Assembly (NCBI GenBank): GCA_965204745.1
Contig: OZ242010.1
Coordinates: 512,001-576,000 of the forward strand
Direction of reading: 5' to 3'
DNA length: 64,000 bases
Source: Candidatus Latescibacterota bacterium
Lineage (GTDB): Bacteria; Latescibacterota; UBA2968
The position numbers were made by a program, and so were the translations under genes. The notes under the pieces were generated by a model. It saw only the letters and a list, made by a program, of their open reading frames with translations. It was not told the DNA's origin and searched no databases. Within the stretch, counting starts at the first letter, position 1, and the number at the start of each line of letters is the position of its first letter. Positions 1 to 64,000 of the stretch are shown here, piece after piece.

Positions 1-414
1 GGCGACATAAGCCGACTTGGGAGACAGCGCGTCCCAAGGCCGCAACAGGGAATAACAATTTAGAACTTTGTCCACGAAATCGCGGTTGCGTCCAAACGAA
101 CACGACAGCCGAATCACGATGGGCGCGGGACACACATGCCGGAAAAACGCGAGATCATCTGCTTTGGGTTCAAACATCGCGACACCGTCAAAATTCTGCC
201 GCGCAAACCATTGCCGAGCCGACTCAATCGTCTCGAATGCCTGGCGGATCCCATGCAAATTCGGGCCGTAATCCATGGCCTCAGACGCTGGCACATACAC
301 CTCGCAACAGCGCGACAACGCCTCGATGTGGTTGTATCCCGAAAGGGACGCGCCACTGTTTGATTGCACGACTTTCTCTGGGTCGTGATACGGATGGGGG
401 ACGTAGATCTTCAT
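1..414 (-). CDS. 5' part of a gene running off the window edge; hypothetical, possibly glycosyltransferase-related
   Basis: ATG at 414 with GAGG upstream; open frame MKIYVPHPYHDPEKVVQ...LRPWDALSPKSAYVA to position 1 with no stop (absent from the ORF track); directly downstream of a GT gene. Confidence 0.6.
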   Translation of the reverse strand, partial: MKIYVPHPYHDPEKVVQSNSGASLSGYNHIEALSRCCEVYVPASEAMDYGPNLHGIRQAFETIESARQWFARQNFDGVAMFEPKADDLAFFRHVCPAPIVIRLSCSFGRNRDFVDKVLNCYSLLRPWDALSPKSAYVA

Positions 415-449
415 TGTGAACCTCAGGGGAGTAATGGGGGATCAAAGTG

Positions 450-2960
450 TCAGTTGCGGATCGCCGATTCCATAAATATTCGCGTTTGCGCCGCGCCATC
501 GAGGGCGAGCGGGTGGTTGGGCACCGTGCGGTTGAGCGCGTCTCGAATGGCGGTTGCCATCCCGGTTGCAGACAGGTGATCTGGGTGGATCACCTGCGCG
601 AGGCCCAAATCCATCAACCGCCGGGCGCGAAATTCCTGATCGTCCATCGCAATGCTCGGCACGAAAATGGCCGGGGGTTGCGTCTCGAGCACGTTCATAC
701 ACGTATTGTAGCCCGCGCGGCTGATCGACAAATCCGCATGGTTCATCCAAGGCAAAAAGTGGGACGTGAAGCGTTCCAAGCGAAACGGCCCGTCCGCGCA
801 CGAGTCGCGCAGGGCGTCAAAATGCGCGTCTTCGATAAACGCGCCAGCAAAAATCACCATCTCGCGGCCGTCGAGCGCGCCTTCTTTGTCCAACCGTTTC
901 CACGCTTCAATGCACGGCGCCGCGAGCGCAATGCCCTCGGCTCCGCCGCCCGCGCTGACCAAAACGTACCGGTCAGGGGCGCGCTCGGGCCGCGAATCGC
1001 CTTCTAGCTTTTCGGAAACGAATCCCGTATAGACCACGGGAATGCCGATGTCCTCTACCCATGGAAAGTGATCTTCCAAGCGCGACAACTGCGGGTCGCC
1101 GTGGACCAACACCGCGTCAAAATACAGATTCAAGATCGGCACGACCTCTTCGTAATAACGCCGATTAAAAGACAGGTGCTCGTGATGGATTCCGCCAAAG
1201 GGCACGGAGTAAAACCGCACGGCATCGCCATCGCGGCGCGGCGCAAACTCGGTGGCCGGCTGCAACCCATCGCCCTTTGCCCGCGTGGGAATATCGCGCA
1301 GGGAACACACCACTTGCGCGCTCGGATCGAGCTGGTTGCACTTGGCGATGGTATTGAGAATTTCGCTTTTGAGGGACCAGCGGCTAAAGGGGAAGAACTC
1401 GACGCACAACACGTCTGGGCGAATGCGTTCCATCGCCTCAAAAAGCCCGATCTGCCGCTCGTACATCGCGGCCTGCAAATCCCCTCGGCCATCCGCCGGC
1501 TCGAGGCCGTGCGCGCCTGCACGGAGCGCGCGCAAGGGAATGCGCGCAATGCGTTCATCGAGGTCCACACCAGGAACCGGGCGCCCGCCGTCGATGAAAT
1601 ACACATCGCAGGTTTTGACCAGTTCATCGACGATTTGCCGGTTGCGGAAGTGATGCCCCACGCCGATGAGGTGTTGGCTGTAAAACGCGATGCGTTTGCG
1701 CGGCGGTTCGACAGGCGCGGTGGATTTTTGCGGCGGCCGCGCCGAAAGCGCGGTTTCGTAGATCCCGCGGTAGCGCGCCACGACGCGCGTCCAGGCGCGC
1801 TCTGCGTGAACCCATTGGCGCGCCTGTTGCCCCAGGCGCGCTCGCAGTGCGGGTTGTGCGATGAGTTCCGCGCAGGTCCGCGTGAGACTTTTGACATCGT
1901 CGGCCACAAAAACGCGCCCGGTTTCGCCATCTGCCACGCCTTCTTTGAGTGCGCCCACGTCGCTGACAATAACGGCTTTTTGCATCGCCATGGCTTCGTA
2001 GGGCTTCATCGGCGCGACCAGTTCGGTCACGCGACTGCGCGTGCGCGGAATGACAAACACATCGATCAATGTGTAATACGCCGCGACTTCGGCGTGGGGG
2101 ATTTGTCCGGTAAAGATCGCGGCGTCTTGGAGGCCGCACGCCTGGGCTTCGCGCTGCAAGTTCGGCAAGTCCCTGCCGCCGCCCACGATCAGCACTTTGA
2201 GGTTGGGGTGTCGCCCCTTGAGTCGTTCGCATGAGCGCAACAGGAGATGCAAGCCTTCGAGGGAGCGCACGAGGCCCACATAGCCGAGGACGACATCGGT
2301 CGGTTCGATGCCCAAGCGCGCGCCGAGGTCATGCGCGCGGGGTTGCGGCGCGGCGAACTCGGCGACGCCGTTGGGCACCACGCCGATTTTGTGTTCGTCA
2401 ATGCCCTCGCGGACACATTCGGCTTTGAGGACTTCGGACAATGTCACCACCGCGTCGGCGCGTTGCATGGCTTGGACGTGCTGCGCGTGTTGCGCCTGAT
2501 ACGCTTCTGAATCGGGCGACAGCATGCCTTGCGCGACGCCGCTGTCGTGCCACAAGCCCCGCACTTCGTACACGACGGGCAGGCCGTAGTGATGGCCCAT
2601 GTCGATGGCGATTTGCGCGTTTCGGCCCGGCGACGCCGCGTGCAACAGGTCGGGTTTTTCCGTTTCGATGGCCCGCGCAACGCGCTTGCAAAATTGACGC
2701 GCCTGCCCCTCACCATAGATTTGGGGAATCGCGGGTTCGCCCAGTCGCTGTGCCATCCGCGCCATGTGTTCTTCGGTGGTATTTCGCAAGTAGGGCACGC
2801 CGTCGATATAGTCATGCCCAGCTGCGGGCGCGCCCCATCGGGTGAGCACGACCGGGTCAAAGCCAAGTGCTTTTTGCGCGTTGACGATGTACTGACTCCG
2901 CAGACTGTAGCCGCTTTGGCGGTGTGGCAACGAAATATCCAAGATGTGTAGTATTTTCAT
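450..2960 (-). CDS. Fused glycosyltransferase: N-terminal GT4 plus C-terminal GT-B (COG4671/GT28-like) domain
   Basis: Start MKILHILD; GT4 features SGYSLRS, YEVRGLW, PMKPYEAMA; second domain YSQHLIGVGH, SAGGG, SRAGYNT. Confidence 0.85.
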   Translation of the reverse strand: MKILHILDISLPHRQSGYSLRSQYIVNAQKALGFDPVVLTRWGAPAAGHDYIDGVPYLRNTTEEHMARMAQRLGEPAIPQIYGEGQARQFCKRVARAIETEKPDLLHAASPGRNAQIAIDMGHHYGLPVVYEVRGLWHDSGVAQGMLSPDSEAYQAQHAQHVQAMQRADAVVTLSEVLKAECVREGIDEHKIGVVPNGVAEFAAPQPRAHDLGARLGIEPTDVVLGYVGLVRSLEGLHLLLRSCERLKGRHPNLKVLIVGGGRDLPNLQREAQACGLQDAAIFTGQIPHAEVAAYYTLIDVFVIPRTRSRVTELVAPMKPYEAMAMQKAVIVSDVGALKEGVADGETGRVFVADDVKSLTRTCAELIAQPALRARLGQQARQWVHAERAWTRVVARYRGIYETALSARPPQKSTAPVEPPRKRIAFYSQHLIGVGHHFRNRQIVDELVKTCDVYFIDGGRPVPGVDLDERIARIPLRALRAGAHGLEPADGRGDLQAAMYERQIGLFEAMERIRPDVLCVEFFPFSRWSLKSEILNTIAKCNQLDPSAQVVCSLRDIPTRAKGDGLQPATEFAPRRDGDAVRFYSVPFGGIHHEHLSFNRRYYEEVVPILNLYFDAVLVHGDPQLSRLEDHFPWVEDIGIPVVYTGFVSEKLEGDSRPERAPDRYVLVSAGGGAEGIALAAPCIEAWKRLDKEGALDGREMVIFAGAFIEDAHFDALRDSCADGPFRLERFTSHFLPWMNHADLSISRAGYNTCMNVLETQPPAIFVPSIAMDDQEFRARRLMDLGLAQVIHPDHLSATGMATAIRDALNRTVPNHPLALDGAAQTRIFMESAIRN

Positions 2961-3038
2961 CGCGCTATCTCTGCGTTGACCTGCGTTATCGCTGCGTTCA
3001 CTGCGTCGGGAAGTTTCTGTGCTTGCGCGCAATAGACT

Positions 3039-3054
3039 TGCAATTGCCATGCCA
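3039..3054 (-). promoter_or_regulatory. Putative sigma-54 (-24/-12) promoter of the GT operon
   Basis: Minus strand TGGCATGGCAATTGCA = GG-N10-GC, ~80 nt upstream of the GT start. Confidence 0.6.
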
Positions 3055-3290
3055 CTTTTGCACAACCGCAAAAAAAAACGCCTCAGAATGTTCTAAGGCG
3101 CGAGAAAACAAGGAGATAGGTGCGATACCCGCAACCACACGCTCGGCGCGTTGCACAACCGTACCGATCACTTTTTTCACCCCCGGCTATGGTGCTAACT
3201 CGTGAACGCGCTGTATCCGTCCGTAACACCGTGTAAAATCAATGGGTTGCGCGTGTGTGCAATTCGTTCTATCGCAATGCCCAAAAATGA

Positions 3291-3318
3291 AAACGCCGAC
3301 TGACAACCGTCGGCGTTT
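3291..3318 (-). terminator. Rho-independent terminator after the ABC operon
   Basis: AAACGCCGAC-8nt-GTCGGCGTTT followed by TCATTTTT on the minus strand. Confidence 0.7.
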
Positions 3319-3335
3319 GCGAGTTGGCTTAATTT

Positions 3336-4022
3336 TTACGGTGGCGCGTCTCGTTCGATGCGGCCGTCTCGGAGGCGCACGACGCGCAGGGTGCGGCGGG
3401 CCACGTCTTCCTCGTGCGTGACGACCAAAACCGTTTGCCCCTGCTGGTGGAGGTGGTCAAAAATGGTCAAAATTTCGTCGCCTGTTCGCGTATCCAAATT
3501 GCCGGTGGGTTCATCGGCTAGCAGAATGGCCGGCGCGTTCACCAATGCGCGGGCGATGGCGACGCGCTGGCGTTGACCGCCGGACAACTCGTTTGGTCGA
3601 TGGGTCATGCGGTCGGCTAGGCCCACGCGATCTAGCGTGGCTTTGGCCCGTTCCCTGCGCTGGCGTCTGGACATGCCCGTGTAAATCAGCGGCAGTTCCA
3701 CGTTTTGCAAGGCGGTTGCGCGGCTGAGCAAGTTGAAGGTCTGAAACACAAATCCGATTTTGCGGTTTCGCACCTCCGCGAGGGCATCCCCTTTCATCGC
3801 GCTGACCGCTTCCCCGTCCAAAACGTATTGCCCGGCCGAGGGCGTGTCCAAACAGCCGAGGATATTGAGCAAGGTCGATTTGCCGGATCCAGAGGGACCC
3901 ATAATCGCTAGGTACTCGTTTTGAACGACCCGAAAGGAAATATCCCGCAGCGCGTAAACGGTTTCCGCGCCCATCTGATAGGTTTTTCGCACCGCATCAA
4001 TTTGGATCTGCGCCTTATTCAT
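3336..4022 (-). CDS. ABC transporter ATP-binding protein (LolD/MacB family)
   Basis: [28 protein letters not shown]; likely start MNKAQIQ overlapping the permease stop. Confidence 0.92.
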
Positions 4023-5241
4023 AGCGCAATGCCTCGACCGGATCCAATGCCGATGCGCGGGCCGCGGGATAAACCCCGAAAAACACGCCGATGCCGCCCG
4101 ATATCGCGACTGCCAACAGCACCGCGCTTCCGGAAACCACGCTGGGAAACTCGGCTTCGGAATAGTATTCAATCAAAGAGGAAATGCCAACCCCGAACCC
4201 GATCCCACACAAAATCCCGATCAAGCCGCCGAACAGGCTCAGCACGGCCGATTCGATGATAAACTGAACGAGGATATGCACGCGCTTGGCCCCTACGGCC
4301 TTGCGAATGCCGATTTCGCGCGTGCGTTCCGTCACCGACACGAGCATGATATTCATAATGCCGATGCCCCCCACCATCAGGGAAATGCCCGCGATGCCCC
4401 CGCCCACGAGTTTCATGACCAGCGTGACGTTGTCCACATCCTCCAAAACGCGCTCTCCGGTGTCCACGCGAAAGGCATCCCCGCGTTTGTGCAATCGCTT
4501 CAGCACTTTTCTGATGTCCCGCGTGACGGATTTGACGTGGGCGGTATTTTCCACATAGAGAAAAATGACACTGTAATAATCGTTGCCCACCACGCGCTTT
4601 TGCAAGGTGGTCACGGGCACGACGATCTGGTTGCCCCAATCGCGGCCAAAAAATGACCGGGGTTTCATCACCCCGATGACCGTATAGCGTTCGCCATTGA
4701 GTTTCACTTCTCGGCCGACTGGATCGAGGGCGCCAAAAAGGTCTTCGGCGATTTTGTCGCCAACCACGCACACGCGCCGCCAGGTTTTCACGTCCCAATT
4801 CGACAAAAACCGCCCGCGCGCCAGTTCCCAATCCATCGCTTGGTGATAGCCCGGCAAGGTGCCTTGCACTTCGCCGGTTGCAGAGGCTTTTTGATAGCGC
4901 GCCTGCGCGTTCCATCCCACTAGGGGAAGGGCCGCGCGGAGGTGAGCCACTTCCGCCTCTATGGCCCTCAAATCCCGCGATGTCAGATATTCCCGCCACG
5001 AGCGCGGCACTCGCCGTCCGTTTTTGATCTGGTAGGTGCGCGGCGGCAACACGACCACCAAATTGGCGCCGCCTACTTGTGAAAACTGCGACACGAGGGA
5101 GTGCCGAAGGCCCTCGCCGATAGATACGACCCCGATCACAGAGCCGACCCCTATCGTAATCCCCAAGATGGTCAACAGGGATCGCAGGGCGTTTGCCCGC
5201 AACTGGGACAAGCCGATCAAAAACAGATCGAGCGCGTTCAT
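4015..5241 (-). CDS. ABC transporter permease (MacB/FtsX family)
   Basis: [51 protein letters not shown]. Confidence 0.93.
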
Positions 5242-6440
5242 TCGTCGCGTTCCTCTTCGCGCTTTTTGAACAGTTTTTCAGCATCGGCGGCAACCGAATC
5301 TTCCGTTGTCAGGCCGGCCAGGACTTCCACGCGGATATCCGATTTCAACCCCACCCGGATCTCGCGTTCGGCAAAGGTATCTCGTCGTGCAAAAACCACA
5401 AATCGCCCGCGCGTGCCCTTTTTGTCGCCTTCTCGCGCATCGGCTTCAAATTGTTCATACACGGCCTCGAGTGGCAAATAGAGCGCGGAATCGCGCCGGG
5501 CAAACACGATATCGACATCGCACGACATCCCCTGACGCAACCGCGGTTCCCGATCCAAAATTCGGATTTCGGTTTCAAACGCGACGATGTTACTCCCCTG
5601 CCGAATTTGCCCCACGGGTGCGATGCGATACACCTCGCCGCGATACGTCGTATCTGGATACGCATCTACGATAATGCGAACGGCTTGCCCCGGCGAGAGC
5701 CTCCCCACATCGACTTCGCTGATGTGGGATTTGACCATCATCAGACTCGGGTCCCCAATCTCAAACAATTTGGTGCCCGTCACGGTGGAAAGAATGCCCG
5801 AAACCACCACCTCGCCGATTTCCACGGGGCGCGCAATGACGATGCCAGACGCGGGCGCCAACACGCGCACATTGTCCAATTGCGCCTTGGACGAGTGCCC
5901 TTTTGATTGCTGAATATTCGACCGCGTCTCCAGCGTCTCCAGTTCGAGGCGCGCCAGTTGGTACGCGTTTTGTGTCTTTTCGAGTTGATCGCGGATGCGC
6001 TCGATTTCCTCTTCGGCGATCAAGTTCTGCTTTTTCAGGGCTTCTTTGCGCGCCAAGTCCTTGCGGACCTGCTCGAGGTCGATCCGCACCCGCTCGACCG
6101 CTGCGCGTTTGTTGTAGAGTTGCAAGGTCTGATTGGGATCCGGGCGAATGATCGCCAGCATGTCGCCTGCGGCCACGGCCTGGCCCGGTTCGGCAAACAA
6201 ATGCACTATTTCGCCCGATACCGTGGATTTGACCTCGACGGTACGCACAAATTCGATGCGCCCGGTCTCCTTGAGTTGTTCCACAACAGCCCCGCGACGC
6301 ACGGGCACGGTCTCGATGTCTCGCGTTGGGCTTTTCGTTTTGTTTTGCTTTTGCAAATTGAACGCGATCATGCCAGCCACCGCGGCCAGCCCGATTGCGC
6401 CGATGATCAATTTGCGCGTTTTAGACCAAGACGCCGCCAC
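5238..6440 (-). CDS. Efflux periplasmic adaptor subunit (MacA/HlyD family)
   Basis: N-terminal TM, lipoyl-like VKSTVSGEI and APASGIV, coiled coil, ISEVDVGRLSPGQ. Confidence 0.9.
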   Translation of the reverse strand: MAASWSKTRKLIIGAIGLAAVAGMIAFNLQKQNKTKSPTRDIETVPVRRGAVVEQLKETGRIEFVRTVEVKSTVSGEIVHLFAEPGQAVAAGDMLAIIRPDPNQTLQLYNKRAAVERVRIDLEQVRKDLARKEALKKQNLIAEEEIERIRDQLEKTQNAYQLARLELETLETRSNIQQSKGHSSKAQLDNVRVLAPASGIVIARPVEIGEVVVSGILSTVTGTKLFEIGDPSLMMVKSHISEVDVGRLSPGQAVRIIVDAYPDTTYRGEVYRIAPVGQIRQGSNIVAFETEIRILDREPRLRQGMSCDVDIVFARRDSALYLPLEAVYEQFEADAREGDKKGTRGRFVVFARRDTFAEREIRVGLKSDIRVEVLAGLTTEDSVAADAEKLFKKREEERDE

Positions 6441-7133
6441 TTATCCTCCAAGCCCTTTCGACCACCCTTGCAATGCAGCCGCACCCAGCGCGTACAGGAC
6501 GAACAAGACAAAGACGCCGATAGCCGCCTTTTTGGTGGAAATGCCCGAGACAATCCCCAGTCCAATGGCAGTCAAAGCACATTGCCAGACAGAAAAAACG
6601 CTCAGCGTATTCAAAAAGGATGCGAGAAAACTCTCGGCCATCGAATCGGGCAACAACAACCCCAATCCGACTTGCACCTCCATGGATTCTTTTGCAATCA
6701 TCAAAGGAATTGTCACAATCGCGCTCGGAATGTTCACCAGCAAACCATAACTGCTCACTGCCAGCACATGTCTGTACGTCGTTTCGCCGCCCAGCACGAG
6801 CCGCGCAAGCCCCAGCAATATCGCAGCGAGCACAAACAGCATAATAGCAACGCCAAACGTCGCGCCGATCACCGTCGACACCCTGCCAATGGCCTGTGCG
6901 TGCTCGCCAGCATCTTTGAGTGCCGCATTCATCTCCTCATCCATGAGCGGCGTGAGCATATACATGCCCACGCCGCTCACAATCATCACCAAAATGAGGG
7001 GCACCAACCAATCTGCGACACTGACGCGCGCCCGCACGGCCTCAAATGTCGCGCCCGGGGAAACGAACACGCCCACCATGCGTTTGACGAGCCCCATATC
7101 TTCTCCCTGCACAACTTCTGGCGAATCTGCCAT
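6441..7133 (-). CDS. Yip1-family membrane protein
   Basis: FVSPGATFE motif, about five TM segments, typical position ahead of MacAB-type genes. Confidence 0.75.
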   Translation of the reverse strand: MADSPEVVQGEDMGLVKRMVGVFVSPGATFEAVRARVSVADWLVPLILVMIVSGVGMYMLTPLMDEEMNAALKDAGEHAQAIGRVSTVIGATFGVAIMLFVLAAILLGLARLVLGGETTYRHVLAVSSYGLLVNIPSAIVTIPLMIAKESMEVQVGLGLLLPDSMAESFLASFLNTLSVFSVWQCALTAIGLGIVSGISTKKAAIGVFVLFVLYALGAAALQGWSKGLGG

Positions 7134-7229
7134 AACACCCTCCTCTGTGAAAAACGTGTGAAAAAACGAACGCGGAAGATAACCCCATCCCGCGCAAAGT
7201 CAACGGCGCTGTATGAACGACATGTCTCT

Positions 7230-7246
7230 CGCAAATGTCGTGCCGA
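7230..7246 (-). promoter_or_regulatory. Putative sigma-54 promoter of the Yip1-MacAB operon
   Basis: Minus strand CGGCACGACATTTGCG, close to consensus TGGCACG-N4-TTGC, ~100 nt upstream of the Yip1 start. Confidence 0.65.
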
Positions 7247-7453
7247 AAACAAAAAATACCTCGGAATATTCCAAGACGCGAAAAAACAAGGCACGATGCA
7301 AAATACCCACAACCACACACTGAGCGCATTGTGGGTCATTTTTTTCAATCGGGATTGGCGAAGGTGAACATTTTGTTCCAGACCCCAAGCGGTCAACAAA
7401 GTTTTTCGTCATTCCTGCGAGTGAGTGACTTTTGTCTTTCCCGTGCCCACCTA

Positions 7454-8938
7454 TCAGATTGCCTTCCGCATACGCGCAGAGCCGATGTTGAGTTGATCGC
7501 GGTACTTGGCGACTGTGCGCCGGGCGAGTTTGATGCCTTCTCGTTTCAACATATCCGAGATGCGTTGATCGCTCAATGGGTGCTTTGGGTCTTCGTCTCG
7601 GATGAGGGTTGCGATTTTTTCCTTCATGCTCTGGGCCGAGATATCCTCGCCGTCGTATCGGCTGATGCCGCTGTCAAAAAAATATTTCAATTCGCAAACG
7701 CCGTGGGGGGTTTGTACGTATTTGCCATTGCTCACCCGGCTGATGGTCGAAATGTGCATCTGCACGCGGTCCGCCACTTCTTGCAACACCATGGGCTTGA
7801 GAAACCCGGGGCCTCGGTCGAAAAATTCGAGTTGATTTTCCACGATACACCGCATGACTTTGAGCATGGTTGCGCGGCGTTGGTGGATCGCGTTGATAAA
7901 CCAGCGCGCGGAATTGAGTTTGTCAACGACGAATTTTTTGGTCTCCCGAAATTTTTGGGCATCGCGCACGGCGTTGTCCGATTGGCTGAGCAGGGTGCGG
8001 TAGATGGGGCTGACGCGCAACTCGGGCAAGGTGCGGTCCGTCAGGGAAACGACGTATTCGTCTCCCACCTTTTGCACTTCGAGATCCGGGATGACGTGGT
8101 TGAGATTGACCGCGGGCTCGGGTTCGATATTGGGTTTGGGGTTGAGCGCGGAGAGGACTTCTTCAACCTCGCGCATCTCCTCCACACTCGCGTTGAGCGC
8201 GAGGGCGATTTGCCCAAACCGCCGGTTGAGCCAGTCGTCTAAATGCTCGCGCACGACCTTTGTCACCAGGCCATTTGTGATGTTTTTCGCTTTGAGTTGG
8301 ATCTGCAAACACTCTCGCAAATTGCGCGCGCCCACGCCCGTTGGATCGAATGTTTGGATGACGTCCAAAACGCGTTCCACCTCGTCGCGCGCCACGCCCA
8401 AAACCTCTGCGGCCTCTCCGAGCGCGCCTTCGAGAAACCCGTGTTCGTCGAGGTTGCCGATGAGATATTCGGCGATTCTGCGGTCACTCGGAGACAGGTC
8501 CGTCAGCGCCAGTTGATCCAAGAGGGAATCCCTGAGCGTTTTTTCACTCGCACTGTCATTGCGCCAGTCTTCGGCATTGGGATCGAATTCTTCGCGTGGG
8601 CTGGCGTATCCGGAGTCGTTCAAGTAGAGTTCCCAGTCTTGCTCGTCAAACAAATCCTTGTCGAGCGTGTCCAAATCCGATTCGTCAAATTCCAATTCTT
8701 CGAGGGGTTCTTCTTCCCGGTCGTCGTCCGCTGGTTCGGCTTCGGGTTCTTCTCGTGCCAAGTCCAAGTCCAAGTCCACATCTTCGTCGATTTCCAAGAG
8801 CGGGTTGATTTCCAGCTCTCGTTGAATCAACTGCCCCAAGTCCGCGGTCGACAGTTGCAATATCCGCAAAGACTGGATGAGTTGCGGCGCCAGCTTTTGC
8901 TGTACGCCCTGAAATTGTTTGTTGCCGATCTGTATCAT
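7454..8938 (-). CDS. rpoN: RNA polymerase sigma-54 factor
   Basis: Q/L-rich region I, PTGVGARNLRECL, HISTISR, RpoN box ARRTVAKYR. Confidence 0.98.
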   Translation of the reverse strand: MIQIGNKQFQGVQQKLAPQLIQSLRILQLSTADLGQLIQRELEINPLLEIDEDVDLDLDLAREEPEAEPADDDREEEPLEELEFDESDLDTLDKDLFDEQDWELYLNDSGYASPREEFDPNAEDWRNDSASEKTLRDSLLDQLALTDLSPSDRRIAEYLIGNLDEHGFLEGALGEAAEVLGVARDEVERVLDVIQTFDPTGVGARNLRECLQIQLKAKNITNGLVTKVVREHLDDWLNRRFGQIALALNASVEEMREVEEVLSALNPKPNIEPEPAVNLNHVIPDLEVQKVGDEYVVSLTDRTLPELRVSPIYRTLLSQSDNAVRDAQKFRETKKFVVDKLNSARWFINAIHQRRATMLKVMRCIVENQLEFFDRGPGFLKPMVLQEVADRVQMHISTISRVSNGKYVQTPHGVCELKYFFDSGISRYDGEDISAQSMKEKIATLIRDEDPKHPLSDQRISDMLKREGIKLARRTVAKYRDQLNIGSARMRKAI

Positions 8939-8952
8939 GGCTTAAACCGCGT

Positions 8953-9501
8953 TCAAATTTTGTTCACGACATCGCCCACCCGTATCGCGCCCGGGCAGAT
9001 GACCTTGGCATTGATCCCGCGCAACTGGAGCTGTTTGCCCACCGGGGAATTGACGAATTGCAGCGCGTCCAGTCCAAAACGGGCCGCGAATTTTTTACAT
9101 CCGGTATGGGGCTGGTCCGTGACTTCGATCACGGCCTCGCCCAAGCGCAACCGGGTGCCCGGCGGCACATTCTCCGCGCTCAAATCGAGGTCGATGTACA
9201 ACTGATCTCCGGCCAGTGCCCAGCGGTCCTTCTGTTGCGCCAATAGGGCGATCACGCGGCTGTTCATGACATTGAGTTGCATGTCCGGATGAGCCGACCC
9301 ATCTGCGGTTCGAGAACTGCCGCGGGCCTTATAGTTGTCGCCCACGAGTCCTTCGTCCAAGTCGAGCATCCCAACGTCCAAAACCTCCCGCGCCTCGACC
9401 TGCGGCCGGCGCACGATCAACGCCAACACCCCTGCCTCCGCGGGCGATTGCCGAATCGCGTCCAACCCCGCCTCCAACTGTTCCATCGTCAAATGCGCCA
9501 T
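8953..9501 (-). CDS. MOSC domain protein
   Basis: GLVGDN, AGDQLYIDLDLS, PHTGCKKF, RGINAKV. Confidence 0.85.
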   Translation of the reverse strand: MAHLTMEQLEAGLDAIRQSPAEAGVLALIVRRPQVEAREVLDVGMLDLDEGLVGDNYKARGSSRTADGSAHPDMQLNVMNSRVIALLAQQKDRWALAGDQLYIDLDLSAENVPPGTRLRLGEAVIEVTDQPHTGCKKFAARFGLDALQFVNSPVGKQLQLRGINAKVICPGAIRVGDVVNKI

Positions 9502-9510
9502 TTTTTTCCC

Positions 9511-9993
9511 TCATCGGTGATCGATAATGGGAAAGTACTCTTCCCAGTTATCTCTGTATTGCGACAAGTCACGACCACTACAGGTGATGCTCGCTCCTGC
9601 GAAACGCAATCGCAAAGTCAGCCTGTCCTTGTATTCGCTCCCAATTCTATACTGGCTGTGTTCCTCATTTAGGGTTTTCCTGTTAATCACGACAAAAGCA
9701 TCCCAACGGTCGTAAACCCGGATGGCAAACACGTAAATTAAGTCTGGTATTATCCTCGTTCTAAGTTGCGGGAATGAAATATTGAATTGCACGCTATACC
9801 CAGACTTCAACGGCTTCGCCAAAGCCGTTTTTACTTGAACGCGATGCATATCCCCGGCCCTATCGTGTACGACGAAAATATCGTCGCCCACATCTACTTC
9901 GGGAATGGCTGTATTCCATCCTCTGAGCAATAGTTCCGCCATAACCGCGAGGTGGCCTGCCCTACCAGTATATTGAGTGCCCTTTTTAGACAT
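9511..9993 (-). CDS. PD-(D/E)XK-like nuclease-fold protein
   Basis: G.AG..AVMAELL..GW, VDVGDDIFV, RVQVKT pattern; lower GC than flanks. Confidence 0.6.
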   Translation of the reverse strand: MSKKGTQYTGRAGHLAVMAELLLRGWNTAIPEVDVGDDIFVVHDRAGDMHRVQVKTALAKPLKSGYSVQFNISFPQLRTRIIPDLIYVFAIRVYDRWDAFVVINRKTLNEEHSQYRIGSEYKDRLTLRLRFAGASITCSGRDLSQYRDNWEEYFPIIDHR

Positions 9994-10297
9994 GTTGTAC
10001 CGAAGGCTCAAAGAGTGTTTGTAGCGTCCTGGGATCTACAAATACGACCTTGCCGAGTTCCTGCAATTTTTCTGCCGGAAGGCCCGTTAAAATTTCTGCA
10101 ATATGTTTCCAAATTGGACCATGCAGAAACTCAAAATCTGTTTTGATCGCGTATATATCGTCATAAGAGATAAACACGCAGGAAGCTGGAACCGGCTCTT
10201 TGGGCAGTTGATCCTTTATCGCTGCTTTGCTTCTCGGTTCGAGCGTGCAGGTATAGCCATCGAGTTGCTTAGCGGCGTAAATCGTGATTTCAGACAT
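9986..10297 (-). CDS. Small hypothetical protein overlapping the nuclease-like gene
   Basis: GGAGG RBS, start MSEITIY, stop overlaps the next start. Confidence 0.6.
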   Translation of the reverse strand: MSEITIYAAKQLDGYTCTLEPRSKAAIKDQLPKEPVPASCVFISYDDIYAIKTDFEFLHGPIWKHIAEILTGLPAEKLQELGKVVFVDPRTLQTLFEPSVQHV

Positions 10298-10454
10298 CGT
10301 GCGTTCCTCCAACGAGTTTATGCGTCACGCCTCGATCTCTTGGGGCTGACGCTTGACGACAGATACTTCAATTCTCAGCGCACCTACTGCCGAGTTGTAA
10401 CGGGCATTTGCTACAAATAATAACAAATAACAGAGGGCGTTGTAAACCCCTTTC

Positions 10455-10630
10455 TTGCATCTTAGGGCGAGCACGGGGGCATCGCCCCTACACACTGCTC
10501 GCCTTTGAACGGGCTGTCGCCAGTTGTACCCTGCTCGTGCCTTTGAACGGGCTATCGCCAGTTGTACCCCTTTTGTGCCTTTTGTGCCTTTTGTGGCTAA
10601 AATCCCATCTCCCATCTCCCATCTCGCGTC
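10455..10630. repeat. Composite intergenic repeat: GTAG-REP, two 38-bp modules, (TTTTGTGCC)n and (CCCATCT)3
   Basis: REP GTAG-GGGCGA-TGCCCCCGTGC-TCGCCC at 10465-10491 (minus); same modules recur at ~15.0, 24.1, 27.0, 30.4 and 57.3 kb. Confidence 0.85.
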
Positions 10631-10644
10631 GGCGCGTTTTTGGT

Positions 10645-11367
10645 TCAATCGAGGCGGAATCGGTCACCCAGATAAATGCGCCGGGCTTCCGCGCTTGCGG
10701 CCAGTGCCCGAGGCGTTCCGGACAAGAGAATTTTGCCTTCGGAAAGCAAATAAGAACGATCCGTAATCGCCAGGGTCTCGCGCACATTGTGATCGGTGAT
10801 CAACACCCCGATGTTTCGGCGTTGCAACTCGGCGATGATGTGTTGAATGTCCTCGACCGCACGCGGATCCACGCCGGCAAAGGGTTCGTCCAGCAACATA
10901 AAGAGCGGGTCTCGCGCCAGTGCCCGCGCAATTTCCAATCGGCGCGTCTCGCCGCCTGACAAACTGTCGGCGCGCTGATGCGACAAGTGCCCCACGCCCA
11001 AGTCTTCTAGCGCGTTGCGGCCGCGATCCAACCGCTGTGCCTTGGTCAGGTCGCCGTATTCGAGCACGGACAGGACATTGTCCAACACGGTCATTTTTCT
11101 AAACACCGTGGTTTCCTGGGCCAAATACCCGATGCCCAAGCGCGCACGGCGGTACATGGGCAGCGCGGTAATGTCCCGATCTCCCAAGAAAATGTGCCCG
11201 GCATGGGCGGCAATCGCGCCGACAATGAGGTAAAAACAAGTGGTCTTTCCCGCGCCATTGGGCCCCAAAAGCCCGACGATTTCCCCGGGATTGACGACCA
11301 AATTGACCTGATCCACTACGACGCGACGCGCGTACTTTTTGACCAGTCCCTCAGCTCTCAAATTCAC
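10645..11367 (-). CDS. lptB: LPS export ABC transporter ATP-binding protein
   Basis: GPNGAGKTT, LPMYRRARLGIGYLAQE, LDEPFAGVDP, TDHNVRETL. Confidence 0.96.
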   Translation of the reverse strand: MNLRAEGLVKKYARRVVVDQVNLVVNPGEIVGLLGPNGAGKTTCFYLIVGAIAAHAGHIFLGDRDITALPMYRRARLGIGYLAQETTVFRKMTVLDNVLSVLEYGDLTKAQRLDRGRNALEDLGVGHLSHQRADSLSGGETRRLEIARALARDPLFMLLDEPFAGVDPRAVEDIQHIIAELQRRNIGVLITDHNVRETLAITDRSYLLSEGKILLSGTPRALAASAEARRIYLGDRFRLD

Positions 11368-12680
11368 GGCGCGACCTCCGGTTTCGATTCTTCGGGCATG
11401 CGAATATAGTGCCCGCGCACGGCCCCATCAGCGCGAACAGAGGACAGGCGACCACTCTCAAAGCGCAAGAGAAGTTCATCGCCGGAGACCGTCACATTAT
11501 CGCTGTCCTGCGCGATGCGCGTGCAATGGGCTTCGTCAAAAAGGGCCATCTGCGACAACGCGCCCTCAAAAAACCACAGCACACATCGCTTGCCCCCCAA
11601 GCGGCTTTTGGACGAGTTGTCTCGGGCAACATAAGAACCGGTACACCCCCCGGACAAAATCAGACTGTCCGCTTTCCCGTCCCGATAGGCCAGCCTGAGA
11701 TCGCTGCCAGCCAGCGCGGCCCGCTCTCGATCCCGAAGATCGAGTTGCACCTTGCCCCAGGCGTGAACGCGCTGCGGCGCATCGTCCCGAAAGACGATCC
11801 GAGCAGAATCCGCCTGGATGGTTTGCGACCGCGACGCGCTATCGGCAAACGCATAGATGCGCGTGCTATCGAACAAAGCCAACGCGCCGATAGTTTGATC
11901 GGCCAGCTCCAGCCGCATCTCTGTCCCCCGTGCAAAAATGGAATCGCGTTGCTCGGCATCCGTCCAACGCATCGCGGGATTGCCATAGAGAACGATGGCG
12001 GAATCCGCGTACGCGCCGGCCATGGCCTCTCCCCGCATATCGCCCTGCTGCAAGATGAGGTTGCCGTGAAAAACGAGTTCGGCGCCGCGCTCGGCAAAGG
12101 CGATAGAATCCGCCCGCGCTTCGAGGGTATCGCCACCGATCACCCGCGCTCGTGTATGGCCCTGCAACTGGCCCTGCTCTCGCCTCAACTCGTAGCGCAA
12201 GGTGGATGCGGTCAACCGCCGATCTTCGGGCAAGTGGAGCGCGACTTTGCCCTCGGCAATGAGGATTTCCTCCTCGCGCAAAAACCGCACCATGCGCGCG
12301 CCGAGTTCGCGCTGGCCATCCCGAAAAAAGACGCGCCCGAGAAACGTGGCCCGTCCCTTGCGATCTTCGTACACGAGCGTATCGGCGCGGATCTCGCGCG
12401 CCGTGTCTTTGTAACTCACGTTAAAAACAAAATGATAAATGGCGTCTTCCACGCGCACATGCGCGGAATCGGCTTTGACGCTCACGTTTTGCAAACTGTC
12501 TGTGTACGCGACCCGCCCGCGGTAATTGCGCTGGGTTTGGTCGTCTGTGAGCAGGGTTTCCACCCAATCTGCGCTGAGCGTCTGATCGGCATGCGCGGTT
12601 GTGCAGGTCAATACAAACAGAACTCCGAGAAAGCCCCGGAGTTCTGGTCGCGCAACGAGATGGTGTCCGATAATTTTCAC
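11364..12680 (-). CDS. Long LptA/OstA-like beta-jellyroll protein
   Basis: Between lptC and lptB; repeated ADS/DTL...G.V beta motifs; probable GTG start overlapping the lptC stop. Confidence 0.75.
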   Translation of the reverse strand: MKIIGHHLVARPELRGFLGVLFVLTCTTAHADQTLSADWVETLLTDDQTQRNYRGRVAYTDSLQNVSVKADSAHVRVEDAIYHFVFNVSYKDTAREIRADTLVYEDRKGRATFLGRVFFRDGQRELGARMVRFLREEEILIAEGKVALHLPEDRRLTASTLRYELRREQGQLQGHTRARVIGGDTLEARADSIAFAERGAELVFHGNLILQQGDMRGEAMAGAYADSAIVLYGNPAMRWTDAEQRDSIFARGTEMRLELADQTIGALALFDSTRIYAFADSASRSQTIQADSARIVFRDDAPQRVHAWGKVQLDLRDRERAALAGSDLRLAYRDGKADSLILSGGCTGSYVARDNSSKSRLGGKRCVLWFFEGALSQMALFDEAHCTRIAQDSDNVTVSGDELLLRFESGRLSSVRADGAVRGHYIRMPEESKPEVAP

Positions 12681-13189
12681 GGGTTTTTTCGCCTGATCTG
12701 CGTCTGCACGAAGTTGAGGGTCCACTGCTTCAAATCGGATGCGGCATTAAAACCGACCCCGGTCTCTACGCCATCGGGCCGGAAAATGGTCACATGCCCG
12801 TCGCCGGTAATGCGGTCTTCCTCCCGCTGCCAGCGCAGGGAATCGGTTTGCAACGAGGTGCTGTCTCGCGCCATGACGAGGACGGACCCAAAGACCTTCA
12901 TATCGTCGCCCGCCGCGTTGATTTCGCCCCGCTCCGCGTGCAGGATGGAAACCGTATCGCCATCGGAATCGAAAAACGCGACCCGCACCCCTTTGGAAAA
13001 TTGCGCGGGCTCATCCTCTGTCGCCTGCTGAAAATGACCCGCCTGAACCCGGGCGCGTGCTCTGCCCCGATCCGTCACCTGCGTGCTCCAGCCCCACATT
13101 TCCCGCTTGGCCGGCGCCTCAGCTGCGGCGCGTTGCGCGCGATCCGCAGGGGCGCAAGCGCACAGGGCACACAGCAGCACCTCAAGCAT
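12677..13189 (-). CDS. lptC: LPS export protein LptC
   Basis: GVRVAFFD, LQTDSLRW, G.GF...DL motifs; lipobox-like ALCAC; synteny. Confidence 0.85.
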   Translation of the reverse strand: MLEVLLCALCACAPADRAQRAAAEAPAKREMWGWSTQVTDRGRARARVQAGHFQQATEDEPAQFSKGVRVAFFDSDGDTVSILHAERGEINAAGDDMKVFGSVLVMARDSTSLQTDSLRWQREEDRITGDGHVTIFRPDGVETGVGFNAASDLKQWTLNFVQTQIRRKNP

Positions 13190-13190
13190 T

Positions 13191-15120
<1,930 letters not shown>

Positions 15121-15295
15121 GGTGGCCTTCTCACGTCTTGCCTCTGCCTTCTCACTTTTTTGAGGTCTTTGGGCGATTGGTTGAGGTTGCCTCCTACTCG
15201 CTTTTTACTCTCAATTCGCATTTTCAGCCGCTTGACCGAGGTCATTGGTCAACGGATGCAAGCCGTTTTTTGATTTCCCGCCGTTGTCCCGATGT

Positions 15296-15832
15296 TTACG
15301 GTTTGCCGATGTTGAAGCCGATTCCCACGGCGGTGCGTAGGGCACTGGCGTCTTCTTCTTCCCCAATGACCCAGCGGATCTCGAACAGAATTTCCAGTTT
15401 GTGGCGGAACAAGTGTTTTTCCATGCCGATGAGAATAAAGTGGAGCGAGGTTTGATATTCGCTTTGAAATTTGTCGAGGGCCAACTGCTCGCGGCGCACG
15501 CGGTTCACGCCCAGTCCGCCGCCCATATACGCAAACGCGGTGCCGGACTTGTGCGGCCACAAGTACTTGAGAAAGGCCCCGCCGCCTCGCGCCTGAATCT
15601 CCGTGCCGTCGAGGTCGGAGCCGCTGCCCGTTTCCGCGCCGATTTCGAGCCGCAGATTGGGCGAGAACACGGTGGCGATATCGGCTTGAAGCACAAAAAA
15701 ATGCCGCGTATCATTTGCCTGCACGACGTCCAAACCCACCTTGGTCGCCAGATTGTAAAGCCCAAAACCCGCTTGGGCACCCGATGCAAAAACCATCAGG
15801 ACGAAAAATCCGACACCCGCAAAAACCCTCAT
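15296..15832 (-). CDS. Exported protein, probable outer-membrane beta-barrel
   Basis: Signal peptide ending AQA, alternating beta strands, YMGGGLG, C-terminal VGIGFNI. Confidence 0.65.
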   Translation of the reverse strand: MRVFAGVGFFVLMVFASGAQAGFGLYNLATKVGLDVVQANDTRHFFVLQADIATVFSPNLRLEIGAETGSGSDLDGTEIQARGGGAFLKYLWPHKSGTAFAYMGGGLGVNRVRREQLALDKFQSEYQTSLHFILIGMEKHLFRHKLEILFEIRWVIGEEEDASALRTAVGIGFNIGKP

Positions 15833-15879
15833 AATACACTCCTCGCAACACTGTTAGGCGGTGCCGGATGGAACCCCTG

Positions 15880-16203
15880 TCACCCACGCGACGACGCGGT
15901 CAGTGCCAACTGTTTGAGATGAGAATAAGTATAAAGCCCCGTATCGTGTCCATCTGCCCACCGGAATTGAAGCGCGTAATGCCCCACGGGGACGATATCC
16001 GTCAGTTCTATTGATGGCGTTTGAGCCGGCGTGATCATCTGCAACTGCGCGTCTTGCGCGGCCCGCAACCCTTCGCACAAAGCACAGGGGCAGGCTTTTC
16101 GCACCTCGTGCAAGCTCACGCGCAAAACTCCTTGGTCCGCCCATTCCATTTCGAGCCATCCCCCTGCGCGGTCAACGCGAATCCGGTTGGGTTTTTCCGC
16201 CAT
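15880..16203 (-). CDS. DUF971 / GBBH-like N-terminal domain protein
   Basis: RKACPCALC, VGHYALQFRWADGHDTGLY. Confidence 0.9.
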   Translation of the reverse strand: MAEKPNRIRVDRAGGWLEMEWADQGVLRVSLHEVRKACPCALCEGLRAAQDAQLQMITPAQTPSIELTDIVPVGHYALQFRWADGHDTGLYTYSHLKQLALTASSRG

Positions 16204-16211
16204 AGCCCGTC

Positions 16212-16937
16212 CTATTGCCTCAAGGGATGTCGCAATCCCAATTCCTGAAGCAAGATGCCGTAGTGCTCGCGCAGTCCGCTTTGCAGTGCGAACGCGCGGT
16301 TGTACGCAATGGCGGCATCTTCAAAAAGGCCCTGAACCGAGAGTGCGCGGCCCAACAGAATATAATTGGGCGCGTAATCAGGCGCGCGGTCTGTGGTTTC
16401 GTCAACCATGTCCAAGGTCTGTTCCGCGCGTTCGGTTTTCAAGTAAAGCCAGCCCAAGTTCTGGTAGGCCGTGATGATCGTGGGGTCTAGCCCAAGCCCC
16501 TGGTGATAAAATTGCTCTGCCAAAGCCGCGGCGCCCAAGCGTTGATGCAAGTACCCGAGCGCGATCAAAACGCCTGCGTCTGTGGAGTCGAGAACGGCCA
16601 ACTGTTGGCATGCCGCAATCGCTTGGTCAAAATTTTCCGCCCGCAAATGCGCGGAGATGAGCAAGCGCAACGCCTGTGTGTGCGTGGGATTTTGCAACAG
16701 AATATCGCGCAATTCAGCCGCCGCTGCCATCGGGTACCCCGCCGATAGCGAAGCCGCGGCGGCTTTCAATCCGGGATCGAGAATTGCGGCAACGGAATCG
16801 GGCAACACCGCGGGTGTGGGGTCAGATGGCGTCATTGCTGTCGAGTCCATGGTGCCATCGCGGCCGAGCACGTCTTGTGCCTGGGCAACCGTGACAGAAA
16901 AAAATAAGACGAGGGCCACAATCCAGCGCAACATCAT
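16212..16937 (-). CDS. Exported TPR protein
   Basis: Signal peptide MMLRWIVALVLFFSVTVAQA; TPR helices (ALGYLHQ, AYQNLG, LLGRAL). Confidence 0.8.
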   Translation of the reverse strand: MMLRWIVALVLFFSVTVAQAQDVLGRDGTMDSTAMTPSDPTPAVLPDSVAAILDPGLKAAAASLSAGYPMAAAAELRDILLQNPTHTQALRLLISAHLRAENFDQAIAACQQLAVLDSTDAGVLIALGYLHQRLGAAALAEQFYHQGLGLDPTIITAYQNLGWLYLKTERAEQTLDMVDETTDRAPDYAPNYILLGRALSVQGLFEDAAIAYNRAFALQSGLREHYGILLQELGLRHPLRQ

Positions 16938-17333
16938 AACGCGATTCCAAAAATGACCCCTTCCTCGCGGGGCGGGATCCAGTGACTTTTGTCTTTTTTT
17001 GTCCGCCAAAAGATACGAGAAGGGGGTAGGGGGTAGGTAAAACAGCCTCTTAGAGATGCGAGGGGCGTTCGGTATAAGTCCATCTGAACGGGGCATCCGA
17101 ATGGGCGTAAGAGAAAAATTTGATTCGTTGGCGTGGGCGCGCGGAAAGCCCCGGCTCGTAGATTTCAATGGCCGGGCGATTGCGCCACATCACGAGCACG
17201 AGTTCGGGATCGAGGTCTATCCGCTGCGAGATCAACTTGAACATCAAATAGGCACTTGCCATAAATTTGGTCATCGCGCTCTCGTAAGAATGGATTGGGC
17301 TATCGCCACAGTTTCAGCACTTTGCGATTGGGG

Positions 17334-17750
17334 TTACAGCCACTTCAAAATAGCCAAGGCCAACCCCAAAATAGTGAGCGTTATTCTGAAACGCCACTTG
17401 GCGTCGGCGTCGATTTTATCAAATCGTGCATTCATTTCTGCTCTGAGGTCTGCAAACTGCTTGTCAACTTTGTCAAACTTTGCATTCGTATCCGCCTTCA
17501 TGTCCGCAAACTACTTGTCAATTTTGTCAAATTGCTTGTCAACTTTGTCAAACCGCACGTTCACTTCTGCTTTGAAGTCCACAAACCGTGCGTTCACTTC
17601 TGTTTTGAAATCAGAAAATCGCGTGTTCATTTCTGATCTGAAGTCAGAAAACCGCTTGTCGATTTGATCGAGAATACCCGCGAAATAGCTTTGCGATCTC
17701 TCGTTTTCGCCCTGATTCCCTTTCGCATTGTGTTTGTCTAAAGTTTGCAT
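17334..17750 (-). pseudogene. Coiled-coil repeat protein with C-terminal TM anchor (DUF1640/CCDC90-like), interrupted by an in-frame TAG
   Basis: RF.DF..E.N repeats; TAG at 17511-17513 where sister repeats have Q (DKQF); frame continues to ...KWRFRITLTILGLALAILKWL*. Confidence 0.75.
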
Positions 17751-17782
17751 TTTTTTTCTGTTCTGACAGCGAGAAACGCTGT

Positions 17783-19531
17783 CTAACGTCCGATACCGTA
17801 ACGATAGTCGAATACACACGATGAGCCGACCATCTCGCGAAACCACAATGTGGCACTGGTGCCCATCGAATCGGTTAGCTGAATGGGTTCGTTCAGGTTG
17901 AAGTGTACCGGTTGCTGGAGGCCATCGTTGATCGCCACATTGTCGGCGTAGAGGTAGGTTCGATCTAGGGTATCGAGTATTGGATTCAATCGCCCCTGAA
18001 TGCCCGGCAAATGTCCCGTGCGATTGGCGATAATCAGCGAGCCTCCGCCCGATACCGGTTGCATGCAAAGGTCGAGGGGTTGGTCGGACACATAATCGCT
18101 TGTCACGCTTGCCATGAACCCCTTCGCGGCGCACAGCACGGTCATCGGCAACTTCGCATAGAGGACAAAATCAGCGTGTCCAAATGCGTTCGTTCGCGCC
18201 GCTCGATACGTTTTGTTGGGGTAAATCATCAGCACATAGACACCTTGCAAGGGCGTATTCGTTTTGCCATGGCGAACCGTGATACGCACTGCGATGCCGC
18301 CGGGCAGGGGTGGGCATGCCGCCGGCAAAACGAGTTTCAATTCCCGTTCGCCGATCAACTCAAAGACGGGTTTTTCACCAGAGAGTGAAAAAGTCTCGTC
18401 CTCAATGATGGCAATGCCTTCGCCGCGCCGTTCGATGAAGTATTGTCGCCCCCCAGCACCGGGGACATCGCCGACCGGGCATTGACCCAACCGCGAAGCC
18501 AGAATTTCGTTGCGCGTGAACTGACTGGTGCGTAGATCGTCAGTCGTCATAGAATTGCACAAGCCTCCTGGAGAATAGAGCTCCAAGCGGTCGTCGAACA
18601 TGAACAGACGTATCCGCGATCCAGAGACCCCATAATCCCGGTGAACCACTGCGTTCACGACGGCCTCAAACACCGCACGTTCGCTGAATTGAGGCACATC
18701 GCTACGGGCAGGGTCTTTGCGGGCAGAGACGCGGCGGTTGCGAACGACGAACCGCGTGGCATCCCGTATTTGCTGGTCAATCGGGCCGACGATGTCTTGG
18801 GCATCGAGTTGCCGGTTGCCATCCATCCGGTTGCCTTTGTAGCAGACAGCTTGGATATAGGCGTTGGGCAACCACACCCGAGGCATCTCGGAACCCAGTA
18901 ACACGCCGCTGACCGTGGCGTGGCGTGTACCCTGCCGATCTGCTTTCAAAAACTTCAGCTTTGACAGGATGACTTCGGCGGATTCTTTGGCTCGAGAACT
19001 CGCGTACTGCCGCCACAAGTTTGGACGCAAAGTGTTGATGCCTGTACCGCGCACGATCTGTGTATCGGTGGTCGCGGCACCGGATTGCCCCCTCAACTGC
19101 AACAATCGGCGGATTTCGTCGGGCGACATTTGACGCTTGGTATCACCTTGACGCCGGTAGTACCCGCCCGGTGAACGGTGAACGACCTCACTCGCTGGTA
19201 TCTCGATGAGCAAGACACCGCCTTCGCGGCATGGCACGCGGTAAGCATCGTAATCCAGTGCTGGCTTGATGCTGTCCGCACAGACCGCGCTTGCCACGTC
19301 CATCAACATGTCGAGTTGTTCAGGCGTGAGCACTTGGGGCGTCCGATCATCGGCCACACCGAGGACGAGACTGCCGCCGCGGGCGTTGGCAAATGCCGCA
19401 AACTCGTCGGCGAGATCGCGGGGATGGGGAGCAGAAATTCGGCGGCCTTGAAATTGAACTTCCTCGAGTTCGAGATCGGTATCTTCACCCAAGCGGATCT
19501 GTTTCCATAGATGGGACGTATCAACTGGCAT
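17783..19531 (-). CDS. Schlafen/AlbA_2 plus RecG-C-like (HATPase_c_4) protein with extra C-terminal domain
   Basis: GEDTDLE, AFANARGGSLVLGVAD, EAVVNAVVHRDY, SPGGL, RNEILA, ERRGEG. Confidence 0.85.
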   Translation of the reverse strand: MPVDTSHLWKQIRLGEDTDLELEEVQFQGRRISAPHPRDLADEFAAFANARGGSLVLGVADDRTPQVLTPEQLDMLMDVASAVCADSIKPALDYDAYRVPCREGGVLLIEIPASEVVHRSPGGYYRRQGDTKRQMSPDEIRRLLQLRGQSGAATTDTQIVRGTGINTLRPNLWRQYASSRAKESAEVILSKLKFLKADRQGTRHATVSGVLLGSEMPRVWLPNAYIQAVCYKGNRMDGNRQLDAQDIVGPIDQQIRDATRFVVRNRRVSARKDPARSDVPQFSERAVFEAVVNAVVHRDYGVSGSRIRLFMFDDRLELYSPGGLCNSMTTDDLRTSQFTRNEILASRLGQCPVGDVPGAGGRQYFIERRGEGIAIIEDETFSLSGEKPVFELIGERELKLVLPAACPPLPGGIAVRITVRHGKTNTPLQGVYVLMIYPNKTYRAARTNAFGHADFVLYAKLPMTVLCAAKGFMASVTSDYVSDQPLDLCMQPVSGGGSLIIANRTGHLPGIQGRLNPILDTLDRTYLYADNVAINDGLQQPVHFNLNEPIQLTDSMGTSATLWFREMVGSSCVFDYRYGIGR

Positions 19532-19550
19532 CGCATCTACCTATCACCGG

Positions 19551-20360
19551 TCATCCGCCGCTGCCAAACGCACGGACAAAGGCGAGAAAGTCATTAAAAT
19601 CAATGCGTCCGCCGCTCGAATTGAGATCCATGCGGGCATCGTAACCTTCGTCCCCCGGTGCTTTGCCAAACGCACCGGCAAAGGCGAGAAAGTCCGTAAA
19701 ATCGACTTTTCCATCCCCATTAAAATCAGCAGCCAATGTTCCCCCGCCCGACATTCCCGAACCGGTCGTTTTCGCAAAACTAATCACGATTTTAATTGGA
19801 TCATCTTCGGAAACGTGCTGTTCAAGTGCGCCCCTTGCCAATGCCCTCACGGTCGCGTTTAATGACGATAAGAGCTCATCCAAAAGAAGGGGGCGCATAA
19901 TAAACAAGGAATCCGCTGTCGCCGTGTACGTATAGCGGAGTGTATCTGCATTTTCGCGTGTGATAACGAGTTGGTGGGTATCGGACATGACTGCATAATT
20001 TCCCGTGTATTGGCTCGTATCGGGAACCGAGACCTCAATGGGGAGAAGTAATACTGCACTGATAACAGAGCGTGTGGTATAATCGGCTTGAACTGTGCCA
20101 TCAGAACCAAAAGTTATTGTGCCATGGGTCTCGCCTTCAAATGTGAGCGGGGCGACAGCAGTCACGAGCGCGGCGGGAACATAAGCTCTAAGCGAGGTCA
20201 TCTCCGCTGTCCAAGAACCCGTGAGATCGCCGCCCTGAGGCGGTGGACTCACTGGGAGCACTTCCGCGTCTGCCCGCCCAAACGCGATGCCGAAAATCAG
20301 CGCGAGCGCGAGCAACGCGGTAACGCGCATCTTCGCAATGCCAAAAACTGAACCGTACAT
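19551..20360 (-). CDS. Exported protein with C-terminal EF-hand/dockerin-like module
   Basis: Signal peptide; ADFNGDGKVDFTDFLAFAGAFG and DLNSSGGRIDFNDFLAFVRAFG. Confidence 0.8.
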   Translation of the reverse strand: MYGSVFGIAKMRVTALLALALIFGIAFGRADAEVLPVSPPPQGGDLTGSWTAEMTSLRAYVPAALVTAVAPLTFEGETHGTITFGSDGTVQADYTTRSVISAVLLLPIEVSVPDTSQYTGNYAVMSDTHQLVITRENADTLRYTYTATADSLFIMRPLLLDELLSSLNATVRALARGALEQHVSEDDPIKIVISFAKTTGSGMSGGGTLAADFNGDGKVDFTDFLAFAGAFGKAPGDEGYDARMDLNSSGGRIDFNDFLAFVRAFGSGG

Positions 20361-20569
20361 ACCATTTCCTCCTGTGTTGGGTGTGTCTCCGCTTTCCCGT
20401 TCCGCTTTCCCGTCCGGCTGTCAATTTACGCAATTCGCGCACCCTCTGCAATAGTTTTAAGCGCGGTGGCGACAAAAGGAGCGGATGATCGCTAACTTGT
20501 CATGTTTTGCGTTGCGTGCTATTTTGATACGTAGCTTGCAGAGCAAAGACGCAGGAGAAAGGAGCACGC

Positions 20570-21538
20570 ATGTCGTATTCGGTTCTCGTGGATGTGGATC
20601 TGCCAGATGAAATTTTGGACATGACGCACAATCGCTGTGACCTCCGCATCTTGGCGCAAGAAAACCTCCGCATCTTGGCGCACGGGCATGTTTTGGACGA
20701 TCAATTCGCGCGGGCACAGGGGTTGCTCACGTATGGGCATCCGATCATCGATGGCGCGTTTATGGATCGCATGCCCAATTTGAAAGTCATCAGCAATTTT
20801 GGCGTTGGCGTGGATCACATCGACCTGTCCGCCGCCAAACAGCGCGGCATTCCCGTGGGCAACACGCCGAATATGCTCGATGGCGCGACCGCAGACATGA
20901 CCTTTGCCATGCTCATGGCCGCCGCGCGCAACATCGTCATTGGCGACCGCTTTGCCCGCAGCGCGGCTTTTACCCACTACGACCCGCGCATTTTGATCGG
21001 CTACGAAGTTCACGGCACGACATTGGGGATTATCGGCATGGGCAATATCGGGCGGCAGGTCGCGCGCCGGGCATCGGGATTTGACATGCACATCCTCTAC
21101 CACAACCGCAAGCCCGATCCCAAAGCCGAGGCCGAATTGGGCGCGACTTACGCTTCGCTCGATGACCTGCTCGCGCAATCGGACTTTGTGACCCTGAACG
21201 TGCCCTTGACGGATGAAACGCGCAATATGATCGGCAGGGATCAACTCCAGCGCATGAAGAAAACCGCCATCTTGGTCAATCTGGCGCGCGGTGGCATTGT
21301 CGATCACGGCGCACTCGCCGAAGCCCTCGAGAACAACTGGATCGCGGCAGCCGCGCTCGACGTGACCGAACCGGAACCGCTCCCGCGCGACCATCCCCTC
21401 TTGGCGAGAGACAATGTGATCATCGCGCCCCATCTAGGCAGTGCCACGCGCCAAACCCGCCTCGCCATGGCCCAACGCACCGTGGATAACCTCCTCGCAG
21501 GACTCTCGGGAAAGCCGTTGATCACTGCGGTGGTGTAA
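20570..21538 (+). CDS. D-2-hydroxyacid dehydrogenase (glyoxylate/hydroxypyruvate reductase type)
   Basis: GVGVDHID, GMGNIG, NLARG, LDVTEPEP, PHLGSA. Confidence 0.92.
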   Translation: MSYSVLVDVDLPDEILDMTHNRCDLRILAQENLRILAHGHVLDDQFARAQGLLTYGHPIIDGAFMDRMPNLKVISNFGVGVDHIDLSAAKQRGIPVGNTPNMLDGATADMTFAMLMAAARNIVIGDRFARSAAFTHYDPRILIGYEVHGTTLGIIGMGNIGRQVARRASGFDMHILYHNRKPDPKAEAELGATYASLDDLLAQSDFVTLNVPLTDETRNMIGRDQLQRMKKTAILVNLARGGIVDHGALAEALENNWIAAAALDVTEPEPLPRDHPLLARDNVIIAPHLGSATRQTRLAMAQRTVDNLLAGLSGKPLITAVV

Positions 21539-21759
21539 AAAGCAACTACGGGGATGAACACGGATAAACGCAGATGAAAAACCACCTGCCATCATTCCGG
21601 CGCATGCAAGCACGGGCGTAGCTACAATAAAAAAAAATAATCATGCACGGTATTTGAAACGAAACAGGAAAAGACGTGTATATTAGGACAAAGACATGCT
21701 ATATTATACCAAATTGAATTGCTGTTGTCCTGATGAGAGATGTTGTTAGCAAGAGGTTC

Positions 21760-22086
21760 GGTTCCTTTGACGTTATACATTCAGAGAAGCCCTTGCAACA
21801 ATGCCCTCGCAAAACACCCTCCGATCAAGCCATCACGCACAGCGCGCAAGGCCGTCTCGCAACCAATGTCCATTATGCAACCTACTTTGCAGGCTGACGC
21901 ATATCGTTCTGTTACAAAAGCGATTTGCGCTGTGCAAGCCTCTCGGCGTTTGAGAGCGGCATTTTTGAACTGCTGGGGCAGTTGTACCCCGCTCGCTTAC
22001 TTTTTTTGCTGTTGAAAAAAAGTAAGTCGCCGAAGGCATCGAAGGCAACAACCGAGGATGCAGAACCAAACGTTTTAGACAAGCAA
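21760..22086. mobile_element. Degenerate copy of the MITE at 29931-30341
   Basis: ~21780-22085 aligns with ~30006-30290; degenerate left end GGTTCCTTTGACGTT at 21760. Confidence 0.75.
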
Positions 22087-22221
22087 TGTCTGTTCCTCAT
22101 TCATCCCTGATGGGAAGCGGGATACGGACAACCTAAGATCAAATTGGTATTACACGCAGAAAGAACGACCCAACTGCAAATCCCCAAATCCCGAAAATCC
22201 TCAACCCGAAAATCCCGATCT

Positions 22222-22593
22222 GTGACCAATATACTATTCATTGCCAGCGGCGGTGCGCTGGGGGCTGTTTTGCGCTACGGGATGTCCATGGGCATCCACA
22301 GCTTATTTGGACGCGGGTTTCCTTATGGCACGCTTGGGGTGAATATCATCGGATCGATTCTTATGGGATTGCTTTATATTGTGCTGTCCGAACACATGAA
22401 TGGGGAAGCGTGGCGCGCTGGCGCGATGATCGGCTTGCTCGGCGCGTTCACGACTTTTTCCACCTTTTCCCTTGAAACCCTGAACTTGCTGGAATCGGGC
22501 GACCATGTTCTGGCCGCTGTGAATGTCATTTTGAGCGTCACCCTCTGCATCGCAGGATGCTGGATAGGCATTGTGCTCGGCAGAATGATATAG
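22222..22593 (+). CDS. crcB: Fluoride efflux channel
   Basis: GGALGAVLRY, FPYGTLGVNIIGS, GLLGAFTTFSTF. Confidence 0.95.
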   Translation: MTNILFIASGGALGAVLRYGMSMGIHSLFGRGFPYGTLGVNIIGSILMGLLYIVLSEHMNGEAWRAGAMIGLLGAFTTFSTFSLETLNLLESGDHVLAAVNVILSVTLCIAGCWIGIVLGRMI

Positions 22594-22621
22594 TATCTCT
22601 GCGTGCAACAAATCGCAAAGT

Positions 22622-22773
22622 ATTCGCGGCATGCGGATTACCGTCGATGTGCTCGACCATCTCGCTTCGGGTATGTCTAAAAAGAAATCTTGAACGACTT
22701 CCCCGATCTCACGCGAGAGGATATTCGCGCTTGTTTGGCTTATGTTGCGGATAGAGAACGCCGCAAAGTTTAA
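22622..22773 (+). pseudogene. DUF433-family remnant (5' lost, frameshifted)
   Basis: IRGMRITVDVLDHLASGMS / frameshift in an A-rich run / EILNDFPDLTREDIRACLAYVADRE*. Confidence 0.75.
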
Positions 22774-22788
22774 GAGGAGGAAAATCAC

Positions 22789-24042
22789 ATGGTGCAGCGC
22801 ATTATTGCTATTGGCTTGATTTTTATTGGCGTCACGGTCGCATGGATGATTTTGGGGGCGGCTGTGCAATTTCGCACGGAGACGCAGGATGACAAGCTCA
22901 AAAGTGAAGTGAGTTCGCTTTGGGGCATGCCGCAGACGCAACAGGCGCCGCGAATCTATTGGTTGGAGCGCGTGGACCATACCGAGGCCAGTGCCACGAG
23001 TGCAGAGGTCAGCACCAAGGCCGAACTCGCCGCGCGCATGGTAGAGGAAAGACGCTACCTGAACCTGAAAGCCAGCCGCATCGAAGTCGATTTGTCGATG
23101 GAGCATCGGCGCAAGGGCTTGCTGTGGTACGCGGTCTATCAAGTCCAATTCGATGCCGCGTACACCGTCGCCAACACCACGGACCAAAGCCGGACCGTGT
23201 ACTTCGATTTGGAACTGCCCACGCCACGCGCTGTGTACGACGCGTTCACCTTGCGCGTAGGGGAGCAGGCTGTCGCCGATTTGCCCATCCGCGATGGTCG
23301 CCTCGTCCAATCCATCCAGTTGGCGCCAGGGGAAGAACGCCCGGTGGCCGTGTCCTATCGCTCGCAGGGCATGGATCAATGGCGGTACGGATTTGGTCAC
23401 CACGTCAACCAAGTGTCAAATTTCGAGTTGGTGATGCACACGGGCTTTGCGGACATCGACTTTCCGCAAGAGAGCATGTCCCCCACGACCAAGACGCAAA
23501 ATGGGGATGCGTGGACCCTGACGTGGCGGTACGACCACCTCCTCACCGGCGTGGATTTGGGGATGATCTTGCCCGCGCGCCTCAACCCCGGCCCGTGGGT
23601 CAGCCAAGTCGTCTTTGCCGCGCCCATCTCCCTGTTCCTGTTCTTCTTTTTGCTCTTTGTCTTTAGCACGGTGCGCGCCCTCAATCTGCACCCGATGCAC
23701 TACTTCTTCTTGGCCGCCGCGTTTTTCAGTTTTCACCTGTTGCTGGCCTATTTGGTGGATCATCTGCTCATCCACTACGCTTTTATTTTTGGATCGGCAG
23801 TCTCGATTTTCCTCGTCATCTCGTACATGCGGATCATTTTGGGCGCGCGCTTGGCCTTTGTCGAAATTGGCCTGGGGCAGTTCATCTACCTCGTGCTGTT
23901 CTCCTACACCTTTTTCTTTCAAGGCTACACCGGCCTGACCATCACCCTGCTAGGCATCGCCACCCTGTTCGCCGCCATGCAATTCACGGCCCGCGTGGAC
24001 TGGGCTACGGTGTTCCAGAAAAAAGTGGTCGATAGTCAATAG
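22789..24042 (+). CDS. CreD-like inner membrane protein
   Basis: GGAGG RBS; N-terminal TM, RRKGLLWY, LHPMHY, several C-terminal TMs. Confidence 0.8.
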   Translation: MVQRIIAIGLIFIGVTVAWMILGAAVQFRTETQDDKLKSEVSSLWGMPQTQQAPRIYWLERVDHTEASATSAEVSTKAELAARMVEERRYLNLKASRIEVDLSMEHRRKGLLWYAVYQVQFDAAYTVANTTDQSRTVYFDLELPTPRAVYDAFTLRVGEQAVADLPIRDGRLVQSIQLAPGEERPVAVSYRSQGMDQWRYGFGHHVNQVSNFELVMHTGFADIDFPQESMSPTTKTQNGDAWTLTWRYDHLLTGVDLGMILPARLNPGPWVSQVVFAAPISLFLFFFLLFVFSTVRALNLHPMHYFFLAAAFFSFHLLLAYLVDHLLIHYAFIFGSAVSIFLVISYMRIILGARLAFVEIGLGQFIYLVLFSYTFFFQGYTGLTITLLGIATLFAAMQFTARVDWATVFQKKVVDSQ

Positions 24043-24074
24043 CCGTTCTTTCGCTTGTGAGAACATTTGCCCTC

Positions 24075-24272
24075 TTGTATCTTTGGGCGAGCACGGGGGC
24101 ATCGCCTAAAAAGGTGAGAAGTGAGAGGCAAGACGGGAGAAGACCTACACTCACTGCTCGCCTTTTGTGCCTTTTGTGCCTTTTGTGGCTATCGCCTTTT
24201 GTGCCTTTGAACTGGCTATCGCCAGTTGTACCCCGCTCGTGGCTATAAACTCCCATCTCCCATCTCACGTCT
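24075..24272. repeat. Composite repeat: REP split by five heptamers, TTTTGTGCC array, 38-bp module and CCCATCT
   Basis: Same modules as at 10455; 35-bp insert 24109-24143 between two CCTA. Confidence 0.85.
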
Positions 24273-24300
24273 GTCACCATTCATCTTTGGACGCATCTCA

Positions 24301-24615
24301 ATGACCCAGTATCTCTTTAACTCTTTTGGCCTGTGGATCGCCTTTAAGCGCGATGAGTACGTGTTTGATGCCGGAGGCAACTGGATCGGTTGGACGCCCT
24401 GGAATGACGGGGAGGTCGTCAGCCCGAATGGCGAGTACCTCGGCACCATAACGCAACACAACCGCCTGTATCGGTTCAGCAACCGGGTCAACAGAGGGTA
24501 TCCGGGCTATCCGGGCTATCCGGGCTATCCGGATTATCCGGGTTATCCGGGTTATCCAGGCGATTCTCCATTGCCGACATTTGCCGAAGATATCGAAGAA
24601 CTGGAAACGGTTTGA
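24301..24615 (+). CDS. Small beta-repeat (4-fold beta-flower-like) protein with (YPG)7 tail
   Basis: YLFNSFG.WIA, VFDAGGNWIGW, VVSPNGEYLG repeats; TATCCGGGY x7 at 24499-24561. Confidence 0.7.
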   Translation: MTQYLFNSFGLWIAFKRDEYVFDAGGNWIGWTPWNDGEVVSPNGEYLGTITQHNRLYRFSNRVNRGYPGYPGYPGYPDYPGYPGYPGDSPLPTFAEDIEELETV

Positions 24616-25304
24616 TGCCATCGCGCTTTCATCACTATCCCGCTGAGCCAAATTGTCATCAGTGTGGGAATGCCTATACCCTCCTTTGCAATACGCACGA
24701 TACGTCGAGTTCCTTCCTCGAAATTTTCGACACAAAGGCGCGCAGGGTTAGCGAGGTGCCCACGGATGAAGATCAAGACCTTCTCCGAGCAATGCTCACC
24801 TTCGCTTGCGCGGGTCTCGATTCTCTGGTCAAGCAACTGATCAAGGATGCCTTGCCCGATGTGATCAACTGCAATGAAGGTGCAGAGCGAATGTTCCGCA
24901 CGGATATTGAGCGGAGAATCCGCAGCGGAGAAGATATTGACGCCAAGTTTCTCGCGGATGTTCTCACTCAGACGAGCCCACGGGAGAGACTGATTGAGAT
25001 TCTAATTGCCGATCTCACCACGCAGAGCTTGCAGTCGAAAAATCAACTGCTGAGGGCAGGTGCATTTTTCGATATCCAGTCCCGTTCGATCACGAGCAAC
25101 CCAGACCGCTTAGATCGAATATTCACGGCACGCAACCAGATTGTCCACGAAATGGATATCGATTTCTCACCGAGCAACAGAAATAGGCGTGCGCGAACCA
25201 AAGCGGCAATGGTCGCTGACGCGAATGAGATCTTCAGGGTATCAAAAATTTTTTTGGAAGAGGTAGATCGCCAACTTTGGCGTCTCCCCGATAATCCCTC
25301 GTAG
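24612..25304 (+). CDS. HEPN-domain protein
   Basis: DLLRAML..A.AGLDS helix, SLQS, Rx4H motif RNQIVH. Confidence 0.7.
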   Translation: MMPSRFHHYPAEPNCHQCGNAYTLLCNTHDTSSSFLEIFDTKARRVSEVPTDEDQDLLRAMLTFACAGLDSLVKQLIKDALPDVINCNEGAERMFRTDIERRIRSGEDIDAKFLADVLTQTSPRERLIEILIADLTTQSLQSKNQLLRAGAFFDIQSRSITSNPDRLDRIFTARNQIVHEMDIDFSPSNRNRRARTKAAMVADANEIFRVSKIFLEEVDRQLWRLPDNPS

Positions 25305-25368
25305 ATAAGTTCTGCGAGGGCGCATTTTATTTTCGCTGTCTTTTGCGATAAAATAAGGAATCACTACC

Positions 25369-26799
25369 ATGGGTATTTCAGTCGAAAAAATTGACCTCAA
25401 TATTTTGAACATGCACACGCGCTTTCCGTTTAAGTACGGGATCGCATCGCTGGTGGCATTGCCCCATTTGTTTGTGCGGGCGCGGGTCAATGTCGATGGC
25501 GCGAGGGAAATTGGCTTGGCCGCGGATGGCTTGCCGCCCAAGTGGTTCACGAAAAATCCCGACGCGCCATTTGAGGACGATCTCGATGAAATGCTGACCG
25601 CGATCCAACGGGCGTGCGATTTCGCGTTGCAAACCGACGCCGGGGATTCTGCGTTTGATTTTTGGCAACAGGTCTATGCCGCGCAACGTACATGGGCGCG
25701 GGGAACGGCCTATCCCCCGCTGTTGTGGGCGTTTGGGGTCAGCATGGTCGAGCGTGCCGTAATCGATGCGTTTTGTCGGGCCAAAGGGATGACATTTGTG
25801 CGGGCTGTGCGAGAAAACGCGCTAGGCATTCGCTTGGGCGATATTCACGCCGAGTTGGCGGGGTGCGCGCCCGGGGATTTGCTGATGCCATCGGCGCGGC
25901 AGTCGATCACCGTGCGACACACCGTAGGGCTGGCCGATCCGCTAACCGATGCCGACATCGCAACCGGGGATCGCGTGGATGATGGCTTGCCCCAATCGCT
26001 GGCCGCGAATATCGAGACCTATCAGTTGACGCATTTGAAAATCAAGTTGTGCGGGGATGCGGGGCGGGATTTGGATCGGCTTCGGCAAATCGCGGGCTTG
26101 ATGGGCAATCGATGCGCGTTCACGCTCGATGGCAACGAGCAGTACACCGAGGTCGAACCGTTCAGAAAATTGTGGGAGACCCTCCAAGGCGACGCGGAGT
26201 TGTCGCGCTTTCTCAACGGACTGCTCTTTGTGGAGCAACCGCTGCACCGCGACAGCGCGTTGGGTTCAGAGGTCAAATTGATGGATTGGACGGATCGCCC
26301 GCCGATGATCATCGACGAGTCGGATGGCGCGCTCGACAGCGCGGTTCGGGCATTGGAATGCGGGTACGTGGGCACGAGCCACAAAAATTGCAAGGGCGTT
26401 TTTAAGGGCGTTGCCAATGCGTGCTTGATGGCGCACCGGCGAAGGCGCGATCCTTCGGGAACGTATATTTTGAGCAGCGAGGACCTCGCCAATGTGGGCC
26501 CGGTCGCGCTGTTGCAAGACCTCGCCGCGCTGGCCGTTCTGGGCGTGGATCACGCCGAGCGCAATGGGCATCACTATTTCGCGGGCTTGGGGATGTATCC
26601 TGAAGCGGTTCAAAGCCAAGTGCTGGCGCGCCACGCCTCGTTGTACCGCCAACACGCGCAGGGGTTTCCCGTGTTGGACGTCCGCAATGGCGCGCTGAAT
26701 TTAGAGAGCGTGATCGACGCGCCGTTTGGGTACGGCTTTGATCTGGATACGCTTCAATTTACCCCCCTCGCGGATTGGACAGCGGCTTCACTGGGGTAG
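25369..26799 (+). CDS. Enolase-superfamily-like protein of unknown function
   Basis: TRFPFKYG, KIKLCG, TLDGNEQY, FVEQP, IIDESD, SHKNCKG, ERNGHHY. Confidence 0.75.
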   Translation: MGISVEKIDLNILNMHTRFPFKYGIASLVALPHLFVRARVNVDGAREIGLAADGLPPKWFTKNPDAPFEDDLDEMLTAIQRACDFALQTDAGDSAFDFWQQVYAAQRTWARGTAYPPLLWAFGVSMVERAVIDAFCRAKGMTFVRAVRENALGIRLGDIHAELAGCAPGDLLMPSARQSITVRHTVGLADPLTDADIATGDRVDDGLPQSLAANIETYQLTHLKIKLCGDAGRDLDRLRQIAGLMGNRCAFTLDGNEQYTEVEPFRKLWETLQGDAELSRFLNGLLFVEQPLHRDSALGSEVKLMDWTDRPPMIIDESDGALDSAVRALECGYVGTSHKNCKGVFKGVANACLMAHRRRRDPSGTYILSSEDLANVGPVALLQDLAALAVLGVDHAERNGHHYFAGLGMYPEAVQSQVLARHASLYRQHAQGFPVLDVRNGALNLESVIDAPFGYGFDLDTLQFTPLADWTAASLG

Positions 26800-26978
26800 A
26801 GTCGGACAGCGCAACAAAACATGTGGTCGGGCCATCCATCGCTTTGGGCGGCAGGGTGGAGGCTGAACGCCGATGGTTTCTTTTCCGCATTTTTCATTGA
26901 CAATCCCCATGGTTTATCTTAGGTTTAGGTCAACTTCAAAACGCATTTCCTCGCACGACTGCTCCGCATCCTACCTCC

Positions 26979-27075
26979 TTGTATCTTTGGGTGAGCACGG
27001 GGGCATCGCCCCTACACATATCGCTCACCTTTTGTGCCTTTTGTGCCTTTTGTGGCTAAAATCCCATCTCGCGTC
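26979..27075. repeat. Composite repeat: REP plus TTTTGTGCC array, lacking the 38-bp module
   Basis: GGGTGAGCACGGGGGCATCGCCCCTAC...CCTTTTGTGCCTTTTGTGCCTTTTGTGGCTAAAATCCCATCT. Confidence 0.85.
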
Positions 27076-27190
27076 TTCGCAGCATCTCCACAATCCATTG
27101 CACGATGATCCGCCTCCACGCCCCATCCCGCAGGGTGCTTTTTCGCATGCCGCGCTTCCCCTCTCTTGTCCATTCCATTAGGAATTTCCC

Positions 27191-28468
27191 ATGGCAGTGA
27201 CCGAAGAAAAACTCAACATGTTCGAGTTGCAGGCCCTCAGCATTCCCGAACTCGACAAACACGCGCAAACCCTCCGCATTCCCGGGTCGAGCAACCTGCG
27301 GAAACAGGAACTCATCTTCTCCATTCTCCAGAGCCAAACCGCAAGAAGTGGGCGCATCTTTGCACAAGGCGTGATCGAAGTTCTCGAAGATGGATTTGGG
27401 TTTCTCAGATCGCCGAAGTACAATTATTTGCCCGGCTCGGACGACATCTATGTGGGGCATTCGCAGATCAAACGCTTCAACCTGCGAACCGGGGACACCA
27501 TCTCTGGGCATATTCGCCCGCCGCGAGGAGATGAAAAATACTTCGCGCTCATTCGCGTTGAGGCCATCAATTTTGAAGACCCAGAGATCGCAAAACAAAA
27601 AATTCTGTTCGACAATCTCACGCCGCTCCATCCTCAAGAACGCATCGATCTCGAGTACGACCCGCAAGACCTTTCCACGCGGATCATGAACCTCCTCACG
27701 CCCGTTGGCAAGGGGCAGCGCGGCCTGATCGTCGCGCCTCCGTTCACGGGCAAGACCATGCTCTTGCAAAAAATTGCCAATGCCATTACGACGAATCATC
27801 CGGAGATCACGCTCATCGTGCTCCTGATTGACGAGCGTCCAGAAGAGGTCACAGACATGACCCGGTCAGTCGAGGGCGAGGTCGTGAGTTCCACGTTTGA
27901 CGAACCCCCTTTCCGGCATGTGCAAGTTGCCGATATAGTGATCGACAAAGCCAAGCGGTTGGTCGAGCATCAGCAGGATGTGGTCATTTTGCTCGACAGC
28001 ATCACCCGGTTGGCGCGGGCGTATAACACGGTTGCCCCGCACAGCGGGCGCATTCTCTCCGGCGGCTTGGATTCGACAGCGATGCAGTGGCCGAAGCAAT
28101 TTTTCGGCGCGGCGCGCAATATCGAGGATGGGGGCAGCCTGACCATTTTGGCAACGGCCCTCGTGGAGACCGGAAGCCGCATGGACGAGGTGATTTTCGA
28201 AGAGTTTAAGGGCACGGGCAACATGGAACTCAAGCTGGACCGCAGGCTCTCCAACCGCCGCATTTTTCCAGCCATTGACGTGTCCATGTCCAGCACGCGC
28301 AAAGAAGAACTCTTGTTGAGCAACAAGGAACTCAACCGGGTTTGGATCTTGCGGAAGTTGCTCAACCAGATGCAACCCTTGGAAGCGATGGAATTTTTCA
28401 CGGAACGCGCCAAGGAAAACCAGACCAATGAAGACTTCCTCAACGCGATGAGCGAACCGGTGCTTTGA
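27191..28468 (+). CDS. rho: Transcription termination factor Rho
   Basis: [40 protein letters not shown]. Confidence 0.99.
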
Positions 28469-28521
28469 GGTCGGGGAAGTTGTACAACGCGATCCATTTC
28501 ACCTTTAAGGAGGACGACGCA

Positions 28522-28788
28522 ATGAAAGCAGAACTCCATCCGGAATACCGAGACGTGATTTTTGAAGACGCCAGCGCGAATCCCCCATTTCGGGTCAAAA
28601 CGCGCTCCACGCGCACGTCTGAAGAAACCATCCAATGGGAGGATGGCAACACCTATCCGCTGATCAAAGTCGAAATCAGTTCGGCCACGCATCCGTTTTT
28701 CACGGGCAAGATGATGCTGGTCGATACCGCGGGTATGGTCGAGCGTTATCGCCGCCGGTATGGGATGACGGACCCCAAAAATGAGTAA
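28522..28788 (+). CDS. rpmE2: 50S ribosomal protein L31 type B (Zn-free)
   Basis: [28 protein letters not shown]; no Cys ligands; AGGAGG RBS. Confidence 0.93.
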
Positions 28789-29878
28789 CCCCCTGTTTGC
28801 ACAGCTCGAAAGCGTCGAGGCGCGGTATCGCGACCTCGGCGAGGAAATGGCGCGGCCCGAAGTCGCCACGGACCCGAGCCGGGTGCGCGAACTCGGCAAG
28901 GAATACCGCGATCTCGAAGAAATCGTGGCGACCTATCGCGCCTATGCCCAAGTGCGCGAAGACTTGGCCGATGCCCATGACATCATCAGCACCTCGGCCG
29001 ATGCCGAGCTCATCGACATGGCGCAACTGGAAAAAGAGGACCTCGCGCAACGAGAAGCCGAGCTGGCTGCAAAGCTCAAACTGCTCTTGATTCCCAAAGA
29101 CCCCAACGACAGCAAAGACACCATCGTGGAAATACGCGCGGGCGCGGGCGGGGATGAGGCCGCGCTTTTTGCGGCGGACCTCCACCGCATGTATTCGCGC
29201 TATGCGGAAAACACCGGGGGGCGTTGCGAGGTCCTCAGTTCAAATCCCACGGGCATCGGCGGGTTCAAAGAAATCATCTTTTTGGTTGTCGGCAATGACA
29301 TCTACGGCAGGCTGAAGTACGAAAGCGGCGTCCACCGCGTGCAGCGCGTCCCGGAAACCGAATCGAGTGGGCGCATTCACACGTCGACCGCGACGGTTGC
29401 GGTTTTGCCCGAAGCCGAAGAGGTCGATATAGCCCTCGATCCCAGCGATCTCAAAATCGACGTGTTCCGCTCGTCAGGCCCTGGCGGGCAAAGCGTCAAC
29501 ACCACGGATTCCGCCGTGCGGATCACCCACATGCCATCGGGCCTTGTCGTGACGTGTCAGGACGAGAAATCGCAGCACAAAAACAGGGCGCGAGCACTCA
29601 AGGTCTTGCGCTCGCGCCTGCTCGATCAGGCCATTTGCGAACAACGCGCCAAAACCGCGGCGGACCGCCGCTCGCAGATCGGCAGCGGCGACCGTAGCGC
29701 GAAAATTCGCACGTACAATTTCCCCCAAGGGCGCGTGACCGACCACCGCATCAAACTCACCCTGCACAGGCTCGAAGATATTCTCGACGGGAATATCGCA
29801 GAACTCATCGACGCCCTCCGCCTGTCCGACCAAACAGAAAGGCTTCAGGGCACCACGGGCATGTCCCGGCGGGTATAA
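28781..29878 (+). CDS. prfA: Peptide chain release factor 1
   Basis: [22 protein letters not shown] (PxT), GGQ, RTYNFPQ. Confidence 0.98.
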
Positions 29879-29930
29879 GCCGAGATGAACGCGGATGCGT
29901 TTTGAACTCGTCCTGCCCTAAATTTCATTA

Positions 29931-30341
29931 GGTTCTGTTGACATTTACGAGCCATGCACCGGCTTGAGCGGTTTATCGAGAAAATCAAGCCCTGACGTTC
30001 CGCAGTTCAAAGAAGGCATCAAACAAGTGCCATCGCAAAACACCCTCCGATCAAGCCATCACGCACAGCGCGCAAGGCCGTCTCGCAACCAATGTCCATT
30101 TTGCAACCCACTTTGCAGGCTGGCGCATGTCGTGCGATTACAAAAGCGTTTTGCGCTGTGCAAGCCCCTCGGCGTTTGAGAGCGGCATTTTTTGCTTACT
30201 TTTTTTTGCTGTTGAAAAAAAGTAAGTCGCCGAAGGCATCGGAGGCAACCAACGAGGCTGTAGGACCAAACGCCTTAAATCAGCAAGCAACACCTTTTAA
30301 TTTGCGCGTAACGTCAAAAAAAATAAAATGTCAACACGACC
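29931..30341. mobile_element. MITE with IS5-like terminal inverted repeats flanked by TA
   Basis: Left TA|GGTTCTGTTGACATTT, right AAATGTCAACACGACC|TA (14/16 match); no transposase ORF; second copy at ~21.8-22.1 kb. Confidence 0.8.
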
Positions 30342-30391
30342 TATGCCCTTTCCCCTAATTCCCTGTTACGCGCTACGCCTGTCCTTTTGGG

Positions 30392-30495
30392 AAGATGGGA
30401 TTTTAGCCACAAGCGGGGTACAACTGGCGACAGCCAGTTCAAAGGCGAGCAGTGTGTAGGGGCGGCGATGCCCCCGTGCTCGCCCGAAGATACAA
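30392..30495. repeat. Composite repeat (38-bp module plus GTAG-REP)
   Basis: GCGGGGTACAACTGGCGACAGCCAGTTCAAAGG...GTAGGGGCGGCGATGCCCCCGTGCTCGCCC. Confidence 0.85.
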
Positions 30496-30532
30496 TGGGA
30501 ATCACGTCTCCCCTCCTCGGGGTGTCCCTCGC

Positions 30533-31408
30533 ATGTCCTCCTCGACCTCTATTCGCCATGTTCTGACATGGGCTAGCGATGTCCTCGGCCAAGCGGGTGT
30601 TTCCAGCCCGCGGGTGGATGCCGAATGGGTGCTCGCCCATGTGCTCCAATGCCCGCGTTCGGAATTGCATGTGCGGGCGCGCCAACCGCTTGTTGCGGCA
30701 CAGGGTGCGACCTTTCGCAACTTGATTTTCCGCCGCGCGAATCGCGTTCCCCTACAACACCTCTTGGGCAGCACGGAATTTTACGGCCTTCCCTTTTACG
30801 CGTCGCCCGCTGGGCTCATTCCCCGTCCGGAAACCGAGACCCTGGTCCAAGTCGCCATCGACCACTTGAAAGACTGCCCGAATCCGCTCATCCTCGACCT
30901 GGGCACGGGATCGGGGATCATCGCCATTGCACTGGCAAAAGAACTGCCTGCGTCTCGGCTGATCGGCGCGGATCTATCGCACAGCGCGCTTTGCCTCGCC
31001 CGTCGAAACGCCCGCCTCAATGCGGTGTCCAACCGCGTTGCTTTTGTACGAGCCGATCTCCTCGCGCCCTTTGTGGCGTCAGCGCATTTTCACGCCATCC
31101 TCTCCAATCCGCCCTATATTCGCAGCGCCGAGATCGACGCGCTCCAACCCGAGGTGCGCGCTTTTGATCCGCGCATCGCCTTGGACGGAGGCCGCGATGG
31201 CCTGCGGTTTTACCGCGAGATCATTCCCCGCAGTATTCCGTTGCTCGCGCCGGGCGGGCTGTTGGGTTTGGAAATCGGCCATGGCCAAGGCCGCGCTGTC
31301 ACGCGCTTGATCGCGCAAGCCGCGGGCCTAACCCATGTCGGTACTTATGCGGACCTGTGCGATGACCCCCGTGCCGTCCTCGCCCGCAAACAAATCCGAT
31401 TGTATTGA
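30533..31408 (+). CDS. prmC: Release factor glutamine methyltransferase
   Basis: LIPRPETE, LDLGTGSG, SNPPY, ALDGG.DGL. Confidence 0.95.
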   Translation: MSSSTSIRHVLTWASDVLGQAGVSSPRVDAEWVLAHVLQCPRSELHVRARQPLVAAQGATFRNLIFRRANRVPLQHLLGSTEFYGLPFYASPAGLIPRPETETLVQVAIDHLKDCPNPLILDLGTGSGIIAIALAKELPASRLIGADLSHSALCLARRNARLNAVSNRVAFVRADLLAPFVASAHFHAILSNPPYIRSAEIDALQPEVRAFDPRIALDGGRDGLRFYREIIPRSIPLLAPGGLLGLEIGHGQGRAVTRLIAQAAGLTHVGTYADLCDDPRAVLARKQIRLY

Positions 31409-31498
31409 CTTTTCCGACCTTTTTTATTACTTTCTCACGCCTTAAAAACGGTTTGAATCGGAAGATCGTCCCGTCAATCTCTCATCCCATTATCCGCT

Positions 31499-32467
31499 AT
31501 GTTAGACCAAATTTTCGCGCCCATCCAATACCAGATCGCGCGGTTTGAAGCGCGTCTCGAAGAAGTGATGATGGCCTCCGATGTCTATGGCATTCAAAAA
31601 ATGGCCTATCACGTCGTCAAAAATCGGGGCAGGCGTTTTCGCCCCGCGCTCGCATTGTTGACCGCGCAAGCCGTGGGCGAGTGTTCAGACGCGGTGATCG
31701 ACGCGGCTGTGGGCGTCGAGATTATCCAAACCGCATCGCTGGTTCACGACGATGTGATCGACAATGCGGAAACGCGCAGGGGTTGCAATGGCCTGCATCT
31801 GCAATGGGGCAATCGCACGGCCATTTTGATGGGCGATTTTCTTTTTGCCAAATCCATGCAAGTGCTCGTCGGGCTCGATTCCCTGCCGGTGATGAACGCC
31901 ACGACCCACGCGATTCAGCGCATTGTGGAGGGGGAAATTCTCGAGGGCGAAGCCTCTGCCTCGGGCGAAGCGTCCCTCTATTTTCGCATGATCGACAAAA
32001 AGACCGCGTCCCTGCTCGCGCTCTCTTGCGAATTGGGCGCGCTGTTGGGCAATGGGTCGCCGGATCAGGTCGCGCGCATGGCGGCCTTTGGCAGCGAAAT
32101 TGGCGTGGCCTATCAAATTACCGATGATGTGCTCGACCTGATCGGCAGCCCGACCGATCTGGGCAAGCCCACGGGAAATGATCTGCGCGAAAAAAAATTG
32201 ACCTTGCCCCTCATTCGCGCGCTGGCAAATTGCGAAAATGGCGAAGCCACGCACATTCGCACCAAAGTGCTCAATGGCGTGGAAACCGACGGGGATTGGC
32301 GAGAAGTCATTCGCTTTGTCCAACGGTATCGGGGCGTGGAAACCGCGCGAGAAGAAGCGCGTTCCCATGCCCAATCCGCACTCAAAAACCTCGATGTCCT
32401 GCACACCTCGCGGGCGCGAGACGCGCTCATGTTGGCCGTTCAACACGTCGTTGAGCGCGACCGATAA
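31499..32467 (+). CDS. Polyprenyl diphosphate synthase
   Basis: SLVHDDVID...RRG, KTASL, YQITDDVLD, GKPTGNDL. Confidence 0.93.
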   Translation: MLDQIFAPIQYQIARFEARLEEVMMASDVYGIQKMAYHVVKNRGRRFRPALALLTAQAVGECSDAVIDAAVGVEIIQTASLVHDDVIDNAETRRGCNGLHLQWGNRTAILMGDFLFAKSMQVLVGLDSLPVMNATTHAIQRIVEGEILEGEASASGEASLYFRMIDKKTASLLALSCELGALLGNGSPDQVARMAAFGSEIGVAYQITDDVLDLIGSPTDLGKPTGNDLREKKLTLPLIRALANCENGEATHIRTKVLNGVETDGDWREVIRFVQRYRGVETAREEARSHAQSALKNLDVLHTSRARDALMLAVQHVVERDR

Positions 32468-32486
32468 CCCCAACTGGAGTCCTGAG

Positions 32487-35015
32487 ATGACCCGAGAAAA
32501 CTGGCGTTTGTTGACCATCGGTGCGACGATTGTGCTCGCGCTTTTTTATCTTTATCCCACGTACCAATTTTACTACGCGCCGCCCGAAAATTTGGATCGG
32601 CGCGCGCGCGTCAAGCAACAGGCCATCAACCTGGGGCTGGACTTGCAAGGGGGCATCCACCTCGTGCTCGAAGTGGATCAAGCCGATCTTTCGGACGATG
32701 AAAAAACCGACGTGGTGGCCCGCGCCCTCGAAGTGATTCGCAACCGCATCGACCAATTTGGCGTTTCCGAACCCATTATTCACCGCGAAGGCGATTGGCG
32801 CATCGTGGTCGAATTGCCGGGCGTGCAAGACATCGAACGCGCCAAGGGCCTGATCGGCAAAACCGCGCGCCTCGAGTTCAAGATTCTCGAATCCGCCGAA
32901 GACCGCGTGGGGATGATCGAGAAAATAGACGCGTACTTGGAGGCACAAGCGCCCGCTGACAGCGCAAAAACCGACGATCCGCTCTTGGGCCAAACCGCGG
33001 ACGACACCCCATCTCTTTCGCGGTACGTGCGCGCATTTGGGCGAGACTTCGTGGTTTTGGAAGACAATATTTTGACCGTGCGAGACATTTTGGATCGTCC
33101 GAGCGTGCAAAAGCTCACCCCGCCGGATGCCCAATTCCTGTGGGGGTCCAAGGTCGAGGAAATGGTCGATGGGCAACTCTATCGCGTGCTTTACTACGTC
33201 AAAAGGCGCGTGGAAATGACGGGCGAAATTCTCTCGGATGCGTCTGTCACCACCGGTCAGTCTTTTGAAAATGCCGGGCAGCCCATCGTGAATTTTACGA
33301 CCACCAGCCAGGGCGTGCGCCTGTTTGGCCGGGTCACGGGGGCGAACGTGGGCGAGCGCATGGCGATCATTCTCGACAATCAGGTCTATTCCGCGCCCAC
33401 CATCCGATCCAAAATCAGCCAGGGGTCGGGCATTATCGAAGGCACGGGCAACATTGACGAGGCTAAGGACCTCGCCATAGTCTTGCGCGCGGGGGCGTTG
33501 CCGGCCGATGTCCATATCGTCGAGGACCGCACGGTGGGGCCATCCCTTGGGCGCGATTCCGTCGAGCAGGGCAAAAATGCCGCTGCCATAGGCCTGGCCA
33601 TCGTGATCGTCTTTATGGTCATTTACTACGGCTTTTCCGGCTTGGTTGCAGACTTCGCGCTCGTGCTCAACCTCGTCTTTGTGATGGCGATTCTCGCGGC
33701 TTTTCAAGGCACGCTGACCCTGCCCGGCATTGCGGGAATCATTTTGACCATCGGTATGGCCGTGGATGCCAATGTGCTGATTCTCGAGCGCATCCGCGAG
33801 GAATTGCGCGCGGGCAAAACCGTGCGGGCGGCAATAGAGAACGGGTATGCGCGGGCCGTTCAGACGATAGTCGACGCCAACGTGACCACCATTATCACGG
33901 CTATCGTGCTCTATCAATACGGCACGGGTCCGATCAAGGGGTTCGCGCTGACGTTGATGATCGGGATCGTCTCGTCGATGTTCACCGCGATTTTTGTCAC
34001 GCGCACGATTTACGACGCGATTGTCTCGCGGCAGATCAACCCGAGTCTGAACATCGGGCGGTTGCGCGTTTTCGGCGATACCAATCTCGACTTTCTCGGG
34101 CTACGGCGCGGCGCGTTTGTGTTGTCCATCGCGTTCATTCTGGTCGGCATAGGCTCCGCGGTTGTCAAAGGCGGTTACAATCTGGGCATCGACTTTGCCG
34201 GTGGCACGTTGCTCGAGTTGCACTTTGACCCGGCAACGTCTGTGGGCGACATCCGCCAGTCATTGGGCGACGTGCGCGTTGGGGATCGCAGCGTGGATTT
34301 GCGAAACAGCGAGATCAAAGAGTTTGGGTCGCCCAACGACATTCTCATTCGCGTGGAGGAAGAGGCCGAGGGCACGGCTATCGCGGATGCGATAAAAACC
34401 CGGCTCAAATCCGATTTTGCCGGCAATATTCGAGATGCGACCGAGTGGTTGCGCCGGCAAGAAGCGGTTGGCCCCAAAATTGGCGAGGAACTCAAGACCA
34501 ACGCGGTCTATGCCATTCTCGTGTCGATGGTGCTCATCATCGCGTACGTGTGGTGGCGGTTTAGGCAGATCGAGTTTGGGGTCGCCGCCGTGATCGCCCT
34601 GTTCCACGATGTGATGATTACGCTGGGGATTTTCTCCCTTCTGGATCGGGAAATCTCCCTGGCCATCGTGGCGGCCTTGCTCACCATTGTGGGGTACTCC
34701 CTCAACGATACGATTGTGGTGTACGACCGCATTCGAGAAGATCTCAAATTGTATCGCCGCGAGACATTCGGCACGGTGATCAACCGCGCGATCAACGAAT
34801 GTCTCAACCGCACAGTGCTCACGTCGGGCACGACCATGCTGGTCGTTCTCTCCCTGATTTTCTTGGGCGGCGAGGTGATCCGCGACTTTGCGATTGCCCT
34901 GCTCATCGGCATTATCGTGGGTACGTACTCATCCGCTTTTGTGGCCTCGCCCATCGTGGTTGAATGGCACAACCGCCGCGAGGCAAAAGCGAGGCGAAAC
35001 CGAAGCGCGGCGTAG
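32487..35015 (+). CDS. secDF: Fused protein translocase subunit SecDF
   Basis: LGLDLQGG, GMAVDANVLI.ERI, GIDFAGG, GYSLNDTIVVYDRIRE; start MTRENW after GGAG. Confidence 0.96.
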   Translation: MTRENWRLLTIGATIVLALFYLYPTYQFYYAPPENLDRRARVKQQAINLGLDLQGGIHLVLEVDQADLSDDEKTDVVARALEVIRNRIDQFGVSEPIIHREGDWRIVVELPGVQDIERAKGLIGKTARLEFKILESAEDRVGMIEKIDAYLEAQAPADSAKTDDPLLGQTADDTPSLSRYVRAFGRDFVVLEDNILTVRDILDRPSVQKLTPPDAQFLWGSKVEEMVDGQLYRVLYYVKRRVEMTGEILSDASVTTGQSFENAGQPIVNFTTTSQGVRLFGRVTGANVGERMAIILDNQVYSAPTIRSKISQGSGIIEGTGNIDEAKDLAIVLRAGALPADVHIVEDRTVGPSLGRDSVEQGKNAAAIGLAIVIVFMVIYYGFSGLVADFALVLNLVFVMAILAAFQGTLTLPGIAGIILTIGMAVDANVLILERIREELRAGKTVRAAIENGYARAVQTIVDANVTTIITAIVLYQYGTGPIKGFALTLMIGIVSSMFTAIFVTRTIYDAIVSRQINPSLNIGRLRVFGDTNLDFLGLRRGAFVLSIAFILVGIGSAVVKGGYNLGIDFAGGTLLELHFDPATSVGDIRQSLGDVRVGDRSVDLRNSEIKEFGSPNDILIRVEEEAEGTAIADAIKTRLKSDFAGNIRDATEWLRRQEAVGPKIGEELKTNAVYAILVSMVLIIAYVWWRFRQIEFGVAAVIALFHDVMITLGIFSLLDREISLAIVAALLTIVGYSLNDTIVVYDRIREDLKLYRRETFGTVINRAINECLNRTVLTSGTTMLVVLSLIFLGGEVIRDFAIALLIGIIVGTYSSAFVASPIVVEWHNRREAKARRNRSAA

Positions 35016-35052
35016 GTTGGGCGAGCACCGCGCTCAATTCGCTCTCAAACAC

Positions 35053-35083
35053 AAAAAGCCGACGTTTGCACGTCGGCTTTTTT
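35053..35083. terminator. Bidirectional intrinsic terminator at the left edge of the island
   Basis: AAAAAGCCGACG-TTTGCA-CGTCGGCTTTTTT. Confidence 0.85.
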
Positions 35084-35194
35084 AGTTGGAAGAATTTTTC
35101 TCCAAGTCACACATCGCGTATGTGTCGCCCAGTTCAAAGGGCTTTCAGAACAGCCCTCAGAATGCACACCTCTTTTTGAGACATGTCATCCATC

Positions 35195-35339
35195 TTGGAG
35201 AAATAGGCCGGGTAACTCTCTTGTCCCGCATTGTGTTCGACCACGACGATAGCGATGCCCTTTCCGTTGCCCTCTGACAGACATCGAATAAACGCTGTTT
35301 GATTTGCGCGTCTGTTGTGCCCAGGCTCAGGTTGATGAT
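35195..35339 (-). pseudogene. Relic fragment of a second S8 peptidase gene
   Basis: IINLSLGTTDAQIKQRLFDVCQRATE / frameshift / KGIAIVVVEHNAGQESYPAYF aligns with VVNLSLGTTDVTFKRSLQAVCRKAVEAGIILVAAESNDGGESYPAVF of the intact S8. Confidence 0.8.
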
Positions 35340-35369
35340 AGGGCAAGAGAGGCTTTGACTTTGCTACGC

Positions 35370-36017
35370 TCAGTCCGAATCAGATTTTTGGCGTGCGCCT
35401 TTCTCAACAATCGAATTAAAAAAAATATTTGCGAACATCATTCCTAAAAATAAAACGTTCAACGCAGATAGAATAGCAGTCGAAAGCCTTATATGAGGCG
35501 CACTCAACATCCATAAGCCGTGTAACACGGCAACAAAAAAGATAAAAATCGCGCTCTTCCAATACCGAAACCCCAACAGCGTGCCGCAATTTTTACAAGG
35601 CCATGTTTGACAAAAAAGCGTATTCCCCCTATGGCGCAACCCAACGAGATGCCCACACTTGGGACACGCAGAAATGTTTTTCATAACTCTTGGTGTATAT
35701 TCGGTAGCCGACTTCTCAACAATTAAAAAAAGAAAAATGCTCACTAAGAGATCGAAAAAAATAATGCTTGCGACAAATAGACCCATCTGGAAAGGCGTTA
35801 AGGGCCTAAGCAAAAAATACAAGAATGCGGCACACACAAGGAGCAAAAGGTTCAAAATCAGGCGTTGCCGAGGATTAACTTCCAATAGAGCACCACAATT
35901 TTTACAAGGCCAGTGACGACCAAAAATGCTACCAGCCCTCCATTTGTGCCACCCCCATCCCCCAACGGAATGTCCACACTTTGGACATGTGTAAATGCTT
36001 TTTATTTTTCTCGGCAT
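35370..36017 (-). CDS. Tandem CxxC-x~20-CxxC zinc-ribbon membrane protein (two repeats)
   Basis: CPKCGH...WPCKNCG plus 2 TMs and IVEK, twice; GGGAG RBS before MPRKIKS. Confidence 0.75.
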   Translation of the reverse strand: MPRKIKSIYTCPKCGHSVGGWGWHKWRAGSIFGRHWPCKNCGALLEVNPRQRLILNLLLLVCAAFLYFLLRPLTPFQMGLFVASIIFFDLLVSIFLFLIVEKSATEYTPRVMKNISACPKCGHLVGLRHRGNTLFCQTWPCKNCGTLLGFRYWKSAIFIFFVAVLHGLWMLSAPHIRLSTAILSALNVLFLGMMFANIFFNSIVEKGARQKSDSD

Positions 36018-36036
36018 ATCGTTGACTCCCAAACGC

Positions 36037-36250
36037 TCAGGCTGAATCAGATTTTTGACGGGTGCCTTTCTCAACAATCGGAATGACAAAAATTCTCGCT
36101 AAGTGGACCAAAAAGAAAGAGCCTATAATAAATAGATTCACATTCAAAATAGTTCTCCGAGGCTCAATCCATAAGTAGAGCAATATGGCAAACATAGGGA
36201 TCAAAATCAGGCTCTGCCAGTAGCTAAATCCCAAAATCGTACCGCAACTT
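36037..36250 (-). pseudogene. 5'-truncated third CxxC-membrane repeat
   Basis: CGTILGFSYWQS...IVEKGTRQKSDSA* matches CGTLLGFRYWKS...IVEKGARQKSDSD*; homology begins immediately after the ACP stop. Confidence 0.8.
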
Positions 36251-36514
36251 TCAGGTGGCAGTCGCGTCTTCAAGCGCGGTGCGGACATAATCGGTCATTG
36301 TTTTCACGCTATCGAACAGTTCCACACGCAAATCTTCATCGGGCACTTCAAGGCCAAATTCTTCTTCCAAGCCCACAATGATCTCGATCGTCGCCATTGA
36401 ATTGAGGCCTAAACCACCGCCAAAAAGCGCGTCTTCAGCACCGATTTCTTCTGGCGTCACTTCAAGAGACAAGGAGCGAATAATGACCTGCTTGACCCGA
36501 TGTTCAATGGACAT
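36251..36514 (-). CDS. Acyl carrier protein
   Basis: 87 aa, acidic; LFGGGLGLNS39 (DS>NS), LEEEFG, FDSVKTM; AGGAGG RBS. Confidence 0.88.
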   Translation of the reverse strand: MSIEHRVKQVIIRSLSLEVTPEEIGAEDALFGGGLGLNSMATIEIIVGLEEEFGLEVPDEDLRVELFDSVKTMTDYVRTALEDATAT

Positions 36515-36522
36515 AAGCCCTC

Positions 36523-38424
36523 CTATGGGATTGCTGCCGCTGGCTGAGCCTCTGAGAAATACTGAATCGCGGTTTCAACGAGACGCCGTTGACCCGTCTC
36601 GGACAGAATCTCTATCGCGGGCAATTGAAACGTGTCTTCCAATGTGTTCAGGTGGCGATCAATCTCGTGTCGTGCCATCTTTTTCGGGGTGATCATACTG
36701 CGCCCATACGCGGTTCGGATGTGCTTTTTGCGGTTGCCCATCGCCAGCAACAGGGTCGGGGCTTTGCACACGGCGCGTATCCCATCTATCGTATCGCGGA
36801 TGTACGCTGTCGCATCGATGCTGTTGACCACCAAAACGCAAGCATCCGGCTTTACGCCGAGCAAAAACGCCAGCGACGACAAACAATGCGTGCTGTGTTC
36901 TTGGACATCATAAGGTATCGTGCCCGATTGAGACCCCGTCAGGATGATGTCGGGCCGGCGGTGCTGGCAAATCTCGCGCATCTTGTAATCCAAATACGGC
37001 GCGTAGTGTTGAAAGGGAAGTTTGAGCGGAGAAGCATAGCCCATTGGAAAGGCGGCATCCATGCCAAATAAGCGCGCATGGTGCTCGGTGCCGATTTGCC
37101 CAACCTCATAGCCTTCTTGTTGCAAGCGCGCCCGCAACGCGAGTTGCAGGGTGAACTTGCCCTGTTGCGAACTCGTGCCCATCACCGCGAGCACGGGCAC
37201 ATCCACGGGCGGGAGTGCCTTGAAATTTTGAAGTGCCTGTGTGCGTTCTGTTTTGGAAATGTGCGGATAGGCCAAGCGCAGGCCCTTTTTGTCCGCCGTG
37301 TCATACAGATCGCCGTAAGCGGTTGGGTCAAGGGCTTGCAAACTGAACACATGGCAACCCGCATCCAGCGCCAATGCGATGTGTTCTCTGAGCAAATCGC
37401 GCTTGCGAACGCGGGAGAGTTGATCCACATAGCCCAAGATGAGCGTATCCGCATCTGCCATTGCGCGGCGGATATTTGGGCTGATACGCAGATTGGCAAC
37501 CGGCGCGTCGATCACTTTGCCCGCATCTTTGCCGCCCATCCCCTTGCCGAGGGGATCGCCGACGCCCACGATCTCAAAATCGAGCATCTCGCGATAGCGC
37601 ACCAAGCTGTGCATCTCTTTGTTGTACGGATACAGCGCGGCTTTTTTAATCCATGAATAATCCGCTTGAAAAACGTTTTGAGAGGCCGGGCGACTGGTCT
37701 TTGCCGTATTCTGGTTCTTCGGCATTCTTATGGCTTTTTCCTGTAACAATAACCGAATTTTTTGAACAGAAGAATTGGGGTGCTGGTTCAGCAAGCGCGC
37801 CACAATGCCCGCGATATGCGGCGCGGCAAAGCTATTGCCGCCGGTCATGATGTATTTTCCGTTGAGCCAGCAAACGCGCTGTTCATCGCCACGCGCCACG
37901 CATTCGATGTGCTGATCCTTGCGATAGTAAAATCCGTCTCGGTCATAAATCGCACCCCCCGTCACCCCAAGCACTTCGGGAAACACCGCCGGGTAACTCT
38001 CGCCCCCGTCATTGCTCTCTGCCGCCACGAGAATTATGCCCGCCTCGACCGCCTTGCGACACACGGCTTGAAGGGATCGCTTAAACGTCACATCCGTTGT
38101 GCCCAAGCTCAAATTCACGACATTCATCGCGTTGTCAATACACCACTGAATCGCCGCGATCAACGCCCGGCCATCTGCCATCAACGAGTCGTCAAAAATC
38201 CGCACGCCATACAACGCCGCGTCCGGTGCCTTCTTCCGAATAATCCCCGCGCACGCCGTGCCGTGCCCCGCACAATCGACATAATCATCTGACACCATTA
38301 CCTCGCCACCTTCACCCATCCGAATCCGAACCCCACCCGCAATATCCCCCACCCCCGAATGCGATGCGTCTATGCCACTGTCGATAATGGCAACCCGGAT
38401 GCGAGTGTGATTTGCTTTACCCAT
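36523..38424 (-). CDS. Cytoplasmic S8 subtilase fused to a DUF1611/TIGR04066-like P-loop domain
   Basis: Catalytic triad IIDSG / HGTAC / GNSFAAP; no signal peptide; C-terminal half AALYPYNKE, VMGTSSQQGKFTLQL, GSQSG, KPDACVLVVN. Confidence 0.85.
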   Translation of the reverse strand: MGKANHTRIRVAIIDSGIDASHSGVGDIAGGVRIRMGEGGEVMVSDDYVDCAGHGTACAGIIRKKAPDAALYGVRIFDDSLMADGRALIAAIQWCIDNAMNVVNLSLGTTDVTFKRSLQAVCRKAVEAGIILVAAESNDGGESYPAVFPEVLGVTGGAIYDRDGFYYRKDQHIECVARGDEQRVCWLNGKYIMTGGNSFAAPHIAGIVARLLNQHPNSSVQKIRLLLQEKAIRMPKNQNTAKTSRPASQNVFQADYSWIKKAALYPYNKEMHSLVRYREMLDFEIVGVGDPLGKGMGGKDAGKVIDAPVANLRISPNIRRAMADADTLILGYVDQLSRVRKRDLLREHIALALDAGCHVFSLQALDPTAYGDLYDTADKKGLRLAYPHISKTERTQALQNFKALPPVDVPVLAVMGTSSQQGKFTLQLALRARLQQEGYEVGQIGTEHHARLFGMDAAFPMGYASPLKLPFQHYAPYLDYKMREICQHRRPDIILTGSQSGTIPYDVQEHSTHCLSSLAFLLGVKPDACVLVVNSIDATAYIRDTIDGIRAVCKAPTLLLAMGNRKKHIRTAYGRSMITPKKMARHEIDRHLNTLEDTFQLPAIEILSETGQRRLVETAIQYFSEAQPAAAIP

Positions 38425-38436
38425 GACATTCTCCAA

Positions 38437-39141
38437 CTAATGCTGTGAATCCATAATTTTGCATTCCACATCAATGATTTCCTTTTTTTTCCAATCAACC
38501 AATACGCGCAATGTGTCATCAAACTTTCTTGGCTTCCAGCGATATTCAAAGACACTTAAGCCATTCACCTCAACAGCATCATACCCATAACTGCGTTCGT
38601 TCTGGAGGGTGCGAATATAATCATGGCGGGCAAAATAGGGTTGTGCATCTATATGCTTCACAATAGCTGGCAGATAATTTTCCATCAAAAGATTGGTGCC
38701 TGGTATTGCACGAAATCCATATCGTTTGTAGAGTGGAATCCCTTTTCGATTGAATGACCAAGTCGTAATTTCGATCCGTTTGCATTCAGATTCACAGGTG
38801 GTTCTCAAACACCTATCTGCCAGTGCAAGCCCAAAAACCCCGCGTTTCTGAAAGTCGGGATGGGTTTCTACATGAGAAAAAATGATCACATCTGGCTCAG
38901 ATTTCTTTTGGCTTATCTTCATGGATGAAATGATGCGGTGATTTCGCTTGAGTAAATAGATGACCGCGTGCTCTAAGTTGCTCAAATTCTCAATGATTTC
39001 TTCACAACTGGGTAGGCATTCAGGGTTTGGCTGTCTTTGAAACGCATTGGAAGACAAGGACCAATGTCGTGTCTGAATACCTCTTAGAAAGATAGCATAG
39101 TGGTGTAAATCGTTTTCGCTTAAGGGCTGAATGTGATACAT
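38437..39141 (-). CDS. GNAT-family acyltransferase
   Basis: Motif A VETHPDFQKRG, motif B TWSFNRKGIPLYKRYGF. Confidence 0.85.
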   Translation of the reverse strand: MYHIQPLSENDLHHYAIFLRGIQTRHWSLSSNAFQRQPNPECLPSCEEIIENLSNLEHAVIYLLKRNHRIISSMKISQKKSEPDVIIFSHVETHPDFQKRGVFGLALADRCLRTTCESECKRIEITTWSFNRKGIPLYKRYGFRAIPGTNLLMENYLPAIVKHIDAQPYFARHDYIRTLQNERSYGYDAVEVNGLSVFEYRWKPRKFDDTLRVLVDWKKKEIIDVECKIMDSQH

Positions 39142-39168
39142 TTTTGTTCTCTTTGAGAAATTGAAAAA

Positions 39169-39908
39169 TCACTTGCTGACGATATAGCCGCCATACAGAA
39201 ATCCAATTAACGGTGCAATAGTGACATTGAAATTTATAGCCCCATGAAAAACCATACATAACAAAAGACTGCGTTTAGATTCGTAGAGATAAGTCAAGAA
39301 ACAGGAAAGTACAGCTAATAATATCAGGTGATGAAAAAATATGGACCAATAACCACCCGTAACCAAAAAATATAATTGTTCATGAAGACCGACGAAGACC
39401 AAAACAGTAATAATATAAGCCCTTACTCTTCCATATCTTGTCCTGATTGCCCCAAAAAATAAACCCCGAAAAAGAAGTTCTTCTCGAACTGGAGTCAATA
39501 TAACAAGTCCGAGAAGATCAAATAGACACTCAATAACAAAGCCTGGAGGCTGCGAACCAAAACCTACTGAAAAATACAAGGGTAAATTATATGCTGTTAG
39601 ACCTATACCTACATATATCCACAAGAAGAACACTTTTTTTGGGGAACTCCATAATATATCATCTTCCGCAACCCAAATTGTCCGAATCGGTAAAAAAAAG
39701 AAAAAATTAATAGAAGATTTATTCCTTCTACAACAACTTGCATAATCACATTAGATGACTGAACAATCCACCACACAATTTTGTTTTCTAGAAAAACAAA
39801 AAAACCCCAGATCAAACCTTTTGCCAAAGGCACATGGAGTGTTAAGGGCCAGTTCTCCTGCATAGATTCTACTTTGATAGATTCTTCCATTGAGGATCCT
39901 TGGGCCAT
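39169..39908 (-). pseudogene. CPBP (CAAX/Abi) intramembrane metalloprotease split by a frameshift at an A7 tract
   Basis: REELLFRG, FVGLH, HGAIN; adding one A at 39634-39640 joins the two ORFs into 246 aa. Confidence 0.8.
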
Positions 39909-39927
39909 ATAAGCACTCCAATTCAGT

Positions 39928-40721
39928 TTAATCCGGTTTGTTGCTCAACATCTTAAAACTTTCGTCCATCAATAGAAATTCGAAAGCAGGCTCTTTGTAA
40001 ATTTTTTCTTTTAAAATGGGATCCCACCGGAGTGCTCTTTTTAAGGAATAAAGAGTTAGTTCTTTATTTTTTATACCCCCATATACACGAGATCGGTTAT
40101 ACCATGCATTACCATTTTGGGGATTTAGTTCAAGTGACCGATCTAACGCAACGATGGCTTTGGGTAATCTGCCTAACTCAAGAAGCAGAGCTCCTTTATT
40201 GTTCCAGGCATCAGAATATTTGGTGTCGAGTTCTAAAGCACGATCAAACGACTGGAGTGCTTTTTCCAATTCGCCCAGTTTCATCAAAACAGCACCTCGA
40301 TTATTCCATAATATAGATGCTCGAGGTAGTATTTGAAGTGCTTGATCATAAATTTCAAGTGCCGTTTTATATTGACCCAAACGTATGAGAATATCCCCTC
40401 TGTTTATCCAATAGGTCATATTTTCAGGATCGGCCTCTGTTGCACGTATATACATTTCAAGTGCGTCTTGATTTTTTTTTGCTGTTTGTAAATCAAACCA
40501 CATCTGAACCAGGCAACCGCATTTTGGGGATTTAACTCAACTGTTTGACGATAGACTTTCAGAGCTTCTTCAAATGCACGAATCCGCCAAAACTTATTTC
40601 CCTTCTCAAACAAAATTTGGGATTGTTCAAGAGATTTATACGGTTGAAAAATAAAATTCGTAAAATAATAGAAAACAACGGCATATACAAAGGGAAGGCA
40701 CAATAGCAAAAACTTTTTCAT
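39928..40721 (-). pseudogene. Membrane-anchored TPR protein split by a frameshift at an A9 tract
   Basis: N-terminal TM; TPRs (WINRG, WNNRG, WNNKG, WYNRS); adding one A at 40472-40480 gives KQQKK-NQDALEMY and 264 aa. Confidence 0.8.
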
Positions 40722-40949
40722 CGCAACATTCTCCTATCCATACGGGCAAAAAAATAAAATATTTATTTAGTATGAGATCAGCGCGCTGAGAATGTTGAAA
40801 TGTATTGAAAAGAGCCTTCGGGGGCTGAGAAAAGTGTTCACAGGTTTTCAAGTTACCCAAAGAAAGGGGCAACGAAATACAGTTTGGGCAAAAACTCGTG
40901 AACAATTCACAATGCGCGGATCGTCAAAATTTAACGTTACCCTCCCAGA

Positions 40950-41366
40950 TTAATGGGTACGTTTTCTGCCGAGATTATCATACTCTTCCTGATTAGGCAC
41001 AATATAACCCGGAGGAGGATGAACACTGCTTTCTACCTCTCCACCTCGAGCTATAGCTGTCTCTATAGTCACCACTGTATTAGTGAAGGGAATTGGGAAA
41101 CTGTAAGTCAGGAATAGACTATCATCTGTGACACCAATTGGCGATCTGGCTTCGATTCTACCGGTTGTACGTCCACCTGGAAAATGCAAGGTACCTTCAA
41201 ATCCCCTAGGTGTCATCCCATGCGACACACCAGTCGAAGTTGAGTCAGCATTGACAGCCTTCTCAGCATCAGCCTGTGCATCAGGGTCTTCTTCCTCGCC
41301 AGAATAGGCAATAACACTTTCCAGATTGCCCATCCGTTGAGGTTTGTACAACTTTCTGATTTCCAT
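40950..41366 (-). CDS. Putative precursor protein A (138 aa)
   Basis: AAAGGAG RBS; MEIRKLYKPQRMGNLESVIAYSGEEED..., leader shared with precursor B. Confidence 0.7.
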   Translation of the reverse strand: MEIRKLYKPQRMGNLESVIAYSGEEEDPDAQADAEKAVNADSTSTGVSHGMTPRGFEGTLHFPGGRTTGRIEARSPIGVTDDSLFLTYSFPIPFTNTVVTIETAIARGGEVESSVHPPPGYIVPNQEEYDNLGRKRTH

Positions 41367-41421
41367 TGTGTTTCTCCTTTCGAAAAGAATGAATGTACAG
41401 CCCCCGAAGGCCAAATTCATA

Positions 41422-43137
41422 TCATATACTCGCTGTTTTTTTATGCAAATGTGCATACACCCCATCTTGCATAGCCAACTGCTCGTGCGTGCCCTGCTCT
41501 GCGATCTGTCCCTCATCCAGAACCACAATTTCATCTGCGGTTTGAATCGTTGACAGTCGATGCGCGATGATCAGCGTGGTTCTGCCTTGTCGCACGGTTT
41601 TTAACGCCTCTTGGATGTGATACTCCGATTCCATATCCAAGGCGGCAGTGGGTTCGTCCAAAATCAGAATCGGCGTGTCCATCAACAGCACACGCGCCAG
41701 TGCAACGCGCTGTTTCTGCCCCTCCGACATCTGTGCTCCCTGTTCGCCCACCAATGTTTCATAGCCCTCCGGCAATGACGCAATGAAGTCGTGAATGTAC
41801 GCGGCCCGCGTCGCGTCTTGAACATCTCGCATGGGTATCTCGTGCCCAAAGGTCAAGTTGTCTAAAATACTGCCTTGAAACAAGGTACTGCCCTGCATCG
41901 CAAACCCCACCTGTTGCCGAATGGATTTCAAGCGGTAGTTCCGAATATCGTACCCATCGAGCGACACATAGCCCTCTTGCGGATCGTAGAATCGCGGGAT
42001 CAATTTGGCAAGCGTCGATTTGCCTGAGCCGCTTCTGCCGACCAATGCAATGGTCGTTTGTGCCGGGATATGCAGGTCAATATGGCGCAACACGGGTTGC
42101 CCTTCATGATACGCAAAGCTCACATTGTGAAAACCGATCTCGCCTCGCACTTGCGGTAACGCGGGCATGTCGGGACGATCCTGAATTTCTGGCCTCAACT
42201 CATAGACTTCAAAAAAGCGATTGATGCGAACCAATGCCATTTCAACTTGTCCTACCAGGCCGATGAGATTGCCGATGGGACCGTAGAGATAGCCCACATA
42301 ACCCGAAAATGCCATATAACTGCCCAGGGAAAGATTGCCGTTTAGAACCTGCGTCCACCCATACCAGCCATAAGCCAACGTGCCCGCTGTTTTCACCAGC
42401 GATCCCACAAAATTGAAGCCGCCACTTAAATGCGTCGATCTGATCCGCAGTTTCGACACATCGAGAAAGATGCCTCTGATCTTGTGATAAAACGCGGCTT
42501 CCAACCCTAGGGCTTGCACGGTTCGGATACCCGAAAGCGATTCGTAGGACTTGGCCGAGGACTCAGCCGATGCTTCGGTCACTTTTTTGGAAATTCTGCT
42601 GAGGTACTTTTTTGAAACCATAATCAACACCGTATCAAATGGCAAGACCGCCAAACTGATCAAAGCCAGTTTCCAATTGATGTAGAGCAAAATAGGCGGG
42701 AAAATGAGCAACTGGAGCGTGTTCATAATCAGGCTGTTCACCATCCCGATGGTGCTGTTGACCGAACTGTCCATATCCCTAAATCGAGATAGGATTTCGC
42801 CTGTCTGCCGGTTGTCAAAAAAGCTGAAATCCAGTGATTGCACATGAGAATAGAAGCGCGATTTGAAATCCAACCCCATGTTGACGCCGACATAACGCGC
42901 AAAATACGTGCTCAACAATCCCGTAAATCCCAACCCCGTCGAAAGCACGGCCCCCAAAATCAGAATGAAGGTCAGGAGCGTGTGGTCTTTGTGGGGATAC
43001 ACATCATCGATCAACACTTTGGTAATGTATGGCCCTGGGATTTGCAAGAACATGACCATGATGCCCACGAGGAACGATTGAAAGATAAACCGCCAATACG
43101 GCCGGAGCATTTTGATGATCTTAAATATCTGACGCAT
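41422..43137 (-). CDS. ABC exporter (TM plus NBD), no C39 peptidase domain
   Basis: 571 aa starting directly with the TM domain; GRSGSGKST, MSEGQKQR, LILDEPT, IAHRLST. Confidence 0.93.
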   Translation of the reverse strand: MRQIFKIIKMLRPYWRFIFQSFLVGIMVMFLQIPGPYITKVLIDDVYPHKDHTLLTFILILGAVLSTGLGFTGLLSTYFARYVGVNMGLDFKSRFYSHVQSLDFSFFDNRQTGEILSRFRDMDSSVNSTIGMVNSLIMNTLQLLIFPPILLYINWKLALISLAVLPFDTVLIMVSKKYLSRISKKVTEASAESSAKSYESLSGIRTVQALGLEAAFYHKIRGIFLDVSKLRIRSTHLSGGFNFVGSLVKTAGTLAYGWYGWTQVLNGNLSLGSYMAFSGYVGYLYGPIGNLIGLVGQVEMALVRINRFFEVYELRPEIQDRPDMPALPQVRGEIGFHNVSFAYHEGQPVLRHIDLHIPAQTTIALVGRSGSGKSTLAKLIPRFYDPQEGYVSLDGYDIRNYRLKSIRQQVGFAMQGSTLFQGSILDNLTFGHEIPMRDVQDATRAAYIHDFIASLPEGYETLVGEQGAQMSEGQKQRVALARVLLMDTPILILDEPTAALDMESEYHIQEALKTVRQGRTTLIIAHRLSTIQTADEIVVLDEGQIAEQGTHEQLAMQDGVYAHLHKKTASI

Positions 43138-43351
43138 GGAATCGTTCTAAAAAAAAGGTATTCGACAAATGCTTGAAGCACGTCATCTGTCATGGCTGAC
43201 GTTGTGCTTATGCGTTGGTGGCATGGTTTCAAGTCTGCCTCGTAGTGCTTTGATACAGGACCTGCAAGACCTGCTTGCACATGTTGCACGCGCAGGCAAG
43301 AAGCAGACAGGCGCGACCACAACTTAGTCATCCACCAGCGAAAAATGATAA

Positions 43352-43401
43352 TGGGTGTTCAACGCTACCCGCTTGAAACTTCGGTAAGCATTGAACACCC
43401 A
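43352..43401 (-). terminator. Stem-loop downstream of precursor B
   Basis: TGGGTGTTCAA...TTGAACACCCA perfect 11-bp arms with partial inner pairing. Confidence 0.45.
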
Positions 43402-43483
43402 ATGATCAGAGGTCATCTATTGCATTCTGCGAGATCGGGCGTCAATGATCAAACGGAAATTTCACCTGATCTTTTGACACCGC

Positions 43484-43903
43484 CTACTTATCCTTCTTCT
43501 TCTCCTCCTCTTCTTCTTCCCCTGTTTCGATTTCCGGTGCCCGGGGCGGACTTTGGTCGTGGCAACTCCTATAGCAAGATGTGTATGTTCTCGCTACTGC
43601 CATGACTCCTCCAGCAGCCAAGGCAGATCGCCAATTCCTATTGTTTGCGTATACTCCTCCAGCAACAGCAGCAGAATAAAGCAAAACACTCTCGGCAGCC
43701 TCGTAATGTGCCTCGTCAATTGCGGCCTGCCTTGGGTCCACATCCGTTGGAATCTGAGGCTCAACAGAAGTTGAATCCGGAGAAGTTGTATCCGGTTCGG
43801 CAATTTCAAATTCCAAACCCTTGTCTCCATCTCCAGAATATGCCATAACACTATGAGTGCTATCGGCATACGGAGATGGCGAGATTTTTCTGAGAGATCT
43901 CAT
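43484..43903 (-). CDS. Putative precursor protein B (139 aa)
   Basis: AAAGGAG RBS; MRSLRKISPSPYADSTHSVMAYSGDGD...; hydrophobic Gly/Ala helices, CYRSCH, acidic/basic tail. Confidence 0.7.
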   Translation of the reverse strand: MRSLRKISPSPYADSTHSVMAYSGDGDKGLEFEIAEPDTTSPDSTSVEPQIPTDVDPRQAAIDEAHYEAAESVLLYSAAVAGGVYANNRNWRSALAAGGVMAVARTYTSCYRSCHDQSPPRAPEIETGEEEEEEKKKDK

Positions 43904-43941
43904 GGTTTGCTCCTTTCTTGAAAAGTGATGACGACCTCTGA

Positions 43942-44682
43942 TCACAACAATAAAAATTCACTATAGTGATATGCCACTATTGTGACTAAATTACCGATGG
44001 CGTGAAACACAAAGCTGGCAGTGAGTGAATTTGTGCGTTCTAACAAGAATGCTGTCACCACACCAACCAAAAATACGAAGATAAGACCCGTAAGATCAAT
44101 CATCCAAACATGGAAAAATGAAAAAATAAAGGCTGAAATCAAAGTTGATATAATACTATCATTTTGTTTGCGTAAGGTTCTATACAACAGACCGCGAAAG
44201 CACAATTCTTCGTCAAATGGACCTAAAAGACCCGTAACTATTATCTGGCCATAAAATATCGCATCAGAAGAATATTTGGGGGGATTACCAAAATTTATGT
44301 CTATCCCGGACTCTAAAATAGACACTATAGCACCGAAGACGAAGGCATAAATGATATATCGAAACTGAGTCGCAGGATATATTGCTCCCCAAATTAACTT
44401 GATCGATAAATCCACTTTCTTACATTGCCAGATAAGGAATGCAAGAAAGGCAAGCGTCAAAACTGGAGGAAGAGATATTGCCCCAATATGCCCCATATCC
44501 TGGAATGTTAAACCCCATCCATTGGCGTAATTAAAATATGCTATCAACAAGCCAGACAGTGCAATAACAACCAAACCAATTACACCGTACAAAACTAACC
44601 AAATAATTACTCTTTTGATAGACCATGGGAGTTGTGGTTGCAGGACATCATCAACTTCCAAAGTATCTTTGTTGTCTTGCAT
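43942..44682 (-). CDS. CPBP (CAAX/Abi) intramembrane metalloprotease
   Basis: DEELCFRG, FSFFH, HAIGN; multiple TMs; AT-rich. Confidence 0.88.
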   Translation of the reverse strand: MQDNKDTLEVDDVLQPQLPWSIKRVIIWLVLYGVIGLVVIALSGLLIAYFNYANGWGLTFQDMGHIGAISLPPVLTLAFLAFLIWQCKKVDLSIKLIWGAIYPATQFRYIIYAFVFGAIVSILESGIDINFGNPPKYSSDAIFYGQIIVTGLLGPFDEELCFRGLLYRTLRKQNDSIISTLISAFIFSFFHVWMIDLTGLIFVFLVGVVTAFLLERTNSLTASFVFHAIGNLVTIVAYHYSEFLLL

Positions 44683-44743
44683 TTTTGTTCTCCCATGAAC
44701 TGCTATGGCAATTGTACATTAAACCCTATCATGCTTTGCTTCG

Positions 44744-44813
44744 TTATAGGCTCTGCTCGTGCCGCACCCTGAGCATTTTGATGATCTTGAATATCTGACG
44801 CATTGAATCATTC
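44744..44813 (-). pseudogene. Duplicated 5' stub of the ABC exporter gene
   Basis: MRQIFKIIKMLRVRHEQSL*; 44771-44813 matches 43105-43147 at 40/43 nt. Confidence 0.85.
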
Positions 44814-46104
44814 AGTTTCTGGCCTGTACATTTTCGGGCTGTTCTTCCAAGCGATAAATCTCAGGACGCCCTATTTTGCCCACTGTCTTGAGGAACTTTC
44901 GCCACAACAAGTTGACGATTGGGCCGCGCTCGGTCACGATTTTGGCGTCAACGCCCATGCCGTACGCGAGTGAATAAACGCTTTTGCCATCCGATACATG
45001 TGGGTCTATCACGCGCATGGTCACGGGATAAGTAGCATCTGCGCCACCACTCGGCAACAGACCCGCACCAAGGGGTGTCGCGGCTTCGGGCTTTCGCGGC
45101 ACGTCGGTCACCTCGCCCTCAAACACCTTGTATTCCATGTGTGGGAATGCGTTCACATACAACCGCACCCGCTGTCCCGCTTTCACCTTGGGAATATCCA
45201 CTTCTTGAATCATCACCCGCGCTTGCCAGCCATCCAACGCGGCCAATTCAATTACGGCTTCACCTGCCAAAATGCGGTCGCCCACGCGCTTCTCCAAATC
45301 GCGCGTCAACACGGTTCCCGAAACAGAGGCGCGAATCTGCATCTGTTCCAACTGCGTTTTGAGCAAGCGATAGCTAACCCGTAATTTTTCATCCATCTGC
45401 GCCATCGTTTTCAGTTCCTGTTTGCGATTGTCCAAGGCGGCCAACCTGCGCTTTGCACGCTCAATTTCTACTTTTGCACCCGCTACCCGCATCTGCTGTA
45501 ACCGAACCGGGATCAACGTATCCACAGGGGGACGCGCACTGCCATCTATGCGAAAGGGCAGGTATTTGTGGTAAATCTGATACTCTTTGCGAATCTGATC
45601 CAACTGTAACTGCGCGGTCTGATGCGCGACTTCTGCCCGTTCAATCTCGGTTTCCAAAACCGCGCGCTCGCGTTGCAACTCGACGGTCAACGCCTCGCGA
45701 CGACTTTGGTTCATCGCCCGTTCCTGTTCGAGTTGCGCCAATTCCGTGCGTAAATCCGCGTCATCCAACGTCAGCATCAAATCCCCTTGTTCAACCGCTT
45801 GCCCGTGTTGCACATGGACGGTTTGGATCAAGCCAGCGCGTTGGGCTTTTACTTCACAACGCGCACTGGGTTGCACGCGCCCTCGACCTTCAACCGTGAT
45901 TTCCATGCCCAAATGCCACCCCAACAGCCCGATGAGTGCGACCATGCTTCCCACAACACAGAGAATAATGAGCAAGAAATAGCGCACAAACCGAAAACCC
46001 ATCCCCGAAGTTGCGTGTGCTTCCGGACTCTGTGCGTGTGCAGACACCTCTCGATGTTGCGTGTGGTAGCCATTGCCCACTATCACCTGTTCCCCAAGTG
46101 CCAT
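44812..46104 (-). CDS. HlyD-family (type I secretion) membrane fusion protein
   Basis: TM, GRGRVQP, VKAQRAG..V.HGQ.V..GD, long coiled coil, IRASVSGTV, NAFPHMEY, YGM. Confidence 0.9.
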   Translation of the reverse strand: MALGEQVIVGNGYHTQHREVSAHAQSPEAHATSGMGFRFVRYFLLIILCVVGSMVALIGLLGWHLGMEITVEGRGRVQPSARCEVKAQRAGLIQTVHVQHGQAVEQGDLMLTLDDADLRTELAQLEQERAMNQSRREALTVELQRERAVLETEIERAEVAHQTAQLQLDQIRKEYQIYHKYLPFRIDGSARPPVDTLIPVRLQQMRVAGAKVEIERAKRRLAALDNRKQELKTMAQMDEKLRVSYRLLKTQLEQMQIRASVSGTVLTRDLEKRVGDRILAGEAVIELAALDGWQARVMIQEVDIPKVKAGQRVRLYVNAFPHMEYKVFEGEVTDVPRKPEAATPLGAGLLPSGGADATYPVTMRVIDPHVSDGKSVYSLAYGMGVDAKIVTERGPIVNLLWRKFLKTVGKIGRPEIYRLEEQPENVQARN

Positions 46105-46191
46105 AACCCATGATCCTATATGCCGATCTGCATATACTCAGGTTGTTGATGGCGAACGCCAAAATAGTTTCATCTCTATAAACATGCGTTA

Positions 46192-46218
46192 CATTCAGCG
46201 GTTTATCGCCGCTGAATG
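46192..46218. terminator. Hairpin between pcp and the island (terminator or operator)
   Basis: CATTCAGCGG-TTTATCG-CCGCTGAATG. Confidence 0.45.
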
Positions 46219-46257
46219 GGGCTTTTGAAACTCCTTTGATTTCGCAAGGGGAGTGCG

Positions 46258-46842
46258 TCATGTTAAACTCTCTACGACAGCCCTGATTCCGGCCGTCACA
46301 CCTGTTTGAATCGTTTCCAACGCCATGCTCGGTTGGGACGCGCCCGCGAGTTCTGGCGTGGGTGGTACGTGGATAAATCCCACAGGCGTATCGATCCCCT
46401 TTTCCGCGAGCAGATGCAATGTGGAATACAAGATGTGATTGCACAGGAACGTGCCCGCCGAATACGTCAATCGCGCAGGCACATTGGCCTCGCGCATTCG
46501 CCGAACCATCAACCGAGTCGGCAGGGTGGAGAAATAGGCATCGGGTCCCCGGTCAACAATGGGATAATCCACATCGTCTATCACTTTTAGGTTGATGCCA
46601 ACGCGCTCGACATGCAGCGCATTCGCCGAACCGTGCAAGCCCAAAGACACCACAGCCGCGGGTTTGTACTCGGCAATGAGCGGGGCGACTTTGGCAATAT
46701 CATCGCCGTGACTCACCGGCAACACGGTTGAAACGATTTCGCATCCCCGGATCAAAGCACCATCCAACGCCTCGGCCACAACGCCCGATGGATTGCTTGA
46801 CCACTCAGCCCAGGGTTCAAAACCCGTCAGTAAAATTTTCAT
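46258..46842 (-). CDS. pcp: Pyroglutamyl-peptidase I
   Basis: MKILLTGFEP, NPS, VERVGIN, SAGTFLCN, GFIHVP. Confidence 0.93.
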   Translation of the reverse strand: MKILLTGFEPWAEWSSNPSGVVAEALDGALIRGCEIVSTVLPVSHGDDIAKVAPLIAEYKPAAVVSLGLHGSANALHVERVGINLKVIDDVDYPIVDRGPDAYFSTLPTRLMVRRMREANVPARLTYSAGTFLCNHILYSTLHLLAEKGIDTPVGFIHVPPTPELAGASQPSMALETIQTGVTAGIRAVVESLT

Positions 46843-47081
46843 CAAATAGCCCCTTGATATCCCGTCCCTTTCGTGCGGAACGGTTGTCATTAAGAGTAGA
46901 AAGCGAGTGGGAAGCAAGCCGCGACCAATCGCCGCCGACTCATCCATTACCGAATCGCCCCTTAGAACGTGTCTTAAAACAAACGATAGATGCCCCCTCC
47001 TCCGGCTCTTCTCCGCATGGATTCAACGCTTTATTCGCATTGTCAGGAACAAGCTAGCAGCGCGGGGGGTGTGTCACCTGA

Positions 47082-47412
47082 TCACGCCTCCAGCACCATC
47101 TGCAACAGCGCCATGCGGATATAAACGCCGTTGTGCGCTTGGCGGAAGTACGCGGCGCGCGGGTCTTTGTCCACCGCCGGATCGATCTCATCCACCCGGG
47201 GCAAGGGGTGCATCACGATGGCGTCGGCTGACAACGCGACCATCGCCGCCGGGTCGATGATGTATTTTCCCCGAACCGCTTCGTAGTCCGCGATGCGGTC
47301 ACCGAACCGCTCTCGCTGAATGCGCGTTTGGTACACCACATCCACGTCGGCCATGACCTTCATCAGGTCTTCTTCTTCTACAAACGCGACCCCGTGTTCT
47401 GCCAAATACGCA
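47082..47412 (-). pseudogene. pyrB: C-terminal fragment of aspartate carbamoyltransferase
   Basis: [36 protein letters not shown]; upstream is AT-rich junction sequence and then the LysR stop; carbamoyl-phosphate domain absent. Confidence 0.85.
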
Positions 47413-47459
47413 ACGAATAAAAAAATATAATAATAGGACAAGATAAATTCAATTTGGTA

Positions 47460-48383
47460 TTACTTCTCTCTTCCCACCTTCTTTTTCCACGCCTCCAGCC
47501 CTTGGTACGTTGCAAAGATCGCTTCGAGCAAGTGGCGAATTGCCGGGCCGAAATATCGGCCTTTGCGCCAAGCGATGCCGATCTCTCGGCGAAAGGACAC
47601 GCCCTCTACATCCACCACTTTCAACACCCCGTCCTTTAGGGACTCGCGCACGGCCAACATCGGCAAAAACGAAATGCCAACGCCCACCTCGACCAACTTT
47701 CGCATGGCCTCGGGGCTCCGCATTTCCATCACCACGCCGGGGGACACGCCCGCCTCGGCGAATCGCTCATCCACGATCTTGCGCGAGATGGAATCGGTGT
47801 GAAACAGCATCAGCGGCTCTTGCACGACCGCTTGCAAAGTCGCGGTTTTCCGCGCGGCAAAGGGATGCGACGCGCCCACGACCAGCGGCATGGAATCCCG
47901 GTAAATCGACACGGTCTCCACGCGCGGATGCTCAAATGGCAACGAGATGACCGCGAACTCGGAGCGATTCATCAGCAGATCATCCACCAAATAGCGCGAG
48001 GGTGCCACCTGTGCGGACAGGGCAATCTCGGGATAGGCGCGCATGTAAGCCTTCAAAATATCCGGCAACAAATACGTCACGGCCGCGTCAATCGCGCCAA
48101 ACTGAAACCCCTCGCCCGGCAACACGTCGCGCCGTTGCAAGCGGTCTTCGGCCTCTTCGATCAGGTCTTGAATCTGCATCGCGTAATGCACTAGGGTGCG
48201 GCCTTCCATCGTGAGCGTCGCCCGCTTGTTTCCCCGATTGAACAGGCGCACCCCCATCGTTCTTTCCAATTCTGCAATCCCGTTGCTCACGGTGGGTTGC
48301 GTCACGTACATCTCGCGGGCCGCGCGGCTAAAACTCCCGGTTTGGGCCACAGACAGAAAATAGCGCAAGTGATAAAAGTTCAT
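47460..48383 (-). CDS. LysR-family transcriptional regulator
   Basis: MNFYHLRYF...GSFSRAA..TQPTVS..I..LE...G..LF.R. Confidence 0.95.
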   Translation of the reverse strand: MNFYHLRYFLSVAQTGSFSRAAREMYVTQPTVSNGIAELERTMGVRLFNRGNKRATLTMEGRTLVHYAMQIQDLIEEAEDRLQRRDVLPGEGFQFGAIDAAVTYLLPDILKAYMRAYPEIALSAQVAPSRYLVDDLLMNRSEFAVISLPFEHPRVETVSIYRDSMPLVVGASHPFAARKTATLQAVVQEPLMLFHTDSISRKIVDERFAEAGVSPGVVMEMRSPEAMRKLVEVGVGISFLPMLAVRESLKDGVLKVVDVEGVSFRREIGIAWRKGRYFGPAIRHLLEAIFATYQGLEAWKKKVGREK

Positions 48384-48394
48384 CTCCCCTCCTG

Positions 48395-48411
48395 TATAGA
48401 TTATTTCTATA
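48395..48411. promoter_or_regulatory. LysR-type binding site (T-N11-A dyad)
   Basis: TATAG-ATTATTT-CTATA in the divergent lysR/ino1 gap. Confidence 0.6.
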
Positions 48412-48499
48412 ACCAATATAGCAATTATTGATTTGTCAAATAAAGAAAAATGACGGACATTTTGCGCGACCCCGATCCCCTCATCTCAAGGAGAAGACC

Positions 48500-49585
48500 A
48501 TGAATCGCAAAGTCCGAGTCGCCATCATCGGCGTGGGCAACTGCGCGTCCTCGCTCGTGCAGGGCATTGAGTATTACAAGAACGCCGCTGAGGATGCGTT
48601 CATCCCCGGCTTGATGCACCCCAACTTGGGGGGGTATCACATCCGCGACATCGCGTTTTCCGCCGCGTTTGACATCAATGCCGAAAAAGTGGGCAAAGAC
48701 TTGGGCGAAGCCATCTTTGCCCCGCCCAACAACACCGTCAAATTCGCCGACGTGCCCCATCTCGACGTGCCGGTGTCCCGCGGCATGACGCACGATGGCT
48801 TGGGCAAATATCTCGACCGCGTCATCGCCAAAGCCGAAGGCGACACAGTGGATGTTGCCGAAGTCCTCAAAGCCACGCGCACGGATGTCGTCGTCAACTA
48901 CCTGCCCGTGGGCAGCGAACAAGCCACCAAGTGGTATGTCGAACAAGTTCTTCAAGCCGGTTGCGCGTTTGTCAACTGCATGCCCGTGTTCATCGCCAGC
49001 GCAGGGCACTGGCCCGAGCGGTTTGAAAAACGCGGCCTGCCCATCATCGGCGACGACATCAAATCGCAGGTCGGCGCGACCATCACGCACCGCGTGCTCA
49101 CCCGGTTGTTCCGCGAGCGCGGCGTCAAGCTCACCAAGACGTATCAACTCAATTTTGGCGGCAACACGGATTTTTACAACATGCTCGAGCGCGAACGCTT
49201 GGAGTCGAAAAAAATCTCCAAAACGCAAGCCGTCACGTCGCAACTCGACTACGACCTCGGCGAGGACAACATCCACGTTGGCCCCAGCGATCACATCCCG
49301 TGGTTGGAAGACCGCAAGTGGTGTCACATCCGCATGGAAGGCGAGACCTTTGGCGGCGTGCCCCTCAATTTGGAACTCAAGCTCGAAGTCTGGGATTCTC
49401 CGAACTCCGCGGGCGTGGTCATCGACGCGGTCAGGCTTTGCAAACTCGCCCTCAACCACGGCCTCAAAGGCCCGTTGATGGGCCCCTCGTCCTACCTGAT
49501 GAAATCCCCACCCAAACAATTCAGCGACGACCAAGCCCGCGAAATGACCGATGGCTTCATCCTGCAATACGGCCTAAAAAAATAA
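48500..49585 (+). CDS. ino1: myo-inositol-1-phosphate synthase
   Basis: [42 protein letters not shown]. Confidence 0.96.
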
Positions 49586-49608
49586 CCCGCCCCATCGGAC
49601 GCAACGCC

Positions 49609-49649
49609 AAAAAGCCCCCAGTATTTGATCTGGGGGCTTTTGTTTTTTT
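49609..49649. terminator. Intrinsic terminator between convergent genes
   Basis: AAAAAGCCCCCAG...CTGGGGGCTTTTG followed by a T-run. Confidence 0.85.
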
Positions 49650-49745
49650 GCAAAAACAAGGTGCTTCGGTGGCGAGGCGGGAGTTAAAAGCTGAGAACAA
49701 ATGACGTTACGCAATATCCCGCGTGTCATTCATCGGGGAATCGCG

Positions 49746-50729
49746 TTAGGCCTCCGCATCCAACACGCGCTGAAAGGCCTCCAGATCATCCACTTGCACC
49801 GCTGCACGATGCAACCGCTTGAGCCGTTGCAAATCGTTGATAACCGCAATGCGACCGGCGAACTGACCGGCCACACCTGCATCAAAGCGAATCTCCAACG
49901 TTTCTCGGATGCTCTCTTGGATGCCTCGCTCGATGCCCTGCTCGATGCCCTGCTCGATGCCCTGCTCGATGCCCTGCTCGATGCCCTGCTCAATGCCCTG
50001 CTCGATGAACTGTTCCTTGAACTGTTCCTGGACGTGTTCCTGGATCTGTTCCTTGAGGTATTGGGCAAACGATGACTCACGCATAATCGCGTCCATAAAA
50101 CCCTCCTGTAAAAGAATCCGCGTGATGGTGGGCAGATCATAAGCCAACCCACTCAAGACCGCCAAGCTATTCAAATAATTAGCCTTTTCTGCCGGATCCA
50201 ACGAAACCGAATCGCTCCTGCGAACACACTCGCGCAACCAGTCCTCGGAAGCCATCTCCACAGGGTGCTTCATCAACGGCGCGAAAGGAAGCAAGCCCGG
50301 ATGACCACCCTCGAGGATACCTTGCCCGTCTATCTCGGTCAATCGAAGCACCTTGTAGCGCACCAGCACGGGGAAGTCGGCATGATCTTGGCGGAAAAAT
50401 CCTTCATCGCGGCGCCCGGCATCGGGACGCAGGTAGATGACAAAGGCATAGACCGGCAGGCCATAGCGTTCGATGAGGCGGAGGATATAGATCGCCATGC
50501 GAATAGCCATATTCGCGCTGTCGGTGGTTTGAAATTCGATGTGGACCAATGCTTTCTTGCCATCGATCCGCACGCGAATCACGCTATCGACCATGCGCGT
50601 TTCAATCCTCGGGAGTTCGGTGTCGAGAACTTCTTCAATTTCGACATCCTCGCGTCCGAGTGCCAAGTGGACGAGGTCTTGCGGGTAGATGTGAATCAAC
50701 TGCTTGGGAATCGTGTCGTATTCTGCCAT
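49746..50729 (-). CDS. Rpn/YhgA-like PD-(D/E)XK nuclease (putative transposase family)
   Basis: YDT..KQL, LDTEL...R.VDSV, HIEFQT, M..RM..Y, LLPFAPL; C-terminal (IEQG)n. Confidence 0.85.
   Translation of the reverse strand: MAEYDTIPKQLIHIYPQDLVHLALGREDVEIEEVLDTELPRIETRMVDSVIRVRIDGKKALVHIEFQTTDSANMAIRMAIYILRLIERYGLPVYAFVIYLRPDAGRRDEGFFRQDHADFPVLVRYKVLRLTEIDGQGILEGGHPGLLPFAPLMKHPVEMASEDWLRECVRRSDSVSLDPAEKANYLNSLAVLSGLAYDLPTITRILLQEGFMDAIMRESSFAQYLKEQIQEHVQEQFKEQFIEQGIEQGIEQGIEQGIEQGIEQGIERGIQESIRETLEIRFDAGVAGQFAGRIAVINDLQRLKRLHRAAVQVDDLEAFQRVLDAEA
49920..50007 (-). repeat. 12-bp coding tandem repeat, (IEQG)6 plus IERG
   Basis: GATGCCCTGCTC x6 plus one variant unit. Confidence 0.95.
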
Positions 50730-50807
50730 GGGGATCCTCCTGAGATTGTTTGAACGACTTGCGGAACGAGATAAATAATCTCCAATTCCTCTCGCGATGT
50801 CAAGTGG

Positions 50808-52127
50808 TTAGGTCGCGTCGACATTTTGTTTTTTGTCGATGAGAGTGGCGATAAATTTGTCGCGTACTGTGAACAACTCCTTAAAATCACTTCCCGTCGG
50901 CACTTGAAATACGCCGAGATCGAACGCGGGCACCACCGCGAGAAGGTGGTCAAAAATATCCGCCTGAACAGCCTCGTAATCCGCCCACGCCGTGTCGTTG
51001 CAAAAAACGTAAATTTCAATCGGCAAGCCGTGTTCCCCAGGCGCCAGTTGCCGCACCATAAGCATTAGGTCCCGGTTGATTTTTGGGTGATTTTTCAAAT
51101 ACGCAACGACATAAGCCCGAAACGTGCCGATATTGGTCAGGTGCCGACCGTTCACCAGACTCGATTCATCCACCGCTCGTTCATCGTTGAATCGCGCCAG
51201 TTCTTGCTTTTTTTGCTCGAGATACGCCGCGATGTATTTAATTTTTGAAAACCGTGCGAGCATCTCCGCGTCGCAAAACGCAATCGTCTGAACATCGATC
51301 AAAATTGACCGCTTAATCTGCCGCCCGCCCGCCTCCTGCATGCCCCGCCAGTTCTTGAACGAATCGCCGATTAGGGAATACGCTGGAATCGTCGTAATCG
51401 TCTTGTTCCAATTTTGCACCTTCACCGTGGTCAATGCGATATCGATCACCTCGCCATCTGCGCCGTACTTGGGCATCTCGATCCAATCGCCCACCGCCAC
51501 CATTTTATTTGCACTCAGTTGTATGCCCGCTGCGAATCCCAAGAGCATATCCTTAAACACCAACAAAAGCACGGCTGTCAACGCGCCCAACGCGCTGAAG
51601 AAATACATGGGATTGCGATCTAACAAAATCGAGAGGATCAAAACGCCGCCGACAAAATACGTCAGCATGGTCAAGACCTGTACAAAACCCTTGCCGGGGA
51701 TTTCGCGCGAGACATCAAAGGTCTGATAAACGGACAGCGCGCCATTGAGTAATGCCCCTACGACCCGAATGCCGGTGATCGCGACAAAAATCAGCAGAAT
51801 ATCGAGCGCGAGCGCCGCGCAATAATCTCGATCTGCCGCTGTCATTTCCGCGAGTGGCAAATCGATCAAACCGTAAATGACGAATGCGGGCACGAGGGGC
51901 ATCAACCGATTGAGCACCCGAATCGCGCCAACCGCGATTTCCAAGGACGCCTGCGTTTTTGCTATCGCGTATTTCAGTGCCCGAAAGGCAACGCGCTTCA
52001 CCGCAAGATGGACGATTGCACTGAGCACCAAAATACACAGCCCAACCAACGCAGGAGCGACCCAATATTGAGCCACCCCTGGTTCCAGGCCCAAACCGAT
52101 GAGGTAGGTGTAGATGCGTTCCAGCAT
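50808..52127 (-). CDS. MscS-family mechanosensitive channel (YbdG-like)
   Basis: FKDMLLGF.AGIQL, GDWIEMPKYGADG, FKNWRGM..AGGR. Confidence 0.92.
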   Translation of the reverse strand: MLERIYTYLIGLGLEPGVAQYWVAPALVGLCILVLSAIVHLAVKRVAFRALKYAIAKTQASLEIAVGAIRVLNRLMPLVPAFVIYGLIDLPLAEMTAADRDYCAALALDILLIFVAITGIRVVGALLNGALSVYQTFDVSREIPGKGFVQVLTMLTYFVGGVLILSILLDRNPMYFFSALGALTAVLLLVFKDMLLGFAAGIQLSANKMVAVGDWIEMPKYGADGEVIDIALTTVKVQNWNKTITTIPAYSLIGDSFKNWRGMQEAGGRQIKRSILIDVQTIAFCDAEMLARFSKIKYIAAYLEQKKQELARFNDERAVDESSLVNGRHLTNIGTFRAYVVAYLKNHPKINRDLMLMVRQLAPGEHGLPIEIYVFCNDTAWADYEAVQADIFDHLLAVVPAFDLGVFQVPTGSDFKELFTVRDKFIATLIDKKQNVDAT

Positions 52128-52144
52128 CGCGTGTGTCTCGTTGA

Positions 52145-54217
52145 TTACAAAAGTCCATTGTGGCGCAACAACGCTTCGGTGCTCGGTTCGCGCCCGCGAA
52201 ATGCGCGGTACACATCCATCGGGTGTTTGCCGCCGCCCAATGCGAGAATCGTATCTCGAAACCTGCGCCCGGTCGCTTTTACCGCGGCTTCGTCGTCCAG
52301 CCCGGCCTCTTCAAACGCGCCAAACGCATCCGCGCTCAACACCTCGGACCACTTGTAGCTGTAATACCCAGCCGCATATCCGCCGGCAAAAATATGGGAA
52401 AACGAGCACAGGAAGCGACTCTCGGGCAGCGGGGGCAACACGGCCATTTCTTCGATGACGCGGCGTTCCACCTCAAACGCGGTTTCTGTGCCTTCGGGAT
52501 CGTAAGTCGAATGTAGCAACATGTCGATCTTGCCAAAGGACAACTGTCGCATCATCAAAGACCCGGCTTGAAACGTGCGCGCGGCCGCGATTTTTTTAAA
52601 CAAATCATCCGGCAAGGGATCCCCGGTTTCCACATGCGCGGTCATCCCGATCAGCGTGGGTTTGTGATAACACCAGTTTTCCATAAACTGGCTGGCGATC
52701 TCCACGGCATCCCATTCCACGCCGCTCAACCCGGCCACGTCTGCGTAATCGACCGTGGTCAACATGCCCTGCAACCCGTGGCCAAACTCGTGGAACAGGG
52801 TCTCCACCTCTGAAAAACTCATCAGCGATGGCGTATCGCCCACAGGCGGCGTCCCATTGCACACGAGATGCACCACCGGCAAGCGCAACGCGCCATCGAG
52901 CCATTGCCGCCCCAAACAATCGTCCATCCACGCGCCCCCGCGCTTTTCCGCCGGGCGCGAATAGGGATCCAAATAAAACGACGCAACGCGCTCGCCATCG
53001 CGCAACACATTGAAAAACTGCACATCTTTGTGCCACTTGTGCGCGGCTTCGCCCTCTGCGCGCACGATCTCGATATCGAACAACCGCTCGGAGAGGGCGA
53101 ACATGCCGTCGAGCACTTTGGGCAGGGGAAAATAGGGGCGCAACTGATCGTCTGTATAGTCGAATTTTTGCTCGCGCAACCGCTCTGACCAGAACGACAC
53201 ATCCCAGTGCAGCACCGGCTCTTTTTGCCCATTCGCCTTTGCCAATGCCTGCAACGCCTCAAAATCCCGCTCGCTATGCGCCTGCGCCGCGGCTTGCAAC
53301 TCGTCGATCACGCGCTCGACAGCGGTCACGTCCGGCGCCATCTTGGCGTCTAAGCTCCAGTCCGCATACGTTTCAAATCCCAAGAGCGCGGCTTGTTCGA
53401 GTCGCAATTTTAAGGTGCGGGCGATCAGGTCGCTGTTGTCCAACTCGCCCGAAGACGCGCGTTGGACATACGCTTTGTACACCTGTTCGCGGTGGTCTCG
53501 CCCCCGATGGTGCTGCATAAAGGGGAAAAAACTCGGAAAATCCAGCGTGATGCGCCACGGGCCGTCTTCCGCTGTTGCATCGCTGCCCGCATTGGCTTGG
53601 CGATAGGACTGCGCGGTCACTTGTCGCAAACTGTTCGGCCAGCCCTCTGCGTCTTTTTTGTCGTGGATGATCAACTCGTAAGCCTTGGTCGCATCCAGTA
53701 CATGGTTGGAAAAATCCGTGCTGATCTGCGACAGGGTTTTGGCGATCTCGTTGAAGCGTTCTTTTGCCTGCCCGGTCAAGCCCACGCCCGCGTGTTCAGC
53801 CGCGCGAATTTTCAGTTCCACGCACCGCTGTTGCGCCTCGTCGAGTTTTGCCCATCCCTCGCCCTCTCGAATCGCCATCAGGCCTTCGTAAATGGGACGG
53901 CTTTGTTGCACGCGCAAGCCATAAGCCACCACGTCTTGCAACACGGCCTCGTGCGCGCGGCGCAATTCATCCGAATTTTTCACCCCCATCAAATGCCCGA
54001 CCGGCCCCCACGCATAAAAAAAGGGCAGGCTGTTCTCTTCGAGCGGCACGAGCAAGCCCTCCCACGTCGGGATCAAATTTTGCTCCAACGCCGCGACGCG
54101 CTTTTCCGCATCTGCCAACACCTGCTTCACCCCCGGCACGACGTGCTCGGGCAGAATTTCATCGTACCGCGGCAAGCCCTCTGTCACGAGCAGGGGATTG
54201 TTTGTTGCGTTACTCAT
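52145..54217 (-). CDS. prlC: Oligopeptidase A (M3 family)
   Basis: NPLL, KRGGAWM, HEFGH, WDAVE..SQFMENW, YAAGYYSYKW. Confidence 0.95.
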   Translation of the reverse strand: MSNATNNPLLVTEGLPRYDEILPEHVVPGVKQVLADAEKRVAALEQNLIPTWEGLLVPLEENSLPFFYAWGPVGHLMGVKNSDELRRAHEAVLQDVVAYGLRVQQSRPIYEGLMAIREGEGWAKLDEAQQRCVELKIRAAEHAGVGLTGQAKERFNEIAKTLSQISTDFSNHVLDATKAYELIIHDKKDAEGWPNSLRQVTAQSYRQANAGSDATAEDGPWRITLDFPSFFPFMQHHRGRDHREQVYKAYVQRASSGELDNSDLIARTLKLRLEQAALLGFETYADWSLDAKMAPDVTAVERVIDELQAAAQAHSERDFEALQALAKANGQKEPVLHWDVSFWSERLREQKFDYTDDQLRPYFPLPKVLDGMFALSERLFDIEIVRAEGEAAHKWHKDVQFFNVLRDGERVASFYLDPYSRPAEKRGGAWMDDCLGRQWLDGALRLPVVHLVCNGTPPVGDTPSLMSFSEVETLFHEFGHGLQGMLTTVDYADVAGLSGVEWDAVEIASQFMENWCYHKPTLIGMTAHVETGDPLPDDLFKKIAAARTFQAGSLMMRQLSFGKIDMLLHSTYDPEGTETAFEVERRVIEEMAVLPPLPESRFLCSFSHIFAGGYAAGYYSYKWSEVLSADAFGAFEEAGLDDEAAVKATGRRFRDTILALGGGKHPMDVYRAFRGREPSTEALLRHNGLL

Positions 54218-54231
54218 GAGACACCTCCGTT

Positions 54232-54879
54232 TCATAAGTCCTCAAAAGAAAAGACCAACTGCACCTGCAAGTCGCCGTGGGAAGTGGTGGAGACCGTCGC
54301 TACGGGGCGGGTTTTGGTGGCGATGTTGGCGGCATTGAGCGCGCTGGCAAAGCGGTTGAAGAGCAACGCGCCCGCAAAGAGAAAACCGCGCGTGCGCGCC
54401 CAAGTGGCTTTGCTCCGCAAGGTGCGAAAGTGTTCGCGGGATGCCTGCGAATCCCATTCCCAAAAATTGTCGGGCGTTTCCGGCAAGGGCATAGATGACG
54501 CGCCCTCGACGTATTGCAACCGGGCATTGTAGTCGTAAATGCTGTTGTACGCAGCCAGGCGGTCGTAATGGGAGTTGGGCCGTTTGGACGCGGTGGCACC
54601 TGCGCGGGCGGTCGCGTAGGCGCGAAACGTGTTTTCCCGCGTGGCGTTGAGTTTTTGAAACGCGAACAGGCCCGTCCAGAACGCGCCTTCGGTGAACAGG
54701 AAAAACTTGGCGGATTTGCGCCCGCCCGCGTACCGCTCGCCCAAGCCGGGCAAGAGAATGGACAACAGGGCGGCTTTTTTGGGCGATTTCGCTTCGCGCG
54801 GCCACGCGGCAGAGGGCGCGAGCAAACAGGCCATCGCACATGCGATCAAGAGGCGCGATTTGGGGATGGATAGGGTCAT
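54232..54879 (-). CDS. Exported/membrane hypothetical protein (DUF5683-like)
   Basis: Signal peptide; KSPKKAALLSILLPGLGE.Y, WEWDS. Confidence 0.65.
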   Translation of the reverse strand: MTLSIPKSRLLIACAMACLLAPSAAWPREAKSPKKAALLSILLPGLGERYAGGRKSAKFFLFTEGAFWTGLFAFQKLNATRENTFRAYATARAGATASKRPNSHYDRLAAYNSIYDYNARLQYVEGASSMPLPETPDNFWEWDSQASREHFRTLRSKATWARTRGFLFAGALLFNRFASALNAANIATKTRPVATVSTTSHGDLQVQLVFSFEDL

Positions 54880-54884
54880 GTTTT

Positions 54885-54911
54885 TAGGTCGTGTTGACAT
54901 TTTATTTTTTT
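54885..54911. repeat. Solo MITE end
   Basis: TAGGTCGTGTTGACATTTTATTTTTTT identical to the reverse complement of the 30343 end; a variant lies at 50809-50834. Confidence 0.75.
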
Positions 54912-55063
54912 CGAAGCGGAGCGAGTAACGGGGGTTAGGGGGTAGGTCCCAATAACAAGGACAAGCACGCGATAGATTCAACGTTTAATTCGCATTGTCA
55001 GTCCACCCCATCCCACGGTTTCGGGCGCGAGTTGAGTGGTACTCGCCATGTCGTCGCCTTTCA

Positions 55064-56044
55064 TCACTTTAATGTCAACGGCTTGCCTTCTCGCGCGGAT
55101 TGATAGACCGCTTCGAGCAGGGCGACGGTGCGGCGGCCTTCGCGGCCATCGACGGCGAGGGGCGTGCCTTTTGTGACGGCATTGACCACATCTTCCACAA
55201 TGTTGTGGACGTGATTTTCCACGCTGTCGAGCTTCTCCTGAAGCCCGTCTCCGTACGCGGTCATCTCGCCATTTAGAACATCGTGCAGCAAAACGCCACC
55301 TGTTGACCCGTGGACCTCTGCGCTGAAATACGCGCTTTGGGGAAAGGTCGTCGTGCCCAAAATCGCGCCCTTTGCCCCGCTCTCAAAATTCAGGATCGCC
55401 AGCCCGATATCCTCGGTCTCGATCTCGTGATTCACAATGTCGATCTCGCCGTACACGGACACCGGATCGCCCATGAACCAACTCAACACATCGAGCAGAT
55501 GCGCGCCCTGATTCGCGAGCGAACCGCCGCCATCCATCGCCCATGTGCCGCGCCAACCGACATCGTGCGAAAAATAATCGTCCGACCGAAACCACTTAAA
55601 ACGCACCTCGCCCAAAATCATCTTCCCCAACCAACCCGCTTGAATCGCGGTCGCCACCTTCACATTGCCATCCACGTATCGGCTTTGATAATCCACGCCG
55701 CACAACACGCCGGCATCATCACACGCCGCAATCAGCCGATCACACGCTTCAGTGCTCACGTCCATCGGCTTGGTCGTAATCACATGCTTGCCCGCCTTTG
55801 CCGCTTCAACGCCCACGGCCGCGTGCTTGCCACTCGGGGTCATCACCATCACCACATCCACATCGTCTCGCGCAAACACCTGCGCCATATCCACCGCGCA
55901 ATCCGTCTCCAACTCCCGCGCGACTTCCTCGGCCAAATCCGCGTGCAAATCGCACACCACCTTCAACTCTGCCCCCTCGGTCTCTTTGATCAACCGCGCC
56001 CTGTTGCGCCCCATGCCCAGCCCAATAACGCCAAAACCGACCAT
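55064..56044 (-). CDS. Gfo/Idh/MocA-family oxidoreductase
   Basis: GVIGLG, TPSGKH, GKHVITTKPM, WRGTWAMDGGGSLANQG.H. Confidence 0.92.
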   Translation of the reverse strand: MVGFGVIGLGMGRNRARLIKETEGAELKVVCDLHADLAEEVARELETDCAVDMAQVFARDDVDVVMVMTPSGKHAAVGVEAAKAGKHVITTKPMDVSTEACDRLIAACDDAGVLCGVDYQSRYVDGNVKVATAIQAGWLGKMILGEVRFKWFRSDDYFSHDVGWRGTWAMDGGGSLANQGAHLLDVLSWFMGDPVSVYGEIDIVNHEIETEDIGLAILNFESGAKGAILGTTTFPQSAYFSAEVHGSTGGVLLHDVLNGEMTAYGDGLQEKLDSVENHVHNIVEDVVNAVTKGTPLAVDGREGRRTVALLEAVYQSAREGKPLTLK

Positions 56045-56203
56045 CTTATCCTCCTTTTGGGACTACCCCTAACCCCCTATATCTTAGCAACCAGCAAAAC
56101 GAGCGGTCAGCACATACATTGCTTTTTCCCCACGAGAAATGGTGGGAAAACATCTCCCCTCTCCGTCTCGGGGAGGGGTCCGATTTCGTTTTAAGACAAC
56201 TCC

Positions 56204-57211
56204 TCACGCGCAATCCGGGTGGCCTTCTCGCCAGCGTCCAAACGGAACATCGGTCTGTCCGCCCTGATTGATCTTCGACATCGCCTCGCGGGTGTCCAAC
56301 CACATGCGCGTCCACACCTTTGCATCTCGCAACTCGCGCTCGGGATGTTTCCGACTGCGCGCCACAAACCCCGGAAAAGCCTCGCGTCCGGTCGGCTGAC
56401 CAATGGGATTGTAGCGCAGATCAAAACTCCAGCGAATTTTATCGCTCACATTGGGCAATGACCCGTGAACCGTGCGCTTGGGCAAAAAAATGACATCCCC
56501 CCGATTGACCGGCAACGGTATCATGCGGTCTGCTTCAAACAGGGACTCGGGGATTTGTCGCCCGCCCGCTGTTCGGGGGCCGTTGCCAAAATACGACGAG
56601 CAGTGCGTCAAAAGCCCGTGGTTGTGGCTGCCGGGCACGACCTTGAGCGGGCCTTGTTCGAGGGCGACATCTTCGAGCGCGAACCACACCGTCAGCATTT
56701 CGGTCTCGTCTGCTTCTGGCACGACCACGCCTTGATCCTGATGCCAGATCGTCTCGCCCAAAATCGGATTGCCAAACTGATTTTTGGGCAAGATATGCTC
56801 GGGCGGTTTGATCCGCACATGTTGCACCGGATTCGAGTAAATCTCCTCGCCGATGAGCGATGCCACGCAATCGAGCAACGGCTCGGCTGTGAACGCATTC
56901 AGAACCGCCTGACCCGTCCAAAACGGCGTATCGGGCTTCACATTTTGGAACGGCAGGGAAAAGTCGAAATACTGCTTGTGGACATCCCCCGTCTCGATGC
57001 AAACCGCGGTGAATCGCTCGGCAAAATCCAAGTCCTCAAACAAAGACGAAATTTCCTCGCGCGCGTACAAATCGCGCACGAGCGTGTCGAGCACCTCCGT
57101 GTACTCGTCGATCACCGGATCCAACACGGTCTCGGGATCCAACACCCCTTCCACCACCAGATAGCCTTCGTCTTCAAACTGTGCAATCTGATCGGCAGTC
57201 AGGTAACTCAT
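56204..57211 (-). CDS. Phytanoyl-CoA dioxygenase (PhyH) family protein
   Basis: QF...GYL, WHQD, GPLKVVPGSH, HGS.PN, RWSFDLRY. Confidence 0.92.
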   Translation of the reverse strand: MSYLTADQIAQFEDEGYLVVEGVLDPETVLDPVIDEYTEVLDTLVRDLYAREEISSLFEDLDFAERFTAVCIETGDVHKQYFDFSLPFQNVKPDTPFWTGQAVLNAFTAEPLLDCVASLIGEEIYSNPVQHVRIKPPEHILPKNQFGNPILGETIWHQDQGVVVPEADETEMLTVWFALEDVALEQGPLKVVPGSHNHGLLTHCSSYFGNGPRTAGGRQIPESLFEADRMIPLPVNRGDVIFLPKRTVHGSLPNVSDKIRWSFDLRYNPIGQPTGREAFPGFVARSRKHPERELRDAKVWTRMWLDTREAMSKINQGGQTDVPFGRWREGHPDCA

Positions 57212-57287
57212 GGTGTTCCTCCTTGTGAGATGTGGCAATCAGCGTTGCGCCTATACAGCGTTTTGGGCGGCTAATTGCTTTTCAGAC

Positions 57288-57400
57288 AGGCACGGGAGCC
57301 TGTCCCTACACACAGATCGTCTTTGAACTGGCTATCGCCACTTGTACCCCGCTCGTGCCTAACCCCCTCTTGCTTCTCCCCTCTTACTTCTCCCCTCTCA
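57288..57400. repeat. Degenerate REP, 38-bp module and heptamer run
   Basis: GGCACGGGAGCCTGTCCCTAC...TTTGAACTGGCTATCGCCACTTGTACCCCGCTCGTGCC. Confidence 0.75.
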
Positions 57401-58288
57401 CGCCGTCCCCGGCACAACCACTTTCAGGGCCTTGGGCAGAATTTCAAATGCGAGTTCTTTCGGGCCTTTTGCCACTTCGCCATCGAATTGAAACCAATCG
57501 CATCGTTCGCGCACAATGCAAATTTTCTTCGCCCGAAACATCTCCACGCCGGGCATGCGGTCAAACGTGTTATTGAAAAGCCGGTAGGTATTCAACGCCA
57601 TGCGAATCCAGCCCGGATGGGTGAACACGCACACGTCGAGTTCCCCATCATCTATCGCGGCTTGGGGAGCAATTGCCGCGCCGCCGCCGTATTGCGACAT
57701 ATTGGCGATGGCGACGAACAAGGGACGGCGTTCAATCTCCGGATCGGCATTCAAGTTCAACCGCAACCTCTCAGGCCGAAACATGGGCAAGACCTGCGCG
57801 GTGAGCAGGACGTAAGGCAAAAAGCCCCGGCGTCCCGTGCGACTGGCATACCGACGGGCCACCTCTGCATCCAAGCCAATGCCGGCCGTGGCGAAAAACA
57901 GGGCATCGCCCACGCGCCCCACGTCGATCGTGCGAATCCGTGGGCGGACAAACGCCTCGCACGCCTCGCCCGGATTTAGAGACAATTTCAACTCACGCGC
58001 AAACGCATTGCCCGACCCGGCAGGCACCACGCCCAAGGGCATCTCCGTGTGGACCAACGCGCGGCCCACCTCGTTGATCGTGCCATCGCCGCCAATGGCG
58101 ACCACCAAATCATAGCCATTTTCAGACGCCTGTGCGGCCAACTGCGTGGCGTGCCCCGGATACTGCGTGTCTGCAATGACAAAATCCAGCCCGGCTTTTT
58201 CGCACGCGGCAATCGCGCACGAGCGCACGCGACGCACGCCAGCCTGCGGATTCGCAATGCCGAGCACGCGGGAAAATCGCACGTTCAT
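57398..58288 (-). CDS. Diacylglycerol kinase family (YegS-like) lipid kinase
   Basis: NPQAG, GGDGTINE, PAGSGNAFAR, YGGG, DGE. Confidence 0.93.
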   Translation of the reverse strand: MNVRFSRVLGIANPQAGVRRVRSCAIAACEKAGLDFVIADTQYPGHATQLAAQASENGYDLVVAIGGDGTINEVGRALVHTEMPLGVVPAGSGNAFARELKLSLNPGEACEAFVRPRIRTIDVGRVGDALFFATAGIGLDAEVARRYASRTGRRGFLPYVLLTAQVLPMFRPERLRLNLNADPEIERRPLFVAIANMSQYGGGAAIAPQAAIDDGELDVCVFTHPGWIRMALNTYRLFNNTFDRMPGVEMFRAKKICIVRERCDWFQFDGEVAKGPKELAFEILPKALKVVVPGTA

Positions 58289-58878
58289 GAATGCAAAAAA
58301 TCGACCAGCACCTGGCCGATGTCCCTCAAAATTTTGGACGGGGGTTGCGACACATCGATCTGTTGCACAATCGAATTGGGATAGTGCCTCAAAACCTCAA
58401 CCGTCTGTCGGTCATAGACCTCAAACCGCTTGCGGATGATCTCTTCGCTCGCATCATCCACCCGATACGCCACGAGCGCGCGCCCGAAAAGCCGCTTGAT
58501 CAGCACCTCTCGATCCGGGCAGTCCAACAAGATGATCAATTTGACATTCAAACTCTCATCGGCCATTTGCGCTTGGGTAAGGGTGCGCGGAAGGCCATCC
58601 AAAACCAAGGTGTGTTGCTGTGGCTTAAACGTGCCAAACTCGACCAGACGCTGCATGTGATCGCGCCACAGGGACACGACAAACTCATCGGGCACCAACT
58701 CGCCCCTGCGGATGCTCGCCAACGCCATTTCCCCCGGTTGGCTGTTGAGGTCCAGTGCCCTGAGCATATCGCCACTGGAAAAGTGAAACAAGTCCGGAAT
58801 TTGTTTCAATACGCTTCCCCAGGTGCCTTTTCCCGCGCCAGGGGGGCCGAACAACAAGACGGTTTCATACATCGACAT
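58285..58878 (-). CDS. Adenylate kinase family nucleoside monophosphate kinase (short LID)
   Basis: GPPGAGKGT, SSGDMLR, GELVPD, LDGLPRT, R.DD. Confidence 0.88.
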   Translation of the reverse strand: MSMYETVLLFGPPGAGKGTWGSVLKQIPDLFHFSSGDMLRALDLNSQPGEMALASIRRGELVPDEFVVSLWRDHMQRLVEFGTFKPQQHTLVLDGLPRTLTQAQMADESLNVKLIILLDCPDREVLIKRLFGRALVAYRVDDASEEIIRKRFEVYDRQTVEVLRHYPNSIVQQIDVSQPPSKILRDIGQVLVDFLHS

Positions 58879-59039
58879 AACTCCCGCGTTTGTATTTTGA
58901 CAGAATGGAACTGCGATGGTATTTTAGCGATCAGATCGCCGCTAGAGGCGGGGGCCTTCTCCCCTCTTGCCTCTTGCGTCTTACGCCTTACCTCTTACTT
59001 CTCACCTCTCACCGCTTCCCGCTTCCCAAGGAGAAAACC

Positions 59040-59633
59040 ATGAACCTCGATCCCACCGCTATTTCAATGAAAAAAAACGGCGACAAAATCGAAGCCATCA
59101 TCCGAGGCGAAACAGAGCGCGTTGATCGCGTCGCGCGTGCGTTTCCCAGAACCAACCCGGATCACTTCGTCAGTTTGCTCGATGACGTGGGGCACGAAAT
59201 CGGCATCATCGAAAATCCCAGCGAACTCGACCCGGGGTCGCGCGAGGTGCTCGAAGCCGAACTCAAAGCCATCTACTTTGTCCCGACCATCAGCGCGATT
59301 CGCTCGGTCGTTTCCAAAGGCACGGGCAGCGAGTGGACTGTCGATACCGACGATGGGGAATACACCTTCCGCATTATGGGACGGGACGCGCTCAAGGGCG
59401 ACGAACCGCCAACCCTGGAAATCACGGACGAACACGGCAAGCGATACAAAATCGACAATTACTGGGAACTCGACGCCCAAAGCCGGGACCTCACCTCTGA
59501 CCTGTTGCCAGACAAAATCCTCAAAGCGCGCTATTACATGCGGTCGATGAGCACGAGTGGCAGAAGTAGCAGTAGCCGCAGCAGTTCGCGGGGTTCGTCC
59601 GGCGGATCGAGCTCGATGATGGGCATCCGCTGA
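59040..59633 (+). CDS. DUF1854 domain protein with Ser/Gly-rich tail
   Basis: RAFP.T.P..FVSL....GHEIG.I, YFVP.I, W.V.TD.G, D..G.RY; AGGAG RBS. Confidence 0.8.
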   Translation: MNLDPTAISMKKNGDKIEAIIRGETERVDRVARAFPRTNPDHFVSLLDDVGHEIGIIENPSELDPGSREVLEAELKAIYFVPTISAIRSVVSKGTGSEWTVDTDDGEYTFRIMGRDALKGDEPPTLEITDEHGKRYKIDNYWELDAQSRDLTSDLLPDKILKARYYMRSMSTSGRSSSSRSSSRGSSGGSSSMMGIR

Positions 59634-59637
59634 CTCC

Positions 59638-60813
59638 TCAACAACACCGCACGCCCAATAGCACCTCGGCCAGCAACTGATCCAACCGTTCATAGCCAAG
59701 CCCGACGCGGCCCATCGCGTCGATGTCAAACGGAACGCGCTTGAGTGCTTGTGCCTTTTCCCGGCTGTACGCGCCCAGATGCTGTTCGTACTCGGGATTC
59801 TGGTTCGCCAAGTCTCGCAAAATCCCCTGAATTTCCGCGTCTGCCTCAAATTGCGCGGCTTTTTCCCGCAGGATATTGTACGTCCGCATGCACCCTGCGG
59901 CAAAATCCCACACGCCCTCTTCGTCTTCGGTGCGAAATGCGTGTGCGTCAAAGTGTTTTGGCCCCGCGTACCCGTTGTTTTCCAACAAGCGCACGAGCAA
60001 AAACGCGCTCTTGTAATCCTCTGAGCCAAACCGAAAATCCTGATCGTAGCGCCCAAACCGCTGGTCGTTGAGATCGATGTGAAACAACTTGCCCGCCTCG
60101 AGTGCTTGGGCGACGCCGTGATGGAAATTCAACCCGGCCATGTGTTCGTGCGCCACTTCTGGATTGACGCCCACCATCTCGGGGTGATCCAGCGTTTCGA
60201 TAAAAGCCAAGTAGTGCCCGGTCGTCGGGAAATACATATCCGCACGCGGTTCATTGGGCTTGGCCTCGAGCGCGAATTTCAAATCGTATTGTTGATCGCG
60301 CACGTACTCGCACAGATAATTTAGCCCATCTCGGTAGCGTTTGAGGGCCTCGATGGGGTCCTTGCCCACATTGCACTCCGCGCCTTCGCGCCCGCCCCAA
60401 AACACATAGGTCGCGGCGCCCAATTCCACGCCCAAGTCAATGGCCCGCATGATTTTTTGCAAGCCATACGCCCGAATTTTGGGGTCGTTGGACGTAAATC
60501 CTCCGTCCTTAAAAACCGGATGCGAAAATGTGTTGGTGGTTGCCATCGGCACTACCATGCCGTAATTTTCCAGCGCGTTTTTGAAATCGCGCACAATTTT
60601 GTCGCGTTCTCGCAACGGGGCGTCAATCGGCACGAGGTCATTGTCGTGCAGGTTGATGCCCCACGCGCCCAGTTCGCTCAACCGCTGCACAATCCGTTCC
60701 GGCGCGAGCGGATTCCGCGTGGGGTCGCCAAAGGGATCGCGCCCGGGATTGCCCACGGTCCACAACCCAAATGAAAACTTATCCCCTTTTCTCGGCGTAT
60801 ATGCGTCTGCCAT
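59638..60813 (-). CDS. xylA: Xylose isomerase (short, class I type)
   Basis: [50 protein letters not shown]. Confidence 0.95.
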
Positions 60814-60953
60814 TGGACCTCCTCAGAATTGGTATAAGATGATACCCACCGATGTCTCGCAAACAGGTTGTAAAATATGCCCTCTCCGCCAAGTGTCAAT
60901 GGACAATTCGACAGATCGCGTCCGCGTATCAACGCGATCAGGAGCATGCGACC

Positions 60954-62198
60954 ATGATCATCCGCGACCCCGTTCACGGGGACCTCGCCTTCAACGAATC
61001 CGAACGCCGGGTCATGGACACGCGGCAAATGCAGCGCCTGCGCGGCGTGCGCCAAACCGGAACCGCATACCTCGTCTATCCGGGCTGCGTGCACACGCGA
61101 TTTGAACACTCTTTGGGCACGGCCGCTATGGCGCGGCGCATCCTCGACGCCCTGCGTCACAAAGGCGCGCCCATCGAACCCGAACAGGCCGATGCGGTTG
61201 CCCTGGCCGCGTTGGTTCACGACATCTCGCACCTGCCCTTTGGGCACACCTTTGAAGACGAGCGCAAACTCTTTCCCCGCCACGACACGGCGGACCGCAT
61301 CGCGCACTTCTTGTCGCAAACGGAAATCGCGCAAGCCCTCGACGCTTCGGGCCTGCGCGACATCGTCGTCTCCCTGCTCACGGACAAATCGTTTTCCCCG
61401 GCGTGGATGCAGCAAATCGTCTCGAGCACCATAGACGCGGACCTGCTCGACTACCTGCGCCGAGACGCCTATTTCGCGGGCCTGCGCCAGGATTACGACG
61501 ACCGCATTTTCAGCACCTTTGTGCTCGTCGACGACACCCTGGCCATCGACCTGACCCGCCTGAGCACGCGCACCGAGTTGTTGCACCTGCTCCGCTTGCG
61601 CTACTTCCTCACCGAGCGCGTTTATTATCACCACGCCAAAGTCGCATCCGGCGCGATGATCGCCAAAGCCGTTGAACTCGCCACGGAACGCGGACTCGTC
61701 GAAACCGACCTCTACGCCCTGACTGACGAAGCCCTGTTTCGCCACCTGCTCGCGTATGAAGACCCGCGCATCGACCGCTTGATCACCGGCGTTTGCGACC
61801 GGCACCTGCTCAAACGCGCGTACGCGATTTCCACCGCCGAGACGGGCCGCCGAGGGCGCGATGAATTGATCGCCACGTACACCCGATCCGCCGAAGCCCG
61901 CCGGCAACTTGAACGGGAGATCGCAGACGCCATCACCCTCCATCCGGATCAGATCATCCTCTATTGCCCCGACATCTCGGCCATTAAAGAAGCGCGCGTG
62001 CGCGTGGTCACCCGCCATGGCCTGACCCGCCTCAACGATCCCCCCGACAATCCGCCCTTTGACGTGAAAGTCGTGGAAGACCAATACGACCGCCTCTGGA
62101 AATTCTACATCTTCGCCCCCGAAAGCTACAAAGAGCGCGTCGGACAAATATGCGAGCGCGTCTTTGGCGAACAAAATGCGGTAGGACGGGAGACGTGA
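60954..62198 (+). CDS. HD-domain phosphohydrolase (SAMHD1/dNTPase-like)
   Basis: IRDPVHG, QRLR...Q, HTRFEHSLG, HDISH.PFGH, DAD.LDYL.RD, VYYH. Confidence 0.9.
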   Translation: MIIRDPVHGDLAFNESERRVMDTRQMQRLRGVRQTGTAYLVYPGCVHTRFEHSLGTAAMARRILDALRHKGAPIEPEQADAVALAALVHDISHLPFGHTFEDERKLFPRHDTADRIAHFLSQTEIAQALDASGLRDIVVSLLTDKSFSPAWMQQIVSSTIDADLLDYLRRDAYFAGLRQDYDDRIFSTFVLVDDTLAIDLTRLSTRTELLHLLRLRYFLTERVYYHHAKVASGAMIAKAVELATERGLVETDLYALTDEALFRHLLAYEDPRIDRLITGVCDRHLLKRAYAISTAETGRRGRDELIATYTRSAEARRQLEREIADAITLHPDQIILYCPDISAIKEARVRVVTRHGLTRLNDPPDNPPFDVKVVEDQYDRLWKFYIFAPESYKERVGQICERVFGEQNAVGRET

Positions 62199-62272
62199 GA
62201 GGCGAGATGAAAGGCGTAAGACGGGAGAGGCAAGACGGGAGAGGCAAGACGGGAGAGGTAAGACGTGAGATA
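62185..62272 (+). repeat. Heptamer tandem array (GACGGGA/GAGGCAA/GACGTGA)
   Basis: About 12 purine-rich 7-mers; same family at 15060-15120 and 24109-24143, and in the complementary sense at ~58965-59015. Confidence 0.75.
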
Positions 62273-62470
62273 CAAGGGGGAATAACATCTCTCCGTTGCG
62301 GGGAAGAGCCGAAGGAGGTGACATCGTTTTTTTTGGACGAGTTCTAAGGTGCGATCCTATAATGGATGAGTCGTTCATGTCTTTGGACGATTGACCGCGG
62401 CTTGCTTCTTACTCGCTTTCTACTCTTAATTCGCATTGACAACTGACAACTGCCTCCCGCCTCTCTCCCC

Positions 62471-63352
62471 TCACCCAATCCCCCACGCCCGCTTGGCTGA
62501 CCAGATGGTGTTGTGCAAGAGCATGGTAATCGTCATTGGGCCGACGCCGCCTGGCACTGGCGTGATGGCGCGGACTTTGTTTTTGATGCGGGGATAATCG
62601 ACATCGCCCACGAGGCGATAGCCGGATTTTTTGGAGGGATCGGGCACGCGGTTCACGCCAATGTCAATGACGATGGCGTCTTTTTTTATCATATCCGCGG
62701 TGACCGTGTTGGGATGCCCGGTCACCGCGATGAGAATATCCGCTTGGCGAGTGAACGCGCCGAGGTCGCGCGTGCCGGTGTGGCACAGGGTGACCGTGGC
62801 ATTGGTGGGTTTTTGCGACAGGATATTGGCGAGGGGCCGCCCCACTAAGGTGCTGCGACCCACGATGACGACGTGTTTGCCCGCCACGTCAAAATTGCCG
62901 CGTTTGAGGAGTTGGTGAACGCCGTGCGGGGTGCAGGGCAAAAACCCTTCTTCCCCGCGCATGAGGCGGCCGAGGTTGACCGGGTGCAAGCCATCCACGT
63001 CTTTGTCGGGCGAGAGCCGGTTGAGGGCTGTTTGTTCGTCAAACCCATCGGGCAGGGGCAGTTGCACGAGGATGCCGTGAATCGCGGGGTCGTCGTTGAG
63101 TTGATCGATGATGGCGAGCAGGTCGGATTCGGGTTGTTGCGCGGTCAGGATGTGTTCGGTGGCGTAAATGCCGATGGCTGCACATGCTCCGCGCTTGCCC
63201 TTGATGTAGGAGATGGACGCCGGGTCGTCCCCCACGCGCACCACCGCGAGGCCGGGGGTGAGGCTGTGCGATGCCTTGAGGTGTTGCACTTCTGCCGCCA
63301 TTTCAGCGCGCATGGTTTTGGACAGGTCTGTACCGCTGATGATATGTGCCAA
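62471..63352 (-). CDS. folD: Methylenetetrahydrofolate dehydrogenase/cyclohydrolase
   Basis: GDDPAS..Y, HGILVQLPLP, KDVDG, PCTP, GRS..VG.P, PVPGGVGPMT; TTG start after GGAG. Confidence 0.97.
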   Translation of the reverse strand: MAHIISGTDLSKTMRAEMAAEVQHLKASHSLTPGLAVVRVGDDPASISYIKGKRGACAAIGIYATEHILTAQQPESDLLAIIDQLNDDPAIHGILVQLPLPDGFDEQTALNRLSPDKDVDGLHPVNLGRLMRGEEGFLPCTPHGVHQLLKRGNFDVAGKHVVIVGRSTLVGRPLANILSQKPTNATVTLCHTGTRDLGAFTRQADILIAVTGHPNTVTADMIKKDAIVIDIGVNRVPDPSKKSGYRLVGDVDYPRIKNKVRAITPVPGGVGPMTITMLLHNTIWSAKRAWGIG

Positions 63353-63498
63353 GGTCGCTTCTCCGGTCAAAGCCCAAACGAAAAAACGCCCGGGCAATGG
63401 TGATTGTTTTTGGCCCAGGCGGTCGGCATGTGCGCGTTCCAGTGCTCCCCTGTGGTTCGTTCCACAATTCCGCCAGTTGCACCGGATAGAGGATGAAT

Positions 63499-64000
63499 TT
63501 ACGGCATTTGAGTCGCCGTGTCAAACGACGGTTCGAGCGGGTGCTCAAAATCGCCCGTCATGGTATCGGGAAGTTGATAGACGCGGCCCTTTTTGTCGCA
63601 AAAGTAAAGCCGCGATATGGACGCCTGCCGCGCATGCCCATCGGCCCAAAGCGCGTAGAAATCCGGATGGGCGTTCACCGGGCAGCGCGCGTACGTGTGG
63701 TTGCGCTCGCTGTTTTGCGTGAGTTGTTTGACGCGCTGCCAAGCATGGCCTCTGTTTTCCCACATCGCCATTTCGCCGCCGGGGTTGTAGGGTTGCGGCC
63801 CCGGTTCCGTGGGCGCGATGACGCGCTTTGTGCCATCTGCTTCGAGGTAGAGCGATCCCATGTCGTAGTTGCTGTCGGACGTGGTGATGGTCTGGCTTTG
63901 CCAATCGCGGCCCGTCCACTGCAACAGCGTCCAAGTGCGCGGGCCATTCTCCGGGCCTGACGCATAGCCCTTGCTGGTGATGACGAGGATGGCGGGATTG
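63499..64000 (-). CDS. 3' part of a BNR-4-repeat-like protein (starts beyond the window)
   Basis: SDSNYDMGSLY, GGEMAMW, G.AW....QLT.NS..NHTY.R.P..AHP.F. Confidence 0.65.
   Translation of the reverse strand, partial: NPAILVITSKGYASGPENGPRTWTLLQWTGRDWQSQTITTSDSNYDMGSLYLEADGTKRVIAPTEPGPQPYNPGGEMAMWENRGHAWQRVKQLTQNSERNHTYARCPVNAHPDFYALWADGHARQASISRLYFCDKKGRVYQLPDTMTGDFEHPLEPSFDTATQMP

Follow-up and report, generated by a model that had tools for sequence, protein, structure and literature searches.

Two small proteins, A and B, encoded in a 64,000-nucleotide stretch of the genome of a Candidatus Latescibacterota bacterium (the window), begin with the same leader and continue into unrelated cores. 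With a probability of about 0.6 we read them, from comparison of sequences, as polymorphic bacteriocin-like proteins; an S8 protease encoded in the same locus probably cuts the leader after an invariant tyrosine, an ABC exporter and HlyD adaptor would export the product, and CPBP proteins would provide immunity. The common order of genes in such loci is HlyD, ABC exporter, cassettes, GNAT (in some loci), S8-DUF1611 fusion and ACP, and in the window the B cassette sits between the HlyD and ABC genes. The locus has a GC content of 0.42-0.48, compared with 0.55-0.60 in its flanks. Its features, all on the minus strand, are as follows.

44812..46104, minus strand: HlyD-family periplasmic adaptor, first gene of the locus (Pfam HlyD_3, 9.9e-16)
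43942..44682, minus strand: CPBP2, a CPBP/Rce1-like intramembrane protease (Pfam Rce1-like, 4.4e-18), putative immunity partner of B
43484..43903, minus strand: precursor B, 139 aa; leader, acidic linker and helical Gly/Ala-rich core, with the end Y..C...CH.QSPP
43838..43903, minus strand: leader of B, residues 1-22, to the invariant Tyr (proposed P1 residue of the predicted cleavage)
41422..43137, minus strand: PCAT-like ABC exporter half-transporter (Pfam ABC_membrane, 2.1e-41; ABC_tran, 5.3e-32)
40950..41366, minus strand: precursor A, 138 aa; leader, acidic linker and Thr/Pro-rich core, with an invariant C-terminal His
41304..41366, minus strand: leader of A, residues 1-21, to the invariant Tyr
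39928..40721, minus strand: membrane-anchored TPR protein of cassette A (strong TPR family matches), in two ORFs, 40416-40721 and 39928-40503
39169..39908, minus strand: CPBP1 protease of cassette A (Pfam Rce1-like, 6.9e-16), putative immunity partner of A
38437..39141, minus strand: GNAT acetyltransferase-like protein (Pfam Acetyltransf_1, 1.6e-05); its 5' end is the downstream cassette border
36523..38436, minus strand: S8 protease (residues 1 to ~245) fused to a TIGR04066/DUF1611 P-loop domain (~264-628), proposed leader peptidase
36251..36514, minus strand: acyl carrier protein (ACP), last gene of the locus (generic ACP models, 8e-15 at best, all under cut-offs)

Precursor genes and their common leader

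A and B are real, conserved genes. They read as ORFs of 138 and 139 amino acids at the positions assigned to them in a preliminary description of this DNA, which had also pointed out that the ORF list masks them by using upstream starts; there they appear as extended versions of 194 and 153 amino acids. The ribosome binding site claimed for both is present as GAAAGGAG, 6-7 nt before each ATG. The spacing from AGGAG to ATG is 7 nt in A and 6 nt in B, and AGGAG or GGAGG lies 5-8 nt upstream of the ATG in all 24 precursor candidates. AYSG occupies residues 20-23 in A and 21-24 in B, and is separated from DSTS by 17 intervening residues in both, in keeping with the spacing first described. A contains no cysteine and B contains two. 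Relatives of A (n = 11) and B (n = 12) are nearly all of similar length and keep the leader. One relative of B, P0017, is a gene call that lacks it. Mean pairwise identity over residues 1-25 is 0.81 for A and 0.87 for B, compared with 0.50 and 0.48 for the remainder.

Aligned directly by BLASTP, A and B match weakly (8/22 identities, E = 0.027), and from this alone their likeness could be chance between two spurious ORFs. We reject that explanation, to which we give virtually no weight. Homologues of both families keep the leader intact across genomes, and a Shine-Dalgarno sequence stands before every start. When profiles of the homologues were compared with hhalign over ~40 N-terminal residues, leader aligned with leader over 30 columns at a Prob of 97.3% and E = 2e-11, whereas leader-against-core controls reached a Prob of 0.2-1.1%. 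Distribution in the genome and the phylum also argues against chance. Translated in all six frames, the whole 5.48-Mb genome has the motif [ST]V.AY[SA]G at two places, in A and in B, and the longer pattern put forward in the preliminary description matches at the same two places only. The leader profile likewise matches two ORFs in this genome. Within the genus it is found in 9 of 21 genomes, counting this one; it had no convincing match in 147 other genomes of the phylum, and retrieved only 14 proteins from 1.84 billion representative sequences.

Beyond the leader the two proteins diverge, as had been reported; the core profiles do not match each other (Prob 0.0, E = 0.87), and A and B have no relatives in Pfam, NCBIfam (0 families at E <= 0.01) or the PDB. 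The same type of leader also fronts cargo C (in G082) and cargo E (in P0029 and P0031), which extends the original suggestion of one leader carrying protein-sized polymorphic cargo. In related loci more small proteins begin with looser leaders of the form MxKLxK..[VI]x[AL]Y, with acidic residues behind them. The 15 leader variants that we aligned are ~18-25 residues long, running from a basic MK.L.KK start to an [VI]x[AL]Y end. In all of them the positions leading up to the proposed cut are conserved (VIAY, VMAY, IEAY, VEAY and VQLY), while those after AY vary (SG, PG, SS, GC, GD, EE and HD).

The first 40 residues lack a hydrophobic stretch of the Sec type, with a maximal 10-residue Kyte-Doolittle mean of 0.67 for A and -0.01 for B. 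Nor do the leaders contain a double-glycine motif, since they end in AY plus variable residues, and the ABC exporter has no C39 domain. The absence of a Sec signal and of a double-glycine motif had been noted from the start. Cargos B and C contain Gly/Ala-rich hydrophobic stretches in which 8-11 of 19 residues are Gly or Ala. Searches of the cargos against toxin and bacteriocin families gave no match, and the MccV match of one relative of B is non-significant (E = 0.082, 13.9 bits against a cut-off of 27).

Cassettes and their recombination

Each cargo keeps fixed company. A is found with the TPR protein and CPBP1 in 6/6 loci, in the order A, TPR, CPBP1, and CPBP2 lies directly upstream of B in 4/4 B loci (that of the window, L021, L023 and L024). 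Cargo C occurs with a third CPBP protein in 3/3 loci, and cargo D with a fourth CPBP plus a TPR protein in 2/2. The motifs EExxxR, FxxxH and HxxxN can be read in the translation of CPBP2. In cassette A of the window the TPR gene is split by a frameshift at a run of nine A (40472-40480), and it is a single 230-aa ORF in L019. CPBP1 is split (39609-39908 and 39169-39633) by a frameshift at a run of seven A (39634-39640), and is one ORF in L019 and L022. It is odd that both putative immunity genes of this cassette should be frameshifted beside an intact putative toxin, unless these are homopolymer assembly errors.

Leader and cargo recombine as separate modules at the DNA level. The precursor gene of G082 is a DNA chimera with its junction at codons 36-41. 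Nucleotides 19-475 are 91.7% identical to the 3' end of the window's ABC gene together with the first ~41 codons of A, and nucleotides 457-717 are 83.1% identical to cargo C of G088. The recombining leader unit of A extends to about codon 41 (41244). In G083 (L023) there is an ABC 3' fragment and two orphan modules of TPR, CPBP1 and GNAT 5' end, the GNAT 5' fragment following each orphan cassette. Contigs from sponge metagenomes join the same conserved genes to differing cassettes. The organism of the window, or a near-identical strain, was itself found in sponge metagenomes. A conserved N-terminal module with a variable C-terminal module, a matched neighbouring CPBP gene and orphan cassettes are all found here, and together these make up the layout of polymorphic toxins.

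The cargos could instead be secreted non-toxins of a sponge symbiont, such as host- or matrix-interaction factors, that use the same leader and export route, with the CPBP proteins as their processing proteases. Retention of the CPBP catalytic motifs would suit such a role, and the nearest NCBIfam models are those of the sorting-type proteases MrtJ and MrtS, all under their cut-offs; yet the C-termini of the cargos lack a sorting signal of the motif-helix-basic type. One-to-one pairing of cargo with CPBP and the presence of orphan CPBP modules are the usual marks of toxin-immunity cassettes, as are the patchy occurrence in the genus and the low GC content, and against these stand the lack of resemblance of any cargo to a known toxin and the presence of the organism, or its near-identical strain, in sponges. 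We consider the non-toxin explanation improbable.

The S8-TIGR04066 fusion, its neighbours and related systems

An S8-DUF1611 gene, ~80% identical, lies within 10 kb of the leader in 9/9 genomes with a strong leader match, and an ACP gene adjoins the S8-DUF1611 gene, in agreement with the neighbourhood first predicted for the leader. Pfam recognizes S8 and DUF1611 in the fusion protein. Among named families the S8 domain matches QhpE best (NF049966; 4e-46), at 157.1 bits, which does not reach the cut-off of 165. Against mature subtilisin BPN' the domain aligns from residue 24 onwards, and there is neither a pro-domain nor a signal peptide. The triad D19, H58 and S202 is invariant, together with N142, across 10 S8 paralogues. 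The P-loop domain aligns with positions 1-360 of the 361 of TIGR04066 (1.3e-33, 116.5 bits, cut-off 200), and is a clear homologue, though under the cut-off. An ACP-type protein, a subtilase and an ABC transporter are neighbours of the TIGR04066 domain in the window, in its relatives, in Bacillus and in Clostridium.

The best bacterial PDB match of the ABC exporter is PCAT1 (4ry2, residues 159-725, 1.3e-97). The alignment begins at PCAT1 residue 159, and Pfam finds no Peptidase_C39 on the exporter. The HlyD adaptor matches NCBIfam type_I_hlyD at 4.5e-25, under the cut-off, and orthologues that are 71-75% identical head related loci.

The recognition sequence of PatG is AYDG, which AYSG[ED] resembles, and the S8 domain has a weak match to PatA/PatG (4.9e-09). 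By a cyanobactin-like logic AYSG would be a recognition site of the AYDG type, the S8 domain would release or cyclise the short N-terminal peptide as the product, and the long C-terminal part would be a follower. However, the match scores 35.5 bits against a cut-off of 421, and the S8 domain is shorter than subtilisin and therefore leaves no room for a macrocyclase insert. The residues after AY are unconserved among leader variants, and conservation lies in the N-terminus, whereas the C-terminus changes with the immunity gene; a follower would show the opposite. This arrangement is very improbable.

The bacteriocin-like reading finds closer parallels elsewhere. The preliminary description had proposed a distinct leader class. 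This stands to the extent that no Pfam or NCBIfam model matched the leader; its layout and partner genes are, however, those of the CLI_3235/CcpM systems of Firmicutes, and the leader is a divergent relative of that class and not unprecedented. These little-studied systems comprise a TIGR04065 precursor, a TIGR04068 radical SAM protein, TIGR04066, a TIGR04069 ACP-related protein, a subtilase and an ABC transporter. As given in PMC10731318, their partner set is a QhpE-like S8 protease, a TIGR04066 domain, an ACP-type protein and an ABC exporter, as here. The Firmicute clusters that we read contain a precursor, TIGR04066, an ACP-related protein, a QhpE-like S8 protease and an ABC transporter. 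In the C. pasteurianum precursor the leader, whose layout is the same as in Latescibacterota, reads MKLLGKKHVKVMETIEAY and is followed by a Cys-rich core; it aligns end to end with one Latescibacterota leader at 7/18 identities (E = 0.037), and both end in EAY. A Bacillus albus plasmid encodes the same S8-TIGR04066 fusion (88.2 bits against TIGR04066, likewise under the cut-off of 200). Alongside it are an ACP, an ABC transporter and two precursors of 44 aa, each with a leader ending in TLY. The likeness is at the level of motifs; Latescibacterota leader profiles gave no significant match to Firmicute peptides (E = 8.9-76), and TIGR04065 (cut-off 26 bits; positive control P0035, 29.9 bits) matched none of 12 Latescibacterota precursors, the ten beyond A and B being searched to E <= 10. 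Whereas the CLI_3235 core is ~30 residues, Cys-rich and adjacent to CcpM, the cores here are of 90-115 residues and mostly not Cys-rich, and the locus has no radical SAM or MNIO enzyme but an HlyD adaptor, CPBP/TPR cassettes and polymorphic, swapping cargo.

We also considered that A and B might be protein-sized RiPPs, chemically modified before export, for example by acylation of a side chain or of the N-terminus that the cut exposes. The ACP would carry the acyl group, and the TIGR04066 P-loop domain, the GNAT or both would transfer it, with the S8 cut as only one step. This overlaps the bacteriocin-like reading, to which it adds chemistry. Selidamides provide a precedent, as RiPPs lipidated by a GNAT with an ACP. 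In the loci compared, the ACP, where matched, always adjoins the S8-TIGR04066 gene, and the serine at its phosphopantetheine position is invariant (8/8 ACPs adjoining S8-DUF1611 paralogues). The P-loop GT..QQGKF(T/S) is kept in 10 of 11 aligned paralogues, and the exception, L040, where it is degenerate, is also one of two aligned loci with no nearby ACP match. The same genes occur in Firmicute RiPP clusters with a radical SAM (CcpM) or MNIO enzyme, but no radical SAM, MNIO or other tailoring enzyme is found among the ORFs scanned at this locus (35.4-49.6 kb). The GNAT is present in loci with cassette A or B and in L030, and missing from six related loci that still hold precursors (L025, L027, L028, L029, L031 and L032), and the cargos have no modifiable motif in common. 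Moreover the trio of S8, TIGR04066 and ACP is constant while tailoring enzymes change or are absent, which suggests that it serves the leader and not the core. The modified-protein explanation is possible but unlikely.

The proposed removal of the leader by an S8 protease before ABC export has a counterpart in the Qhp system of quinohemoprotein amine dehydrogenase (QhpC, QhpE and QhpF), where the cytoplasmic subtilisin-like protease QhpE removes a 28-residue leader from a small protein, as described in PMC7876137. Here, by contrast, the protease is fused to a P-loop domain and the cargo is not an enzyme subunit. The locus contains no radical SAM QhpD, flavoprotein QhpG or dehydrogenase subunit, and QhpC and QhpD families were absent from the ORFs scanned. 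With double-glycine bacteriocins and microcins exported by PCATs the locus shares a short leader, a PCAT1-like ABC transporter, an HlyD adaptor, Gly/Ala-rich cargos and an adjacent gene (here a putative one) for immunity. It differs in having no GG, GA or GS motif and no C39 domain on the exporter, with a separate S8 protease instead. NHLP and Nif11 leaders and polymorphic toxin cassettes likewise place a conserved N-terminal module on unrelated C-terminal modules, and the toxin cassettes have matched immunity genes and orphan cassettes from recombination at conserved flanks, as here. The leader sequence, processing enzyme and export route all differ from these, and the cargo is a whole small protein, rather than a short core or the tip of a large toxin.

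A model for maturation and export

In the model that we favour the precursor comprises a leader of ~21 residues with a basic start and a V-x-A-Y end, an acidic linker to residue ~40, and an exchangeable cargo of 90-100 residues. It would be recognized in the cytoplasm by the S8-TIGR04066 enzyme, which probably acts together with the neighbouring ACP. The S8 domain would most likely cut behind the invariant tyrosine, with Val/Ile at P4, Ala/Leu at P2 and Tyr at P1, a subtilisin-type site; the specificity of subtilisin is the basis for placing the cut there. Export of the product would then fall to the HlyD adaptor and the PCAT-like ABC exporter, which itself lacks a peptidase domain. Each cargo type would travel with its own CPBP protein, with or without a TPR protein, that may protect the producer. 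Cassettes are swapped through recombination, for which the conserved 3' end of the ABC gene together with the leader forms one flank and the GNAT or S8 gene the opposite one.

Several features could modify this model. A different or second cut could be marked by the acidic linker and the D[ST]T motif, which are conserved, and the CPBP proteins, which keep their protease motifs, could be maturases instead of immunity proteins. The P-loop domain and ACP are strictly conserved, yet have no role in a model of cutting and export, which is therefore incomplete. As a speculative extension, with the odds against it, the S8-TIGR04066 fusion and ACP could be a cargo-blind leader-reading machine that does more than proteolysis, passing any ~100-residue protein behind a ~40-residue leader to ABC/HlyD. 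For instance, the freshly cleaved chain might be captured or acylated by the P-loop domain and the ACP's phosphopantetheinyl arm. If this is true, the products would be protein-sized RiPPs and the leader a portable tag for both secretion and modification.

At least four unrelated cargos, of about 60-115 residues, stand behind one leader. They exceed the usual peptide cores in size, and the leader may provide a compact secretion tag for diderm bacteria. The QhpE-like S8 protease, TIGR04066/DUF1611 domain and ACP are listed only as a 'peptide maturation system', and our analysis suggests a job for this trio and a concrete cut site for the S8 domain, after the invariant tyrosine. For an uncultured, sponge-associated phylum whose interactions are little known, A, B and their relatives would be cassette-swapping, bacteriocin-like genes of competition.

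Two precursor genes with a common leader and unrelated cargos

The two precursors, A and B, lie within a row of genes on the minus strand.

Genes of the locus, in the direction of transcription
44812-46104, minus, HlyD adaptor
43942-44682, minus, CPBP2, between HlyD and B
43484-43903, minus, precursor B, 139 aa
41422-43137, minus, ABC exporter, between B and A; best bacterial PDB match PCAT1, from residue 159
40950-41366, minus, precursor A, 138 aa
39928-40721, minus, membrane TPR protein, after A
39169-39908, minus, CPBP1, after TPR
38437-39141, minus, GNAT
36523-38436, minus, S8 protease fused to TIGR04066/DUF1611 domain (S8-DUF1611)
36251-36514, minus, ACP, last gene

Both precursor genes are real. 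Translation gives exactly the proteins of 138 aa (A) and 139 aa (B) proposed in the preliminary description, with the ribosome binding site claimed there (GAAAGGAG) lying 6-7 nt before each ATG. The mechanical ORF list did choose upstream starts, as had been stated, giving frames of 194 and 153 aa for A and B. Nearly all the public homologues are called at ~125-144 aa, with a start at the same Met or at Met12, and a strong Shine-Dalgarno sequence precedes all 24 of 24 precursor candidates. A scan of 36000-47200 counted 13 promoter-like and 4 terminator-like sites, both below expectation (15.9 and 12.5).

The same description held that A and B share a leader and have unrelated cores. Aligned directly by BLASTP, the two show little similarity (8/22 identities, E = 0.027), and we therefore compared the relatives of each. 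Both families, with 11 relatives for A and 12 for B, keep the sequence ...V[IL]AYS[GS]EEE[DE]..., and P0018, a relative of B, carries the full A-type linker AYSGEEEDPDELADAEDAVNADS. Profile comparison of leader with leader gives a probability of 97.3% and E = 2e-11, and that of core with core gives no match (probability 0.0, E = 0.87); leader against core gives 0.2-1.1%. The leader is thus common to the two and the cargos are unrelated, far beyond chance. Mean pairwise identity over residues 1-25 is 81% (A) and 87% (B), and over the remainder 50% and 48%. The motif [ST]V.AY[SA]G occurs at two sites in the six frames of the 5.48-Mb genome, both of them in the A/B locus. A leader of this type also precedes cargo C in genome G082 and cargo E in proteins P0029 and P0031, the latter carrying a C..CH.DAHQ motif. 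Cargo profiles A4 and A5 found no PDB match below E = 0.5, and searching the cargos against Pfam at E <= 10 returned only noise, including MccV at 0.082.

A pair of cysteines followed by histidine is seen at the ends of unrelated cargos: CY.SCHDQSPP in B (P0001, residues 107-120), C(M/I)(T/S)CH.DAHQ at the end of cargo E, QCAGCH in a B-like ORF (L030, 11169-11390, minus) and GYCPQCLPH in some A tails (loci L014 and L018). CxxCH is the attachment motif of haem c; such ends may just as well belong to a disulfide or a metal site.

With the leader profile A3, 11 of the phylum's 168 genomes give a match at E <= 0.01, and the nine strong matches (E <= 5e-15) all fall within the 21 genomes of the source genus. 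The two weak matches (G062 and G070, E ~0.003) lie inside frames of >600 aa, that at L016 reading as a long unrelated protein, and were rejected. The wider profile A6, run against 1.84 billion cluster representatives, finds just 14 proteins at E <= 0.001. P0034, a 224-aa protein with three repeats ..LRKTSKAPYMDKESVFAF.., scores E = 1.7e-4 against a leader profile and was judged a chance resemblance. A strict DNA pattern for VIAYSGEEE, searched in one genome per species, gave five loci of which two are real, both in Ca. Latescibacterota; on reading, L002 and L005 are chance matches, and L003 has no match to the protein motif. Sponge metagenomes carry the stretch nearly unchanged, one contig of 3332 nt differing from 41402-44137 at eight positions. 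The source genome is a single contig with a GC content of 56.5%; GC is 0.42-0.48 in the locus and 0.55-0.60 in its surroundings. Titles and abstract openings in the literature on DUF1611, DgcN and Latescibacteria bacteriocins held nothing relevant. The available portions of the literature on TIGR04066, CLI_3235 and RiPPs of sponge Latescibacteria do not describe the leader or the locus, which the biosynthetic-cluster tables of PMC12993501 and PMC9426513 could list as 'RiPP-like'.

Gene partnership and exchange of cassettes

The S8-DUF1611 fusion gene is single-copy in the source genome, and its paralogues are numerous in the genus, in classes of ~80, 60, 50 and 39% identity. The leader had been proposed to lie near such genes, and this is borne out: a ~80% orthologue is found within 10 kb in all nine genomes with a strong leader match. 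The 14 orthologous loci compared share the order HlyD-ABC-[cassettes]-(GNAT)-S8DUF-ACP, where a cassette is a precursor with its CPBP gene, with or without a TPR gene. The gene partnership is fixed. Cargo A is paired with TPR and CPBP1 (6/6 loci), cargo B with CPBP2 (4/4), cargo C with a third CPBP (3/3) and cargo D with a fourth CPBP and a TPR protein (2/2). Where the profile had missed an orthologous locus, the ABC gene is still followed by a small ORF headed by a looser leader, such as ..LRKSPKKVYVNSCIEAYGCE.., MKKLVKRMLKPYHLELGCVEAYGDN.. or MQLCKKPVHSYGRYKQAVQLYMPG.. With the window included, the ~80% class has 15 loci, and a precursor is present in 14 of them. The remaining one, L030, is cut by a contig end, and only the tail of a B-like ORF is visible. 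Paralogous loci have the same kind of ORF (MQKLVKRKMHYETIMPVEAYEEE.., MKALTKPKKFQAMSRIYGYELE.. and others). A loose leader pattern gives 12 sites in the 5.48-Mb genome, two of them real, and 12 in 180 kb of paralogous loci, nine of which start M[QKV]K..K like precursors. Apparent selenocysteine or read-through in S8-DUF1611 paralogues ('1 TGA' or '1 TAG') was dismissed on translating five genes, the terminal stop codon lying inside the match.

At L038, a locus of the ~39% class, the ACP gene is upstream of S8-DUF1611; there are two Cys-rich precursors of 66-71 aa (12524-12736 and 17085-17282, MKALTKP..RIYGYE..) and a 273-aa ORF (8250-9071) that is sulfotransferase-like by eye.

The cassettes exchange. 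The precursor gene of G082 is a chimera at the DNA level. Nucleotides 19-475 are 91.7% identical to the 3' end of the ABC gene, the spacer and the first ~41 codons of A in the window, and nucleotides 457-717 are 83.1% identical to cargo C of G088; the parts overlap by ~19 nt, at codons 36-41. In G083 a 3' fragment of the ABC gene precedes A, and there are two extra TPR-CPBP1 modules, each terminated by a 5' fragment of GNAT. In a sponge-metagenome contig the ABC 3' end runs into diverged CPBP2-like sequence where the window has A, and in sponge contigs from three runs of one study the start of the S8 gene is joined to a B-type leader with a cargo part unlike the window. A further contig joint, 43122->46210, with just 26 letters at one of its ends, was left out of account, and no weight is given to the missing coverage of 38.5-41.1 kb in the runs compared. 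Taken together, the chimera, the orphan modules and the other metagenome joints indicate that the moving unit is the cargo plus its putative immunity gene. The frame around it is fixed and consists of the exporter and leader at one end and of GNAT or S8 at the other.

The G082 locus, L025 (G082:C1:914000-933999), is syntenic and decayed, lying between pyroglutamyl peptidase and SecDF genes. Its ABC gene is reduced to the last 261 residues, its S8-DUF1611 gene is split, and cargo C is separated from its CPBP by a 268-aa ORF. In the window HlyD has directly upstream of it a pyroglutamyl peptidase I gene (46258-46947, minus), as it does in G082 (L025, 5207-5875); this gene may be only a neighbour. 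A single-base frameshift interrupts each of the two putatively protective genes of cassette A in the window, TPR at a run of nine A (40472-40480) and CPBP1 at a run of seven A (39634-39640), each gene being one ORF in relatives. Assembly errors at the homopolymers could explain the frameshifts, as could real breaks, possibly prone to slippage; no other run covers either place. Just downstream of ACP are two membrane proteins (35370-36089 and 36037-36288, minus) with CxxC..CxxC zinc-ribbon motifs, TIGR04104-like at 4.5e-10, below the cut-off. Their relatives occupy the gap between ABC and S8-DUF1611 in ~50% paralogue loci (L029, L035 and L036), and they may be what is left of a second system next door, or immunity genes of another kind.

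Relationship to the CLI_3235/TIGR04066 systems of Firmicutes

The S8 part consists of the subtilisin core alone, with neither pro-domain nor signal peptide. Its catalytic residues are intact, Asp19, His58, Ser202 and Asn142 being invariant in 10 paralogues. The best named family is QhpE, at 157.1 bits (cut-off 165). The match of the C-terminal part to TIGR04066 spans the full length and scores 116.5 bits, below the cut-off of 200, and the DUF1611 part has no PDB match below E = 0.3.

Searching plasmids with the DUF1611 part (tblastn) gave seven records. Clostridium pasteurianum pCLOPA01 has in a row a CLI_3235 family precursor, CcpM, a TIGR04066 protein, an ACP-related protein of TIGR04069 type (60.7 bits, cut-off 70) and a QhpE-like S8 peptidase; an ABC transporter is close by. 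The precursor is MKLLGKKHVKVMETIEAY followed by a Cys-rich core. A Bacillus albus plasmid (NZ_CP040345.1; L043, 2180-7980) has an S8::TIGR04066 fusion of the same architecture as here, together with ACP and ABC, and two unannotated 44-aa precursors (MKKALKKPTKVGKKVEETKVTLYMGE..). An MNIO enzyme (DUF692, BufB/HvfB-like) and a weak ApyI-like partner are also present there; in L043 the same leader-handling genes are joined to a different tailoring chemistry. The same set of genes is described for a Paenibacillus cluster (PMC10731318).

As the Firmicute precursors show, the leader layout is common to both groups, and one Latescibacterota leader aligns end to end with that of Clostridium (7/18 identities, E = 0.037). 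The TIGR04065 model matched none of 12 Latescibacterota precursors tried. The A6 and 15-leader profiles were not significant against P0035, P0036 and P0037 among 75,825 background ORFs (E = 8.9-76), and the link to CLI_3235 therefore rests on layout and gene context. Unlike CLI_3235-type systems, the Latescibacterota locus has no tailoring enzyme, its cargos are protein-sized and mutually unrelated, and it has HlyD and CPBP/TPR cassettes that swap. It belongs with a known, barely studied kind of system, as a variant. A 2011 study by Haft & Basu is cited in PMC7343975.

A proposed route from precursor to exported product

We propose that the leader would be removed in the cytoplasm by the S8 domain, and that the product would then be exported by ABC/HlyD. 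Alignment of the exporter with PCAT1 begins at residue 159, indicating that it lacks a C39 domain. Judged from the sequences, the favoured cut is after the invariant Tyr, because the four residues before it, [VI]-x-[AL]-Y, are the most conserved part across leader variants (VIAY, VMAY, IEAY, VEAY and VQLY). Classic subtilisins prefer a hydrophobic P4 and an aromatic P1, and the recognition sequence of PatG is AYDG. A second cut is possible, close to the D[ST]T motif or to the junction left by recombination. QhpE cuts a 28-residue leader off QhpC while this is still in the cytoplasm, and the ABC transporter QhpF then exports it (PMC7876137). That precedent and the CLI_3235-type system of Firmicutes support a route of cutting followed by export.

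Plain cutting and export leaves the P-loop domain and the ACP without a task, and both are conserved wherever the S8 domain occurs. The ACP serine is invariant (8/8), and 10 of 11 aligned paralogues keep an intact P-loop, the exception being one of two aligned loci without a nearby ACP match. The task of the two may be to recognise the basic leader, to supply ATP-driven coupling to processing, or to transfer an acyl group. DgcN is an N-acetyltransferase, and selidamides are lipidated by a GNAT.

The cargos would be antagonistic, with the CPBP proteins probably protecting the producer; CPBP/Abi proteins are known as bacteriocin immunity proteins. That this is a real, modular leader-cargo system is well supported. 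Our preferred reading, with a probability of about 60%, is that the cargos are polymorphic bacteriocin-like proteins and that a QhpE-like S8::TIGR04066/ACP module serves them.
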